Shown here: positions 1 through 64,000 of the stretch, one piece after another
Numbering within the stretch: position 1 is the first letter of the stretch
How the letters are laid out: each line of letters begins with the position of its first letter
Source of the DNA: an uncultured Candidatus Saccharibacteria bacterium
GTDB lineage: Bacteria; Patescibacteriota; Dojkabacteria; B142; OLB20
Reading direction: 5' to 3'
NCBI GenBank assembly: GCA_964461915.1
Contig: CAYWVD010000001.1
Span: forward strand, 565,911-629,910
DNA: 64,000 bases
Made by a program: the position numbers and the translations under genes
The notes under the pieces: model-generated
The model's input: the letters and a program-made list of their open reading frames with translations, nothing else
Databases searched by the model: none
What the model was told of the DNA's origin: nothing

Positions 1-55
1 ACTTTTCTCACTTTATTTTAAAGATGCGAATGCAGAATTTGTATTCGACTTAAAA

Positions 56-871
56 TTGACTGGAAAAAATTCCAAAAAGGAGAAAAATATTGCGCCTTAT
101 TTATTCGGTGGAAGCTTGTTGATAATTACCGTTACTCTCCTATTTTTCACAACGGTAAATCACAGAGCGGAGGTATTTTTCTCTGAGAGTCTGAAACTAG
201 CTTCAGACGGCAATTATGATTCAGCCTACGATAAATTAATCCAAGCAATAAATTTAAATAATCAAAGAGATTATTATCACAAAGAAGTATCAACAGTTGG
301 ATTAAGCAAACTTGAGGCCTTAATTACCACCACACAAAATTCAACTACCACATTAACCGATGAAGATAAGCAGAAATTGGCAGTTACACAACAATATCTC
401 GAAACCTTAATCAATAGCGAAATTAATAAGTCGATTGTACTCAATTCTGATAGTAGTGATAATTGGCAGAGAGCATCAGTTATTTACAAAAGATTAACTG
501 AGCTTTCAAAAGGGCAAAAGTATGGGAGCGAAACACTACAATCAATCCAACAAGCGATTAGTAAGAATCCAAACAATCCAGACAATTACCTTTTGTTAGG
601 GTTTATATATCAATATAATTCGGACGAAAAACTTCGAGATTTAGCTGAAGAAGCTTATACAAAAGCCTATACTCTACAACCAAGTTATGCATTAAGTATA
701 ATCCAATTGGGTCAATATCTTGAGAGTACAAAGCAATATGATTTGGCCCTCAGTCTTTATAAAGTTTCCAAGGAACAAATCTATAAAGACGAATCTGAAT
801 TTAACAAGTTCTTAAGCGAAAGAATCAACGCTACTCAAAAAACTATAGAATCTAATAAAGAAGGGAATTAA
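56..871 (+). CDS. Hypothetical membrane-anchored protein with C-terminal TPR-like helical repeats
   Basis: 271-aa ORF with an N-terminal hydrophobic segment (LFGGSLLIITVTLLFFTTV). Repeated helical motifs (e.g. NPNNPDNYLLLGFIYQY, LQPSYALSIIQLGQYLESTKQYDLALSLYK) resemble TPR units. No enzymatic motif seen. Confidence 0.35.
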   Translation: MTGKNSKKEKNIAPYLFGGSLLIITVTLLFFTTVNHRAEVFFSESLKLASDGNYDSAYDKLIQAINLNNQRDYYHKEVSTVGLSKLEALITTTQNSTTTLTDEDKQKLAVTQQYLETLINSEINKSIVLNSDSSDNWQRASVIYKRLTELSKGQKYGSETLQSIQQAISKNPNNPDNYLLLGFIYQYNSDEKLRDLAEEAYTKAYTLQPSYALSIIQLGQYLESTKQYDLALSLYKVSKEQIYKDESEFNKFLSERINATQKTIESNKEGN

Positions 872-2037
872 ATATTTATCGCTGAATAGGCAAATTTGTC
901 AGTTCCTATATCCTGAGGCAAATCTGTATCACCTATAGGATCGATCTCGATATTAATATTTACTGATTTATTTTTTACAGTAAAATCAAGGATCTTAATA
1001 TCTGGGGATTTAAGTTCAAGCTTAACCTTCTCTGATGGAAATTTATACCCTTTTGCCTGAACTAATAAACTATAGTCACCATTTGCCGGGTAAAACTGAA
1101 ATCTACCATTAATATCCGTTATTTTACTATCAACTAAAACGCCATTAGTTTTGTTAAATACCTTTACAAAAGCATATGGTATAGGGTTATTACTCTTTGA
1201 ATCCACAACCACTCCCCAGGTTCTAGAAGGTTTTCTAAAGTATGCTACAAGATGAATAACTACAAAAATACCATAATATATTGACGAAGCTAAAAATAGC
1301 CAATAAAACTGGTCAATAACCATTAGGATATTGATCACAAAAAGCGTATAGATAAAATACATATTTTGAGTTAACTTAACGATGCCCGAGTTAAGCCAAA
1401 TTTTTCTAAGTTTCTTTAAACTGAATCCCTTTTTATACTCTTTAGATTCCATGGGGATATTAAAATTCACATTAGTTACACCCGAAACAGAAATCTCGTC
1501 GCCTCTATATACTTGATTATCATTTTGCAAAGCAAAAGCAGTAGCATCAACAACAGGGAATTTAAAATCCTGATGTTCCACCTCTAATCTATATTTACCA
1601 GGATCCAGAATAAATCCGTATCTACCGTCAAGATCGGATACAGTAGTCTTGATTATTTTGTTATCTATTAATGAAACTACTCTAATTACTGCGAAAGCTA
1701 TCGGCGATGAGTTTTTTGAATTATAAACTAGTCCCCAGAAATCTTTTTTAGGACCCTTTCTAGCTATAAAAAAAGAAAAGAAAAATTTTATGTATTCTGA
1801 TAAATTTAGATTTTGAGCAGCAGCTATTGTAGTCGTTAATTGAGTAGCCGTAACAACGGCTGTCTGTGCGGCAACGCCCAAATCCACAACATCTTCAACT
1901 ACCTGTTCTTCGGTAGGAACTCTCTTTATAATTAGCTTTTCTTTTGATTCAATTTTATAGCTTGAAACTGCAAATACTGAAGACGATAAAAGGATCGAAA
2001 TCGCAAGAAAATTTATAAAAAGTAATCTTTTCTTCAT
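868..2037 (-). CDS. Membrane protein with two carboxypeptidase-regulatory-like (CarbopepD_reg) beta-sandwich domains
   Basis: 389 aa with a signal/TM at the N-terminus and two central TM helices. Two internally duplicated modules (VYNSKNSSPIAFAVIRVV...DLDGRYGF...PGKYRLEV and VVDSKSNNPIPYAFVKVF...DINGRFQF...NGDYSLLV) match the carboxypeptidase regulatory-like domain pattern. Confidence 0.45.
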   Translation of the reverse strand: MKKRLLFINFLAISILLSSSVFAVSSYKIESKEKLIIKRVPTEEQVVEDVVDLGVAAQTAVVTATQLTTTIAAAQNLNLSEYIKFFFSFFIARKGPKKDFWGLVYNSKNSSPIAFAVIRVVSLIDNKIIKTTVSDLDGRYGFILDPGKYRLEVEHQDFKFPVVDATAFALQNDNQVYRGDEISVSGVTNVNFNIPMESKEYKKGFSLKKLRKIWLNSGIVKLTQNMYFIYTLFVINILMVIDQFYWLFLASSIYYGIFVVIHLVAYFRKPSRTWGVVVDSKSNNPIPYAFVKVFNKTNGVLVDSKITDINGRFQFYPANGDYSLLVQAKGYKFPSEKVKLELKSPDIKILDFTVKNKSVNINIEIDPIGDTDLPQDIGTDKFAYSAINI

Positions 2038-2362
2038 ACAATTATCTTAAAAACGGTAAAACAATCACTAGATAAACGCTATACAGATTTATCGAGAACA
2101 ATATCATTGTTAAAATACTAAACTTATCAAAAAGCATTTTGATTTATAGATATACATAAAAGGTACATTACAGAAAAAAAGAAAGCAAGTTTAGTTGGAT
2201 TCAGCATTTAAATTACACATCAATTACGCATCCCCAATACTTCCATCTCAAAACAAATAAACCGACAAACACAAATTGCCATTACCAGATAAACAAATAA
2301 ATAGATGAAGAATTTTATACAATTAAGTTTTTTGAGTGGATATTTTCTTGAAGGTTTTCTTT

Positions 2363-3676
2363 TTAATGAACTTTATCAATTTCTCTAAATCTAGCCTGTT
2401 CTTTTACAAAGAACAACTCTTCTTCACCTGTAGGACCGTTTCTATGTTTAGAAATGAACAGTTTTCGATTTTGACTATTTTCATCATCTCCGCCTATTTT
2501 ACTCAAGAAAATCACTACATCCGCATCCTGTTCAATTGATCCGGACTCCCTAAGATCAGATAATTGTGGCGTACCATCTCCCCTCTGTTCTACTGCTCTA
2601 CTCAGCTGAGACAAGGCTAAAACAGGCACATCAAGCTCTCTTGCTAAGTTTTTTAAGAATCTAGAAATCTCTGAAACTTCTTGCACACGATTTTCTTTGC
2701 TCCTACCCTCAATTAGTTGTAAATAGTCTACAATGATCAAATCTAAGCCCTTTTCTATCTTTAACTTTCTGGCTTTTGCCCTCATTTCCATAATGTTAAT
2801 ACCCGGAGTGTCATCAATGTATAAATTAGCTTCAGACAAAATTCCGAATGCATCACTAAGTCTAGTAAAAACTTCATCTGATATTCTACCCATACGAAGA
2901 TCCCATAAACCAACGCCAACCTGCATAGATAAAATTCTATCCATTAGTTGGGCATCAGACATTTCAAGCGAGAATATTCCAACACTTTTAGATTCCAAAA
3001 CAGCAGCATGTCTTGCAATATCTAATGCAAAAGCCGTCTTTCCAACGCTAGGTCTAGCAGCAAGGATGATTAAATCAGATCTTTGAAGACCCCCTAATAA
3101 TCCATCTAAATATGAAAAGCCAGTTGGGACACCCTGCAATTTCCCTGGATCTTTATTAAGTTCTTCTGCTTTTTTATACGATTTTTCGAGTAATTCCGAA
3201 ACATGAACGAAATCAGTCCTTGACGAAGTTTGTGTGATATTCATCAAGTCTTTTTCAATATCATCTAGAACCAAATCCAACTCTCTATCCTGTTTATGTG
3301 CCAACTCATCTATTTCACTTGCTAGTGAAATCAATCTTCTTCTTTGAGCTAAAGCTACAATCATTTGAGAATATTCTTCTACATGCGCAGCCGTGGGCAC
3401 AGATTCTACTAAATCACTTAGATAATTTGACCCTCCAATATCTTTAAGTTGTTTTTTCGATCTTAATTCAGATGAAAGAGTTAAAACATCGATTGGTTTT
3501 TGATGGGAATACAATTCCAACATCGCTTCAAAAATTATTTGATGATTTTTATCATAAAAATGGGTTGGATTAAGTGATTCAGCCACCTTAAACATGGCAT
3601 CTTCATTTATTAGAATTGCTCCTAGGATTGATTTTTCGGCATCCTTATTTTGTGGAGGTAATTTTAATTCAGCCAT
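2363..3676 (-). CDS. dnaB: Replicative DNA helicase DnaB
   Basis: 437 aa. N-terminal DnaB domain (KSILGAILINEDAMFKV). Walker A GFSYLDGLLGGLQRSDLIILAARPSVGKTAFALDIA. RecA-like C-terminal domain. No intein. Confidence 0.9.
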   Translation of the reverse strand: MAELKLPPQNKDAEKSILGAILINEDAMFKVAESLNPTHFYDKNHQIIFEAMLELYSHQKPIDVLTLSSELRSKKQLKDIGGSNYLSDLVESVPTAAHVEEYSQMIVALAQRRRLISLASEIDELAHKQDRELDLVLDDIEKDLMNITQTSSRTDFVHVSELLEKSYKKAEELNKDPGKLQGVPTGFSYLDGLLGGLQRSDLIILAARPSVGKTAFALDIARHAAVLESKSVGIFSLEMSDAQLMDRILSMQVGVGLWDLRMGRISDEVFTRLSDAFGILSEANLYIDDTPGINIMEMRAKARKLKIEKGLDLIIVDYLQLIEGRSKENRVQEVSEISRFLKNLARELDVPVLALSQLSRAVEQRGDGTPQLSDLRESGSIEQDADVVIFLSKIGGDDENSQNRKLFISKHRNGPTGEEELFFVKEQARFREIDKVH

Positions 3677-3689
3677 TTATATTTGAAAT

Positions 3690-4247
3690 TTAATCAGATA
3701 ATAAGACTATTTGTAAAATTTGAGCCTCTTCATCTTCAACCATGTCGTCAATATCAATATTTAATGTTTTTTGAGATTCAGGAATAGTAATTCCAAGTTT
3801 TTTTGAAAATCCCTCAATCTCATCCTTACTTGATGCAATTGGCATAAGAAATTGAGGCCCAAACTCATCTACAAGGTTATGAATCTTTGAAGAAGTCATT
3901 TCACCCTTTATAACTAAAATATGATTAATACCTAGCTGATCCAGCATCTTTTTTGTAGGTAACTCGCTATCAGATCTTAGAAAAACTAGATTTACACCAT
4001 CAATATCTACAGAAATTAATTTAATTTCATGACCATCTTTAACAGGCAAAGCCTGTATCATATAACCCAAATACTCATATTCTCCTGGCATATCAACAAT
4101 TATTCCATCATAACCTTCAATTTTCTTAATAGAACTTCCAATTACAATATCGTAATCACTTAATTTCTGATCAATATAATCCCCTATCAACATTTTATGA
4201 TCCTTGGAACTAATAGTTAAATTTCCCTTATTGAGACTTATTTTCAT
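3690..4247 (-). CDS. Hypothetical protein, degenerate MBL-fold (Lactamase_B_3-like) lacking the metal-binding His motif
   Basis: 185 aa. The spacing of hydrophobic/Gly/Asp blocks resembles small MBL-fold hydrolases (MKIS..G....I..S.......LI...ID), but the HxHxDH motif is absent. 13 nt downstream of dnaB on the same strand. Confidence 0.3.
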   Translation of the reverse strand: MKISLNKGNLTISSKDHKMLIGDYIDQKLSDYDIVIGSSIKKIEGYDGIIVDMPGEYEYLGYMIQALPVKDGHEIKLISVDIDGVNLVFLRSDSELPTKKMLDQLGINHILVIKGEMTSSKIHNLVDEFGPQFLMPIASSKDEIEGFSKKLGITIPESQKTLNIDIDDMVEDEEAQILQIVLLSD

Positions 4248-4488
4248 AAAAAATTTTTTAACAAATTACAATTCATTCTATACTAGGAATTAAAAACAAA
4301 CAATAAACATTGTAAACTTTTCGCGATGCGATTTATGACTTTAGGGCTTTACATTAATAAACTCTGCACATCTCCGCATCATTTTCGGCAAGTCGTTGAT
4401 AACTGATTGGTAAAAATCGTATATTGTTATCAGCATTTTTAACAGTCCATCTTTTTGCACGATTGATGGATAGATAATTTTTTAACTA

Positions 4489-4516
4489 TTGCCTTAGCAC
4501 GAAGTTATGCTATAAT
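4489..4516 (+). promoter_or_regulatory. Putative sigma70-type promoter of rpmE (TTGCCT-16-TATAAT)
   Basis: TTGCCT at 4489-4494 and TATAAT at 4511-4516, about 20 nt upstream of the rpmE ATG. AAGG Shine-Dalgarno before the start. Confidence 0.35.
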
Positions 4517-4537
4517 TGCTTTGTTGTTTTAAGGTCT

Positions 4538-4861
4538 ATGAAAAAGAATATACACCCAAAATTATATATGAACGCTAAGGTTACTGATCTTTCATCAGGT
4601 GAAACCTTCGTTATCCCTAGCACTAAAGAAGAAATTTCTATTGAAGTTTCAAATCTAAGTCACCCCTTCTATACTGGCAAACAAAGAATAGTTGATACAG
4701 AAAACTTAGTAAAGAAATTTGAATCTAAGAGATCTTCTGCCAATTCTTCAAAGGTAACCAACAAAAAAGATAAAAAGTCTCGCAGAAATAAAAGTAGAGT
4801 CACCTCAATCAATGCAGAAGGCGCACTTACTTTAAAAGATATGCTTAAACAATTTAAATAG
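4538..4861 (+). CDS. rpmE: 50S ribosomal protein L31 (type B, no Cys4) with Lys-rich C-terminal extension
   Basis: MKKNIHPKLY... and HPFYTGKQRIVDTE are L31 signatures. A roughly 40-aa basic tail is appended. Confidence 0.85.
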   Translation: MKKNIHPKLYMNAKVTDLSSGETFVIPSTKEEISIEVSNLSHPFYTGKQRIVDTENLVKKFESKRSSANSSKVTNKKDKKSRRNKSRVTSINAEGALTLKDMLKQFK

Positions 4862-4922
4862 TTCTTCATTCACCCTATCTATGCATTCTGGTTTTAATTT
4901 ATAACCAGTTATATTATATTTA

Positions 4923-6002
4923 TTGAAGAACTATCTAACCATGCATCAAAAAATTAAAGATCTTTTAGAAAAATATCAATCTTTAAATCAAAAACTTAAC
5001 GAAGCCTCTACAAGAGGCGATTCTTCCTCTATTCAATCAATTGGAAAAGAATTAGGCGAAATATCAGAATATATTGATAAAGCCAACACTATTAAAAAAT
5101 TAAATTCCGAAATCGAAGAAGCCACTACTCTTCTTAAAACCGAAGCTGATAAAGCCATAATCGATTATTACCATGAATTAATCAATGCAGACCAACCCAT
5201 TTTGAATGAATTAGAGGACTCCCTATTAAAAGATTTAGAACTTCAAGATCCTAATGATAAAAGGAATTGTATTATCGAGATAAGGGCCGGTACAGGTGGC
5301 GAAGAAGCAGCTTTATTTGCCTCAGAACTTTATCGAATGTATTTGAGGTTTGCCGAAAAGCAAGGATGGCAAACTGAACAACTCAGCATGAGTGAAGCTG
5401 GCCAGGGCGGAATTAAGGAAGTAATTGCATCTATTAAAGGATACGGAGTATATGGAAAGTTACGATTTGAAAATGGCGTCCATCGAGTTCAAAGAGTACC
5501 AGCAACTGAAAGTGCAGGAAGAATTCATACTTCTAGTGCCTCTGTAGTTGTTTTGCCTGAAGTTGAAGACCACGAAGTGGAAATTAACCCGGATGATATA
5601 AAAATTGATGTATATAGAGCCGGAGGCCCGGGTGGCCAGGGCGTCAACACGACTGATTCAGCCGTAAGATTAACCCATATACCCACAGGATTGGTTGTTT
5701 CTTGCCAAGATGAAAGATCTCAATTGAAAAACAAACATCGAGCTTTGTCGATTTTAAAAAGTAGACTTTTTGAATTAGAACAATCAAAAGAACAAGAAGC
5801 CCTATCCAGCCAAAGAAAAACAGCCATTAAAACGGGAGATCGATCAGAAAAGATTAAAACCTACAATTTTCCACAAAGTAGAATGACCGACCACAGGATC
5901 AAGGAAAGTTGGTTTAACCTATCAGAGATCCTTGAGGGAGACTTAGAAGAAATTATTGAAACAACAAAACTTAAATTACTTTCCGAAAATGAGACGGAAT
6001 AA
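4923..6002 (+). CDS. prfA: Peptide chain release factor 1
   Basis: GGQ motif (RAGGPGGQGVNTTDSAVRLTHIPTG) and RF1-type PxT tripeptide context (RVPATESAGRIHTS). The start could be M1 or M7. Confidence 0.9.
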   Translation: MKNYLTMHQKIKDLLEKYQSLNQKLNEASTRGDSSSIQSIGKELGEISEYIDKANTIKKLNSEIEEATTLLKTEADKAIIDYYHELINADQPILNELEDSLLKDLELQDPNDKRNCIIEIRAGTGGEEAALFASELYRMYLRFAEKQGWQTEQLSMSEAGQGGIKEVIASIKGYGVYGKLRFENGVHRVQRVPATESAGRIHTSSASVVVLPEVEDHEVEINPDDIKIDVYRAGGPGGQGVNTTDSAVRLTHIPTGLVVSCQDERSQLKNKHRALSILKSRLFELEQSKEQEALSSQRKTAIKTGDRSEKIKTYNFPQSRMTDHRIKESWFNLSEILEGDLEEIIETTKLKLLSENETE

Positions 6003-6882
6003 TAAAACTAGTATTTCTTTTGCACTCTCACTTGGTAGGTCGTTACTCCCTAATTCCCCTACTCCACTTCTTGATTCGCAACTATTATTATCACATACTC
6101 TAAATACTAATAAAGAATACTTAATAAAAAATCCAAATCAACTGATTGCTAACCATAAAATAAATCGATTTTTGTTTCAAATAGGAAAAAGGTCAACAAA
6201 TTATCCTATTGCATATATTTTAAAGAAAAAGGAGTTTTATGGATTAGATTTTTATATAAATGAGGGGGTTTTGATTCCAAGACCAGAAACTGAAATGATA
6301 GTTGATATTGCCTTAGATTATATTAAAACTACAGATACTAAAAAAATTAATGTATTAGACCTTGGAACAGGCTCAGGCTGTATTCCAATTTCATTATTAA
6401 TCGAAATCAGCAAATTGAAAAATATTCAAAAAGATATTTCGATTGATGCAGTTGATAAATCTGAAGTTGCAATTAAAATCAGTAAGAATAATTTAAAAAA
6501 GTTATCCAACAAAGAAAATACAAAAATCAAACTAAATTTTGTTAAACTGGATTATGTATTACAAGATATTAAAAAAGAATACGACGAAATAATATCCAAT
6601 CCTCCATATCTAACAAAAAGAGAAATTTTGAAATCTCAGGGATCAGCAATACGATATGAACCCAAAGAAGCGTTATTTGGGAAAAAAGAAAACGGATTAT
6701 ATTATTATAAAATAATCGCAGATAAATGGCTTCAAAAAATGAGTGCTAAAGGCATAGCCATACTTGAGATAGGAACCCAAGAATTATCAGAATATAAGAA
6801 AATATTTAAAAAATATTCAATAAAAGTCATAAAGGACTTTGCCGGACAAAATAGGTTTTTAGTTATTTCTCACCGATTGTAA
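5989..6882 (+). CDS. prmC: Release factor glutamine N5-methyltransferase PrmC/HemK
   Basis: SAM-binding VLDLGTGSGCI and catalytic NPPY (ISNPPYL). The ORF opens at 5956, but the likely start is the M at 5989, overlapping the prfA stop. This is the classic prfA-prmC pair. Confidence 0.8.
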   Translation: MRRNNKTSISFALSLGRSLLPNSPTPLLDSQLLLSHTLNTNKEYLIKNPNQLIANHKINRFLFQIGKRSTNYPIAYILKKKEFYGLDFYINEGVLIPRPETEMIVDIALDYIKTTDTKKINVLDLGTGSGCIPISLLIEISKLKNIQKDISIDAVDKSEVAIKISKNNLKKLSNKENTKIKLNFVKLDYVLQDIKKEYDEIISNPPYLTKREILKSQGSAIRYEPKEALFGKKENGLYYYKIIADKWLQKMSAKGIAILEIGTQELSEYKKIFKKYSIKVIKDFAGQNRFLVISHRL

Positions 6883-8077
6883 CAATTATTTCCTTTTCAG
6901 CCTTTTCCCTAATCACGATTATTGAAACTTTTCCCCCAATATTTCTTGTTTGAATTAATGATGCTAATTGTTTTTGTGATAAATCTTCTCCATCAAATTC
7001 AATTACCACATCCCCTACCATAATACCTGCATTCTGAGCTGGACTTCCTTCAACTACATTTATTATTTGAGCCCCAACAAGCGATTGGTCCTTGAAGTAC
7101 ACGAGCCTTGTTCGATATTCTACTCCTAAAAATGGGACCTTAAATTTCCCAAAAGTTTCAAGTTCTTGAAGTCTTGATTTTATTCGATTTATTGGCAAAG
7201 CAAAGGATAAATTTGAAGCACCGCCTATGGTTGCGAAGTTTATACCAATGACCTCACCATTAATATTAAGTAATGGCCCACCAGAATTCCCAGGATTAAT
7301 AGCAGCATCAGTTTGAATTACATCTTGATAAACTTCACTTTGAGTTGAAAAGAAACCCTGGCTAATAGATACTTCTCTTTGCAAACCGCTAATTATTCCT
7401 TTGGTAACGGATCCAGTAAATTCACCAAGAGGATTTCCGATAGCAATAACAGTTTCTCCTAGCTTTATCTTGTCCGAATCCCCTATTGATAAAACTTTCG
7501 TGCCCTCAGGAATTTTTGATCCATCAATTTTAATAAGAGCTACATCATTTACAGGGTCGCGAAATATTTGATCAGATTTTACCTCTATTAAAGTTTTCTG
7601 ATCTTTAAAAGAAACAAAATATTTAATATTTTCATTAGAAACCACATGCCTATTGGTAACGATTACTCCATTATTTGAAACTAAAAAACCAGTGCCAATG
7701 ATACTATTTTCTGACAAATTATCCTCTTGAGTACTTATACCTACTATTCCGCTGCCAACTTCGGCCACAACGCTAGCGACCACCTGGCCCTCCTCCTTGA
7801 GGTTTTGTGCAGAATTGTTGTTCGATTGGGCATCTTTACTACCTCCCACCTGGTCCGTATTTGATACGATATCGCATTTACCCAAGTTAAATAAATATGA
7901 ATCCTTTAATACTATTCCGCAACCAAGTTTTTTAGCATATCCACCTAAGAAAAAAAACAATACTAGACTTGTAATTAAGCAACAAAAGACTAAAAAAAAT
8001 AGGAATTTAAAAAAGAATCCCTTTTTTGATTTCGATTTACCAGTTTTCTCTTCTTTTTTTATTTCTATATTGTCCAT
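6863..8077 (-). CDS. htrA: HtrA/DegP-family serine protease with PDZ domain, membrane anchored
   Basis: Trypsin-like motifs TNRHVV, DVALIKI and GNSGGPLLNINGEVIGIN. C-terminal PDZ. N-terminal TM. Converges on prmC with a 20-nt overlap. Confidence 0.85.
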   Translation of the reverse strand: MDNIEIKKEEKTGKSKSKKGFFFKFLFFLVFCCLITSLVLFFFLGGYAKKLGCGIVLKDSYLFNLGKCDIVSNTDQVGGSKDAQSNNNSAQNLKEEGQVVASVVAEVGSGIVGISTQEDNLSENSIIGTGFLVSNNGVIVTNRHVVSNENIKYFVSFKDQKTLIEVKSDQIFRDPVNDVALIKIDGSKIPEGTKVLSIGDSDKIKLGETVIAIGNPLGEFTGSVTKGIISGLQREVSISQGFFSTQSEVYQDVIQTDAAINPGNSGGPLLNINGEVIGINFATIGGASNLSFALPINRIKSRLQELETFGKFKVPFLGVEYRTRLVYFKDQSLVGAQIINVVEGSPAQNAGIMVGDVVIEFDGEDLSQKQLASLIQTRNIGGKVSIIVIREKAEKEIIVTIGEK

Positions 8078-8130
8078 AATAAAAAATAGTAATAAATAAA
8101 ATTACAATTAATTATTTTAAGTTTTTCTTG

Positions 8131-9357
8131 TTAATTCGAACCCGAGAGGACCTCAATAGCTTTTTGGTCGTTGAGATTTTCATCTTCGACAATTAAGTCT
8201 GGTGTGATTGGATCTTCTTTGGAAATATTTTTGCCTAGTGGTGTTAACCATTTTTGAAAAACTACTTGAAGGAGTGAACCGTCGCTTAAGGTAACTAACT
8301 TCTGTTCTACACCCTTTCCAACTGTTTTTTGACCAATAATTTTACCTCTTCCATAGTCTTGAATAGCGCCTGCAAAAATTTCTGAAGCAGAAGCACTTCC
8401 AGAATTAACCATTACAACAATTGGGACATTTAATAATTTGCCGTTTCGTTGAATTAAATGCTCTGTTCTTACCCCATTCTTGGTTTCTTCGATTAATGCA
8501 ATTTTACCTGATGGAATAAAATCTCCCAAAACATACTCTACACCACTCACATAGCCACCCGGATTATTTCTTAAATCAATTATTATTCCCTTTGGATTCT
8601 TAGCTAAAGCTTGCGAAACAACAGAATCCCACATTTTTATGAATTCCCGAATATCTGATTCTGTAAATTTATACAGCTTTATCTTTAAATAACCGTTCCC
8701 GAGATCTTCAAGTTCAATATTATCAATGTCAATCTTTTCTCTAATAATATTGAATGTATACTCCTTTTGGTCTGCAGGTCTAAAAATTTCTATTTTTACA
8801 TTGGTCCCAGCTTCTCCACGAATCAGAGAAACAGCCTCATAAAGGGTTTTGTTATACATGTCTTTATCGTCGACTTTTAATATAAGATCACCAGCTTTCA
8901 CTCCGGCCTTTTGAGCAGGGCTTTTATCGACTGGACTTTCAACTCCAACATAGGATCCCTCTTGTTTTAAAGTAGCCCCAATACCTTGATATTCTCCTGC
9001 ATTTGAATCTTTGTAATCAGAAACCTCTGATGGTTCTAAAAAAGCTGTATAAGGGTCATCTAGGGAATTAACCATTCCTCTAACTGCCCCATATACTAAA
9101 TTTTTTGGATCAATTTCTGAAGATATATGCTCGTCCTCTAACTTCTGCCAAACTTCCCATAATATATTTACATCAACATTTTCAAATTCGCTTTTTAAAT
9201 CACCGGTTATTGAATATCCTCTTGCATCTAACTCCTTTGGATCGGGATTCATTCTCCCAATATATATACCAATCACAAAAATTGCGCTGATAAGCAAAAA
9301 TGCACCAATATTTTTCAACATAGGGTTATTAGACGACTTATCAGAATTGTTATTCAT
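8131..9357 (-). CDS. ctpA: Carboxyl-terminal processing protease (S41 family) with PDZ domain
   Basis: PDZ (GDLILKVDDKD) and S41 catalytic region (VVMVNSGSASASEIFAGAIQDYGRGKIIGQKTVGKG). N-terminal TM. Confidence 0.85.
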   Translation of the reverse strand: MNNNSDKSSNNPMLKNIGAFLLISAIFVIGIYIGRMNPDPKELDARGYSITGDLKSEFENVDVNILWEVWQKLEDEHISSEIDPKNLVYGAVRGMVNSLDDPYTAFLEPSEVSDYKDSNAGEYQGIGATLKQEGSYVGVESPVDKSPAQKAGVKAGDLILKVDDKDMYNKTLYEAVSLIRGEAGTNVKIEIFRPADQKEYTFNIIREKIDIDNIELEDLGNGYLKIKLYKFTESDIREFIKMWDSVVSQALAKNPKGIIIDLRNNPGGYVSGVEYVLGDFIPSGKIALIEETKNGVRTEHLIQRNGKLLNVPIVVMVNSGSASASEIFAGAIQDYGRGKIIGQKTVGKGVEQKLVTLSDGSLLQVVFQKWLTPLGKNISKEDPITPDLIVEDENLNDQKAIEVLSGSN

Positions 9358-11266
9358 GGCTCACTTTCATTAAATTAAATAAATTAACTTCATAAATTTT
9401 TTCTCCATTATCGATCAAAAATGATGGGTTTTTTGGAGAAGGTAATTTAATTATCTTACCATATAAAATATTCGTCTGAAAACTAGAAAAACGAACAATT
9501 TCTCCAATCGTAAACTCACTTCTAAATTCAAAATTATCCGATCTTTTTACAGAAAAGTTTTCCATATCAAAATCATCCCTCTGATTGAACAAAAGATTTG
9601 TATCTTCAATGAAAATATACTTATTAATATTCTCCTCCAAAAGACTTAATTTAAGTTCTTTTTGGCTATCATTCCCAATCATAAAAAACGCTATACCAAA
9701 AGGAAAGGTTTTTGTTGATAAGCTGAAAAATCTTGCCAATTCATCATCAGTCGTGTTTGAAATAATAATCCCACGAATCTGATTAGTAATAAATTTTTGA
9801 ATTGTACTTTTATTAAAATCTTTCATGAAATCTGTGAGATTTCTATATAAGATTATTGATTCTTTTGAATTAACATCATAACTTAATCTACCCCAAAAAA
9901 TAGGATAGCCATATTGTTTAGCAAGCAGTATACTTTTAAATTTTGATTTTATTGTGAATCCCGAGGATTTATTAAATGAGAGTAACTCCCCCATTACTGG
10001 ACTTTTAATTTCCTCTACTTTTTTATCCTTTACAATCTTTAAATGCCCATTTTTTATTTCAGAAGAATCAATTTTTCCCGCACATTTTGCGGTAATCATT
10101 GTTTTCTTTTTAGACAAGGCTATAGGATCTCCCCTTTTAACTATTTGCCCATTAAATACTAATAATTTTGAATCCTCTGGTATAAAAAGTGATTCAAAAA
10201 TATCTTTTTCATAACGACCAATCGTTTCATTTTCGTTCATCCAATCACCTATTTTCTTGAGACATATCTGTGATTCATCAAGATATAAGCTAATTACACC
10301 AAATATCTTATTAATCAGATATTGTGTTTGAGGTATAAACTCTATATCTTTACCAACTAATAAATCACTATTAAAATGTTCAAATTCTTTATCGTTTGTT
10401 TTATCTTGTAAGTTATTAATAAAAACATGTTTGGGTAGATAGCTGTCTTCCCAAAAACCATTCCCATTAGGGAGATTGATCAGGTTGTATTTTTTTACCA
10501 ATGTATACAATTTATTTTCTGATTCAAAATTTATTTTTATTTGATTTAAACCCAATTTATATTTCACAAGATATAAGTTTGGTAATAAATAGGTTTTATT
10601 TAAATTTTGCAAAAAACTGGCCTCTTCAAATGATAATAAGCATTCCCATAGAGCCCTTTCATCAAATAAAACATATAGATCGTTTTTAAATAGTTCCTTA
10701 AAAAGGTTTAAAAACAGATCTAAAGTCAAAAACCTACTCCATAAAAGCTCTCCCGATATTATTAATACTGAATTTTTTGGTATTTTTGCAAAATCCACCT
10801 TTGATAAAACCTGGGATAATAGATTAATTGCAATCTGGGTTTCAAAATCATCCTGAGGTATTCTTGGGAAATTTAAAAAAGTTGATTGAATCCTTAAAGC
10901 CTCTTCTTTAGATAATTTCTTCTTGATGCCCCACTTATCTAATTTTTTTATTATTTCGTTATAATCAAAATCATAGACAACAAGATCTGCTATTCCATCT
11001 GAGTATTTCAAATTATGAAAATTTAATTCGAGGTAATGGTAGTCAATTTTTAAAAAGGATTTTATTTTTTGAAGCCTATTTGAAATATTCTGGTTTTCAG
11101 AATTTGAAAACACAAAATCTCGATATGTTGAGTCTGAATTGAATTTACCTCTCGTGATAATGCTTTTGGAGATTTGAAGGTTTCTTAAACTAAGGTTATC
11201 TGCACTAAAGAAATTAGCTATGCTGAAAAACTTACCCCGGATAATTATTGGGGCGGTTGATTTCAT
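9350..11266 (-). CDS. Hypothetical 638-aa protein (no recognisable domain)
   Basis: Long uninterrupted ORF with typical codon usage. Lies between rpsR and ctpA on the same strand, with an 8-nt overlap with the ctpA start. No TM segment and no known catalytic motif found by eye. Confidence 0.5.
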   Translation of the reverse strand: MKSTAPIIIRGKFFSIANFFSADNLSLRNLQISKSIITRGKFNSDSTYRDFVFSNSENQNISNRLQKIKSFLKIDYHYLELNFHNLKYSDGIADLVVYDFDYNEIIKKLDKWGIKKKLSKEEALRIQSTFLNFPRIPQDDFETQIAINLLSQVLSKVDFAKIPKNSVLIISGELLWSRFLTLDLFLNLFKELFKNDLYVLFDERALWECLLSFEEASFLQNLNKTYLLPNLYLVKYKLGLNQIKINFESENKLYTLVKKYNLINLPNGNGFWEDSYLPKHVFINNLQDKTNDKEFEHFNSDLLVGKDIEFIPQTQYLINKIFGVISLYLDESQICLKKIGDWMNENETIGRYEKDIFESLFIPEDSKLLVFNGQIVKRGDPIALSKKKTMITAKCAGKIDSSEIKNGHLKIVKDKKVEEIKSPVMGELLSFNKSSGFTIKSKFKSILLAKQYGYPIFWGRLSYDVNSKESIILYRNLTDFMKDFNKSTIQKFITNQIRGIIISNTTDDELARFFSLSTKTFPFGIAFFMIGNDSQKELKLSLLEENINKYIFIEDTNLLFNQRDDFDMENFSVKRSDNFEFRSEFTIGEIVRFSSFQTNILYGKIIKLPSPKNPSFLIDNGEKIYEVNLFNLMKVSHE

Positions 11267-11284
11267 AGGGCAGATATGAAAATT

Positions 11285-11530
11285 TTAAATCAATTCGTTA
11301 TATGGTAATAAGGCCATATATCTTGCTTTTTTAATCTCTGCGGCAAGCTTCCTTTGGCATTTTGGACTCACTCCTGTTCTAGAGGGGTGAATCATTCTGC
11401 CCCTAGTAGTAACAAACCTTTTTAGTTTATAAACATCCTTATAATCTATAAGATCTGGATTCCCTTTGAATGGATCAGGAAACTTTGGTAATGGTTTGAT
11501 TTTCTTTTTTTTATTTTTCTGTATTGCCAT
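11285..11530 (-). CDS. rpsR: 30S ribosomal protein S18
   Basis: [57 protein letters not shown] is a typical S18 core. Confidence 0.9.
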
Positions 11531-11553
11531 TTTTCAAAAACTACATTAATTAA

Positions 11554-12066
11554 TTAGAATAAATCTTCTGCATCTTGTTTATCTTCAGCTACAGATTCTT
11601 CGATTGGAAGATCTAAATCAGCTGGTGCAACTGCAGGGGTAGCTTCAATTTCTTCGCTAAATTCCCCATCCTTGTTTAATTTTTCACCAAGTTTCTTAGC
11701 TGATTCAATCCCTACGCCTTTTTTATCCTTATCGTCTGTGATTAACATATCATGTAGTTTAATTTCTGTTCTGAAGTGTCTAACTCCATTACTATCTGTC
11801 CAGGTTCTTGTTCTAAGCTCACCTTCTACATAAATTGCCATGCCAGTTGAAAGTAATTGCGCACAGATTTCTCCTAGCTTATTCCAAGCTACAATATTAT
11901 GAAATTCTGTTCTCTCTTGAACATTTCCTTTAGAATCTTTCCAGCTAGAATTTGTAGCTAAGCCGAATGTACAAACAACTGAATTATTTACTGTAACTCT
12001 GATAACTGGATCACGGGTTAAATTCCCGATTAATTGCACTTTATTTAATGACCTTGATGTTGGCAT
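11554..12066 (-). CDS. ssb: Single-stranded DNA-binding protein
   Basis: OB-fold (LNKVQLIGNLTRDP...TEFHNIVAWNKLGE...YVEGELRTRTW). Acidic C-terminal tail ending DAEDLF. Confidence 0.9.
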   Translation of the reverse strand: MPTSRSLNKVQLIGNLTRDPVIRVTVNNSVVCTFGLATNSSWKDSKGNVQERTEFHNIVAWNKLGEICAQLLSTGMAIYVEGELRTRTWTDSNGVRHFRTEIKLHDMLITDDKDKKGVGIESAKKLGEKLNKDGEFSEEIEATPAVAPADLDLPIEESVAEDKQDAEDLF

Positions 12067-12090
12067 CCTTCTAACAATAAAAAATAAAAT

Positions 12091-12381
12091 TTATTTATCT
12101 AAATTAATTAATAAAAATCTTAGAATATCATTCATTAACTTTAATTCTCCTTGGAATTTATCACTAAACTCTGGATCTAAGGTTAATTGATAAACTAAAT
12201 AATATCCCTCATCATGTTTTTTGATTGGATAGGCTAAATGCCTTTTTCCCCATGGGTCTAATTTTGTAATTTCGCCACCTGAGGTCTTAACTAGTTTTTC
12301 TAGTTTTTTTTGGATCCCGAAACGGATATCTTCTGGAAGAAGAGGCTTCAGAATGACCATTAATTCATATTTCTTTGTCAT
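12091..12381 (-). CDS. rpsF: 30S ribosomal protein S6
   Basis: MTKKYELMVILKP...GGEITKLDPWGKRHLAYPI. No poly-Glu C-terminal tail (ends ...INLDK). Confidence 0.9.
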   Translation of the reverse strand: MTKKYELMVILKPLLPEDIRFGIQKKLEKLVKTSGGEITKLDPWGKRHLAYPIKKHDEGYYLVYQLTLDPEFSDKFQGELKLMNDILRFLLINLDK

Positions 12382-12468
12382 ATTCTTACCTAAAAAAATT
12401 ATCTCTTAAATGAAATACTCAATGATAATAACACATAATTATTAAAAATTGTATAGATTTTTTAAGAT

Positions 12469-13575
12469 TTAAGCACCGTGCTTAAATATCATGACATCAC
12501 CATCCTTAACAATGTACGTTTTGCCTTCAAGCCTAACTTTTCCATATTCTTTACACTTTGTCCAACCACCAAATTCTACAAAGTCGTTAAATGAGACTAC
12601 TTCTGCAGCAATAAACTTATTAAAAAAATCAGTATGGATTACACCTGCGGCCTCTTGTGCATTTGAGTTTTTTTCAATTGTCCAACCTCTAGACTCTTGT
12701 TCACCAGAAGTAAAATAAGTCATAAGGCCCAATAAATCATAGCCAGCATTAATTACAGTGTTTATTGCTGAAAATTCTATGCCAAGCTCTTTAGACATAA
12801 GTTCCCTTTCTTCTTTATCCAAAATGCTTAGTTCAAACTCCTGTTTAATATTAATCGGAATAATGATTTTATTATCATCGAGATTTAATAATTCCCTATA
12901 TTTTTTGACTAAACTTTTTTCATCAAATATTACATCGTCGATATTTAGCAGATAAAGCGTTGGTTTGTCAGTAATTAAAAATAATTCACTCCTGAATAGC
13001 TTTTGAGCATCGGCATCAACCCCGTCGGGTATTAAAAAATCTAAGGCAAGAAAACCTTTTTCTAAGTGAGCCTTCATTTGATTTAAAAAATCATATTTCA
13101 ATTTTGCATCTTTATCTCTTTTTGCATCTTTAGAAAGCTTAATAATCTTTTGTTCAATTGACTCTAGATCCTTTAAAATCAATTCCGTTTCGATTATTTG
13201 TTTATCGCTCAAAGGATCTACCCTATTCTCAACATGTAATATACTTGTAGATTCAAAGGCCCTTATAATATGTATTATGGCATCACAGTTTTTAATGTTA
13301 GATAGAAACTTATTACCCAATCCTTCACCCTTAGCTGCACCCTTTACTAATCCAGCAATATCAACAAATTCAACCACCGGATAAACCGTTTTAAGTGATT
13401 TTGAAATATTTGAAAGTTTTTCAAGCCTCCCATCCTTCACTTCTACAACCCCAATATTTGGATCTATTGTACAAAAAGGATAGTTCTCAGCCGGAACAGA
13501 AATATTAGTAATAGCATTAAAAAGAGTTGATTTCCCTACATTGGGCAACCCTACAATTCCAAGAGAAATATTCAT
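12469..13575 (-). CDS. ychF: Ribosome-binding ATPase YchF (Obg-family GTPase)
   Basis: G1 motif IVGLPNVGKSTLFNAIT, FCTIDPN. C-terminal TGS domain. Confidence 0.9.
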   Translation of the reverse strand: MNISLGIVGLPNVGKSTLFNAITNISVPAENYPFCTIDPNIGVVEVKDGRLEKLSNISKSLKTVYPVVEFVDIAGLVKGAAKGEGLGNKFLSNIKNCDAIIHIIRAFESTSILHVENRVDPLSDKQIIETELILKDLESIEQKIIKLSKDAKRDKDAKLKYDFLNQMKAHLEKGFLALDFLIPDGVDADAQKLFRSELFLITDKPTLYLLNIDDVIFDEKSLVKKYRELLNLDDNKIIIPINIKQEFELSILDKEERELMSKELGIEFSAINTVINAGYDLLGLMTYFTSGEQESRGWTIEKNSNAQEAAGVIHTDFFNKFIAAEVVSFNDFVEFGGWTKCKEYGKVRLEGKTYIVKDGDVMIFKHGA

Positions 13576-13641
13576 AATTATTAATTATCACTTAAATTAA
13601 GTTATTGCTAAATTATCCATTTTCCAACCGCCATAATGAAT

Positions 13642-15033
13642 TTAAGGCAGATCAATTTTATCATACATATTTGGAGCGACCCAATTTTTTATACCATTTT
13701 TTTCAAGCTCTTTTCCAAAAGCAGAGATTCTATTTTTTTCGGCATGTATCAAAATTACCTTATTCAAATTATTAAGATTGAAAGAATTAACCCATGATAA
13801 TAAATCTTCATTATCCGCATGAGCAGAAAATCCCCTCAAGTTAAAAACCGAAGATCTTACAACCAAGTCCTTATCCTCTACCAATATTTCGCTAGCTCCA
13901 TCAGTCAACTTCCTGCCCAAGGTTCCTTCGGCTTGAAACCCTACAAATATAAATGAGTTTCGCTTATCTTCAATGTTTTTATAAATATGACCAACTATCC
14001 TACCTCCATCTGCCATACCACTCCCTGCAAGAATAATAGATTTTTTAGTCGAGGTAATTCTTTGAGATTTCTTTGATTTCTTAACTAATTCGACTTGATC
14101 ATAGAAAAAAGGATTGATTTTTACTGAGTTATCCGAATTAGGATTTAACATGTTTGTTGTAATAAACTCCTCAGAGAATTCGGAAGAATTATCTAAATAT
14201 ATTTTAGTTATACTATTTGCCATAGGACTATCAAGATATATATTTATATCTTTAGGCAAATAATCTTTAACTATACCCAACCTTAGTATTGCAAGCATTT
14301 CTTGTGCACGATGTAAAGAAAATACAGGTATATAAACGGTACCATTTTGGGCAAATGTTTCTTTTATGATACGATACATTTGTATCTTTTCCGCTTCTCT
14401 GTCAGTATGTTCAATACCTCCATACAAAGATTCCATGACTATATTAGTAGGATTTATTTGTTTAAAATCATATTCTTTAAAAGATTTTATAATCGACTGA
14501 TCTGTTCTTCCTATATCTCCTGAAAATACCGTTATAACTCCATTATTATTAATAACAACAGAAGATGCACCTAAAATATGCCCTGCAGGAATAAACTTAA
14601 ACTTAATATCTTTATTAATTTCAATTTCATCAAAAAATTTAATCTCAACGAATTGAGATAAAGATTTATAAGCATCATTCATGTCATATAAAATATCATC
14701 AGATCGAAGCTCCTTCTTCCGAATTTCTTGTAGTCTGGCAGAATCTAATAAAATTACTTCGGTTATAAGTTTTGTTTGAATAGTTGAATATATGGGGCCA
14801 TTAAATCCCCTTTTTACCAATAATGGAATTAAGCCACAATGGTCTAAATGAGAATGAGTCAAAATAACACAATAAATTTCTTTAGGATCAAATTGAAGGG
14901 GTAAATAATTGTACTTTTCTTCGTTTAATCCCTGAAACATTCCAGAATCAATCAATATTTTCTTATCCCCGATACTTAGTAAGAACATAGAACCTGTAAC
15001 TAAATTAGATGCACCTAAAAATTGAATATTCAT
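13642..15033 (-). CDS. MBL-fold beta-CASP ribonuclease (CPSF73/RNase J-like, COG1236 type)
   Basis: MNIQFLGASNLVTGSMFLL...ILIDSGMFQG and metal-binding VILTHSHLDHCGLIP. Length 463 aa with beta-CASP region motifs. Confidence 0.75.
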   Translation of the reverse strand: MNIQFLGASNLVTGSMFLLSIGDKKILIDSGMFQGLNEEKYNYLPLQFDPKEIYCVILTHSHLDHCGLIPLLVKRGFNGPIYSTIQTKLITEVILLDSARLQEIRKKELRSDDILYDMNDAYKSLSQFVEIKFFDEIEINKDIKFKFIPAGHILGASSVVINNNGVITVFSGDIGRTDQSIIKSFKEYDFKQINPTNIVMESLYGGIEHTDREAEKIQMYRIIKETFAQNGTVYIPVFSLHRAQEMLAILRLGIVKDYLPKDINIYLDSPMANSITKIYLDNSSEFSEEFITTNMLNPNSDNSVKINPFFYDQVELVKKSKKSQRITSTKKSIILAGSGMADGGRIVGHIYKNIEDKRNSFIFVGFQAEGTLGRKLTDGASEILVEDKDLVVRSSVFNLRGFSAHADNEDLLSWVNSFNLNNLNKVILIHAEKNRISAFGKELEKNGIKNWVAPNMYDKIDLP

Positions 15034-15362
15034 TGTTATATGTATGATATTTTAATTATGGATATTAAGTAAGTAATTTTTATATAATATATTACTCCTT
15101 GTTACTTTATTGATACCATTTAAACAAAACCTTCTAAATAATAATTCAAAACAAATTAAATAATTCGAAGATATTATTATTTGCTTCTAATTTTTACAAA
15201 TCTTTCTCTCGCCATGAAACACTCTCCCCTCGGTATATACTATAATATCGTGCAAATGTTTTTTCTCGTTCCGATCTTATAATTCTAATTAAACTTAAAT
15301 GTTTTTTTGTTTTACAATTTTAATACAATTGATATTTCGAATCGTTTCAAAATTTTATGCTT

Positions 15363-16868
15363 TTATTTCCGTAAAATATTCGTTAATAATTTTAATTCTT
15401 TAGTCAATTCTTCTTTGTTGTTTTTCATGGGATCTTCAATGACAATATTTAGTAGTTTGTCAAGCAGGGAGCCTATTTCGGGGCCTGGTTTAATTCCTAA
15501 CGATATTAAATCAAACCCATCTAAAGCTAAATCTTCAACCTTCAAAACCATTTCTTTTTCCTTTACTTCACTGATACGTTTTTGAAGCGCTTTTATTTCA
15601 TTATTGTTGAATTGAGATTTACTGTTAGATGAGGCATCTGCTATTCTAAGCTTAAATAAATCATCTAAATTTTCCTCACCTACATTTTTTATAAATCTTC
15701 TTATCGCCGAATCTGTCCAACCCCCTATTACCCTACCTTTTTCCTCTTCGATTTTATTAAGTTCTTTTTCTTTTCTCCAATCAGCTGATGGATAATAAAA
15801 CATATGCCATTTAATTAAATTTATTACTCTATTAACTTCAAGTTTGGAGAACTTTAATCTATTTAATATTTCCCTGGTCATTTCGGCACCGATTTGATCA
15901 TGTCCAAAGAAGTGCACTTTCCCATCTTTATCAACTGTTCGTGTCTTAGTTTTACCAATATCATGAAATAGGCCAGCAATTTTAACGCTGTCTTCTGCTC
16001 TATCTAATACTTTTAATGAATGGTCATATAAGTCATCCGAATGCCATTCGGGCTGAGTTATTCCTTTACACAATATTAATTCAGGTAAAAACAGTTCAAG
16101 AAGGCCTGCTTCATAAAGAAGGTTAATCCCCCTAGATGGCTTTGGAGACTTCATGATTAATTTTTGAAATTCATCTCTTATCCTTTCGATTGAAACCATT
16201 TTAGAGACCATCAGGCATTTTTTTATTGACTTAAATGTCTCCTTTTCAATCGTGAAATTCAATTCAGAGGCTAGTCTACAAGCCCTAAAAGAACGCAACC
16301 CATCTTCAGAAAACCTTTCAAGCGGATCTCTTACTGCCCTAATAACCCTGTCATCTAAATCTTGTCTTCCTAAAAATGGATCTATCAATACTTCTCTGCT
16401 TTCTTTTTCATCGATCAACAAGGTTAAATCGATTGCCATCGCATTAATAGTAAAATCCCTTCTCGAAAGATCTTGATTAATATCCTTTGTAAATTCTACT
16501 TTTGAAGGCCATCTGCCACCAAAATAATTCTCTTCTTTCCTAAAAGTAGTAACTTCAATATCAAAATTCTCCTTGTTTTCATCCTCTACTATGACTAAGA
16601 TCGTTCCAAATTTTGCATTTATAGATACAGACCTTGGAAAAATCTTCACTATTTGATCAGGATTTGCGTCAGTTGCGATATCGAAGTCGTTAGGAATAAT
16701 ATCTAAATAAAGATCTCTTACTGCTCCTCCTACAAGGAAAGCTTTAAATCCATTATCCTTCAGGTCTTTTGCGACCCGCAATACATACTGAGGGATTTTT
16801 TTTGAAATAGTTTTCTCTTTCATTTTTTGTACACAATCAATTATACCCTTTTTGAAAATTGTGTACAC
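15363..16868 (-). CDS. cca: CCA-adding tRNA nucleotidyltransferase with HD domain
   Basis: Pol-beta nucleotidyltransferase head (FLVGGAVRDLYLDIIPNDFDIATDANPDQI) and HD region (HSLKVLDRAED...LFHDIGK). Confidence 0.8.
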   Translation of the reverse strand: MYTIFKKGIIDCVQKMKEKTISKKIPQYVLRVAKDLKDNGFKAFLVGGAVRDLYLDIIPNDFDIATDANPDQIVKIFPRSVSINAKFGTILVIVEDENKENFDIEVTTFRKEENYFGGRWPSKVEFTKDINQDLSRRDFTINAMAIDLTLLIDEKESREVLIDPFLGRQDLDDRVIRAVRDPLERFSEDGLRSFRACRLASELNFTIEKETFKSIKKCLMVSKMVSIERIRDEFQKLIMKSPKPSRGINLLYEAGLLELFLPELILCKGITQPEWHSDDLYDHSLKVLDRAEDSVKIAGLFHDIGKTKTRTVDKDGKVHFFGHDQIGAEMTREILNRLKFSKLEVNRVINLIKWHMFYYPSADWRKEKELNKIEEEKGRVIGGWTDSAIRRFIKNVGEENLDDLFKLRIADASSNSKSQFNNNEIKALQKRISEVKEKEMVLKVEDLALDGFDLISLGIKPGPEIGSLLDKLLNIVIEDPMKNNKEELTKELKLLTNILRK

Positions 16869-16906
16869 ATTATTTTGTACAATATTAGCGAGTGTGAAAC
16901 AATTCT

Positions 16907-17521
16907 TTAGATTTCTACCCTACCCTCTAAAGATTTAAGAAGAGTGACCTTGTCAGCATAGTCTAAATCTGCGCCAGTTGGCAATCCTCTTGCTATTCTA
17001 GTTGTAATTAGACCGGGAAGATTTAATTTGTTGACCTCATTTTTAATAAAAACTGCAGTAGCCTCCCCTTCTAAGTTAGGGTTTGTAGCTATTATGAGTT
17101 CTTGAATTGGGACAGGAGAGTTTTTAATTCTTTTTATGAGATTAGTTATGGTTAGATCGTCAGCACCTATACCCTGCAAAGGTGAGATAACGCCACCCAA
17201 AACATGATAAACCCCCTTGTAATCACCCATGCTTTCAAAAGCAATTAGATCTAATACATCTTCAATGATTAATATTTTCGAAATATCTCTTGTCTCGTCA
17301 CGGCAAATCGCACAAAAATCTTCCTCAGATAAGTTGAAACACTTATTACAAAAGTGAATTTTAGTCTTTAATTCACCCATCGATGTTGCGAAATCAGCAA
17401 CAAAACTCTCTGAAGAATGTAACAAATACAGAACTAATCTTGAGGCGGTTTTGGGACCAATGCCCGGAAGCCTTACGAAATGATCAATTAATTTTTGAAC
17501 ATTTTTTGGTAGTGCGTGCAC
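16907..17521 (-). CDS. recR: Recombination protein RecR
   Basis: HhH (FVRLPGIGPKTASRL), C4 zinc finger (CNKCFNLSEEDFCAICRD), Toprim. The ORF extends to 17605, but a GTG at 17519-17521 gives a canonical N-terminus and removes an 80-nt overlap with ybaB. Confidence 0.85.
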   Translation of the reverse strand: MHALPKNVQKLIDHFVRLPGIGPKTASRLVLYLLHSSESFVADFATSMGELKTKIHFCNKCFNLSEEDFCAICRDETRDISKILIIEDVLDLIAFESMGDYKGVYHVLGGVISPLQGIGADDLTITNLIKRIKNSPVPIQELIIATNPNLEGEATAVFIKNEVNKLNLPGLITTRIARGLPTGADLDYADKVTLLKSLEGRVEI

Positions 17522-17525
17522 AATA

Positions 17526-17825
17526 TTAGGATGCCCCCAACATATTTTTAATCTGAGAGATATCCATATCTTTTGCCATTTCTTTTTGTAATTTCTTTTG
17601 AGCATCTTTTAAAGCCTGTTGGAGAGCCTTTACTAGATCTCTTTTGTATTCAACTTTGATTAAATCATCATCGATATCAATGGACTCAACCTCTTGAAGG
17701 CCGTTCATTTTTATTTTAACATCTTCATCATCCGAAAAACCCTCTACCATGACTAGCTTCATCTTCTTTTGCATTTCTCTAGCTTCTTTTTGAAGTTTAT
17801 AAATATCTTTTAATTGATCAAACAT
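17526..17825 (-). CDS. ybaB: Nucleoid-associated protein YbaB/EbfC
   Basis: 99 aa, MFDQLKDIYKLQKEAREMQKKM... Sits in the typical position between dnaX and recR. Confidence 0.85.
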   Translation of the reverse strand: MFDQLKDIYKLQKEAREMQKKMKLVMVEGFSDDEDVKIKMNGLQEVESIDIDDDLIKVEYKRDLVKALQQALKDAQKKLQKEMAKDMDISQIKNMLGAS

Positions 17826-17848
17826 TTCTTAGATAATAATAAATAAAT

Positions 17849-19399
17849 TTAATTAAAAAATTCTTCTACAATTTTAGTATTTGATTTTTTATCTTTATCC
17901 TTTGAGGCCTTTTCGATTATACATTTATAACATATGTTTTTACCACAAATATCTTTAAAAAGCTTCTGAAGAATTAATTTTGTTTCTTTATTATCTAATC
18001 TCTTTTTGTGAAAAGCACTGGAAACTTTAAATAGGACTTCTCCAGAATCGCTCAAATCAATTACAGTACTTGATAAGATAGCAGTTAAAAAATGATTATA
18101 TTTTTTTGCGGCTTCAAGGATTTCAGATCTCTTCTCATTTAGAATCTGTAAGCATTCTTCACCATTTTGGTCCGCGACATCTTCTACCAAATCAACCTCA
18201 TCATCCTTATTATTTTTTTCAACTTTTTTAACATCTTGTTTATCATTGACTTCTAAAACAGCATCCTTCTTTAAATATATCGTGTCTTTGACGCTTACAT
18301 TCTTAGGAGTATTTTTAATATCAGCTGAAGCATTCTTAAAAGCCCCAAAAGCATCGGTCAAATTTACTATAGCCACCTCTAATGGCAAGATCGGGATCAA
18401 CGAAGTCTTCATATCAAGAGAGGCCGTATTAACCTCTTTTATGATGAGCATATATTTTTTAATTGAAGCGTTGTCTTTTCCACTCTTAACTAAACCAATC
18501 ATTTGATTCCTGGATTCATCTAGAACTCTTTTTGCAAAATGCATTAAATTGACTCCGTCTGAATAAATCTGATCAATTATTATAAAAGCACCCTGCCTAT
18601 CTCCCTTTAAAATTTTTTCAATGAATATTTTTACTTGTTCAACATTAACCAAACCCAGTATGCTTTCAACTTTATTTGTATCAATCGATTTTTCTGTATT
18701 TCTATCGATTGCCGATAAAACCTTCTCTAAAATAGTTTCAGCATCTCTAAAACTGCCCTGTCCTGCCTGGATAATTAACGACAAAGCCTCATCAGAACAT
18801 TCAATTTCCTCTTTATATAAAATCATTTTTAATTTGATTTGCAATGACAAATTGTCAGCCAATTTGAAATCAAATCTTTGAGTTCGAGATATGATAGTTA
18901 ATGGCAATTTTTGAGGCTCAGTTGTAGCTAGGACGAATAAAACTTGTTTTGGTGGCTCTTCTAGCGTCTTAAGTAAGGCGTTGAAGGCTGGCTCGGTTAA
19001 CATGTGAACCTCATCGATTATATAGACTTTAAATTTACCCTCAACAGGTAAAAATCCCACATTGTTTTTAAGATCTCTAATTTCATCTATGCCCCTATTT
19101 GATGCAGCATCAATTTCAATTAGATCCATGAAACTGCCCTTATTGATTGATTTGCAATTAGAGCATTTGTTACAAGGCTCTCCATCTTGAAGGTCAAGAC
19201 AATTAACAGCCTTAGCAAGAATTCTTGCCATACTAGTTTTACCCGTTCCCCTTGGACCTGAGAATAAAAAAGCATGGGCAAGATGCCCGTCCTTAACTGC
19301 TTGTTTAAGAACAGTTACGACATGATCTTGCCCAATAATTTCCGCAAAGTTTTTAGATCTATATTTCCTATAGACTGTAAGCATAGCGACAAAAAACAA
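17849..19399 (-). CDS. dnaX: DNA polymerase III subunit gamma/tau
   Basis: AAA+ Walker A (FSGPRGTGKTSMARILAKAVNC with zinc module CNKCSNC), IIDEVHML. Likely start at the M of MLTVYRKYRSKNF. Confidence 0.9.
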   Translation of the reverse strand: MFFVAMLTVYRKYRSKNFAEIIGQDHVVTVLKQAVKDGHLAHAFLFSGPRGTGKTSMARILAKAVNCLDLQDGEPCNKCSNCKSINKGSFMDLIEIDAASNRGIDEIRDLKNNVGFLPVEGKFKVYIIDEVHMLTEPAFNALLKTLEEPPKQVLFVLATTEPQKLPLTIISRTQRFDFKLADNLSLQIKLKMILYKEEIECSDEALSLIIQAGQGSFRDAETILEKVLSAIDRNTEKSIDTNKVESILGLVNVEQVKIFIEKILKGDRQGAFIIIDQIYSDGVNLMHFAKRVLDESRNQMIGLVKSGKDNASIKKYMLIIKEVNTASLDMKTSLIPILPLEVAIVNLTDAFGAFKNASADIKNTPKNVSVKDTIYLKKDAVLEVNDKQDVKKVEKNNKDDEVDLVEDVADQNGEECLQILNEKRSEILEAAKKYNHFLTAILSSTVIDLSDSGEVLFKVSSAFHKKRLDNKETKLILQKLFKDICGKNICYKCIIEKASKDKDKKSNTKIVEEFFN

Positions 19400-19415
19400 C
19401 TAATCGTAATAGAAA

Positions 19416-19655
19416 TTACCTATTATAGTAGACCTGTAAAAAGGTTTTGTTTTTACCTTCTAGTCTTCGTTTTGCTGTGCGTCTTCTTCTCTTCATTTTA
19501 GCCCAAACTTTGTTTTTTTCATGTTTCAAAGTTGTTGGTTTTACACGATATCTGATTTTTTGAAGTACCTTAGGGATATCTTCCCTATTGGCTTCTCTCC
19601 ATAACATCTTTAATGCCTGATCAATAGGCATATCATTGTGAACTATAACTGCCAT
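19416..19655 (-). CDS. rpsU: 30S ribosomal protein S21
   Basis: MAVIVHNDMPIDQALKMLWRE... and a basic C-terminus, typical of S21. Confidence 0.9.
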   Translation of the reverse strand: MAVIVHNDMPIDQALKMLWREANREDIPKVLQKIRYRVKPTTLKHEKNKVWAKMKRRRRTAKRRLEGKNKTFLQVYYNR

Positions 19656-19716
19656 TTAATAACACCTCCTTAGTTGTGTTGTGAAAATTTGTTTTGAAAT
19701 TATATCAGAACTTAGT

Positions 19717-21336
19717 CTAAATACCAAACAAAGATTTTACTAACCCTATTAATCTACCGAAGAAATCCATTTGAAAGATATCCTTTAAGACTATTATGAT
19801 CGACAATGCTATTAATGCGTAAAAAGCTATAGCTGATATTTTTTCTTGAATTTTTTCAGATAATTTCTTACCTCGAATTTTTTCAATTATGATAAATAAT
19901 AAATGTCCACCATCAAATAGAGGAATTGGAAGAATATTCATAACCCCCAAACTTAAGCTGACCAAGGCTGCTAAATTTACAATATTTGCAAAATCATCCA
20001 TTTTGACGAGACTATAGACATAATCGCTAACACCTACAATACTACTTACGCTACTGGAAACAGGCTCTATACTCTTTTCAACTATAGATTGTTTAACTAG
20101 TTGATATAAACCGTAGAAGTTATAAATTGTCATATTAACTCCATGAGATACGCCACTTAATGCCGAAGTGTCCGAATAATCAAGTCGTAGAATTAAGTCA
20201 GGAAAGCTATCAATTTGAGAGTATTGGACACCCAATACTACTCTTCCTTCTTCGTTTGCTTTAAATTCAACGGATTTTGATTCTATTAAACCAATTTGAT
20301 TAACATATTTAAAATCAACTTTTTGATCTTTAAAAGAACTGATAATTGTTGAAATATTATCCCCAGATTTGAATGTAATATCGTTTACCCCGTAAAGAAA
20401 ATCTCCTGGTACAATTCCTAAATCAGAAGCTAATCCATCTTCACTAACGACAGTTACATAAGGTTTACCAACGATGTCCGAATCAAAATTGCTTTTTATT
20501 CCATCTCCATTTAAAATAACATTTGCATTTGTATAGTAGTAACCAGTTTCACTAAGCCTTTGTATTTCTAGGCTTATTGATTTGTTATAGTTGTCCTCAA
20601 CTAATTTTTTAAATTCATCTTCATCGTTAACTATTTTCCCGTTTGCTCTAATAACAATACTATCTGAATAATTCACATTGTCGGTACCCTCAAGGAACAT
20701 TAAATATGGAGGATTCGATACTTTTGATCCTACAAAGCTAGGATCGCCAATTTTTCTAACATCAGTATAAAACCCCGTAATAAAAAAGAAGATATAGAAT
20801 AACAAAATTGCAAGAATTAAGTTCATTATGACTCCTGCAGAAATGACTATAGCCCTTTTCCCTGCAGATATATTGTCATAATTTCCTTTATGATTTGGAA
20901 TATAATCAGAAATTAGGAAAGTTTGAAGTTTAATATAATCTTCGCTCTTAAGCTTCTTTGACATTTTTTGTCCGAATTCTTCTATCTTAGAAAAATCATC
21001 TTTTTTAATATCAATTTTATTATCCTTAAATAATTTTAATGAGAATTCCTTATCTTTAGGATCGTATGCCTTTGCATTGTATCGTAAGAAGCTACTACCA
21101 TCTAAGTCTCCTAACATTTTCACATAACCGCCAAGGGGTATTAAATTAATACGATATTCCGTTCCTTTGTATTTTTTACCAAAGAGTTTCTTCCCAAACC
21201 CAAATGCAAATTCCTGAACATAGATACCAGCCTTTTTAGCCGCAATAAAATGTCCAAGTTCATGTATAAATACTATTAAACCAATTAGAAAAATGAAAAT
21301 CACCCCAGAAAGAATTATATTTAATACTGTATCCAT
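19717..21336 (-). CDS. rseP: RIP site-2 zinc metalloprotease RseP
   Basis: HExxH in TM1 (FIHELGHFIAAKKAG), PDZ domains. C-terminal LDGG-type motif (PLFDGGHLLF). Confidence 0.85.
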   Translation of the reverse strand: MDTVLNIILSGVIFIFLIGLIVFIHELGHFIAAKKAGIYVQEFAFGFGKKLFGKKYKGTEYRINLIPLGGYVKMLGDLDGSSFLRYNAKAYDPKDKEFSLKLFKDNKIDIKKDDFSKIEEFGQKMSKKLKSEDYIKLQTFLISDYIPNHKGNYDNISAGKRAIVISAGVIMNLILAILLFYIFFFITGFYTDVRKIGDPSFVGSKVSNPPYLMFLEGTDNVNYSDSIVIRANGKIVNDEDEFKKLVEDNYNKSISLEIQRLSETGYYYTNANVILNGDGIKSNFDSDIVGKPYVTVVSEDGLASDLGIVPGDFLYGVNDITFKSGDNISTIISSFKDQKVDFKYVNQIGLIESKSVEFKANEEGRVVLGVQYSQIDSFPDLILRLDYSDTSALSGVSHGVNMTIYNFYGLYQLVKQSIVEKSIEPVSSSVSSIVGVSDYVYSLVKMDDFANIVNLAALVSLSLGVMNILPIPLFDGGHLLFIIIEKIRGKKLSEKIQEKISAIAFYALIALSIIIVLKDIFQMDFFGRLIGLVKSLFGI

Positions 21337-21401
21337 AAATATAAAGGAAAAAAATACTATTTTACTCTAGCATAAATTTGGAGGTATTGATAACAAAGTA
21401 A

Positions 21402-21956
21402 CTAGACTTGCATCAATTCTTTTTCTTTATCCTTTGAAATTGTTTCAACTTGAGAATTTACATTGTCAACCTTCTTTTGAACTTCTTTTTCTAACCTATT
21501 CATTTCGTCTTCTCCATATAATCCATTTTTTTTGTCATCCTCAATTGTATCCATTAAATCTTTTCTGATTTGTCTTATCGATACTTTTGCTTCTTCAGTT
21601 TTTTCATGAAGTAGTTTAACATATTCCATCCTTCTTTCTTCTGTTAGAGGTGGGATTGGAAGCTTTACTCCATCCCCATCCTGATGTGGGTTTATACCTA
21701 AATTGCTAGTTTGTACAGCTTTTACGATTGATTGAATATTATTTTTATCCCAAGGAGTAACTACAACCAAAGTAGGATCAACCATGCTAATGTTTGCTAT
21801 TTGATTGATTGGCATCGATTGTCCATAAACTTCGACTTTGATCGATTCAATCATCTGCAAAGTTCCTCTTCCAACCCTTAAAGCACCTAAGTTATTCTTG
21901 AAAAACTCAATAGATTCAGAGAATTTAGAATCTGCCTCACCGATTTGGATCCTCAT
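21402..21956 (-). CDS. frr: Ribosome recycling factor
   Basis: RRF core (VEVYGQSMPINQIANISMVDPTLVVVTPWDKNNIQSIVKAV...). The true start is the M of MRIQIGE at 21954-21956. The longer ORF to 22037 overlaps tsf and is rejected. Confidence 0.9.
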   Translation of the reverse strand: MRIQIGEADSKFSESIEFFKNNLGALRVGRGTLQMIESIKVEVYGQSMPINQIANISMVDPTLVVVTPWDKNNIQSIVKAVQTSNLGINPHQDGDGVKLPIPPLTEERRMEYVKLLHEKTEEAKVSIRQIRKDLMDTIEDDKKNGLYGEDEMNRLEKEVQKKVDNVNSQVETISKDKEKELMQV

Positions 21957-21975
21957 TGGAATTGTAATTAATAAA

Positions 21976-22587
21976 TTAAATATTACAGCTAGAAGCTGGC
22001 CCTGATAATTTAAAACGACAGAATCTGCCAATTTCAATTTTCTCGCCTAATACAGCTACGTAATCATTTATTAAGTCTTTAATCTTCTTTGATTCATCTT
22101 TAAAGAAAGGCTGTTCTAATAAAACGAAATCTTCATAGAATTTTTGCAATTTCCCTTGAATAATCATTTGCTGAACTTGAGCTGGTTTTTTAGGATCAAT
22201 ATCTTTTGAGGCTAAGTCCATCTCTCTTTTTAATATATCTGCTGGAATATTATCAATTGAAATATATTCTGGATTACTCGAGGCAACTTGAAGAGAAATT
22301 TCGTGAGCTAATTCAGCAAATTTTTCACCTTTTGCAGCAAAATCTGTTTCTGAATGAAGTTCCAATAAAACTCCTAAAGAACCATTTCCATGAATATAAG
22401 ATGTAACTAATCCATTTGAAGCACTTTTATCTGCTCTTTTTTCGGCTTTAGCTAAACCCTTTTCTCTAAGATAAATCAATGATTTATCCATATCTCCTTC
22501 ATACTTTGATAAAGCCTCTTTAACTACAGATACTCCTGCACCAGTTTTGGTTCGAAGCTCTTTAATCATTTCTAATGTAATTTTCAT
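21976..22587 (-). CDS. tsf: Elongation factor Ts
   Basis: UBA-like N-terminus (ITLEMIKELRTKTGAGVSVVKEAL) and EF-Ts dimerisation core. Confidence 0.9.
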   Translation of the reverse strand: MKITLEMIKELRTKTGAGVSVVKEALSKYEGDMDKSLIYLREKGLAKAEKRADKSASNGLVTSYIHGNGSLGVLLELHSETDFAAKGEKFAELAHEISLQVASSNPEYISIDNIPADILKREMDLASKDIDPKKPAQVQQMIIQGKLQKFYEDFVLLEQPFFKDESKKIKDLINDYVAVLGEKIEIGRFCRFKLSGPASSCNI

Positions 22588-22615
22588 TTTATTAAAAATT
22601 TAACAACTAAATTAT

Positions 22616-23668
22616 TTATTTTTTTGCTTTTGCAGAAACCTTTCCTTTTACTGCTTTAGCTGTTTTGTTAAGCTTACTTACTTTTGTAGTCTTTACGACT
22701 TTTGTTGAATTTTGAGCCTTTTTGGCAGTTTTAATTTCTTCTTTCTTGGCTTCTTCTTTAACTAATTCTAAAATTCCTTTTTGTACACCTTTTTTAGCCT
22801 TAGATTGTGGCTTAACATAGGTTTTAGGTTCATCACTAGTGGTTTCTACAGCCTTAATCTTTTGGATCTCGTTAATTGATGGAGTATTTTGTTTAATTAT
22901 TTGTACTTCATAATTTGAGAAATCTTTAAAGACATGTTTTACACCGTGACCACCATTTCCCATTTTAATTGCCTCAGAAAGAATTCCGAGTATTAAATTT
23001 AGAGATTTTGAAGCATCATCATTTGATGGAATAACAAAATCAACTAGATCTGGATCAGAATTTGTGTCGACCATAGAAATAATTGGAATTCCAGCAGCTC
23101 GAGCTTCTAATACTGCACCTTTTTCATAATGACAGTCTACAACAATAACTGCACTAGGGAATCTATCCATAGTCTTAACACCACGATAAATTCTATTCAT
23201 TCTTTCCCACTCCTTTTTCAATTGATTGACTTCGAACTTTGTTCTATTCACTACTCCTTTTTCGAACTCTTCTTCGATTTGCATATATCTATTTAATGAT
23301 TTTTTGATCATTTTGAAGTTGGTCAATAAACCGCCCAACCATCTATATGTTACGAAGTATGAACCCGACTCTATAGAATACTTTTCAACTATGTCTCTAG
23401 CCTGTCTTTTAGTTGCAATAAAAAGGACTGGTCCTCTTTTTGCGGCACCTGTTAAAAATTTACAAGCATCTTCCAACATTGGTAATGTTTTTTGAAGATC
23501 TAGAATGTGAATTTTATTTTTGGAACCATAAATATATTGCTTCATCTTAGGATTCCACCTGACGGTCTCATGTCCAAACTGGACACCAGCCTTAAGAAAT
23601 TCTTTAATTTCAGGGATTTTTACTGTTGAAATGCCGTCAACAACGGTTTTTGAAGATTTGTCTTCCAT
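22616..23668 (-). CDS. rpsB: 30S ribosomal protein S2 with about 100-aa Lys-rich C-terminal extension
   Basis: GVQFGHETVRWNPKMKQYIYGSKNKIHILDLQKT. GGAGG Shine-Dalgarno upstream. Forms the rpsB-tsf-frr operon with no pyrH. Confidence 0.9.
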   Translation of the reverse strand: MEDKSSKTVVDGISTVKIPEIKEFLKAGVQFGHETVRWNPKMKQYIYGSKNKIHILDLQKTLPMLEDACKFLTGAAKRGPVLFIATKRQARDIVEKYSIESGSYFVTYRWLGGLLTNFKMIKKSLNRYMQIEEEFEKGVVNRTKFEVNQLKKEWERMNRIYRGVKTMDRFPSAVIVVDCHYEKGAVLEARAAGIPIISMVDTNSDPDLVDFVIPSNDDASKSLNLILGILSEAIKMGNGGHGVKHVFKDFSNYEVQIIKQNTPSINEIQKIKAVETTSDEPKTYVKPQSKAKKGVQKGILELVKEEAKKEEIKTAKKAQNSTKVVKTTKVSKLNKTAKAVKGKVSAKAKK

Positions 23669-23982
23669 TTTTTATTCCTCCTTTGTACCTCCACCCAGTA
23701 GCTCATTGTTAATTCGAGCAAGGATTAAATTAAAATTGGGTGTGTGTAATATTTAAAAATTATAACATAATATATAAAAAAATATCAAAGGGATCCAAAA
23801 CCTACATATCGGATCATTTATGCATCAATGAGTACATTTAAAGGCCCCTCGTTGCACAAACTATTTGAACAAACCCGCTATATACCGCGCCCCATAAATA
23901 ATATTGAGATAATTAAAGTTTGAGAACTTGCTGCTGAGAGATAAAAGCTTGTGAATAAATCGCCCGGCTTTTGAAGAAATTA

Positions 23983-26223
23983 TTAAAATAAACCCATTTC
24001 TTTCATCTTAATTCTGACCTCTTTCATGTCTATTTTCTTAATTTTTTTAATCTTTGGATAATCTGGATGGGCCCAGAACATACCAAAACGCCCTTTCCTC
24101 AGAACATATTTTACTTTGCCGTCCTTAGGTGTAGAACCAAATAATTGCTTATTGATTTCGGGCAAATACTCTAGAGGCCTAGCATCTTTAACTTTTGGAT
24201 AGTCTGGATGTGCCCAAAAATATCCAAATCTACTTTTCTTAAAATTATATTTCCTTCCATCTTCAGTTCTTGGACCAGCAACATATTTTGATTTGAAATC
24301 ATCACTTTCTACATCAATACTTATTTCTTCTTTTTTATTTAACGACATAATCCCCTTACATTTTGGAAAGTTTTTACAAGATAAAAATGGACTAAATCTA
24401 CCGAGCTTGATAACCATTTTACCTTTACAAATCGGACATCTTTCATCTGAAGAACCAACTATATTATACTTATCTTTTTCAATAACCTTTTCCCCCCTTA
24501 AGATTTCCTTTTCAAACCCCTTATAGAATTCGGACAACGTCTTAACCCAAGACCTTTCACCATTGGCTATTTCATCAAGATCATCCTCCATTTCGGCGGT
24601 AAACTCAACATTAATAATGTCCGAAAAATGATCTTTTAATAATCTAACCAAACTAATTCCAACTAAAGTTGGAACAAGAAACTTACCATCCTTTTCAATG
24701 TATTTTCTACTGGAAATATTTGTAATAATTGGAGCATATGTAGAAGGTCTGCCGATTCCAAATTGTTCAAGCGCCTTGATTAAAGTAGCTTCAGTATATC
24801 TTGCGGGAGGCTCAGTAAACTTTTGCTCTGCTTGCATACCCAGAACAAATAATTCCTGTCCCTTTTTGAAATCTGGCAACTCAATATCTTTTAGTTTATC
24901 TGCTTTGAGAATGTAATGGCCGGCAAAAAGAGTTTTTTGTCCATCTATCCCAAAGATATAATCTGAAACTTTTACAAGAATTTTATTTGATTCGACTTTT
25001 GCATCAGCCATTTGACTAGCTAAAGCCCTTTTCCAAATTAAGTCGTATAATTTCTTTTGATCAAGAGTAAGCTTTAAATCAGCACCTTTTTTCTCGATGT
25101 GTGTAGGTCTTATGGCCTCGTGAGCCTCTTGAGCAACTTTAGACTTTGTTTTATAAATACGAGGCTTATCTGGTAAATAATTTTCCCCAAAATTTTGTAC
25201 TACATAACTTCTCATAGCCTCTCTAGCATCTTGAGAAATATTAAACGAGTCCGTCCTCATGTAAGTGATATTCCCCTGCTCATACAATTGCTGGGCAATT
25301 TTCATTGTTCGACTCGCAGAATAGCCTAGTACACTTCCGGCGGATTGTTGTAAAGTTGAGGTGTTAAAGGGAGGATAGGGCTGTCTATTTATTACTTTAG
25401 AGGTTATATCTTCTATTACCCATTTACCAACTCTTGAATTTTCAATTATGGATAAAGCCTCTTTTTCATTTTTTACATTTGCCTTTACCCCACCTACCTT
25501 AAGCAGTGTAAATTTAAAGCAATTCTTCTCTTCTACATCAATACATGGAATATCTTCCTTTATATCAGCTTTATTAATTTTAATATGTACAGGTTCATCA
25601 AATTTTTGCCCGGATAAATATGAAAAAATATTCCAAAATTCATCGGATTTAAAGGCATTTCGCTCATCTTCTTTTTCCACAACCAATTTTAAAGCGACAG
25701 ATTGCACCCTTCCAGCAGATAAGCCGAACATTAATTTCTTCCATAACAATGGAGACAATTTATAACCTACCAACCTATCTAATATGCGACGAGTTTGTTG
25801 TGCATTCACCAAATTAATATCAATATCCCTAGGTGAATTTATTGCCTTGGTTACTGCGTCCTTAGTTATTTCCGTAAAAACTATACGATTAACTTCTTTT
25901 TTATTCTTTTTATTCTTATTTCCTAAATTATCAATTACTTTTAATTCACGAGCAATATGCCATGCTATTGCCTCTCCCTCTCTATCAGGGTCAACCGCTA
26001 AGACTAAAGAATCTGCTTGTTTAAATTCTTTTTTAATTTGACTCAGTACTGCCGCATTTTTCACTTCATACTGTGGAGTGAAATTATTTTCAATATCTAT
26101 AGACATAGACGATTTGGGTAGATCTACAATATGCCCCTTAGAGGCCATTACTTTATAACCCTTCCCTAAGTACTTCTCAATTGTTTTTGCCTTTGAAGGC
26201 GATTCGACGATTACTAATTTCAT
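23983..26223 (-). CDS. topA: DNA topoisomerase I
   Basis: Toprim (MKLVIVESPSKAKTIEKYLG), catalytic Tyr region, C4 zinc ribbon. Two copies of a C-terminal RFG.FWAHPDYPK repeat module. Confidence 0.9.
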   Translation of the reverse strand: MKLVIVESPSKAKTIEKYLGKGYKVMASKGHIVDLPKSSMSIDIENNFTPQYEVKNAAVLSQIKKEFKQADSLVLAVDPDREGEAIAWHIARELKVIDNLGNKNKKNKKEVNRIVFTEITKDAVTKAINSPRDIDINLVNAQQTRRILDRLVGYKLSPLLWKKLMFGLSAGRVQSVALKLVVEKEDERNAFKSDEFWNIFSYLSGQKFDEPVHIKINKADIKEDIPCIDVEEKNCFKFTLLKVGGVKANVKNEKEALSIIENSRVGKWVIEDITSKVINRQPYPPFNTSTLQQSAGSVLGYSASRTMKIAQQLYEQGNITYMRTDSFNISQDAREAMRSYVVQNFGENYLPDKPRIYKTKSKVAQEAHEAIRPTHIEKKGADLKLTLDQKKLYDLIWKRALASQMADAKVESNKILVKVSDYIFGIDGQKTLFAGHYILKADKLKDIELPDFKKGQELFVLGMQAEQKFTEPPARYTEATLIKALEQFGIGRPSTYAPIITNISSRKYIEKDGKFLVPTLVGISLVRLLKDHFSDIINVEFTAEMEDDLDEIANGERSWVKTLSEFYKGFEKEILRGEKVIEKDKYNIVGSSDERCPICKGKMVIKLGRFSPFLSCKNFPKCKGIMSLNKKEEISIDVESDDFKSKYVAGPRTEDGRKYNFKKSRFGYFWAHPDYPKVKDARPLEYLPEINKQLFGSTPKDGKVKYVLRKGRFGMFWAHPDYPKIKKIKKIDMKEVRIKMKEMGLF

Positions 26224-26244
26224 AATTAATAAAATACTTGATAA

Positions 26245-27108
26245 CTAAGTAATTTGCAAACTTATTTGCCCTGATTCACTGCGCTTTATAATATTATTAA
26301 GCTCCAATTCAGTCAACAACATGTTTATTTTTGTTTTTTTGAATTCTTTAGAAGATTCACTTAAATTTGTTTCGGAATTTATTCCCGAAGCAATCTTTTT
26401 TAGTATCAATAAGGCATCATCTGAAACATTATAAGACCTTACACATTCTTTCTTACTTATACCCAGAGCTTTACAAATTTGGTCAAAATCAGATAATAGC
26501 TCAGCCTTATTGTGAATAATCAAGTTATTAGCCCCCACACTAAATTCTCTATTCAAATCACCCGGAATTGCAAAGACAGTCCTACCATAATCGAATGCTA
26601 AATCAGCAGTTATTATTGATCCACTCCTTCTTCCGGCCTCAACCACTATGCAGACTGGTGTTAGACCAGCAATTATTCTGTTTCTTCTTGGAAAAAAATA
26701 TTTATTATAAGAATCAACCTCACCATCCTCCGAAACAATACATCCACCGCTAGAAATAATCATGTTGTACAAATTTCTATTTCTACTCGGAGTTATATTT
26801 TCAATTCCTAAAGGTAAAACAGCCAAGGTTTTCACGCCCTTTTCTAAACACTTATAGTGTGTAACAGAATCAACCCCAATTGCTAAACCACTCACAACTG
26901 AAATTCCATTATTAGCGCAATTTTCAATTAACCATTCAATACATTGCCTTCCGTAATCACTAATTTTACGAGTTCCCACAATACTAATCGACCTTTTGAA
27001 ATTAAAGTTATCAATATTGCCTTTGTAATAAAGTCCTTTAGGACAATCATTGATGTTTTTCAATAGACAGGGGAATTTAGGGTCGTTAGACCTAATGTAA
27101 TTCGACAT
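26245..27108 (-). CDS. dprA: DNA processing protein DprA (Smf)
   Basis: Rossmann-like DprA core (ISIVGTRKISDYGRQ...VVSGLAIGVDSVTH...AVLPLGIE). Confidence 0.85.
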   Translation of the reverse strand: MSNYIRSNDPKFPCLLKNINDCPKGLYYKGNIDNFNFKRSISIVGTRKISDYGRQCIEWLIENCANNGISVVSGLAIGVDSVTHYKCLEKGVKTLAVLPLGIENITPSRNRNLYNMIISSGGCIVSEDGEVDSYNKYFFPRRNRIIAGLTPVCIVVEAGRRSGSIITADLAFDYGRTVFAIPGDLNREFSVGANNLIIHNKAELLSDFDQICKALGISKKECVRSYNVSDDALLILKKIASGINSETNLSESSKEFKKTKINMLLTELELNNIIKRSESGQISLQIT

Positions 27109-27124
27109 ATTTAAAAAGAATAAA

Positions 27125-28999
27125 TTAGATATTTGAGCAGTTACTTGAGAAGTTATTGTACAAACAATTTATAAATTTTTTCATAATTGGGACAGTTTTG
27201 TAACCTCTACCACCCCATTGTTGCATTACAGTAAAACAATAATTTTCATTTTCATAATCAAAACAACCCATAATCCAAGAATGGGCACCATCATAGTATG
27301 TCCCATTAATCCATTCTCCGGCATCAGAAGATCCAGTTTTTGCACCAGGATTTCCAGGCAAACCCTTCAACCCCCCAGCAGTACCAGCTTGTACACCAAG
27401 TTGAAGCCCCTCCTTTAAAATTCTGATCGTTTCATCACTTACATGCAAACTTCTTACTTGCTCAGGAGTTCTTTCAAACACCAAACTTCCAGTTTGATCG
27501 ACCACTTTTGAAAGTATATGCGGTTTGATTAATTCCCCATTATTCATAACAGTTGACACCAACATAGCCATCTGTAATGGAGTCACTGTTACATAACCCT
27601 GTCCAATCACAGTATTGCATTCATCTCCAATGTACCAAGGCTGTTTGACAGTAGCCATTTTATAATCAGCATTAGGTATAGTTCCAGCAACTTCACCCCA
27701 CAAGTCTATTCCGGTCTTGTTACCTAATCCGTAGTTTTTTGCAATATCGTAATAATATTCATATCCAATATTCTTCGCCCTCATATCCTGCATTACCAAA
27801 CAAAAGAAAATATTACTCGATCTGGCCATCGCCTCTTCTACATTTACCCATCCAATATAGCCCCTATCAGCTTCACAAAACTTAATATTTCCTGGCAAAT
27901 CAATACATCGATCGGATAATTTTTTTTCAGACTCAGAAATTACACCCGATTCCAATCCAGCAGTAGCCGCCACTATCTTCATAATTGATCCTGGAGGTAA
28001 TTGAAGAGAAATAGGCCTATTAAAAAGCGGTTTTTTAGGATCATTAATTAAACTTTGATAATCCCCATAACTAATCCCATTTGCGAATAGATTATTATCA
28101 TATCCAGGATTCGTTACCATTGCCTTCACCTCTCCAGTTCTACTATTAACAATTACTCCAGCCCCTCCAAAAGCCTTAACATTTGAGACACTTTTATTTA
28201 ATATCTCAGACAAAGATTTTTGCCATCTACTATCAATTGTAAGATATACATTATTGCCAGGTATTGATTGATAGGCATCATAGTCAATAAATTCACCCGA
28301 TACGACTTCTTTTTCAACAACCGATAACCCCTCTTTACCTCTTAGATAATTATCATAGTACCCCTCTATACCAGTTTTTCCTATTTGAGATTCAGAATAT
28401 ATACCAGATTCAATATCTTTTTGGGTAGGATCACCTAGATAGCCTATTACATTTGAAAAAGCAATCGGATCAGAATAGGTTCTTTTAGGTTCGACGATCA
28501 AATGAATCCCTTTAAGTTCTTCAATTCTACTTAAGAGTAAATAATATTGATCATAATTAATATCAGATTTTAAAGTAATTCTATCTGAGGCAATTCGATT
28601 CCCAGATTCATCATATATTTTGGACTTAGAATCAGTGATGAAAATTACATTATCGATATCTAGGATCTTTGCAATTAAAGTTAATACTTGATCTTCTTCT
28701 TCTTTTGATAATTCTTTGGAATTTAATGTCAGAGAATAACCGGGTGAATTGTATGCAAGTTTCATTCCATCAGAACTTAAAATTAGACCTCTAGGTGCTA
28801 AAGTCTTTACCTGATATTGATTTGTCCTTTTTGCGATTTGAAAACTTTGCTGCCCTTTAACAATCTGAAGTTCGAAAGCCCCGAACAGTAAATAAAGGAA
28901 AACTGCTACCAGCAATAAATAGATTAAGATAGTCCTCCATTGGAAATCATCGGTATCAATTTCGAATTTGATTTCAGTATTAGTATTCTTAAAATTCAT
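27125..28999 (-). CDS. mrdA: Penicillin-binding protein 2 (elongasome transpeptidase)
   Basis: N-terminal TM and transpeptidase motifs SxxK (PGSIMK), SSN and KTG (GAKTGSS). Sits in an mreBCD-mrdA cluster. Confidence 0.85.
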   Translation of the reverse strand: MNFKNTNTEIKFEIDTDDFQWRTILIYLLLVAVFLYLLFGAFELQIVKGQQSFQIAKRTNQYQVKTLAPRGLILSSDGMKLAYNSPGYSLTLNSKELSKEEEDQVLTLIAKILDIDNVIFITDSKSKIYDESGNRIASDRITLKSDINYDQYYLLLSRIEELKGIHLIVEPKRTYSDPIAFSNVIGYLGDPTQKDIESGIYSESQIGKTGIEGYYDNYLRGKEGLSVVEKEVVSGEFIDYDAYQSIPGNNVYLTIDSRWQKSLSEILNKSVSNVKAFGGAGVIVNSRTGEVKAMVTNPGYDNNLFANGISYGDYQSLINDPKKPLFNRPISLQLPPGSIMKIVAATAGLESGVISESEKKLSDRCIDLPGNIKFCEADRGYIGWVNVEEAMARSSNIFFCLVMQDMRAKNIGYEYYYDIAKNYGLGNKTGIDLWGEVAGTIPNADYKMATVKQPWYIGDECNTVIGQGYVTVTPLQMAMLVSTVMNNGELIKPHILSKVVDQTGSLVFERTPEQVRSLHVSDETIRILKEGLQLGVQAGTAGGLKGLPGNPGAKTGSSDAGEWINGTYYDGAHSWIMGCFDYENENYCFTVMQQWGGRGYKTVPIMKKFINCLYNNFSSNCSNI

Positions 29000-29001
29000 T
29001 A

Positions 29002-29475
29002 TTAAATGATGTACCTGTTGGGAATTATTTTATTAAAAATATTATATATTATTATGTATAAGATGAAATTTCCCAATATTGCCCCGAAATCGATATAACC
29101 CAATCCTGATCTATATATACCAGTAAATACTTGAATTAAAATTAGTACCAAAAGCAATATTAAAGAGATTTTAAAGTTAATATTTCTCTTTAGCAGCTTG
29201 ATTATTCCACTTAAAAGATTAATAAGAAGATAAATTGAAGAAAATAATAAAGCCCTTAATCCTAAAAAATTGAAATTAATAATTTCAAGGATCAAAGTAA
29301 AAAAAATAAAAAGAGCAAAAATAAAATTACTTCTCTCTCGTTTTTCTTGATAAACCAAACAAATAATAATTAAAGGCTCCAAATTATAAAAAAAATCTAT
29401 TCCAGAACTTTTAAGTATTACCTCTAAAAAGAATGTTAAAATTATAAAAAATATAATTCTATTATTTTTATTCAT
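29002..29475 (-). CDS. mreD: Rod shape-determining protein MreD (polytopic membrane protein)
   Basis: 157-aa hydrophobic multi-TM protein. Called by position between mreC and mrdA. Confidence 0.5.
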   Translation of the reverse strand: MNKNNRIIFFIILTFFLEVILKSSGIDFFYNLEPLIIICLVYQEKRERSNFIFALFIFFTLILEIINFNFLGLRALLFSSIYLLINLLSGIIKLLKRNINFKISLILLLVLILIQVFTGIYRSGLGYIDFGAILGNFILYIIIYNIFNKIIPNRYII

Positions 29476-29477
29476 TA

Positions 29478-30263
29478 TTAATTCTGAATTACAAAAACTT
29501 CGGTTAATTGATTTAAGGAAATTGCCGATTCTATTTGTACACGCTGGCTAATGTCAGTTTGATCGGAGAATGCTACTAAAGACTTTCCGACTAATAATCC
29601 ATACGGAGTTTGCGAATCCGCTCCCGAAGTTACAACATTACTTCCCTCAGAAAGGCTTATTGAATTGGGGATATCTACAACGCTTATCACTCGACTATCC
29701 GTACCCACAATAAAACCCCTAGCCCCGGTATCTGGGAATATAACTGGCACCCTGATATTTGGCGAGAACGGTAACTCAACTAATGCGGTTGAAGGATACG
29801 TTTTTGATACCCTACCAACAAAACAACCATCCTTAGTGACCGCAGAACCGATCTTCACATTATCATTATCCCCTTTATTAATCAGTATAATATTGCCAGT
29901 TTCCATATAAGTTAAGACTCTGGCAGGTATTGTTTTATATTCTTTATCAAAGCTGGATTGATCTAATATTTTCCGCAAAGATTCAAGTTCAAGCTTCAAG
30001 CGATCGTTTTCAACCTTATAAAATTCACTTTCATTTTTATAAGTCTCCAGACTATCTTTATTTCCCGCTAAATTTGCGAGAAACGAAAAATCATCTTTAA
30101 TACTTGAGAATATACTAAAGTTAGCAGACTGAATAGTTTCGAAAGACTCCGAAATAAAAGCATTTATTGAATTTAGAAGCCCTATTCTGCCAAAAAGAAT
30201 GATGACTACAGCAACTATAGTACCTAGAATTAAATCGGAATTTTTTAACCCCTTTTCATTCAT
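29478..30263 (-). CDS. mreC: Rod shape-determining protein MreC
   Basis: N-terminal TM, coiled coil (ENDRLKLELESLRKIL), beta-rich C-terminal domain. Adjacent to mreB. Confidence 0.7.
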   Translation of the reverse strand: MNEKGLKNSDLILGTIVAVVIILFGRIGLLNSINAFISESFETIQSANFSIFSSIKDDFSFLANLAGNKDSLETYKNESEFYKVENDRLKLELESLRKILDQSSFDKEYKTIPARVLTYMETGNIILINKGDNDNVKIGSAVTKDGCFVGRVSKTYPSTALVELPFSPNIRVPVIFPDTGARGFIVGTDSRVISVVDIPNSISLSEGSNVVTSGADSQTPYGLLVGKSLVAFSDQTDISQRVQIESAISLNQLTEVFVIQN

Positions 30264-30268
30264 ATAAT

Positions 30269-31357
30269 TTAAATGATCTCATCTTTGGATATTTGAATTC
30301 TCTCTAATAACTCAAGCTCTTCTAATAAAACCTCAGTTCCCCTGACTACAGCCTTTATAGGATCCTCAGTTATAATCACTGGAGTTTTCAATCTTTCTTC
30401 AAAGAATCGATCTATCCCATAAATTAATGCACCCCCTCCAGCAAGTACGATCCCCCTTTCTAATAGATCAGCAAGGATTTCTGGGGGTGTTTTTTCTAAG
30501 GCTCCTTTTACTGCATCTGAAATTTTTTCTAAGACTTTTAACATAGCTTCGCGTACTTCTATACTGGAAAGCTTTATCGTTCGCGGTAAACCGGTCAACA
30601 TATCACGACCTTTTACATCGAGCTCCTTTTCAGGCTTCATTGTTACTGCAGAACCAATCGCAATCTTAACATCCTCAGCCATTTTTGAACCTATTAGAAG
30701 ATTGTATTTATATTTAATGTAATTGAGAATCTCTTCGTCAAGCTCATTACCCCCGACCCTAATTGTATTATCAACAACTATTCCACCCAACGAAATTACG
30801 GCGATGTCAGTTGTTCCACCTCCAATATCTACAATCATACTTCCCGCAGCATCGTCTATCGGCAATCTTGAGCCAATTGCAGCAGCCATAGGCTCTTCGA
30901 TTATATATACTTTTCTGGCACCTGCAGAAACAGCAGCATCAATAACAGCCCTAGCTTCGACTTCGGTAATTGAGGAAGGTATCCCAATTACAACTCTAGG
31001 CTTTGTAAGCTTAAACATTTTTGGGTAATACTCGTATACCTTATAAATAAAGTACCTAATCATAGCCTCAGTGGAATCAAAATCAGAGATCACCCCATCT
31101 GCCATTGGTTTTACAGCCACGATATTAGCCGGGGTTCTTCCTATCATTCTTTTTGCATCCACACCAACAGCAAGCACTTTTTTTGTATTTTTATTAACAG
31201 CCACTACAGAAGGTTCATTTATCACAACCCCCTGCCCTCTTACAGATACAAGGGTCGTTGATGTACCCAAATCAATACCAATATCATGGGTAAATAGTGA
31301 TAAAAATTTATCAAAAGCCTGCATTTGGGATCGTGTTAAACTTCCTAATTGTAGCAC
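30269..31357 (-). CDS. mreB: Actin-like rod shape-determining protein MreB
   Basis: IGIDLGTSTTLVSVRGQGVVINEPSVVAV..., actin-fold phosphate motifs. Likely start at the M of MQAFDKF. Confidence 0.9.
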   Translation of the reverse strand: MLQLGSLTRSQMQAFDKFLSLFTHDIGIDLGTSTTLVSVRGQGVVINEPSVVAVNKNTKKVLAVGVDAKRMIGRTPANIVAVKPMADGVISDFDSTEAMIRYFIYKVYEYYPKMFKLTKPRVVIGIPSSITEVEARAVIDAAVSAGARKVYIIEEPMAAAIGSRLPIDDAAGSMIVDIGGGTTDIAVISLGGIVVDNTIRVGGNELDEEILNYIKYKYNLLIGSKMAEDVKIAIGSAVTMKPEKELDVKGRDMLTGLPRTIKLSSIEVREAMLKVLEKISDAVKGALEKTPPEILADLLERGIVLAGGGALIYGIDRFFEERLKTPVIITEDPIKAVVRGTEVLLEELELLERIQISKDEII

Positions 31358-31647
31358 TAGAATCGCAAAATTGTATAGCTAATTAGGGACTTTGAGGAAA
31401 TTGGAATTAATGGTAAATAATGCTATACTTTAACTGCCCTATCATGTAATTAGAATAAGATATATTGAACTTTACAAGCAATCTTAAGGGTAACCAAAAT
31501 CTCATTAACGCCATCGTGTTTTAATGCTGAGGTTACCAACTTTTTACTTGAACACGGTTTCAAGTACTTATTCGAAAGCCTGATAGGGTTTTTTTGCTTG
31601 ATTAATGTCAGGATATACTTTAAAATTGTTTGACTGTTTAGGGTTAG

Positions 31648-31723
31648 GCTGGAATAGCTCAGTTGGTAGAGCACACCCTTGGTAAGGGTGAGGTCAAGAG
31701 TTCGATCCTCTTTTCCAGCTCCA
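31648..31723 (+). tRNA. tRNA-Thr (anticodon GGT)
   Basis: Manually folded cloverleaf. Acceptor GCTGGAA/TTCCAGC, anticodon stem CACCC-TTGGTAA-GGGTG, T-loop TTCGATC, encoded CCA. Confidence 0.9.
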
Positions 31724-31755
31724 TTAATTGGGCAAAGAGTTATTTGAAAATTTTA

Positions 31756-31838
31756 GCAAGGGTGGCAGAGCGGTCAAATGCTCCAGACTGTAAATCTGGC
31801 GTCGAGAGACTACGGGGGTTCAAATCCCTCCCCTTGCA
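31756..31838 (+). tRNA. tRNA-Tyr (anticodon GTA), long variable arm
   Basis: Acceptor GCAAGGG/CCCTTGC, anticodon loop CTGTAAA, long variable arm, T-loop TTCAAAT. No encoded CCA. Confidence 0.9.
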
Positions 31839-31843
31839 AGATT

Positions 31844-31916
31844 GCCGAGATAGCTCAGTTGGTAGAGCAACGGTTTTGTAAACCGTCGGTCAAGAGTTCG
31901 AGCCTCTTTCTCGGCT
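31844..31916 (+). tRNA. tRNA-Thr (anticodon TGT)
   Basis: Acceptor GCCGAGA/TCTCGGC, anticodon stem ACGGT-TTTGTAA-ACCGT, T-loop TTCGAGC. Confidence 0.9.
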
Positions 31917-31960
31917 TATTAATTAAATAAAACTTAAATTTTATATTTATATAAATTGCT

Positions 31961-32128
31961 ATGGCAAAAAAGGGAAACCGTATTTTGATCAGGTTAAGAA
32001 ATAAAGAAACCGGATCTTTTTACACAACAAGCAAAAATAGAATCAATTCTAAAGATAAGTTAAAGATCAAGAAATTTGATCCAAAGCTTAAAAAGCATAT
32101 AGTATTTGATGAGGATAAGGTAAAATAA
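31961..32128 (+). CDS. rpmG: 50S ribosomal protein L33
   Basis: 55-aa ORF below the ORF-track cutoff. MAKKGNRILIRLRNKETGSFYTTSKNRINSKDKLKIKKFDPKLKKHIVFDEDKVK matches the L33 family (..G.FYTT.KN......KL...KFDP....H). Confidence 0.85.
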   Translation: MAKKGNRILIRLRNKETGSFYTTSKNRINSKDKLKIKKFDPKLKKHIVFDEDKVK

Positions 32129-32173
32129 GTATAGAGTTGCTTATAGGCTCTACCTCACCAAAGCGCGGAATGA

Positions 32174-32245
32174 AGAGCCATGGTGTCAGTGGTAGCACAG
32201 CGGTCTCCAAAACCGTTAGCAGAGGTTCGAATCCTCTTGGCTCTG
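32174..32245 (+). tRNA. tRNA-Trp (anticodon CCA)
   Basis: Acceptor AGAGCCA/TGGCTCT, anticodon stem GCGGT-CTCCAAA-ACCGT, T-loop TTCGAAT. Canonical position before secE. Confidence 0.9.
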
Positions 32246-32260
32246 TATTTTTTTAGGCCT

Positions 32261-32288
32261 TTAATTATCAAAGGTTTATTGGTATAAT
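32261..32288 (+). promoter_or_regulatory. Putative extended -10 promoter (TGgTATAAT) immediately upstream of secE
   Basis: TGGTATAAT at 32280-32288 sits only about 7 nt before the secE ATG at 32296. The -35 is weak (TTAATT). Confidence 0.3.
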
Positions 32289-32295
32289 TGAAAAC

Positions 32296-32505
32296 ATGAT
32301 TATTATTAAGACAATTAATAAATTTTTTAATTTTTTGAAGTCCGCTTTTGGCGAGTTGAAATTTGTTACTTTCCCGACAAGAGCAGAAACATTAAAATTA
32401 GGATCAATAGTCTTAGGAGTATCGACCGTCTTTGGATTAAGCCTCTACTTAATCGATTGGTTGTTTCAAGTCTTAAGAAACTTACTAACTAGTGTAAATA
32501 TTTAA
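32296..32505 (+). CDS. secE: Preprotein translocase subunit SecE
   Basis: 69 aa with a single C-terminal TM and KFFNFLKSAFGELKFVTFPTRAETL, characteristic of short SecE. Confidence 0.8.
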   Translation: MIIIKTINKFFNFLKSAFGELKFVTFPTRAETLKLGSIVLGVSTVFGLSLYLIDWLFQVLRNLLTSVNI

Positions 32506-32506
32506 A

Positions 32507-33073
32507 ATGAAAAAAGAACAAAAAAAACTAGAAGAAACAGCAGTAACCGACAATTTTAGTTGGTATGTTGTTAATGCCTATTCTGGCCATGAAAAACGAG
32601 TTGCAACACAAATACAACAAAGAACTAAAGCAAACAATCTAGAGGATATGATAAAAGAAGTATTAGTACCTACTCAAAATAAGATTGTTGTAAGCGAAGG
32701 AAAAAAAAGAACAGTTGAAGAAAAAACATTCCCAGGTTATGTTTTAGTCAAAATGATTATGAATGATCAAACATGGCAGATCATTAGAAATACAGAAGGA
32801 GTTACAGGATTTGTCGGAACAGAAAGAAAACCTACACCATTAAACCCAGATGAAGTAAAAAGTATTCTAGCTTACATGAAGGTAGAACAACCATCCTATC
32901 AAGCCTCTTTTGCGGTCGGCGATGCCGTCAAAGTTACGGATGGACCTTTTAAAGATTTCGTTGGATCTATCTCTGAGATTAACGAAGATAAAGGTCAAGT
33001 TAAAGTTCTACTTTCAGTGTTTGGTCGCGAAACACCAGTAATATTAGACTTCTTAAAAATTACTCGATTATAA
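32507..33073 (+). CDS. nusG: Transcription termination/antitermination factor NusG
   Basis: NGN domain (WYVVNAYSGHEKRV) and KOW motif (FAVGDAVKVTDGPFKDFVGSISEI). Confidence 0.9.
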   Translation: MKKEQKKLEETAVTDNFSWYVVNAYSGHEKRVATQIQQRTKANNLEDMIKEVLVPTQNKIVVSEGKKRTVEEKTFPGYVLVKMIMNDQTWQIIRNTEGVTGFVGTERKPTPLNPDEVKSILAYMKVEQPSYQASFAVGDAVKVTDGPFKDFVGSISEINEDKGQVKVLLSVFGRETPVILDFLKITRL

Positions 33074-33091
33074 ATTTAAACAATATTAATT

Positions 33092-33523
33092 ATGGCTAAA
33101 GAAAAAAAAATCAAAGCTATTTTAAAGCTTGCGATTGAAGCAGGAAAAGCTACACCAGCCCCTCCAATCGGTCCAGCACTTGGACAACACGGTGTCAATA
33201 TTCAAGAATTTGTTACACAATATAATGACAAAACTAGAGATAAAATGGGTGATGTTATCCCATGTATATTAACAATTTTCGAAGATAGAACTTTTACAAT
33301 TGAATTAAAGACTCCACCAGTAACTAATCTATTATTGAAATCAGTAGGTCTTAAAAAGGGCTCTGCTAAACCAAACTTGGTTAAGGTTGGTAAGGTAACT
33401 AGGGCTCAAATTAAAGAAATTGCCGAAAAGAAAATGGCAGACATCAATGCAATAAGCATGGAATCCGCTATGAAAATCGTCGAAGGTTCGGCAAAAAGCT
33501 TGGGCTTAACTGTTGTTGATTAA
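33092..33523 (+). CDS. rplK: 50S ribosomal protein L11
   Basis: AGKATPAPPIGPALGQHGVNIQEF is the L11 signature. Confidence 0.9.
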   Translation: MAKEKKIKAILKLAIEAGKATPAPPIGPALGQHGVNIQEFVTQYNDKTRDKMGDVIPCILTIFEDRTFTIELKTPPVTNLLLKSVGLKKGSAKPNLVKVGKVTRAQIKEIAEKKMADINAISMESAMKIVEGSAKSLGLTVVD

Positions 33524-33538
33524 TTTGTTATAACTATT

Positions 33539-34222
33539 TTGATGAAAAGATCTAAAAAATACCAATCAGCTTTGTCAAACATTGATAAAGCTAAAAAATA
33601 CTCCCCTACTGACGCCTTAAATTTAATGCCAAAGTTATCTTTAACAAAATTTGCCGGTAGTATAAGTATTCAATTGTTTTTAAATTTAAATGAAAAACAA
33701 AAAAAGGATTCAATTAGAGGATCCTACACATTGCCAAACACTTTTGGAAAATCTTTAAAAGTGTTAGCAGTTGTAGATAAATCTGAGATTGAAAAGGCAA
33801 AAGATGCAGATATAGTTGGAGGCGAAGAAATATTTAAAGATATTGAAGCAGGAAAGCTTGAATTCGACTTGGTTATAACAACTCCAATGATGATGGGTAA
33901 ATTAGCTAGATTAGGGAAAACTCTTGGATCAAAAGGCCTAATGCCAAATCCTAAGAATGGAACCATTACTACAAATTTGAGTGAAAGCATTAAAAAATTC
34001 AAACAAGGAATGAAGAACTTCAAATCAATTAATGGAGCTCCAATTACTGCAGTTATTGGGAAATCTGATATGACAGCAGAACAATTGCAAGGAAATTTAG
34101 ATGCATTTGTTAAAGCTGTTATAAATGAGACTAAGAAGTATTCATCAACTCCTATCAAAAGAGCTATTTTGACTACTACAATGGGTCCAAAAGTTGAATT
34201 AGATGCTTCATATTTAGTTTAA
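33539..34222 (+). CDS. rplA: 50S ribosomal protein L1
   Basis: L1 fold motifs (RGSYTLPNTFGKSLKVLAV, LMPNPKNGTIT). Confidence 0.9.
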   Translation: MMKRSKKYQSALSNIDKAKKYSPTDALNLMPKLSLTKFAGSISIQLFLNLNEKQKKDSIRGSYTLPNTFGKSLKVLAVVDKSEIEKAKDADIVGGEEIFKDIEAGKLEFDLVITTPMMMGKLARLGKTLGSKGLMPNPKNGTITTNLSESIKKFKQGMKNFKSINGAPITAVIGKSDMTAEQLQGNLDAFVKAVINETKKYSSTPIKRAILTTTMGPKVELDASYLV

Positions 34223-34229
34223 TTTAAAA

Positions 34230-34258
34230 TTGACAAAAGAATAGTATTGGGTTAGAAT
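34230..34258 (+). promoter_or_regulatory. Near-consensus sigma70 promoter for rplJL (TTGACA-17-TAGAAT)
   Basis: TTGACA at 34230-34235, a 17-nt spacer, TAGAAT at 34253-34258. Lies between rplA and rplJ, as in other bacteria. Confidence 0.5.
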
Positions 34259-34264
34259 TACTAA

Positions 34265-34395
34265 GTTTTCGTTTAAGACAATAGGCTTTCATTTATTTGA
34301 AATAAGACCTATCGAGACGGATACAGATAAAATCATAAATTATGTATTTATACTGTGCCGACTCGTTCGGCACATTTTTTTTATTTAATTTAACA
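34265..34395 (+). promoter_or_regulatory. rplJ (L10) 5' leader with intrinsic attenuator hairpin
   Basis: About 130-nt untranslated leader before the rplJ ATG. It contains a perfect 8-bp GC-containing hairpin plus U8, detailed in the next feature. Confidence 0.45.
34354..34382 (+). terminator. Intrinsic terminator/attenuator inside the L10 leader
   Basis: TGTGCCGA-CTCGT-TCGGCACA followed by TTTTTTTT. Located 14 nt upstream of the rplJ start. Confidence 0.5.
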
Positions 34396-34923
34396 ATGTC
34401 AAAAACCAAAAATCAAAAAAAGGAGTTGATGACTGAATACGCTGAAAAGTTAAAGGCACAACCAAACTTTTTCGTGGTAAAACCTCTCGGGATTAATCCT
34501 AACGAGGCTACTGCTATGAAAAAGGAATTGGGAGCACTTGGCTCCAGCTATAATTTAGTCAAAAATACTATTTTTGTGATTGCTATGAAGGAAGCTGGTT
34601 TTCCACTAACTGAGCTTGGAGATGGACAACATTCAATTGTCTTCTCAAGTGACAAGATTAGCGAAACTGCAAAAATAATTAGCAAATTCACAAAAGCAAA
34701 AGACAAAGATCGTCTTGAGGTAATTGGAGGCGTATATAATATGACCGCCATTACAGCAGCAGAGGTAAAAGCTCTAGCAGATCTACCAAGCAAGGATGTT
34801 TTGATTGCTCAACTATTAAGCGTAATGGTTGGTCCAGTCAGAAATTTCATGTATGTTTTGAAAGGAAATATGCAAGAATTTGTATATTTACTCAACTCTA
34901 TTCAAGAGAAAAAAGCTGTTTAA
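34396..34923 (+). CDS. rplJ: 50S ribosomal protein L10
   Basis: The ORF opens at 34342, but the L10 N-terminus corresponds to MSKTKNQKKELMTEYAEKLK at 34396. Confidence 0.9.
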   Translation: MSKTKNQKKELMTEYAEKLKAQPNFFVVKPLGINPNEATAMKKELGALGSSYNLVKNTIFVIAMKEAGFPLTELGDGQHSIVFSSDKISETAKIISKFTKAKDKDRLEVIGGVYNMTAITAAEVKALADLPSKDVLIAQLLSVMVGPVRNFMYVLKGNMQEFVYLLNSIQEKKAV

Positions 34924-34968
34924 ACAGCTTTAATTTAATTTTAATTTAATTTATTTATATTAACTAAA

Positions 34969-35367
34969 ATGGCAGACGATAAAAAAATCGAATTAACTGG
35001 TGATTCTGCAAAAATCGCAGAAATGCTAGAAAAAATGACAGCATTAGAACTTTCTCAATTAGTCAAAGCACTAGAAGAAAAGTTCGGTGTCTCAGCAAAT
35101 GCTCCTGTTGCAGTAGCAGCAGCTCCAGCAGCCGCAGCAGCTCCAGCAGAAGAAAAATCTTCATTCAATGTTGAATTAACAGAAGCTGGTGCAAACAAGA
35201 TTGCAGTCATCAAAGTAGTCAAAAATGCAACAGGTTTAGGCTTAAAAGAAGCCAAAGACTTAGTTGATGGTGCTCCAAAGACTGTCAAAGAAGACATGAA
35301 AAAGGAAGATGCAGAAGCTTTAAAGAAAGAATTAGAAGAAGCTGGTGCAAAAGTAACCCTAAAATAA
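34969..35367 (+). CDS. rplL: 50S ribosomal protein L7/L12
   Basis: Ala-rich hinge ([16 protein letters not shown]) and CTD ([29 protein letters not shown]). Confidence 0.9.
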
Positions 35368-35398
35368 TACGTAGTTACAACTTCACATCAATAATTAA

Positions 35399-35430
35399 AC
35401 CCTCCCCTATTTGTGGGAGGGTTTTGTTTT
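35399..35430 (+). terminator. Rho-independent terminator after rplL
   Basis: ACCCTCCC-CTATTTGT-GGGAGGGT followed by TTTGTTTT. Confidence 0.7.
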
Positions 35431-35474
35431 ATTAAGTGTTAGGATATAATATTTTTTAATTAAAAAAGTAAAAG

Positions 35475-36155
35475 ATGATAGATATTTTTATCAATAGCGG
35501 ACTAGATAAGGGAGCAATAGTTACTTTGTTATTACTCCCAATAGTCGTGACTTTAATCGCATTTTCAAGGCATATTTTGGGCATGCGGTCATTAGGAATT
35601 TATTTATCATTTGTTATTACTTTTATCTTTTTTCAACTTGGTGTTACTTCCAATGATTTTCCCTATTATTCAGATCCATTGGTTGGATTTAAGTTTGGAC
35701 TTCCATTAATAATTGTCGTTTTTTCGGCTACTTTATTGTGTTATGTTTTAATCAAGAAAATTGGCCTGCATTATTATCCCAAATTGGCCATAGTAGCCAC
35801 TGGAGTAACTGCTATTCTAATTGGTGTAACCATGATCTTTGGATTATTGGGATTTAAAAATTTTTTAAAAATTGATATTTTCACTTTAGTTTTAATAGTT
35901 GCCATTACTGAAAAATATTTTTCAATACTCGCTAGAAAAAACCTAAAAACTACTATATTCATCACTATTGAAAGTATAATTTTAGCTGGAATTAGCTATT
36001 TGATTATTTCAATTCATCCACTTATCGATCTATTGCTTCAATATCCTTATATCATTCTAGTCCTCTTCCCTATTAATTATTTGATCGGTAAATTTACAGG
36101 ACTAAGATTGAGTGAATATTTACGATTCTGGGACATCTTAACTGAGAAAAATTAA
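35475..36155 (+). CDS. Polytopic (about 7-TM) membrane protein, partner of the ATP-grasp/protease gene (7TM_transglut-like)
   Basis: 226 aa with about seven hydrophobic helices and no soluble domain. TATAAT at 35445-35450 between the rplL terminator and the ATG. The downstream gene starts 6 nt after its stop. Confidence 0.5.
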   Translation: MIDIFINSGLDKGAIVTLLLLPIVVTLIAFSRHILGMRSLGIYLSFVITFIFFQLGVTSNDFPYYSDPLVGFKFGLPLIIVVFSATLLCYVLIKKIGLHYYPKLAIVATGVTAILIGVTMIFGLLGFKNFLKIDIFTLVLIVAITEKYFSILARKNLKTTIFITIESIILAGISYLIISIHPLIDLLLQYPYIILVLFPINYLIGKFTGLRLSEYLRFWDILTEKN

Positions 36156-36160
36156 CAGAA

Positions 36161-37579
36161 ATGTTTAAAACTCTAGCACTAATTCAAAAAAACAGACGAA
36201 AAGTCCTTGGGATGAATGAAAGGAACCTAGACTATATTCGGAAGTTAAATAAAAGTAAGAATATTGAAATAGCAGACAATAAAATTTTGACAAAAGAAGT
36301 CTTAATGAAGGCTGGCATTCCTACTCCTAAGCTAATTACTGTAATAAAATCTTATCAAGAATTAAATAATTTTGACTTCTCTACCCTACCAGCATCTTTT
36401 GTTCTAAAGCCTGTTACAGGGCTTGAAGGCGGTGGCATTGATCTGTTTTATAACCAAGATAAAAATGGTGCATGGATTAGAGCTGATAAATCAAAAGTAA
36501 CAATCGATCAATTAAAAAAACAAATTGCTGATATTCTTGATGGAAAATATTCACTAAACCAAACACCGGACTTTGCCTTATTCGAGGAAAGGATCAAAAC
36601 ACATAAAGTTTTTAAGTACTATACATATAAAGGGACTCCCGATATTAGAATAATCACAATTAATGGAGTTCCTGCAATGGCATTTTTAAGGATTCCTACC
36701 AAAGAATCTATGGGTAAAGCAAATCTTGCACTTGGAGCAGTAGCAACCGGTATTGATATAGCAAATGGCGTTACTACATTTGCTATTCAAGGTAAACATG
36801 GTTATATACAAAATGTTCCAGGCTCAAAAATTTCCTTAAGCGGTCTAAAAATTCCCTACTGGGATAGGATATTGAGATATTCTATTGAAGCTCAAAAAGC
36901 TTCTGGATTAAATTATCTTGCTGTAGATTTTTTAATTGATAGAGACCAAGGACCAGTTATTGTCGAACTCAATGCGAGGCCAGGACTATCAATTCAACTT
37001 GCAAATAAAGACGGATTAAGATGGAGAATTAAAAAGACAAGGGATATTAAAGTCCCCTCAGTTGAAAAAGGTATGAAATTGGCTAAATATCTTTTTGGGG
37101 GTGAAATTGAAAATGAAATTGAAAGTATTTCCGGTAAAGATGTTATTGGAATATATGAAAATATAAGTTTAATTAATCCTAAGGGCGAAGAGATAAAAAC
37201 CATAGCCAAAATCGACACTGGGGCCGATTCTACTTCAATAGATAGAAAATATGCTTATGAGCTAGGTTTTAAGGATATTGTCAAAGAATTTGACGATTTA
37301 AATTTACCAGTTAATATTGAGAGAAATAAGGGTATCGCCCTAATGAAAGAGCTAAGTGAACGATTTGTACCTAAATACCCTGACAAACTAGTGGACGTTT
37401 CATTTATTAAATCCAGCCATGGAACAACACTTAGGCCTTGTGTAAAAATTATGTTGAAAATTAAGGATACTACTTTTGAAACAAATGCCAATATTCTTGA
37501 TAGAAGCAATTTAACATACTCTGTGATCGTTGGAAGGAAGTCATTATTAAGATTTTTAATTGACCCCTCGAAAAAGTAA
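36161..37579 (+). CDS. RimK-like alpha-L-glutamate-ligase-type ATP-grasp enzyme fused to a DTGA retropepsin-like aspartic protease domain
   Basis: N-terminal half has LGMNERNLDYI, ATP-grasp glycine-rich loop VLKPVTGLEGGGIDLF and AVDFLIDRDQGPVIVELNARPGLS. C-terminal about 140 aa has IAKIDTGADSTSIDRKYAYELG (the DTGA motif of clan AA retropepsin-like proteases). Confidence 0.7.
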   Translation: MFKTLALIQKNRRKVLGMNERNLDYIRKLNKSKNIEIADNKILTKEVLMKAGIPTPKLITVIKSYQELNNFDFSTLPASFVLKPVTGLEGGGIDLFYNQDKNGAWIRADKSKVTIDQLKKQIADILDGKYSLNQTPDFALFEERIKTHKVFKYYTYKGTPDIRIITINGVPAMAFLRIPTKESMGKANLALGAVATGIDIANGVTTFAIQGKHGYIQNVPGSKISLSGLKIPYWDRILRYSIEAQKASGLNYLAVDFLIDRDQGPVIVELNARPGLSIQLANKDGLRWRIKKTRDIKVPSVEKGMKLAKYLFGGEIENEIESISGKDVIGIYENISLINPKGEEIKTIAKIDTGADSTSIDRKYAYELGFKDIVKEFDDLNLPVNIERNKGIALMKELSERFVPKYPDKLVDVSFIKSSHGTTLRPCVKIMLKIKDTTFETNANILDRSNLTYSVIVGRKSLLRFLIDPSKK

Positions 37580-37592
37580 GAAGCATTTATAA

Positions 37593-38591
37593 TTACTTCA
37601 TTAATATTCTCTGAATATTTTCAATATTGTTAAGGGCATACATTATCCCTTTAATTACCGCCCATTCGGGCTCTTCGACAACATGGAAAGAAACTCCAAT
37701 TGCTTTAGTAAATAAGTCATCAATATTTCTAAGTTTTACAGTACCTCCAGTCAATACTATACCTCTATCAATAATATCGGAAGATAATTCGGGAGGAGTC
37801 CTTTCTAGTACCTCCTTAATTGAATTGATCATCTCATTTAAAACCGGTCTGAACCCGTCTACAATATCATTGGTACTAAGTTCTATAGTGGTAGGCATAC
37901 CTGTTGTGCCATCTCGGCCACGGATCTCCATATTTAAAGGCTCCTCCATCGGCAATGCTGAACCGATTTCGATTTTGATTTTTTCGGCCATTTGTTCTCC
38001 TATCACAAGCCCAGTTTTTTTACGAATAAAGGCCACCAAAGATTCATTCAAAGCATCCCCTGCCAATCTTTTTGATTCGAAAGTTACAATTCCATTTAAA
38101 GATAAAACTGCAATTTCACAGGTCCCTCCACCAATGCTAACTATCATGTTCCCTGAGGAAGAACCAATAGGAAGATTGGCTCCAATTGCGGCGGCAATGG
38201 GTTCTGGTATTAGATAAACCTTACCGGCTCCAGCCTGAACTGAAGCTTCGATAACAGCCCTTTCTTCTACTGATGTGATACCAGCTGGTACACTAATCAT
38301 CACCTCTGGCTTGAAGAATCGCACTCTACCTAGAACCTTTTCCATCAAATGAGTAATTATCATTTCAGTTAGCTTGTAACTTGCTATCACTCCTTGCCGA
38401 ATGGGTAATCTGGCTTCAATATCCACAGGAACTTTACCCAACATTCCCTTTGCTTCAGCTCCGATTGCTACGACTTTTTTGTCTTTTGTGGAAATTGCTA
38501 CAACTGTTGGTTCTGAATAGATAATATTTTTACCAACAATTGCGATCACAGAGTTAGATGTACCAAGATCAAGGCCGACTTTAGTAGGCAT
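37593..38591 (-). CDS. Second actin-like MreB paralog (solitary)
   Basis: VGLDLGTSNSVIAIVGKNIIYSEPTVVAI... Full-length MreB-type actin fold, 332 aa. Not next to mreCD. Confidence 0.8.
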   Translation of the reverse strand: MPTKVGLDLGTSNSVIAIVGKNIIYSEPTVVAISTKDKKVVAIGAEAKGMLGKVPVDIEARLPIRQGVIASYKLTEMIITHLMEKVLGRVRFFKPEVMISVPAGITSVEERAVIEASVQAGAGKVYLIPEPIAAAIGANLPIGSSSGNMIVSIGGGTCEIAVLSLNGIVTFESKRLAGDALNESLVAFIRKKTGLVIGEQMAEKIKIEIGSALPMEEPLNMEIRGRDGTTGMPTTIELSTNDIVDGFRPVLNEMINSIKEVLERTPPELSSDIIDRGIVLTGGTVKLRNIDDLFTKAIGVSFHVVEEPEWAVIKGIMYALNNIENIQRILMK

Positions 38592-38645
38592 TTTTAAATT
38601 GAACTAATATTAAACAATTGATATACTTCAAAGTATAGTACTCGT

Positions 38646-40112
38646 ATGAGAAAACACAAAATAAAAACAAGTCTATATCTCTTTATTGCTTCGATATTCG
38701 TATTCGTAGCTACTGCTATTGCGATTATTATATCACAAGGCGGTTCGGTTACAGAAACAGGCGTTCAAACCAATATGGGTGTTTTAAGAATTAATATTTA
38801 CCCGGAAAATACTAATTATTCTCTTTATGTAGATGATGTAGCTGTCGAAAACATTATTAACAAGGGTGTTAATTTACCATCTGGCATTAAAGATATTAGG
38901 ATTGAATCTGTTGGAATGAATTCTTGGAAGAAGAAGGTCGAAATTCAGGAAGGAATTGTTAAAGATATATTTGTTAAGCTCTTCCCTACAGAATTAAAAC
39001 TAGAACAAGTAACCAATACAAATGTTTCTAAAATGGTATTTTCTCAAAATGGTGATTATCTATTCTACACCGTAGAAAACAATCCCATTCTAACTGAAAA
39101 TGGTATTTGGAGGCTTCAAATTGAAAATAATAACTTGTTCATCTTTAATACTAATCAAAACTTAATCAAATTTGCAGAACTTAATGATGAATTAAAGCTA
39201 ATGCTAAATGATGAAAAGGTCTCATTAATACCCAGTCCCGACAATAACAAAATGCTTGTAATTTCTCCTCTGAATCAAAAAATAACCTTATTAAATAATG
39301 CTTTAGGGAATGAGGCATTGAAATCGATTGATATAGTAAACTTATTGGGATTTTTTCCAGAATCAATAGACTGGTTAAATGATTCAATTAGTATGGTTGT
39401 TAAGGACAAGACTACTCTTTTTGAATATAATTTAACAAATAATAAAACGACATTAATCAAATATTCCCAAAAAGCAAGTTTGGTATACGGCCATAATGAA
39501 GCTCAGCTTATCTGGTTTGATCCAATTGGAAAATCTTTAAATATTTATAAAAACGAATCAAATCAAGGAATAATTTTCCCTAATGATGTAATTTTTAATA
39601 ACATTTCTCAAATATATTTACCAGAAAAATCTTCAAGATATGCACTAATATCAGACTCTAATGAATTTCTATTTATTGATCTAGAGAAAAAGACTGTACA
39701 AAAAACGGGTCTAGCATCAGATTCAAACGAATTATTTAGCATTAGCCCCGATGCAACAACATATTTATTTAAAACTGTTTCGGGTGGTATTATTTCACTT
39801 GTTGCAAGAGAAAATATTGCATTACAAAAAATTGAGATGAATTTATATAATTTCGAAGATCCTCAGGTAGTTAATGATAAAATCGCTTTCACTCCTAAAG
39901 ATTCAACTATTCTAACCTATTCCGATTCTTTAAAATCAATTTTCTCTTCTGACCAAGATGGTACTAATAAAAATTTGATAATAAATAATGAGAATATTAA
40001 ACCATTTTTCAACACCGATTCTAGACTTGAAAATTTGTATTTGTTAATGAATGATGGCCAGGAGGAATTATCCAATGCAAACATCTATAAGATTAATCTA
40101 TTACTCGATTAA
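38646..40112 (+). CDS. Membrane-anchored protein with PEGA-like domain and predicted beta-propeller (TolB-like) region
   Basis: N-terminal TM. PEGA-like beta-sandwich segment (LRINIYPENTNYSLYVDDVAV...GIKDIRIESVGMNSWKK). The remainder is beta-rich repeats. Confidence 0.4.
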   Translation: MRKHKIKTSLYLFIASIFVFVATAIAIIISQGGSVTETGVQTNMGVLRINIYPENTNYSLYVDDVAVENIINKGVNLPSGIKDIRIESVGMNSWKKKVEIQEGIVKDIFVKLFPTELKLEQVTNTNVSKMVFSQNGDYLFYTVENNPILTENGIWRLQIENNNLFIFNTNQNLIKFAELNDELKLMLNDEKVSLIPSPDNNKMLVISPLNQKITLLNNALGNEALKSIDIVNLLGFFPESIDWLNDSISMVVKDKTTLFEYNLTNNKTTLIKYSQKASLVYGHNEAQLIWFDPIGKSLNIYKNESNQGIIFPNDVIFNNISQIYLPEKSSRYALISDSNEFLFIDLEKKTVQKTGLASDSNELFSISPDATTYLFKTVSGGIISLVARENIALQKIEMNLYNFEDPQVVNDKIAFTPKDSTILTYSDSLKSIFSSDQDGTNKNLIINNENIKPFFNTDSRLENLYLLMNDGQEELSNANIYKINLLLD

Positions 40113-40135
40113 TGATATAATCAAAGAGATTTAAT

Positions 40136-40212
40136 GCACTAGTAGCTCAGACGGATAGAGCGAGGCACTCCTAACGCCTAGGCCAGAGGTTCGACTCCTC
40201 TCTAGTGCACCA
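40136..40212 (+). tRNA. tRNA-Arg (anticodon CCT)
   Basis: Acceptor GCACTAG/CTAGTGC, anticodon loop CTCCTAA, T-loop TTCGACT, encoded CCA. Confidence 0.85.
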
Positions 40213-40250
40213 TTTAATGAAAATAATCCCCTTTTATTTACGAATCTGTT

Positions 40251-40850
40251 TTATTTAGCTAAGCGCCCTTTGACGCCGCTAAAGTGGGCTGATAATACAT
40301 CGTAATCAAAAAGCTCCTGATTACCAAACCAAAGAGCAATTTCTTCTTTGGCTTCGGCAACTTCCCCTGATGCGTGCATTATATTGTAAAGTGGTCTCTT
40401 TTGTTCGTTTGCAAATTCTACACTGTCTGTTCCGAAGTCACCTCTTATCGTCCCTGGGACTGCGATGGCGGGTATAGTATCTCCAGCGAGCTTTCTACCA
40501 ACCATGACAGCATTTGGACCTTCAAAAACCATTGCCATTACTGGACCAAAGTTAAGGTATTCTACTAACCATTTTTTGATTAGTTTCCCAATTTCAATTG
40601 CATCAGATGTACCAAGAAGCATATTAGAATCTAACCCTCTTTCGGTATATTCTTTTAAAGTTCTTTCTCCAACTTTTGTGAACCACTTCTCGGTCACTGG
40701 ATAATGACTATCGCCCATATCTTGGGTTGATTGGATCAATTCCATTGCTACTATTTTTAAACCAACTCGTTCAAATCGAGCAATAACTTCACCAATAAGA
40801 CCTCTAGCGACTCCATCATGTTTTACTATTATTAAGGTTTTTTCGGACAT
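40251..40850 (-). CDS. ndk: Nucleoside diphosphate kinase, long form with about 45-aa insertion
   Basis: IVKHDGVARGLIGEVIARFE, catalytic His context NIMHASGEVAEAKEEIALWF, TIRGDFG. Confidence 0.8.
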   Translation of the reverse strand: MSEKTLIIVKHDGVARGLIGEVIARFERVGLKIVAMELIQSTQDMGDSHYPVTEKWFTKVGERTLKEYTERGLDSNMLLGTSDAIEIGKLIKKWLVEYLNFGPVMAMVFEGPNAVMVGRKLAGDTIPAIAVPGTIRGDFGTDSVEFANEQKRPLYNIMHASGEVAEAKEEIALWFGNQELFDYDVLSAHFSGVKGRLAK

Positions 40851-40873
40851 TTTAATAAATTTAGAAAAATAAT

Positions 40874-41476
40874 TTAAATCATTCCAATATAATCTACCCG
40901 CTTATAATCTCCAAGGTATTTAAACTTGTCGCCAAACCAATGTTTAATTTCTCTGTCAGCCTCTTCTTTTGAATCTGATCTATGAACAAGTGTTTTAAAA
41001 ACTATTCGGCCAGATTTTACGGCCATTTTGGGAGTATCGAATCCATAATCCCCCCTAACTGAACCAATATCGGCAGTCAAAGGATTAGTTTCACCCATTA
41101 ATTTTGCAATGATATCTACTGCATTGTTACCCTCCCAAACACTTATTATTACCGGTCCTTCTGTTAAATAATCAACTAAAGATTTGTAAACTATTTTCCC
41201 AATTTCTAATAAATCTGTAGTCCCGAGGTCTTCTAATAAGGCTTTTTCGTCTCCTTTATAGTTTGTAAAAGTCTTTTCTCCCATTTTGTATAGCCATTGA
41301 TCGGTTCCTGGATAGTTCCCTTTTGCCTGTTCTCTTGTAGCCCAAATCATTCTTGTGGCAACTACTTTTAATCCCATTCTCTCAACCCTTTTAAAAATAT
41401 CTCCTACAAGTCCCCTTTTTACGCCGTCAGGCTTTATCATTAAAAATGTTTGCTCTATAGAATCAATTTTTTTCAT
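40874..41476 (-). CDS. ndk: Nucleoside diphosphate kinase paralog, long form with the same insertion
   Basis: FLMIKPDGVKRGLVGDIFKRVE, SVRGDYG, LVHRSDSKEEADREIKHWF. Confidence 0.8.
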   Translation of the reverse strand: MKKIDSIEQTFLMIKPDGVKRGLVGDIFKRVERMGLKVVATRMIWATREQAKGNYPGTDQWLYKMGEKTFTNYKGDEKALLEDLGTTDLLEIGKIVYKSLVDYLTEGPVIISVWEGNNAVDIIAKLMGETNPLTADIGSVRGDYGFDTPKMAVKSGRIVFKTLVHRSDSKEEADREIKHWFGDKFKYLGDYKRVDYIGMI

Positions 41477-42111
41477 AATTTTTTAATAATTTTAAATTCA
41501 ATTAATTTTTTAATAATATTTTCTTTAACTTCATCGATTGTGCCATTTCCGTCTACTATAATCCATTTACCAAAAATATTATTCTTAGCTAAATAATGAA
41601 AGCTCTCACGAATTTTATGTTGTTTTTCGAGATCTCTTTCATTAATATCCAACCCCTCATTGTGGCCTTCCTCCTTGGATTTCCGCTTTAATGCGATTTC
41701 TGGTAATACATCAATGTAGATATTATAATCCGCTTCATTAATTTTAAAAGCTTTAGCAAAATTTATCGCTTCTTTAAAATCAATACTATTTTTCACTAGG
41801 CAATTGTACACAATGTTTGTTGTAAAATAGCCATCACAAAGGAAGAAACTCTTCTTAGAACCTTTAGCTAATTTTATTTTGTCTTGTAATAATAACTGAT
41901 CAAGAGCAAAGCTAATAAATAAACTCTCTGGAGATAATTTAATCTTTTCTAATAAATACGGCTTAATGTACTCTTTGTATAAACATCCTTGATGATCGGG
42001 AAATTCCATGCTCTCAACTTGAATATCTTTGAGAGTCTTCAAATATTCGGTAAGCTCTATACGCTGGCGACCTTTGCCAGCTCCGTCTATGCCTTCTAGG
42101 ACTAAAAACAT
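41473..42111 (-). CDS. tmk: Thymidylate kinase
   Basis: P-loop FLVLEGIDGAGKGRQ. dTMP kinase length. 4-nt overlap with the downstream ndk. Confidence 0.85.
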   Translation of the reverse strand: MFLVLEGIDGAGKGRQRIELTEYLKTLKDIQVESMEFPDHQGCLYKEYIKPYLLEKIKLSPESLFISFALDQLLLQDKIKLAKGSKKSFFLCDGYFTTNIVYNCLVKNSIDFKEAINFAKAFKINEADYNIYIDVLPEIALKRKSKEEGHNEGLDINERDLEKQHKIRESFHYLAKNNIFGKWIIVDGNGTIDEVKENIIKKLIEFKIIKKL

Positions 42112-42158
42112 ATATAAGCTTTTAAATTTGAATGTATTTTAACATAAAAAAATTATTT

Positions 42159-43040
42159 TTAATCAAATTTTTGCTTAAAAGCTAAAATATACGAGCAAAA
42201 GTATTTACATTTATATGAACTATAAGTCCTAATCTCGTTATTATTGATTATAAATATTTGTGTACCAGCCTCGTCAGTCCTAAATGTCTTTACTTTCATT
42301 TTTTTCAATTTATCTATTACATTCGAACTTGGATGGCCATAACTATTTTTTCCAACAGAAATGATTGAATATTCGGGCGTGATTGAATTTAAAAACAATT
42401 CGCTCGTACTGGTATTACTTCCGTGATGACTAACTTTCAAAATATCAATATCCCCTATCTGTTTTAATGATTCCTCTATTTTAATTGGACTATCTCCCCC
42501 AAAAAAGATATCGATTGAACCATAAGTTAACTTTAAAGCTAATGAAGAACTATTAGAATCAGTCTCTTTAATATTTTCAATTGGCCATAACCATTCAATC
42601 TTTACGCAACATCCGACTTTAGAGAACTGACCAGCAACAGGAGAAAAGCTCGAAAATTTTGAAAATGTTTGAACCCAATCGTTATTCATGTCCGGATCCA
42701 TAGGATTATAGGCAATCATTTTAATTGCGTAGTTATTCATAAGTTTTTTTAAAGATCCTATGTGATCGCTATCAAAATGGCTAATAATCATTAAATCAAT
42801 TGTGTTCTTACCAATCGGAAAATATCTTGCTAATTCATCTAAAGAAGATAAGTTAGGAGGACCTGTATCTATTAAAATTATTTTTTTATCCTGAGTTATT
42901 ATTAAAGTTGAATCCCCTTGCCCAACATCTAATGACACCATATAAAAAGCTGGATCTATCTGCACAAAAATAATTTCGTACAGAAAGACACAAGTTATAA
43001 TTAGAATTAATATATTTTTTACTTTTAATAAATTCTTCAT
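42159..43040 (-). CDS. comEC: ComEC C-terminal part: terminal TM plus metallo-beta-lactamase nuclease domain
   Basis: SLDVGQGDSTLII, HFDSDHIG, VSHHGS. Its ATG directly follows the TAA of the upstream ORF in the same frame. Confidence 0.8.
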   Translation of the reverse strand: MKNLLKVKNILILIITCVFLYEIIFVQIDPAFYMVSLDVGQGDSTLIITQDKKIILIDTGPPNLSSLDELARYFPIGKNTIDLMIISHFDSDHIGSLKKLMNNYAIKMIAYNPMDPDMNNDWVQTFSKFSSFSPVAGQFSKVGCCVKIEWLWPIENIKETDSNSSSLALKLTYGSIDIFFGGDSPIKIEESLKQIGDIDILKVSHHGSNTSTSELFLNSITPEYSIISVGKNSYGHPSSNVIDKLKKMKVKTFRTDEAGTQIFIINNNEIRTYSSYKCKYFCSYILAFKQKFD

Positions 43041-44279
43041 TTATAATTTGGCAGAAGCATCAATAATAAGTAATAACAATTGGAGCAAAGCATCTGTGAA
43101 CCTAATAATTAATATTAAAAAAGGCATTTTTAACATAGAAAATATTACCGAAATCATCCCGGACACCATCACCAAAGGTATTATTGGGACAACTAATACA
43201 TTTGCAAGGATTCCTTTAATTGTTAATCCGCTCCCCAAATAAATCGATACCGGAAGAATCCCAATTGAACAAAAAAAAGTTACCAAAGCACTAGAAAGTA
43301 CCCAGTTTTCAATTACCAGATCTAGTTTATTGTAAATTGACTCTAAGAAAATTAGTCCCAATGTGGCTAAAAAAGAAAGCTTAAGACTGATACTAAAAAC
43401 CAATGCCGGATCGATCATTAATATAATAAAAAGCGCCATTCCCCATATATTCAAATAAGAAGATCTTCTACCCAGAAATAGTGCGCAAGACCTTAAACCA
43501 TGCATCAATAATGCTCTCAGACAAGGGATATTATCAAAGCCAACTATGCAATAAAAAATTATTAAGACCAAAAAAATTAATATACTTAATTTTTTCCGAG
43601 GTAATACAACTAAAAATATAGTCAAAAACTCTGCTAGAAGGTTCAAATTGAAACCAGATACGGCGATAATATGATTTGTATTGGTAATTTTAAATGATTC
43701 TTCTAGATCATCAGAGAATTCGGTATCTACACCAATTAAAAGCCCTGACAGCAAATCTGCAACTTGGCCATGATAATTTTTGTTAATCTCAGAAAGAATT
43801 TTATAATGAAATCTACTTAGATATGTTAATGGCCCATTCCCCTTGCGATCAATTTTAATTTCAGGATTATTAATAACCCCGTTGATATGCTGAGAAAAAA
43901 AATAGTCATTTTTTAAGTCAGTTAATTTGAGCTCCCCTTTAATATTTAAAACATCCCCAACATCAAAATAGTTTGCCTTAAAGTTTTCAACTTTTATCAG
44001 GATTATTTTTTCTTCATAACTCCATTCTTTTACCTTAAAGCTTATTTTAGAATTTTTAAATTTTGCATAACTTATAACCTCATATTTACCTGAAAATTTG
44101 ATTGGATCTATATTATTATTAGGAGTTGAATTTGATCGACTAGAGTTTAATATTATGAATATAATCAGGTAAGATGCCAGCCCCATGATTAAAAAAAGAT
44201 ACTTCCGAAACCAACCATAGAGAATTGATCCGAATATATTAAGCTTTTTATAGAATTGCTTTTGATTGAAGTTCTTCAA
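43041..44279 (-). CDS. comEC: ComEC N-terminal part: DUF4131 plus polytopic competence channel domain
   Basis: Multi-TM competence-domain architecture. Ends in TAA at 43041-43043, followed in frame by ATG. Confidence 0.75.
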   Translation of the reverse strand: MKNFNQKQFYKKLNIFGSILYGWFRKYLFLIMGLASYLIIFIILNSSRSNSTPNNNIDPIKFSGKYEVISYAKFKNSKISFKVKEWSYEEKIILIKVENFKANYFDVGDVLNIKGELKLTDLKNDYFFSQHINGVINNPEIKIDRKGNGPLTYLSRFHYKILSEINKNYHGQVADLLSGLLIGVDTEFSDDLEESFKITNTNHIIAVSGFNLNLLAEFLTIFLVVLPRKKLSILIFLVLIIFYCIVGFDNIPCLRALLMHGLRSCALFLGRRSSYLNIWGMALFIILMIDPALVFSISLKLSFLATLGLIFLESIYNKLDLVIENWVLSSALVTFFCSIGILPVSIYLGSGLTIKGILANVLVVPIIPLVMVSGMISVIFSMLKMPFLILIIRFTDALLQLLLLIIDASAKL

Positions 44280-44865
44280 GTGCGCTTTGCCTAATACCCG
44301 TCTTGGCCTTTAATTCTTCCCAGCTTGAGAAAGGACGGTTTTTAATTATTTTATCGGCAGTAACTTTACCAATACCGTTAATATCTTCTAATTCTGAATT
44401 ATTTGCATTATTGATATAGAATTTGTTGCTATTACCTGTTGGTATTAAGCCACCAGGAACTGCACTTGCATTTAGGCCTTTGGGTGGTATATAAATCTTA
44501 AGTTCTGGAATAACCTTTTTTGAAAGAGATACAAATTGATGCACATAAGTAATATCAGCATTTTCGGTATAGCCACCAGCCAATTCAATTGCTTGAAATA
44601 CTAAAATTTGATTTGAGACTTCAAAAACTCCTGGATTTTTAACTTCTCCCAAGACTTCGATATAAAATTCCGTTTGAATAATTGTTGGCATTGGCGTGTT
44701 TGATGAGTTAGTGGGCAATACTTCTGACTGACTGGATATTACAAAGTTATCGGTGACTGGCATCAAACTTTGTAAATTATTGGAATATAATAATACTAAC
44801 GCTAGAGAGACTATTATTAGGATAAATATGATTTTATTTTTGTTTTCTTGAAGTTTTTTTATCAT
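44248..44865 (-). CDS. comEA: Competence protein ComEA (SLBB plus tandem helix-hairpin-helix DNA-binding domain)
   Basis: N-terminal TM. C-terminal HhH (ELEDINGIGKVTADKIIKNRPFSSWEELKAKTGI). Confidence 0.8.
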   Translation of the reverse strand: MIKKLQENKNKIIFILIIVSLALVLLYSNNLQSLMPVTDNFVISSQSEVLPTNSSNTPMPTIIQTEFYIEVLGEVKNPGVFEVSNQILVFQAIELAGGYTENADITYVHQFVSLSKKVIPELKIYIPPKGLNASAVPGGLIPTGNSNKFYINNANNSELEDINGIGKVTADKIIKNRPFSSWEELKAKTGIRQSALEELQSKAIL

Positions 44866-44900
44866 AAGGAGATTTTATTTCAAACCTCCTTAAATTTTCC

Positions 44901-45674
44901 TTAATTCTCGTAAGTTACTTCCACGCTGTATAAAACTAGTCTGTCTGGTCTTGGATCTTGATTTTCAATAGTCTTTGTCGGCATTGTGTTTATCTCGTTT
45001 AGGACAGAAAATCCGCCTATTACATGGGCAAAAACAGTATGCTTCCCATCCAAATTATCGAGCCTAGGATCATCATTTTCCGCCAAGACGATGAAGAACT
45101 GGCTACCTGAGGTATTGGGCCCATTTGAGGCCATTGCAACTGAATATTTACCCAGTTTTTCGGAAGATATCGAAACAGAACTTTTGTAACCATCTTTTTT
45201 TAAGGATTCTTTTTTATCGTCACTGTAATCCAAACTATCCCAATTGATTTCATCGTCGATTGTATAACCTGGGCCACCAAATGCATCATCAAAAGTATCC
45301 CTAGTCATTGTATTCCTACTCCCACCCTGCACAAGTAGATCTTTGATCAATCTGTGGAACTCGAGATTCTTATAATAGCCTTGATTTGAAAGATATATGA
45401 AATTGCCAACAGTATTTGGAGCTTGTTTCTCTAGTAAATCAATCTCAATGACCCCCTTATTAGTCTTCAAAGTCGCTTTATAATCGAAATTGGGATTAAT
45501 ATCAACTTTTTGTTTTTTTAACAAAAAAGTATCCCCTTTTACATATCCAAAAGGAAATCCAGAATACATAAAAGAAGATTTACTAAAACCATCCCTCAAT
45601 GTTCCAAAAATTATAAAGAACAAAATCACTATTCCAATTAAAAACAACCAAAAATCTCGGTTTTCTTTAAACAT
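44901..45674 (-). CDS. ppiB: Cyclophilin-type peptidyl-prolyl cis-trans isomerase, membrane anchored
   Basis: FHRLIKDLLVQGG, SQFFIVLAEN, HTVFAHVIGG. Confidence 0.85.
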   Translation of the reverse strand: MFKENRDFWLFLIGIVILFFIIFGTLRDGFSKSSFMYSGFPFGYVKGDTFLLKKQKVDINPNFDYKATLKTNKGVIEIDLLEKQAPNTVGNFIYLSNQGYYKNLEFHRLIKDLLVQGGSRNTMTRDTFDDAFGGPGYTIDDEINWDSLDYSDDKKESLKKDGYKSSVSISSEKLGKYSVAMASNGPNTSGSQFFIVLAENDDPRLDNLDGKHTVFAHVIGGFSVLNEINTMPTKTIENQDPRPDRLVLYSVEVTYEN

Positions 45675-48310
45675 TACTTAATAATAAAATTTATTATTTT
45701 GTCTTTAACAAAGATAACCTTTAAGACCCTTGCAGTAGACAAATACGCATGGATCTTCGGATCTTTTTCGGCTATTTTTTGAACTTCATTTTGGTCTAGC
45801 CCTTTATCGATTAACACTACAGATCGTAGCCTTCCATTAATCTGTATTGGCATTTTGAATTTATCTGTCACCAATTTTGATTCATCGTAACTTGGCCATT
45901 TTTCATTGTGAATACTAGGCTCATAGCCCAATAATGCCCAAAATTCTTCAGCTAAAAATGGCATAAATGGTGCTAATATCAATGCAAATTTTGTAAGGCA
46001 ATCTTTCTTGGTTTTATAGTCCAGGTTAACTTGTACATCGCTGTACCAATTAACAAATTCCATAATCCTTGCAACAGCAGTATTGAATTTTAATTCTTCA
46101 AGATCATCACCCACCATTTTGACGGTTTTATGGATCATGGAAATATCCTGATCCTTGTTCGTACTAATATTTGAATCTTTTTCCTTTGAAAAATTCACAA
46201 AAATTTTATTGACCTTGTTTACGAATTTAGCCATACCAAACATTCCGGAGTCTCTCCAATCACCGGATGAATCAAAAGGACCGATAAATCGAAGGTACAT
46301 TCTAACCGAATCTGCACCGAACTTACCTATGAATTCATCAGGATTTACAATATTTCCCTTTGATTTGCTCATTTTAGCTCCATCCTTAGTTATAAGACCG
46401 TGCCCAATGAATTTTTTAAAAGGTTCTTCGAAATCTAAATATCCCAAATCATGGAAAACCATTGTAATAAAGCGAGCATATAACAGATGCAAGACTGTAT
46501 GTTCCTTTCCACCAATATATGAACTAACAGGTCCCCATTTCTTCATCCTTTGAATAAGTTCTTCCTGTTTATCTTTAGTAATTTGAGGATCAAACAGTGA
46601 TTTTTTATTCTTAAAGTTCCCTCCAAATGGGACATTATCAAATTCTGTGAACGGGAATCTTAAGAAATACCAGCAAGAATCGACAAATGGATCCGACACA
46701 TCCGTCTCTCGAAAAGCACTTTTACCACAATGAGGACAATCCACATTCACAAAAGAAGATTCTCTTGATAGTGGCCCCCTTCCAGATCCATCTGGTTTAA
46801 TTTTTTCAAAATCTTCAATATCAGGAAGTTCAACTGGCAAATTTTCATCCGGGAACCAACCTTTCATTGTATCTATCAACTCGTTTAATTCATCTTTTTC
46901 GATATTTTTAGATGCAGAATTATCAGTATTAAACCAACTCAAGCCCTTACTAGCACACTCTTTACAAAAAATCAGTGGAATTGGGGGGCCCCAATATCTT
47001 TGTCTACTAACACACCAATCTCTCAAATTATAATTAATTATTCTCTTGCCCAGAGCCTTTTCTTCAATATAATCCATTATTTTAACAGTGGCGTCTTTGA
47101 TATTTAATCCATTAAGGAAATCGGAATTAATCATAATTCCATCATCTTCTTGGACATCCTCTATCTTTTCAATTGGACTAGTCCTCCCATTTTCACTAAC
47201 TACTCTGATTATCGGAAGATTAAATTTTTTCGCAAACTCAAAGTCTCTTGTGTCATGCCCAGGAACCCCGACAACAGCACCTGTGCCAAAATGACCTAAA
47301 ACGAAGTCCGATATATAAATTGGAAGTTCTTTGTTATTCAGGTTATTAATTGCATAAAGTCCTGTAAACACACCTGTTTTTTCTTTTCCTAAAGCTATTC
47401 TTTCTTGGTCAGATCGTGAAGTAGACTCCTCAACATAAGTCTTAATCTCCTCGATTACAGATTTTTTAACAATATAATTACCCTTAATAATGGAATTTAC
47501 AAGTTCATGTTCTGGTGCAATAACTATGAATGTAGCTCCAAAATTTGTATCTGGTCTGGTAGTAAAACAAGTGACAAAAGCATCTGAATCTTTAACCTTG
47601 TAGGTAATATTAATACCCTCCTTTTTACCGATCCAATTTTTCTGACCTAATTTTACATCATCGACCCAATCAATCTTTTTTAAATTCTCATAAAGTCGAT
47701 CTGCATATTTAGTTATTTTGAAAAACCATTGTTCTAAGGGCTTAGATTCGACTTTAGTTGAACATCTTTCGCATCTATCATCTATGACTTGCTCATCAGA
47801 AACAACAGTTTTACAACTTGGACAATATTTTACATTGGCCTCTTTTCTATAAGCCAATCCAGCTTTAAAAAATTGCGAAAAAAGCCATTGAGTCCATTTA
47901 TAATATTCGGGCGAACTAGTCTCCAAGAAAGCACTCCAATCATGCATATTACCCATTTGATGGAATTGTTCTGTAAAATGCTTGTGAGTCCTTTTAGAAA
48001 CACTTTTTATGTGTTCACCGATCTTTAAAGCATAGTTTTCGCTGTGTATACCAAATGCATCAAGACCGATAGGTTCAAAAACATCAAAGCCCTTCATCTT
48101 TTTATATCTTCCAAAGGTATCGATTCCAGTAAAGGTAAACATACTGCCTATATGAAGCCCTTCAGCCGATGGATATGGAAACATCATGAGGTTATAGAAT
48201 GGATTTTTAGCATTCTGAAGATCAACTTTATACACAGACTTTTCATTCCAGTATTTTTGCCATTTGGCCTCAATACTTGCAAATTTATTGACAGTATTAG
48301 CTTCCATCAT
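45674..48310 (-). CDS. leuS: Leucyl-tRNA synthetase
   Basis: HIGH (HIGSMFTFTGIDTF) and KMSKS (AKMSKSKGN) motifs. 878 aa with a CP1 editing domain. Confidence 0.95.
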   Translation of the reverse strand: MMEANTVNKFASIEAKWQKYWNEKSVYKVDLQNAKNPFYNLMMFPYPSAEGLHIGSMFTFTGIDTFGRYKKMKGFDVFEPIGLDAFGIHSENYALKIGEHIKSVSKRTHKHFTEQFHQMGNMHDWSAFLETSSPEYYKWTQWLFSQFFKAGLAYRKEANVKYCPSCKTVVSDEQVIDDRCERCSTKVESKPLEQWFFKITKYADRLYENLKKIDWVDDVKLGQKNWIGKKEGINITYKVKDSDAFVTCFTTRPDTNFGATFIVIAPEHELVNSIIKGNYIVKKSVIEEIKTYVEESTSRSDQERIALGKEKTGVFTGLYAINNLNNKELPIYISDFVLGHFGTGAVVGVPGHDTRDFEFAKKFNLPIIRVVSENGRTSPIEKIEDVQEDDGIMINSDFLNGLNIKDATVKIMDYIEEKALGKRIINYNLRDWCVSRQRYWGPPIPLIFCKECASKGLSWFNTDNSASKNIEKDELNELIDTMKGWFPDENLPVELPDIEDFEKIKPDGSGRGPLSRESSFVNVDCPHCGKSAFRETDVSDPFVDSCWYFLRFPFTEFDNVPFGGNFKNKKSLFDPQITKDKQEELIQRMKKWGPVSSYIGGKEHTVLHLLYARFITMVFHDLGYLDFEEPFKKFIGHGLITKDGAKMSKSKGNIVNPDEFIGKFGADSVRMYLRFIGPFDSSGDWRDSGMFGMAKFVNKVNKIFVNFSKEKDSNISTNKDQDISMIHKTVKMVGDDLEELKFNTAVARIMEFVNWYSDVQVNLDYKTKKDCLTKFALILAPFMPFLAEEFWALLGYEPSIHNEKWPSYDESKLVTDKFKMPIQINGRLRSVVLIDKGLDQNEVQKIAEKDPKIHAYLSTARVLKVIFVKDKIINFIIK

Positions 48311-48481
48311 AAAATAGTTGAAAATATGCCTTAATTATAATACTTTTGATGTTTTTCTTCTATATTTAGACTACCTTAGTTTGAGGCTTTTGATATATAT
48401 TTTTAATCCCCAAGTTATCCATGCACTCAGCCTATTTGGTACGCATATTTTGTTCCACGAAATTCTATCGTAAAAACACAA

Positions 48482-48500
48482 ATGTAAAAACTTTTTACAT
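48482..48500. repeat. Perfect 19-bp AT palindrome ATGTAAAAACTTTTTACAT with extra GTAAAAAC copy upstream
   Basis: Seen directly in sequence. Lies 57 nt downstream of the HD gene and 172 nt upstream of leuS, both on the minus strand. Followed by a T-rich stretch on the minus strand. Confidence 0.3.
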
Positions 48501-48556
48501 TGCAGATTTTTAAATCGGAGTGACTATAAATTATGAAGAATACCCTATCGAAGGAA

Positions 48557-49567
48557 TTAAATTTTTTGAACCACGCCTAAAGTAGAATATTTTGCCGAAA
48601 ATTCTTTAAAGGCATATTTGAGACTAACCAACTGAGAAGACACCCTTTTTAACCTCCCATTGGTTTTAACTAAAGGATCAACAAACCTTGGTTTACTTGG
48701 CCCCCAAAATTCAGCAACATCTTTATCGGCATACTCGAATTCCAAACCCGGCCTTAGCCTATTCAAGTAATTATTAACCAAATTACTTTTGCTCGCCTTA
48801 AGTTTTTCTAATAAAATCTCATCATCCGTAAAAAAATCAGACTCTTGAATTTCGCCCGCATTTAAAGCACTCTTAATCGCACTGGACAACAGGAAAAACG
48901 ATCCATGACTTGTGGGATCAGACCAAATCAACCTAGACAAAGCCAAATACATAGTCGCATAAAGCCCAGCTATATTAATATCCCTAAAATAAAGGACATG
49001 ATTTTCTTCAAAAATATTTTCCAGGAATAAATTTACTGTTTCTTTTGGTAAAAACCCTAAAGAATATCCATCTCGCAAAAAATAGTCAATTCTATCAAAA
49101 GAAATATCCGGCAGATCACAGTCTAACAATGGGAATTTCGATTTATCCAAAACCTTTTCAATACTATAACCATATTTTTTTACTATTTGAGGGATTTCTG
49201 AATTTAGAATAATCTCATTTAACCTACTATCAGCATATTCTTGTTTTTTATCCCCTACTACGAAATCAATCACATGCGAGAAAGCAGTGTGAGAAAGGTC
49301 ATGCAGTAAACAAGCAATTTGCTCTTCCATCCCCCTTTTAAATCTATACGACAAATACCAAACACCTATTGAATGCTCAAACCTATTACCACGCCTTGCA
49401 GGTTGAATAAAATGAACCGCACCATCCTGAGAAATTTTCTTTAATCTCTGAAAGATTGGCGTGTTTATTATCTCAATCAAAACCGTCTCCCTGATTGAAA
49501 TCTCCCCATAAATAATATCTGAATATTTAAGCATATTAAAAAAAATCAAAGGAAGCAATTTGAACAA
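48557..49567 (-). CDS. HD-domain metal-dependent phosphohydrolase
   Basis: H...HD motif context (FEHSIGVWYLSYRF....LLHDLSHTAFSHVIDF). Confidence 0.6.
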   Translation of the reverse strand: MFKLLPLIFFNMLKYSDIIYGEISIRETVLIEIINTPIFQRLKKISQDGAVHFIQPARRGNRFEHSIGVWYLSYRFKRGMEEQIACLLHDLSHTAFSHVIDFVVGDKKQEYADSRLNEIILNSEIPQIVKKYGYSIEKVLDKSKFPLLDCDLPDISFDRIDYFLRDGYSLGFLPKETVNLFLENIFEENHVLYFRDINIAGLYATMYLALSRLIWSDPTSHGSFFLLSSAIKSALNAGEIQESDFFTDDEILLEKLKASKSNLVNNYLNRLRPGLEFEYADKDVAEFWGPSKPRFVDPLVKTNGRLKRVSSQLVSLKYAFKEFSAKYSTLGVVQKI

Positions 49568-49573
49568 GAATAA

Positions 49574-49650
49574 TGGTGGAGCTGAGGGGAATCGAACCCC
49601 TAACCTTTTCTATGCCATAGAAATGCTCTAGCCAATTGAGCTACAGCCCC
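49574..49650 (-). tRNA. tRNA-Ala (anticodon GGC) with G3:U70
   Basis: Reverse complement folds with acceptor GGGGCTG/CAGCTCC (G3:U70 alanine identity), anticodon loop ATGGCAT, T-loop TTCGATT, CCA. Confidence 0.9.
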
Positions 49651-49707
49651 AATGGAAGTAATTATAAATCAAAGGAGAGAAATAATAAAGAGAATCTAAA
49701 GCCCAAC

Positions 49708-50892
49708 CTATCTTAATTTTACATAAGACTCGGGATTTACCTTACCCCCATTTAATTGTAATTCAATATGAAGGTGGGTCCCAAAAGAATAACCGGAATT
49801 ACCCATATACATTATATCCTGCCCCGCTTTTACATAATCACCAGCCTTCACTGCATATTGCCCGGTTCCATGACCATAAATTGAAACCAAACCATTTCCA
49901 TGATCGATTATCGTAGTGAACCCCCATCCACCCCAACCCGCTTTTTTAACATAGCCATTACCAATCGAATTAATCCAACAGCCACCGCCCTTTGCCATAT
50001 CTACACCACCATGATAGGAACTATATCCTCTAGACCAACTCCACCCTGGACAATGTAATAGAGGATGAACAAAAGACCCCGAAGGAACAACTAGGCCCGT
50101 ATTAGGTTTAGTTCCACCAGTAATAACCTTTTTAGGTGGCGCAGTTGTTGGGATAATACCACCAGGAACAAATAACTCCATGCCAACAGCCAAGACAGGG
50201 TTGTCATAATCGATGATATTACTATTAAGATCCCAAATATCTACAGCATTACTATTTGTATATTTTGCAATCTTTTCTAAGGTATCTCCACTTTTCACCT
50301 TGTAATACGCACCATTAATAGCTGGAATCCTTAAAACTTGCCCAACCTTTAGAATAGCGTCTTTACTTGAAAGATTATTTGCCCAAACCAAAGTAAAAAT
50401 ATCTTTGTTGTAAATTTTGGCAATACTTGATAAGGTGTCCCCCTGTTGTACAATATATTTGTACACCTCAAAGTCCGCCTCATTTGCAGATATTACAGAC
50501 AAGGCCTCTGCTGTTCCAGCCTGAATTATAAGATCTTTTCGGCCAATAACGCTATCATTTAAAGCAAGACCCCCTGCTTGAGCAGAAATATTGAGTTTTG
50601 TAGAAATTCCGCTTACTACAATAACGAGGGTTAATACGAAGATAATTATATGAAAAGATGTTCTGTAAAAAGATCCTCTGCCCCAAAACATCCTTTGTAC
50701 CATCCAATCCTTTAGTTCCTCGAAACCATTAATAATGAGAGTTAAAAAAGCAAATAGGAAGAAGAATAATTGTCTAAGCCTCAATATGAGATATGGGAAT
50801 AGATCTTGGAAAAAATCAATTATATTTACCCCGCCACCTTTTGATGGTGTATAAACATTTCCAACATTTTCTGAATTTTTATCTATACCCAT
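49708..50892 (-). CDS. LysM-domain M23 family peptidoglycan endopeptidase
   Basis: N-terminal TM. Two LysM repeats (YIVQQGDTLSSIAKIY and YKVKSGDTLEKIAKYT). M23 motifs HGGVD and HLHIE. Confidence 0.8.
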   Translation of the reverse strand: MGIDKNSENVGNVYTPSKGGGVNIIDFFQDLFPYLILRLRQLFFFLFAFLTLIINGFEELKDWMVQRMFWGRGSFYRTSFHIIIFVLTLVIVVSGISTKLNISAQAGGLALNDSVIGRKDLIIQAGTAEALSVISANEADFEVYKYIVQQGDTLSSIAKIYNKDIFTLVWANNLSSKDAILKVGQVLRIPAINGAYYKVKSGDTLEKIAKYTNSNAVDIWDLNSNIIDYDNPVLAVGMELFVPGGIIPTTAPPKKVITGGTKPNTGLVVPSGSFVHPLLHCPGWSWSRGYSSYHGGVDMAKGGGCWINSIGNGYVKKAGWGGWGFTTIIDHGNGLVSIYGHGTGQYAVKAGDYVKAGQDIMYMGNSGYSFGTHLHIELQLNGGKVNPESYVKLR

Positions 50893-50944
50893 TAGAATAT
50901 TCTAACATAACCGTTAAAACATTTCATTCGGTTGAATTATTGAA

Positions 50945-52540
50945 TTATAAGTCCTCGTGTAGAGTGGCCAAGAACTCCTTATTGCTTTTAGTCTTTTTCA
51001 AACGATCGATCAACATTGTAGTTGCATCTTCATCTTTAAAAATATCCAACATTCTTCGCACTCTCCATGATGAGTTTAATACCTCTTTTGAGAGTAATCT
51101 ATCTTCATTTCTAGTGCCTGAAGATTTAACATCAATAGCTGGATAGATTCTCTTTTCTGCGAGATGCCTATCTAGTTTTAATTCCATATTACCTGTCCCT
51201 TTAAATTCTTCGAAAATAACTTCATCCATTCTACTTCCAGTTTCTACTAAAGCTGTAGCAATAATTGTGAGACTACCACCGATTTCAAAATTTCTAGCTG
51301 CTCCAAAGAATCTCTTTGGAGGATAAATAGCAACTGGATCGAAACCTCCAGATAAAGTCCTACCTGATGGCGGAGCAGTAATATTGTATGCTCTTGCAAG
51401 TCTAGTTAAACTATCCATTAAAATGACAACATCTTTTCCAAGTTCAACCAATCTTTTTGCCCTTTCGATAGCCATTTCAGCAATTTTTGTATGAAGCTCC
51501 GGGGGCTCATCAAAGTTAGCAGCGACAACCTCACCCTTAACTGATCTTTCCATATCGGTCACCTCTTCAGGTCTTTCACCGACTAGAACGACCATTAAGT
51601 GAATTTCGGGATGATTCTTTGAAATACCATCAGCAATTTCCTTTAATAACCATGTTTTACCGACCTTTGGAGGGGCGACCAGCATACCTCTTTGACCCTT
51701 TCCTATTGGAGATAAAAGATCGATCATTCTTGTTGATAGAATGTGCGATTCGGTTTCTAATTTAATTTGTTCATTTGGGAAAATTGGAGTTAGCTTATTG
51801 AAATATGGCCTTGTTAAAGCATCATCAGGACTACTATTATTGATAGCCTCAATCCTTAACATGCTTAAATATCTCTCACCTTCTTTTGGAGCTCTGGCTT
51901 GACCCGAGATGAAGTCCCCTTGTTTTAGATTAAATCTTTTTATTTGTGACCCCGATACATATACATCATTCTCTCCAGCCAATAACTTAAGAGTCCTTAA
52001 TACGCCATGAGATCCATCGTTAATAATTTCAAGCACACCTTCAACAAAAATATTACCACCACGCCTAGTTTGTTCCTCTAAGATTTTAATGATGAGATCA
52101 TTCTTGTTAAAACTCGCAATATCTCGTACTGATAAAGACTCTGCAATTTTCCTCAAATCCATTAAAGATTTTTCATCAAGTTCTCTTAAAGTCATAGCTT
52201 TTGCAATTTTGTCTTTTTCAAAGCTATGGGTTTTAATAAATGTGGGCTTAGGATTACTATCGATAGTAACTGTTTCAATAACTGGGGTTTTAAATCCCAC
52301 CTTTTTAGGTTCTGGAAGCTGTTCGTTACTTACTTTACCATCAGCGCCTATCATTACTGCTGATTTAGTAACCGGCTTAGGAGCTACTTCAGCCTTTTTT
52401 ATATCTTTATCCATTGTTTCAACCGGCCTTTTAGCAGGTATGACCGGATTAATATCCGAAGGTATAATTGGAGTAGTAACAGGATCCTCCATAGGTTTTA
52501 ATTTTTTGATAATTGTGCGCTTTTTCTTTACTGTTTCCAT
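50945..52540 (-). CDS. rho: Transcription termination factor Rho with long N-terminal extension
   Basis: Walker [21 protein letters not shown] and RecA-like Q/R loops. About 150-aa Lys/Pro-rich N-terminal insertion. Confidence 0.9.
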
Positions 52541-52963
52541 AAAAAGATGGCTAAATTAAATTTGATTTATGTTTTTGAAGACATATAGAAAAACTAGGGA
52601 AAAATTTATTGGTAGATAATTCAATTATGAGTATAGGAAAATGGGAAATTTATGTCAAGATTTTAATAATTAGGGATCGGCACTGCCCCCACCGACCCCT
52701 ATTAAAAGCCCCAAACAATTAGGAATTTTCATAGGAATCAGTGAAAACTTAAATAGAGTTCCAAGAGCCCAGTAGATTGCAATTCAAATTAACGAATTGT
52801 ATGTACGCGAACCAGACTCTGGGGACTCTATTCAAGCAAATTATTAAAGAACAACTATATAATATCCTATAATAAATACCGTGTCAAGCCCATAGTAAAT
52901 AATTTTCTAACTAAATAATATAACAGAATCCTTAATTTTTTCTTAACTTTTCAGCATTTTGGA

Positions 52964-54277
52964 TTATTTTAACTCCTTGAAGAACAAATAAAGCTGGGAG
53001 ACATGTTTTATGTTTGGGAATTTTTTATGGAATGAGGTATACCCCAATCTCTTACACTCTTTCTCCATCTGCTCCGCTCTCTTGCTTATTCTGATTTGAC
53101 CAGTTAAAGAAACTTCACCAAAGGCCACCAAGTCATGGGGCAAAGGTTTATTAGCATAAGACGAGATAATTGCCAAGACAATTGGAAGATCCAACATGGA
53201 ATCTGCGGAACGAAGTCCGCCAGCTATATTAATATAGACATCTTGATCTTGAAGATTATACTTAGTAAATTTGGCCAATACAGCCGTAAGAACTTCTAAC
53301 TTAGTCCTGGAGAATCCTTCAGCTACCCTTTTAGGTAAAGCGAAAAGCGTTCTCGAGGTTAATGACTGCATTTCTACAAGCATGAGCCTTATACCCTCCT
53401 GAATTACAGCAGGACAAACCCCAACTCTTTCTACACCCTTTTCTTTATCCAAGAAATAGATTGAAGGATTGGTCACCTCCTGCAAACCCGATTCTACCAT
53501 TTCAAAGATCCCTATTTCATTTGTAGGACCGAAACGATTCTTTAAACACCTTAATATCCTAAAATCAAGCTTTTGATCACCCTGAAGTTCCAAAACCACA
53601 TCGACTAAATGCTCTAAAAGCTTTGGCCCCGCAACAGAACCCTCCTTTGTAACTTGTCCTACTAAAAACAAGATAATCCCGGCTTCTTTAGCAAATTTGA
53701 TCAATTTTGACGAAACAGCCTTGATTTGAGCAACTCCACCGGGCAATCCACGGACCTCATCTGCATAGACGGTTTGAATTGAATCCACTACCACAATAGA
53801 TGGCTTTACCTCTTTGATTTTTTCGATAATTCCATTGACCTCATAGCCCGAAAGGATTTGCAAATCATCCATAGAACCCAATTTGAGTCTTTTTCCCCTT
53901 AACGCGACTTGCTGGATAGATTCTTCAGCGCTAACATAAAGAGCATTCTTCATATATGATATAACTTGCATTAAGAGTGTAGACTTGCCTATTCCAGGCT
54001 CCCCACTTATCAAAATTACCCCGGATGGAACCATGCCTCCGCCAAGGACTCTATCAAATTCGCTAAAGCCAGTTGAATGTCTAAGCTTTGCTTCATTATC
54101 TGATACATCTTTAAGCTTTTTTATAGTAAGTTTAGATGAAGTCATTGAGGAGAAGGAAATAATTGGATCGGTTTCATCAAAAGTGTTCCAATCTTTACAA
54201 CTTGGGCATTGCCCTAACCACTTTGCGGATTCATAAGAACAATTATTGCATACATAAATTTTAGACGATTTTGACAT
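52964..54277 (-). CDS. radA: DNA repair protein RadA/Sms
   Basis: C4 zinc finger (CNNCSYESAKWLGQCPSC), RecA-like Walker A (GEPGIGKST), Lon-like C-terminal domain. Immediately downstream of clpC. Confidence 0.9.
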   Translation of the reverse strand: MSKSSKIYVCNNCSYESAKWLGQCPSCKDWNTFDETDPIISFSSMTSSKLTIKKLKDVSDNEAKLRHSTGFSEFDRVLGGGMVPSGVILISGEPGIGKSTLLMQVISYMKNALYVSAEESIQQVALRGKRLKLGSMDDLQILSGYEVNGIIEKIKEVKPSIVVVDSIQTVYADEVRGLPGGVAQIKAVSSKLIKFAKEAGIILFLVGQVTKEGSVAGPKLLEHLVDVVLELQGDQKLDFRILRCLKNRFGPTNEIGIFEMVESGLQEVTNPSIYFLDKEKGVERVGVCPAVIQEGIRLMLVEMQSLTSRTLFALPKRVAEGFSRTKLEVLTAVLAKFTKYNLQDQDVYINIAGGLRSADSMLDLPIVLAIISSYANKPLPHDLVAFGEVSLTGQIRISKRAEQMEKECKRLGYTSFHKKFPNIKHVSQLYLFFKELK

Positions 54278-54284
54278 AGTTCTA

Positions 54285-56774
54285 TTATGAAAATTGAATC
54301 TTATTTTTCTTAAAATCTACCAAGACTTTAACCTTCTCAACTTGTTTGTTCACATATCCCTTCTCGATTAGATAATCTACTAGTGCATTCTCAAGTATCT
54401 CCTGCACAGACCTTTTTAAGTTTCTTGCCCCATACTCCTCGGAGAAACCTGATTGTACAATAAAATTAATCAAGCCATCTCCCACCGACAAAATAATATT
54501 TCGCGCCTTCATTTTTTCTTTAACATCTTGGACCATTAAACTAACTATCTTTTTTGCATCTTTTTCATCGAGCTTTCTAAAAACTAATACCTCGTCTATT
54601 CTATTTAAGAATTCAGGAGGGAGACTTTCTTTTAAGACCTCGATTAATTTTAACTTCATCTTTTCATAAGATTCATCGTCTTTATTTTTATTCCCTTGGC
54701 CAATATTAAAACCAAGAGATTGGATATCGGCAGATTCCCAAGCCCCAATATTTGATGTCATTATAATGATTGTATTTTTAAAATTCACTAATCGGCCCTT
54801 AGAATCTTGAATGTGCCCCTCATCTAGTATTTGCAATAATATATTTAGAAGATCAGGATGAGCCTTTTCAATTTCATCAAAAAGGATGACAGAATAGGGT
54901 TTTCGGCGGACTTTTTCAGTTAATTGCCCACCTTCTTGAAAGCCGACATAGCCGGGTGGAGATCCAATTAACTTTGAAACACTATGTGACTCCATGTATT
55001 CACTCATATCAACCTGGATCAAACTATCTGCATTTCCATAAAGCTTTTCAGCAATTTCTTTTGCAGTTTGAGTTTTTCCGACACCTGTTGGACCCAAAAA
55101 TAAAAATGTAGATAATGGTTTATTCGCATCTGACAACCCAATTCGAGATCTTTTTAAAGAAGAAGCAATTTTATCTATAACTATGTCCTGCCCAATTATT
55201 CTTGTTTTCAGAATTTTGTCGATATCGTTTAGTTTGGCAACTTCACTACCTGTAAGCGAATTGACAGGGACACCGCTCCATTTGGAAATCACCTTTCTAA
55301 CATCTTCAACTCCAACTTGTTTTTTTCTGGATTTCAATCTCTTTTCGTTAAGTTCGCGAATCAGATTAACAAGATAAATCTCTCTTTCACGAAATTTAGT
55401 AGCCTTAGTTATATTTTTTTGCCTAAGAGCAGATTCCTTTTTCTTAATTGTTTCTTCTAGTTCGGCCTTTTCGGGATCGTGTTCTTTGGTCTTTTTATCT
55501 ACAGATATCTTTATTGCAGCGGAAGCCTCATCGATTACATCGATAGCCTTATCGGGTAAATACTTGTTGGCAATATATCTCGAACTTAGGTCTACGGATT
55601 CCACAATAACTTCATCAGGAATTTTTACATTATGATATTTTTCGAATTGAGGCTTTAACATTCTAAGGACCTCAACAGCTTCGGACTTTGATATTTCATT
55701 CACCATAATTGTCTGGAATCTTCTAGCTAATGCATCGTCTTCTTCTATGTATTGCTGGTATTCATCAAAAGTAGTAGAACCGATAACTCTAAGATCTCCA
55801 TTTGTAAGATATGGCTTAATAATATTGGCTATGTCCATTGTATTACCCGGACCGGCAGTACCGGCCCCAACAATCATGTGGATTTCATCGATAAAAATTA
55901 TGACATCCTTATTGGCTGCCATTTCAGAAATAATACCCAAAAGTCTTTCTTCTACATCACCACGGATCTTGCTACCTGCAATGATGGCTGACACATCCAA
56001 TTGCACAATTTTTTTATTCTTAAAACTTGGAGGTACATTACCTTCTGCAATTCTTTGGACCATTCCCTCTACAATAGCGGTTTTCCCGACACCGGCCTCA
56101 CCTACTAGTAATGCATTATTCTTTGTCTTTCTGGATAATATATGAATTATTCTTTCGATTTCGTCATCTCTTCCCCATACTTTTAAATATTTGCCTGACT
56201 TAGCTAAAGCGTTCATGTCTTTTGAAAAGAAAGATAATGATTTTTGTTTGTCAGTATCATCAAATTTATCAGAAATCGAACTAAATACTCCGGGCTGATA
56301 AACACCTATGGATAACATTGCCTGGGCGACCTTATCATAATTTAGACCAACTTTTGCGAGATCTTTAACGAAATCGAATTCGTCCTCGCTAAGTATAGAC
56401 AATAAAAGATGCTCCGTGCCAACATATACATGGCGTAAGTCATGAGAGATCAAAAAGGCTCTAGCAAGGATTTTTCTAGCTTTTTCTCCAAATTCCGTTG
56501 GAATATTTTTATTAATCACCTTGTCTTTATATTTAAGTTCTATACCCATAAGAGTAGAATTGCTTTCAACCCCAAGTCTTTCGAGAAGTTTTGTAGCAAA
56601 ACAACCTTTATCGGATAAAATGGCGCAGAAAAAATCCTCTGCGTTAACCTCTTTACCCTGTCGTTTTTCTGCGAAATCGAAAGCTTTTACAAGTGCTTTT
56701 ACTAAGTTATTTGAAAGTTTACTTAATGATTTTTCTTGGATATCGATCTTTTTCATAGTATCTAATTTTAACAC
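54285..56774 (-). CDS. clpC: Class III stress ATPase ClpC (double AAA+ Clp/Hsp100)
   Basis: Clp_N repeats, NBD1 (LVGEAGVGKTAIVEG), NBD2 (LFLGPTGVGKTQTAKE), short middle domain. Confidence 0.85.
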   Translation of the reverse strand: MLKLDTMKKIDIQEKSLSKLSNNLVKALVKAFDFAEKRQGKEVNAEDFFCAILSDKGCFATKLLERLGVESNSTLMGIELKYKDKVINKNIPTEFGEKARKILARAFLISHDLRHVYVGTEHLLLSILSEDEFDFVKDLAKVGLNYDKVAQAMLSIGVYQPGVFSSISDKFDDTDKQKSLSFFSKDMNALAKSGKYLKVWGRDDEIERIIHILSRKTKNNALLVGEAGVGKTAIVEGMVQRIAEGNVPPSFKNKKIVQLDVSAIIAGSKIRGDVEERLLGIISEMAANKDVIIFIDEIHMIVGAGTAGPGNTMDIANIIKPYLTNGDLRVIGSTTFDEYQQYIEEDDALARRFQTIMVNEISKSEAVEVLRMLKPQFEKYHNVKIPDEVIVESVDLSSRYIANKYLPDKAIDVIDEASAAIKISVDKKTKEHDPEKAELEETIKKKESALRQKNITKATKFREREIYLVNLIRELNEKRLKSRKKQVGVEDVRKVISKWSGVPVNSLTGSEVAKLNDIDKILKTRIIGQDIVIDKIASSLKRSRIGLSDANKPLSTFLFLGPTGVGKTQTAKEIAEKLYGNADSLIQVDMSEYMESHSVSKLIGSPPGYVGFQEGGQLTEKVRRKPYSVILFDEIEKAHPDLLNILLQILDEGHIQDSKGRLVNFKNTIIIMTSNIGAWESADIQSLGFNIGQGNKNKDDESYEKMKLKLIEVLKESLPPEFLNRIDEVLVFRKLDEKDAKKIVSLMVQDVKEKMKARNIILSVGDGLINFIVQSGFSEEYGARNLKRSVQEILENALVDYLIEKGYVNKQVEKVKVLVDFKKNKIQFS

Positions 56775-56878
56775 ATGGTATAAATTCTAGAATAGAGAGC
56801 TTAAGAATAAATAAAGAAAAGACCCGATTGATTTTAGCAATCGGGTCTTTAAAAATCTGCTATTTAAGAGCTGGACTA

Positions 56879-58375
56879 TTATGACAATGAATCATCATCA
56901 CCCAATAGTTCTTTTAGTCTTTCCATTTCTGGTGAGACACCCATCTCTTTTGCTAATTCTTTTTTGCTCTTTGGTTTTTCGTCGGATTCAACTTCTTTTT
57001 CAGTCTCGACTTCTTTTTTGGGTTCAACCTCTTTTTTAGCTTCGACTTTTTCTTCAGTTTTAGTTTCGACTTCGACTTTTTCAGCTGGAGCTTCCTCAAC
57101 TACAGGAGCTTCTTCGACTGCTTGGGCCTCTTCGACTGTTTGGGCCTCTTCGACTGTTTGGGTCTCTTCGACTGGCTTGACTTTTGGGGCCTTTTCAACT
57201 TTTTCAGTCTTCTCGACCTCTTCAGTCTCAGCTTTTGGAGCTCTTGTAACTCGTTTTAAACTTAATCCAAGATGTCTGTCGTCTCTTGAAATTGAAATTA
57301 TTTCTAATTCATATTCTTTATTTGCTTCGACAATCTTACCTGGATCCTTGACTAGTCTATCGGAAAGTTCAGAAATATGAATTAATCCGTTTAGACCCTC
57401 TTCGATTCTTACGAATGCACCGTAGTCAACGATTTTGGTAATTTCTCCCATTACTCTTTGACCGACTTTGTATTTTTTAACAATAGCCTCCCATGGATCG
57501 GGCATTAATCTCTTGATTGAGTATGCGATTCTTTTGCCGCCATCATCAATTCCAATGATTTCGACTTTTACTGGATCGCCAATCTTGAAGAAGTCTGCAG
57601 GATTAGTAACTTTATCCCATGAAATTTCGGATAAGTGGACCAAACCTTCGAGACCTTTTGCATTAACGAATAATCCGAATGGTGCAATACCTGTGATTTC
57701 ACCCTCCAGCTTATCGCCAACTTTAACATGTCTGAGAGTTTCGGCTCTTTTATCCATGTCTTCTTTGCCGGTGTCTTTCTTCTTTTCTGAGAAGATGACT
57801 CTATTCTTTTCTCTATCGATTTCAATAACTTTAACTTCAAGCTCTTTACCGATCAATTCGGCTAATTTACCTTGAAGTTCTTTGTCAGCATCTTGTTTGC
57901 TGGCATAACCACCTAATGGGTAGATTCTGGAATTGTCCAGTTGTGAGGTTGGAACAAAGCCTCTTAAGCCACCGCCGATGTTAACAATAACGCCACCGGT
58001 ATTGGCTTCGATGACTTCCACTTTGACATTTAAGTCATTTTCAAGAGCATTGTTAAGTTCGAACCACTTTCTAGCGGTTCCGGTTCTTCTGATAGAAAGT
58101 TCTATTTGACCTAAAGGATTTTCTCCTTTTAATACATAAACCAATATTTCGTCTCCTACTTTATAGTTTAATTTTTCTCCGGTTAACTTCATTTCTTTAC
58201 CGGAAACGATACCTTCGGCACGGCCCCCAATATCGCAAATGATTTCTCCTTTTGATATTGAAAGAACTGTACCCTTAATGATTTGTCCCCTTTTGAAAGT
58301 CTTGGGGAAGACCTCTAAAGATGCTAAATACTCTGAAATAGGATCTGTAGAACTAATTTGGGCTTTATTAGCCAT
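56879..58375 (-). CDS. rpsA: 30S ribosomal protein S1 (four S1 domains) with repetitive acidic/Lys C-terminal tail
   Basis: Repeated S1 OB folds (GQIIKGTVLSI, GDKLEGEITGIAPFGLFV, GQRVMGEITKIVDYGAFV). Tail is VEETQTVEEAQTVEEAQAVEE... Confidence 0.85.
   Translation of the reverse strand: MANKAQISSTDPISEYLASLEVFPKTFKRGQIIKGTVLSISKGEIICDIGGRAEGIVSGKEMKLTGEKLNYKVGDEILVYVLKGENPLGQIELSIRRTGTARKWFELNNALENDLNVKVEVIEANTGGVIVNIGGGLRGFVPTSQLDNSRIYPLGGYASKQDADKELQGKLAELIGKELEVKVIEIDREKNRVIFSEKKKDTGKEDMDKRAETLRHVKVGDKLEGEITGIAPFGLFVNAKGLEGLVHLSEISWDKVTNPADFFKIGDPVKVEIIGIDDGGKRIAYSIKRLMPDPWEAIVKKYKVGQRVMGEITKIVDYGAFVRIEEGLNGLIHISELSDRLVKDPGKIVEANKEYELEIISISRDDRHLGLSLKRVTRAPKAETEEVEKTEKVEKAPKVKPVEETQTVEEAQTVEEAQAVEEAPVVEEAPAEKVEVETKTEEKVEAKKEVEPKKEVETEKEVESDEKPKSKKELAKEMGVSPEMERLKELLGDDDSLS
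57000..57180. repeat. Degenerate tandem repeats (18-nt unit cttcgactgyttgggyct and ttcgac-rich motifs) encoding the rpsA acidic tail
   Basis: About 3.5 copies of an 18-nt unit at 57112-57175, plus degenerate ttcgac-rich repeats upstream. They encode VEEAQT and EKVE/KKEVE peptide repeats. Confidence 0.5.
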
Positions 58376-58513
58376 AGTGAATAATTGTACTACTGTTTAG
58401 TTTATCTAAAGTATTTAGATTCAGTAATACCCTTTCAAAGATGAGATTATACCAAAACGAATTCCAATCGTCAAAACCCACCAACCATTAAAAACCCAAT
58501 GGGGGCTTAAAAT

Positions 58514-64000: not shown

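Follow-up and report, generated by a model that had tools for sequence, protein, structure and literature searches.

A conserved two-gene operon of CPR bacteria encodes a 7TM membrane protein and a predicted ATP-grasp ligase–retropepsin fusion

Introduction

The presence, directly behind the ribosomal protein genes rplKAJL of a bacterium of the candidate phyla radiation (CPR), of two genes encoding a membrane protein and a ligase that seems to carry its own protease raises the question of whether such a fusion is genuine, what it would synthesize and on which side of the membrane. In the original prediction, made on the 64-kb stretch of DNA analysed here (hereafter the window), the pair was regarded as a compact variant of peptide-tagging trios, composed of an ATP-grasp ligase, a DTGA protease and a 7TM protein, that were known from comparative genomics as predictions only. 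The paper behind these predicted trios is reportedly that of Iyer et al. 2009. The idea of a compact variant holds, while the trio itself is now named and partly characterised as the RloABC system of Pseudomonas aeruginosa and P. fluorescens, which is involved in stress tolerance (Lormand et al. 2025, mBio, PMC12239564).

Several features of this system bear on the present locus. Both RloA and RimB cut runs of at least eight Glu, and residues K46, R114 and R137 of RloA contact polyGlu (PMC12239564). Since protease-less P. aeruginosa is rescued by deletion of rloB or rloC, the product that the protease clears in Pseudomonas comes from the ligase and the 7TM protein. Cells of rlo mutants lyse under hypo-osmotic conditions, are sensitive to beta-lactams and have an abnormal shape, and 96% of RloB matches fall in Proteobacteria (PMC12239564).

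Results

Conservation and spread of the pair

The two ORFs had been predicted with exact coordinates (Table 1), and the four motifs quoted from gene 2 (LGMNERNLDYI, KPVTGLEGGGIDLF, IVELNARPGLS and KIDTGADSTSID) are all present in its translation. The best 120 of 2996 matches to gene 2 (E<=1e-5) are 446-494 aa long with 91-100% query coverage, full-length orthologues of the fusion number in the hundreds, and the identical gene 2 protein is found on three independent contigs. An assembly or frameshift artefact is refuted by these independent contigs and orthologues, and the genuine fusion that had been proposed, with orthologues of the same length across CPR, is upheld. That the pair is an unrelated defence or RiPP-maturation cassette is barely credible either: PADLOC returned no match, the G+C content is local, and the gaps of 107 nt upstream of the pair, 5 nt between genes 1 and 2 and 13 nt downstream offer no suitable small precursor ORF.

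Table 1. Features of the locus (positions in the window).
Feature	Position	Strand	Basis or remark
Terminator-like hairpin and T-run, 3' of rplL	35397..35434	+	separates rplKAJL from the pair
TATAAT hexamer, possible -10 element of the pair	35445..35450	+	read in sequence; weak evidence
Gene 1: RloB-like 7TM protein without inactive transglutaminase domain, 226 aa	35475..36155	+	PF14402 and hydrophobicity
Gene 2: predicted ATP-grasp ligase–retropepsin fusion, 472 aa	36161..37579	+	profile searches and predicted structure
Gene 2, RloC-type ATP-grasp amino-acid ligase domain, residues 1-295	36161..37045	+	PF14397, TIGR02291, fold match
Gene 2, acidic inter-domain linker FGGEIENEIESISGK, residues 312-326	37094..37138	+	family consensus LFGGEIEEEIExISGK
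Gene 2, RimB/RloA-type retropepsin-like aspartic peptidase domain, residues 327-472 and stop	37139..37579	+	
Gene 2, catalytic D352-T-G-A355 motif	37214-37225	+	

Orthologues of the fusion were found at 80 species-level loci in Dojkabacteria, Moranbacteria, Woesebacteria, Roizmanbacteria and Paceibacteria. In 78 of them the gene immediately upstream is the 7TM gene, the remaining two having no upstream DNA, and the spacing of the two genes, measured with a first-start ORF rule, ranges from about -107 to +101 nt, often with an overlap. Taken at the level of sequence comparison, the ligase-protease fusion is real and ancient and belongs to a conserved two-gene operon of CPR bacteria. No published account of the fusion or of its CPR distribution was found in the literature searched.

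The membrane protein

Gene 1 had been described as essentially seven TM helices lacking a soluble domain, and the present data agree: its product shows seven hydrophobic segments and covers profile positions 58-246 of 248 in Pfam 7TM_transglut (PF14402; 6.5e-14; 52.5 bits, cutoff 25). Of the 508 positions of the NCBIfam RloB model, it aligns with 316-506 only (38.9 bits, cutoff 900). Gene 1 thus corresponds to the 7TM module alone of RloB-type proteins, the inactive transglutaminase domain being absent. The predicted topology, with the N-terminus outside and the C-terminus inside, obeys the positive-inside rule, odd loops holding 10 K+R against 3 in even loops. PF14402 is likewise the only domain in 82 clusters of homologues of 140-231 aa. 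The cytoplasmic tail is conserved as G(K/R)(W/F)TGLRLSEYxRF; past the RF motif, no conservation is seen up to the C-terminus.

The ligase half of the fusion

The assignment of the N-terminal half to ATP-grasp enzymes of the alpha-L-glutamate-ligase kind is well supported by profiles and fold. Gene 2 matches ATPgrasp_ST (PF14397) over residues 21-293 (5.8e-63; 213.1 bits, cutoff 31.4) and Pfam RimK (3.8e-11), and its top NCBIfam match is TIGR02291 (1e-75, model positions 8-291 of 317); as the latter scores 254.7 bits and the curated cutoff is 314.2, the domain is at most a candidate orthologue of RloC. Scores for the RimK-family model TIGR00768 (73.1 bits against 143.4) and the S6-ligase model PRK10446 (15.8 bits against 331) are under their cutoffs as well. 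In the AlphaFold model of gene 2 (pLDDT 87.6, listed for residues 1-295; monomer pTM 0.64), the best PDB fold matches of the ligase are ArgX/LysX, RimK and cyanophycin synthetase (CphA1). Among the catalytic, ATP- and Mg-binding residues of the ligase, K83, D256 and E269 are conserved in 78/78 orthologues, N271 and R273 in 77/78. Which residue may be added, through which linkage and on what kind of acceptor, is suggested by analogy with relatives.

The protease half and the linker

When the whole gene 2 model was used in the fold search, only ATP-grasp matches were returned, and the C-terminal domain was therefore modelled by itself (pLDDT 95.2). Every one of the 50 PDB matches listed by Foldseek is retropepsin-like, the RloA/DUF785 structures 9g58, 2pma and 9g59 coming first, followed by Ddi1 and HIV protease. 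Comparison of the family profile with PDB sequences points the same way (RloA 9g58, 1.1e-10; RloA2 9g59, 7.5e-10; 2pma, 1.1e-8; Ddi1, 1e-3), and gene 2 exceeds the cutoff of Zn_protease/DUF785 (PF05618; 6.3e-7, 29.8 bits against 27). Against the RloA and RimB models the scores are low: RloA3 is matched at 9e-7, with 22-29 bits for RloA1-3 against cutoffs of 210-280, and RimB at 18.9 bits against 200. The DTGA retropepsin-type protease that had been read from the sequence is thus supported, and structure prediction gives confident models of two folded domains, ligase and protease, the latter with a helical insert at residues 362-402.

The DTGA motif is kept in 71/78 orthologues; among the seven that have lost it, an obvious replacement peptidase is present in just three. 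Residues K350, R425 and R448, the equivalents of RloA K46, R114 and R137 with which they align in the profile comparison, are kept in 72, 72 and 75 of the 78, and R425 and R448 are separated by the same 23-residue spacing as the two Arg of RloA. By analogy, the substrate of the protease domain is likely acidic, and to judge from these alignments both catalytic centres are conserved and under selection. Three Dojkabacteria relatives have added a MATCAP metallopeptidase domain (PF08014, HExxH) and their retropepsin motif has degenerated to LIDTSRRT; at another locus (L083), the fused retropepsin domain is dead (LLDTSLVS) and an intact stand-alone retropepsin gene is found 4 nt downstream. Because DTGA is lost where MATCAP is gained, the ligase seems to need a peptidase partner, as this pattern of replacement suggests.

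Neither a signal peptide nor a TM segment was found in gene 2 (maximum Kyte-Doolittle value 1.34), and the alignment of the fusion family contains no conserved Cys pair. Being fused behind an ATP-dependent soluble enzyme that has no signal peptide or TM segment, the protease must act in the cytoplasm, and the cell-surface target envisaged in the original prediction is therefore unlikely at the moment of modification.

Between the two domains, the linker keeps G313 and G314 in 78/78 orthologues, E315 in 72/78, E317 in 74/78 and E321 in 70/78, and its residues 315-318 are the sole stretch of the gene 2 model with a pLDDT below 50. This strong conservation of a Glu-rich segment, the only disordered one, together with the preference of the protease family for Glu-rich sequences, would fit an autoprocessing reaction in which the retropepsin cuts its own linker and frees ligase and protease, or a linker acting as an autoinhibitory pseudosubstrate; the decayed linker of L083 (FGNLQEVAHE), where the fused domain is dead, agrees with either. 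We nevertheless judge autoprocessing improbable, since RimB and RloA need about eight contiguous Glu and the linker offers at most three in a row, and since part of its motif survives in the MATCAP variants, whose retropepsin is dead. Such a reaction would be compatible with the mechanism discussed below.

Genomic surroundings

The pair lies 3' of rplL in 37/37 Dojkabacteria-type genome loci retrieved, which is an old, lineage-wide arrangement; at loci beyond Dojkabacteria it does not adjoin ribosomal genes. It had been described as inserted where rpoBC normally follows rplL. The longest ORF in the whole window is 878 aa, so that rpoB and rpoC are indeed not near rplL, but the conserved position in all 37 loci speaks against an insertion in this genome. 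Recent insertion or horizontal transfer is ruled out by this synteny and by the local G+C content (0.29-0.34 for the pair against a local range of 0.27-0.42). As to the signals said to isolate the pair, the terminator is represented by a terminator-like hairpin at 35397-35424 (10-bp stem with 6 G-C pairs, 8-nt loop) followed 3' by TGTTTTATT, with a tail given as TGTTTTATTA, and a hairpin with a T-run occurs in the rplL–7TM spacer of 27/39 loci, in sequences unrelated to one another. The promoter fares less well: the TATAAT hexamer is present, but an acceptable -35 partner is missing and the promoter scan made no call there. An Rfam scan of positions 28000-42000 detected tRNAs and nothing else.

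The position directly 3' of the L11-L1-L10-L7/L12 genes would be explained if the fusion worked as a classical RimK-RimB couple that polyglutamylates and trims bS6 or another ribosomal protein, and one database record does title an orthologue 'Ribosomal protein S6--L-glutamate ligase'. This is very improbable in our view. The bS6 encoded in the window (12091-12381, minus strand; Pfam Ribosomal_S6, 9e-27) terminates in ...RFLLINLDK and has, as originally noticed, no acidic tail, hence no Glu-Glu acceptor and, it seems, no classical RimK substrate, and L7/L12 ends in ...KVTLK. Moreover, the RimK, PRK10446 and RimB scores are all under their cutoffs, in most loci a terminator-like hairpin stands between rplL and the pair, ribosomal neighbours are confined to Dojkabacteria, and the Rim system has no role for an obligate 7TM partner. 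Among window ORFs of at least 60 aa, no alternative acceptor candidate was detected by a run of at least five Asp/Glu or by an acidic C-terminus.

Although the pair stands alone in this genome, as predicted, the description does not extend to 42 related loci, in which one to three RimK-like ligases accompany it, usually just downstream; some related loci add Mur-ligase-like or DUF3541 genes. None of these accessory genes (RimK-like, Mur-ligase-like, HExxH, DUF3541) occurs in the 64-kb window. Since Pfam labels PF14397 'sugar-transfer associated', a glycan or uronic-acid acceptor is conceivable, and one may imagine an envelope pathway: the ligase would modify a membrane-bound precursor or polymer, such as a glycan carried on a lipid, the stem peptide of peptidoglycan or a polyamino acid destined for secretion, the 7TM protein would present this precursor or flip it across the membrane, and the protease would edit the decoration before export. 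The accessory RimK-like ligases and the Mur-ligase-like gene of several loci recall components of cyanophycin or poly-glutamate synthetases, a PBP1a gene is nearby in Moranbacteria-type loci, mreB, mreC, PBP2 and a second mreB surround the pair in the window, and the lysis, beta-lactam and shape phenotypes of Pseudomonas rlo mutants concern the envelope too. We consider this pathway possible but doubtful: the envelope genes around the pair are in convergent orientation or have other genes in between, and they differ among lineages, so their linkage is weak; the accessory ligases are missing from the window; and alpha-polyglutamate is as yet the only known substrate of the protease family.

Discussion

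The reading that we prefer, and to which we give somewhat better than even credence, is that the pair constitutes a compact, rearranged Rlo-type ligase/peptidase module in a Dojkabacteria-like CPR bacterium, in which a membrane-docked ligase builds an acidic chain that is trimmed by a dimer of its own protease. The fusion would dock on the conserved cytoplasmic loops of the 7TM protein and on its C-terminal GLRLSEYxRF helix, this protein serving as membrane anchor and possibly also as regulator or conduit. Like RimK, the ATP-grasp domain would use ATP for the stepwise addition of L-glutamate, or another acidic residue, to a carboxylate acceptor; the product would be an alpha-linked acidic chain, probably of alpha-glutamate, located on the cytoplasmic surface of the membrane. 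As bS6 lacks an acidic tail, the acceptor is not bS6. The retropepsin domains of two fusion protomers would then pair into the obligatory Asp-Asp dimer and cleave the chain as it grows, which would determine how long it becomes and how fast it turns over, in the manner of RimB towards RimK products and of RloA towards the product of RloB-RloC.

It is tempting to go further and to see in the pair a minimal, self-contained tailing and de-tailing machine, in which the 7TM protein would sense the envelope or osmotic state and make a single polypeptide either attach acidic residues to a cytoplasmic acceptor close to the membrane or take them off again. This acceptor could be the conserved cytoplasmic tail of the 7TM protein itself. 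The pair would then be a bacterial counterpart of tubulin tyrosine ligase (TTL) and MATCAP, widespread in CPR bacteria with their reduced genomes. We hold this to be unlikely; if true, it would mean that the Rlo substrate originates, and is first acted upon, in the cytoplasm.

On the preferred reading of a compact Rlo-type module, CPR bacteria would have cut the system down to two proteins and forced ligase and protease into one compartment, so that the pathway would begin at the membrane on its cytoplasmic side. A cytoplasmic protease here and a periplasmic one in Pseudomonas may reflect a different division of labour and not one shared pathway. The retention of the ligase-peptidase pairing in very small genomes, the selection on its active sites and the swaps of retropepsin for MATCAP suggest that it is functionally essential to its CPR hosts, as far as comparative data can tell. 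With two proteins only, the CPR system is small enough to be reconstituted in vitro.

Among known systems, the eukaryotic couple of TTL and MATCAP, in which an ATP-grasp enzyme adds C-terminal residues and a peptidase removes them, offers an analogy only. The link is provided by the three Dojkabacteria relatives whose ligase is fused to a MATCAP-family domain, a domain that the protein encoded in the window does not carry. The RimK-RimB system and the RimBK hybrid of Desulfotalea psychrophila (Little et al. 2025, J Biol Chem, PMC11957791) come closer, as they also combine an ATP-grasp Glu ligase with a retropepsin-like endopeptidase, both cytoplasmic, and a natural single-chain form is known: in the presence of RimB, RimK makes more poly-alpha-Glu, the products of which RimB shortens, and the RimB-RimK hybrid is active (PMC11957791). 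In RimBK, however, the protease is N-terminal and joined to a true RimK, whereas the CPR fusion has the reverse order and a ligase of the PF14397/TIGR02291 branch; and RimK modifies bS6 without a membrane partner, whereas the 7TM partner is invariable in CPR and bS6 has no acceptor tail. With RloABC, the pair shares all three modules (an ATP-grasp ligase for which the RloC family TIGR02291 is the best-scoring NCBIfam model, an RloB-type 7TM domain and an RloA-type DTGA retropepsin), encoded together, as well as the Lys and Arg residues that contact polyGlu. It differs in that its ligase and protease form one polypeptide with a cytoplasmic protease, while RloA has a signal peptide for secretion and contains a disulfide; in that its 7TM protein does not carry the inactive transglutaminase domain that RloB exposes to the periplasm; in the helical insert of about 40 residues in its retropepsin domain; in its order, B then C-A as compared with A, B, C, the order in which the Pseudomonas genes are named; and in its hosts, which are CPR bacteria. 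RloABC and RimBK were already known; what is new here is the fused, transglutaminase-free form of CPR bacteria.

Gene pair, borders and spread

Both open reading frames of the pair lie on the plus strand where the original prediction had placed them, contain all the motifs that it had quoted and are separated by 5 nt. The claim that a terminator and a TATAAT box isolate them from rplL stood for the hairpin with its T-run and for the presence of the hexamer, but not for a promoter: the hexamer has no convincing -35 element and was not called by the promoter scan. In 27 of 39 loci the spacer between rplL and the 7TM gene holds a hairpin and T-run, unrelated in sequence; this points to a transcription unit that is separate or attenuated. 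At the other border, a convergent mreB paralogue ends 13 nt past gene 2.

The pair was also thought to be inserted where rpoBC normally follows rplL. That rplL has neither rpoB nor rpoC nearby is correct, because the largest ORF of the 64-kb window encodes 878 aa; the insertion in this genome did not stand. In 37 loci of Dojkabacteria-type genomes the pair follows L33-secE-nusG-L11-L1-L10-L7/L12, an order not found around it in the other CPR lineages scanned, and its G+C content is the local one; the arrangement thus dates back to the ancestor of the lineage, and a recent insertion is ruled out.

Coordinates of the features (L-numbers, related loci in their own coordinates)
Feature	Position	Strand	Remarks
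Gene 1 (7TM)	35475-36155	+	226 aa
Gene 2 (fusion)	36161-37579	+	472 aa
Inter-domain linker of gene 2	37094-37138		residues 312-326; Glu-rich, strongly conserved; consensus LFGGEIEEEIExISGK
Hairpin with T-run	35397-35434		directly 3' of rplL; 10-bp stem, G+C-rich
TATAAT hexamer	35445-35450		read in sequence
bS6 gene	12091-12381	minus	Pfam Ribosomal_S6 match 9e-27; C-terminus ...LINLDK
mreB paralogue	30269-31357	minus	within 27125-31357 with mreC, 157-aa ORF, PBP2-type transpeptidase
Second mreB	37593-38591	minus	within 37593-40112; divergent partner, 488-aa protein
Two tandem ~200-aa genes (~40% identical), then thymidylate-kinase-like gene	40251-42111	minus	
Three consecutive tRNA genes	31648-31916		between mreB and rpmG
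tRNA gene	32174-32245		between rpmG and secE
tRNA gene	40136-40209		past 488-aa gene
ATP-grasp + degenerate retropepsin + MATCAP proteins	L045:5995-8337, L049:5980-8316, L082:723-3164		779-814 aa
Dead fusion + stand-alone retropepsin gene	L083:118-1978		metagenomic contig
Accessory-gene examples	L006:5362-6225, L015:7408-9679, L021:8421-9377, L060:7447-9276		

The gene 2 protein occurs, identical, on three independent contigs, and a search of 5.8 billion proteins retrieved 2996 homologues at E<=1e-5, the best 120 of which are 446-494 aa long (54-100% identity, query coverage 91-100%) and, where named, belong to Dojkabacteria or WS6. A scan with one genome per GTDB species found 80 loci across CPR/Patescibacteria (Dojkabacteria, Moranbacteria, Woesebacteria, Roizmanbacteria, Paceibacteria and other Parcubacteria). 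The independent contigs and the same-length homologues across CPR rule out an artefactual fusion. A gene 1 homologue stands directly upstream in 78 of the 80 loci; in the remaining two the sequence upstream is shorter than 110 nt. Those 7TM ORFs that are complete encode 213-254 aa, and overlap with the fusion gene is frequent.

Titles such as 'Gammaproteobacteria', 'Bdellovibrionales' or 'Saccharibacteria' (L042, L048, L056, L070, L076 and many 'Saccharibacteria'-titled loci) clash with gene neighbourhoods that fit Woesebacteria/Roizmanbacteria, Moranbacteria or Dojkabacteria, and probably denote mislabelled MAGs. We found no description of this fusion or its CPR distribution in the literature; database names are generic ('sugar-transfer associated ATP-grasp', 'ATP-dependent zinc protease') or, for one orthologue, wrong ('S6--L-glutamate ligase').

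Domains of the two proteins

As anticipated, gene 1 encodes little beyond seven hydrophobic segments. It matches Pfam 7TM_transglut over the curated cutoff (6.5e-14) and aligns with the NCBIfam RloB model at its final ~190 positions only, which correspond to the 7TM part and leave out the inactive transglutaminase. All 82 clusters retrieved with it (140-231 aa, the shortest apparently truncated on ~1-kb contigs) carry PF14402 only, so that in this group the transglutaminase domain is as a rule absent. Lys and Arg residues number 10 in the odd loops and tail versus 3 in the even loops, and the predicted topology is therefore N-terminus outside, C-terminus inside. The conserved cytoplasmic elements are R32..G36, E146-K147 and the tail G(K/R)(W/F)TGLRLSEYxRF; the extreme C-terminus shows no conservation in the family alignment.

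The gene 2 model (AlphaFold, built on 67 orthologues; pLDDT 87.6) shows the two folded domains that had been proposed, connected by a helix and a short acidic linker, the sole disordered, low-confidence part. The N-terminal half is indeed an alpha-L-glutamate-ligase-like ATP-grasp: residues 21-293 match ATPgrasp_ST at 5.8e-63, and TIGR02291 ('alpha-L-glutamate ligase-like') is matched at 1e-75, with a score under that model's strict cutoff. K83, D256 and E269 are invariant in 78 orthologues, N271 and R273 are kept in 77. The closest fold neighbours of the predicted domain are ArgX/LysX, RimK and cyanophycin synthetase, enzymes that each add an amino acid to a carboxylate.

The retropepsin assignment of the C-terminal part was confirmed as well. 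This third of the protein matches Zn_protease/DUF785 over cutoff, the RloA and RimB models weakly, and its profile retrieves the RloA structures 9g58 and 9g59 at 1e-10. Modelled by itself (pLDDT 95.2), it has as top PDB fold matches these two structures and the Legionella DUF785 protein 2pma; Ddi1, HIV-1 protease and the Rickettsia retropepsin rank next, and all 50 matches listed have the retropepsin fold, and the solved relatives lack its helical insert of ~40 residues (362-402). DTGA is kept in 71 of 78 orthologues, K350 and R425 in 72 each, and R448 in 75. RloA K46, R114 and R137 contact the polyGlu peptide and are required for activity (PMC12239564). K350 lies two residues N-terminal of the catalytic Asp, as does RloA K46, and R425 and R448 fall on the RloA arginines in the alignment, with the same 23-residue spacing; these residues are presumably equivalents of the RloA contacts.

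RloA and RimB cleave glutamate runs of about eight or more (PMC12239564; PMC11957791). Because the protease family prefers such runs, the linker could serve as an autoprocessing site or pseudosubstrate; nowhere in the alignment does it contain the eight consecutive Glu required by the known enzymes.

Variants and neighbouring genes

In three Dojkabacteria loci (L045, L049, L082) the retropepsin motif has decayed to LIDTSRRT, the SSHG hairpin is missing and the protein has gained a metallopeptidase domain of the MATCAP family (PF08014) with HExxH, which looks like a peptidase swap. In further representatives the order is ATP-grasp, retropepsin and, behind these, a MATCAP, YdjC or second ATP-grasp domain. 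In L083, the retropepsin domain of the 456-aa fusion is catalytically dead (LLDTSLVS), the acidic linker has decayed, and an intact stand-alone 161-aa retropepsin gene starts 4 nt past it, making an inactive/active heterodimer possible. Both swaps suggest that the ligase needs a peptidase partner, of whichever fold.

RimK-like ligases, one to three per locus, accompany the pair in 42 related CPR loci and mostly lie directly downstream of it; several of these loci also have a Mur-ligase-like gene, DUF3541 or an HExxH protein of 600 aa without Pfam match. The larger accessory cluster resembles parts of cyanophycin or polyglutamate synthetases; none of these accessory genes occurs in the 64-kb window.

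Two MreB paralogues flank the region of the pair. The 488-aa protein has a hydrophobic segment at its N-terminus, and its gene adjoins the second mreB in 16 related loci; neither this protein nor the 157-aa ORF beside mreC has a Pfam match. The tandem ~200-aa genes resemble nucleoside-diphosphate kinases by eye, and their trio with the thymidylate-kinase-like gene recurs in related Dojkabacteria loci. Mechanical ORFs at 31450-31930 overlap the first tRNA cluster and are probably spurious.

Discussion

Domain, model, conservation and neighbourhood evidence all indicate that the finding is real and had been correctly read. RimK makes alpha-poly-Glu, which RimB trims while stimulating RimK (PMC11957791); in P. 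aeruginosa, loss of the RloA proteases is harmful only when RloB and RloC are present. The composition of the pair, the conservation of both active sites, the solubility of the fusion and the obligate pairing are direct observations, and the best reading, drawn from these relatives, is that the fusion would dock on R32..G36, E146-K147 and the conserved tail of the 7TM protein and, on the inner side of the membrane, add acidic residues to an acceptor carboxylate, after which two protomers would pair their retropepsin domains and trim the chain. The acceptor is not bS6, whose gene has the coordinates originally given, although on the minus strand, and whose C-terminus lacks an acidic tail, as originally described; the window scan found no encoded acidic tail or acidic run in any ORF of 60 aa or more. 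The main rival would place the pair in an envelope-precursor or exported-polymer pathway, a view favoured by the 'sugar-transfer associated' Pfam label of the ligase, the accessory ligases of relatives, the nearby mreB and PBP genes and the Pseudomonas phenotypes, although the linkage evidence is weak.

The pair matters mainly as a form of the Rlo system that has two proteins in a single compartment and so narrows down where Rlo chemistry starts. The closest system is Pseudomonas RloABC (protease, transglutaminase-7TM protein and ATP-grasp ligase), which has the same three modules; however, its protease is secreted, unlike that of the CPR pair, its 7TM protein bears a transglutaminase domain that the CPR protein lacks, and for its TIGR02291 feature the CPR match falls under the cutoff. 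The closest functional analogue is RimK-RimB with the active single-chain RimBK hybrid, whose domain order is opposite to that of the CPR fusion, whose ligase belongs to a different branch, and which acts on a known ribosomal substrate without a membrane partner, whereas the CPR fusion is paired with a 7TM protein.
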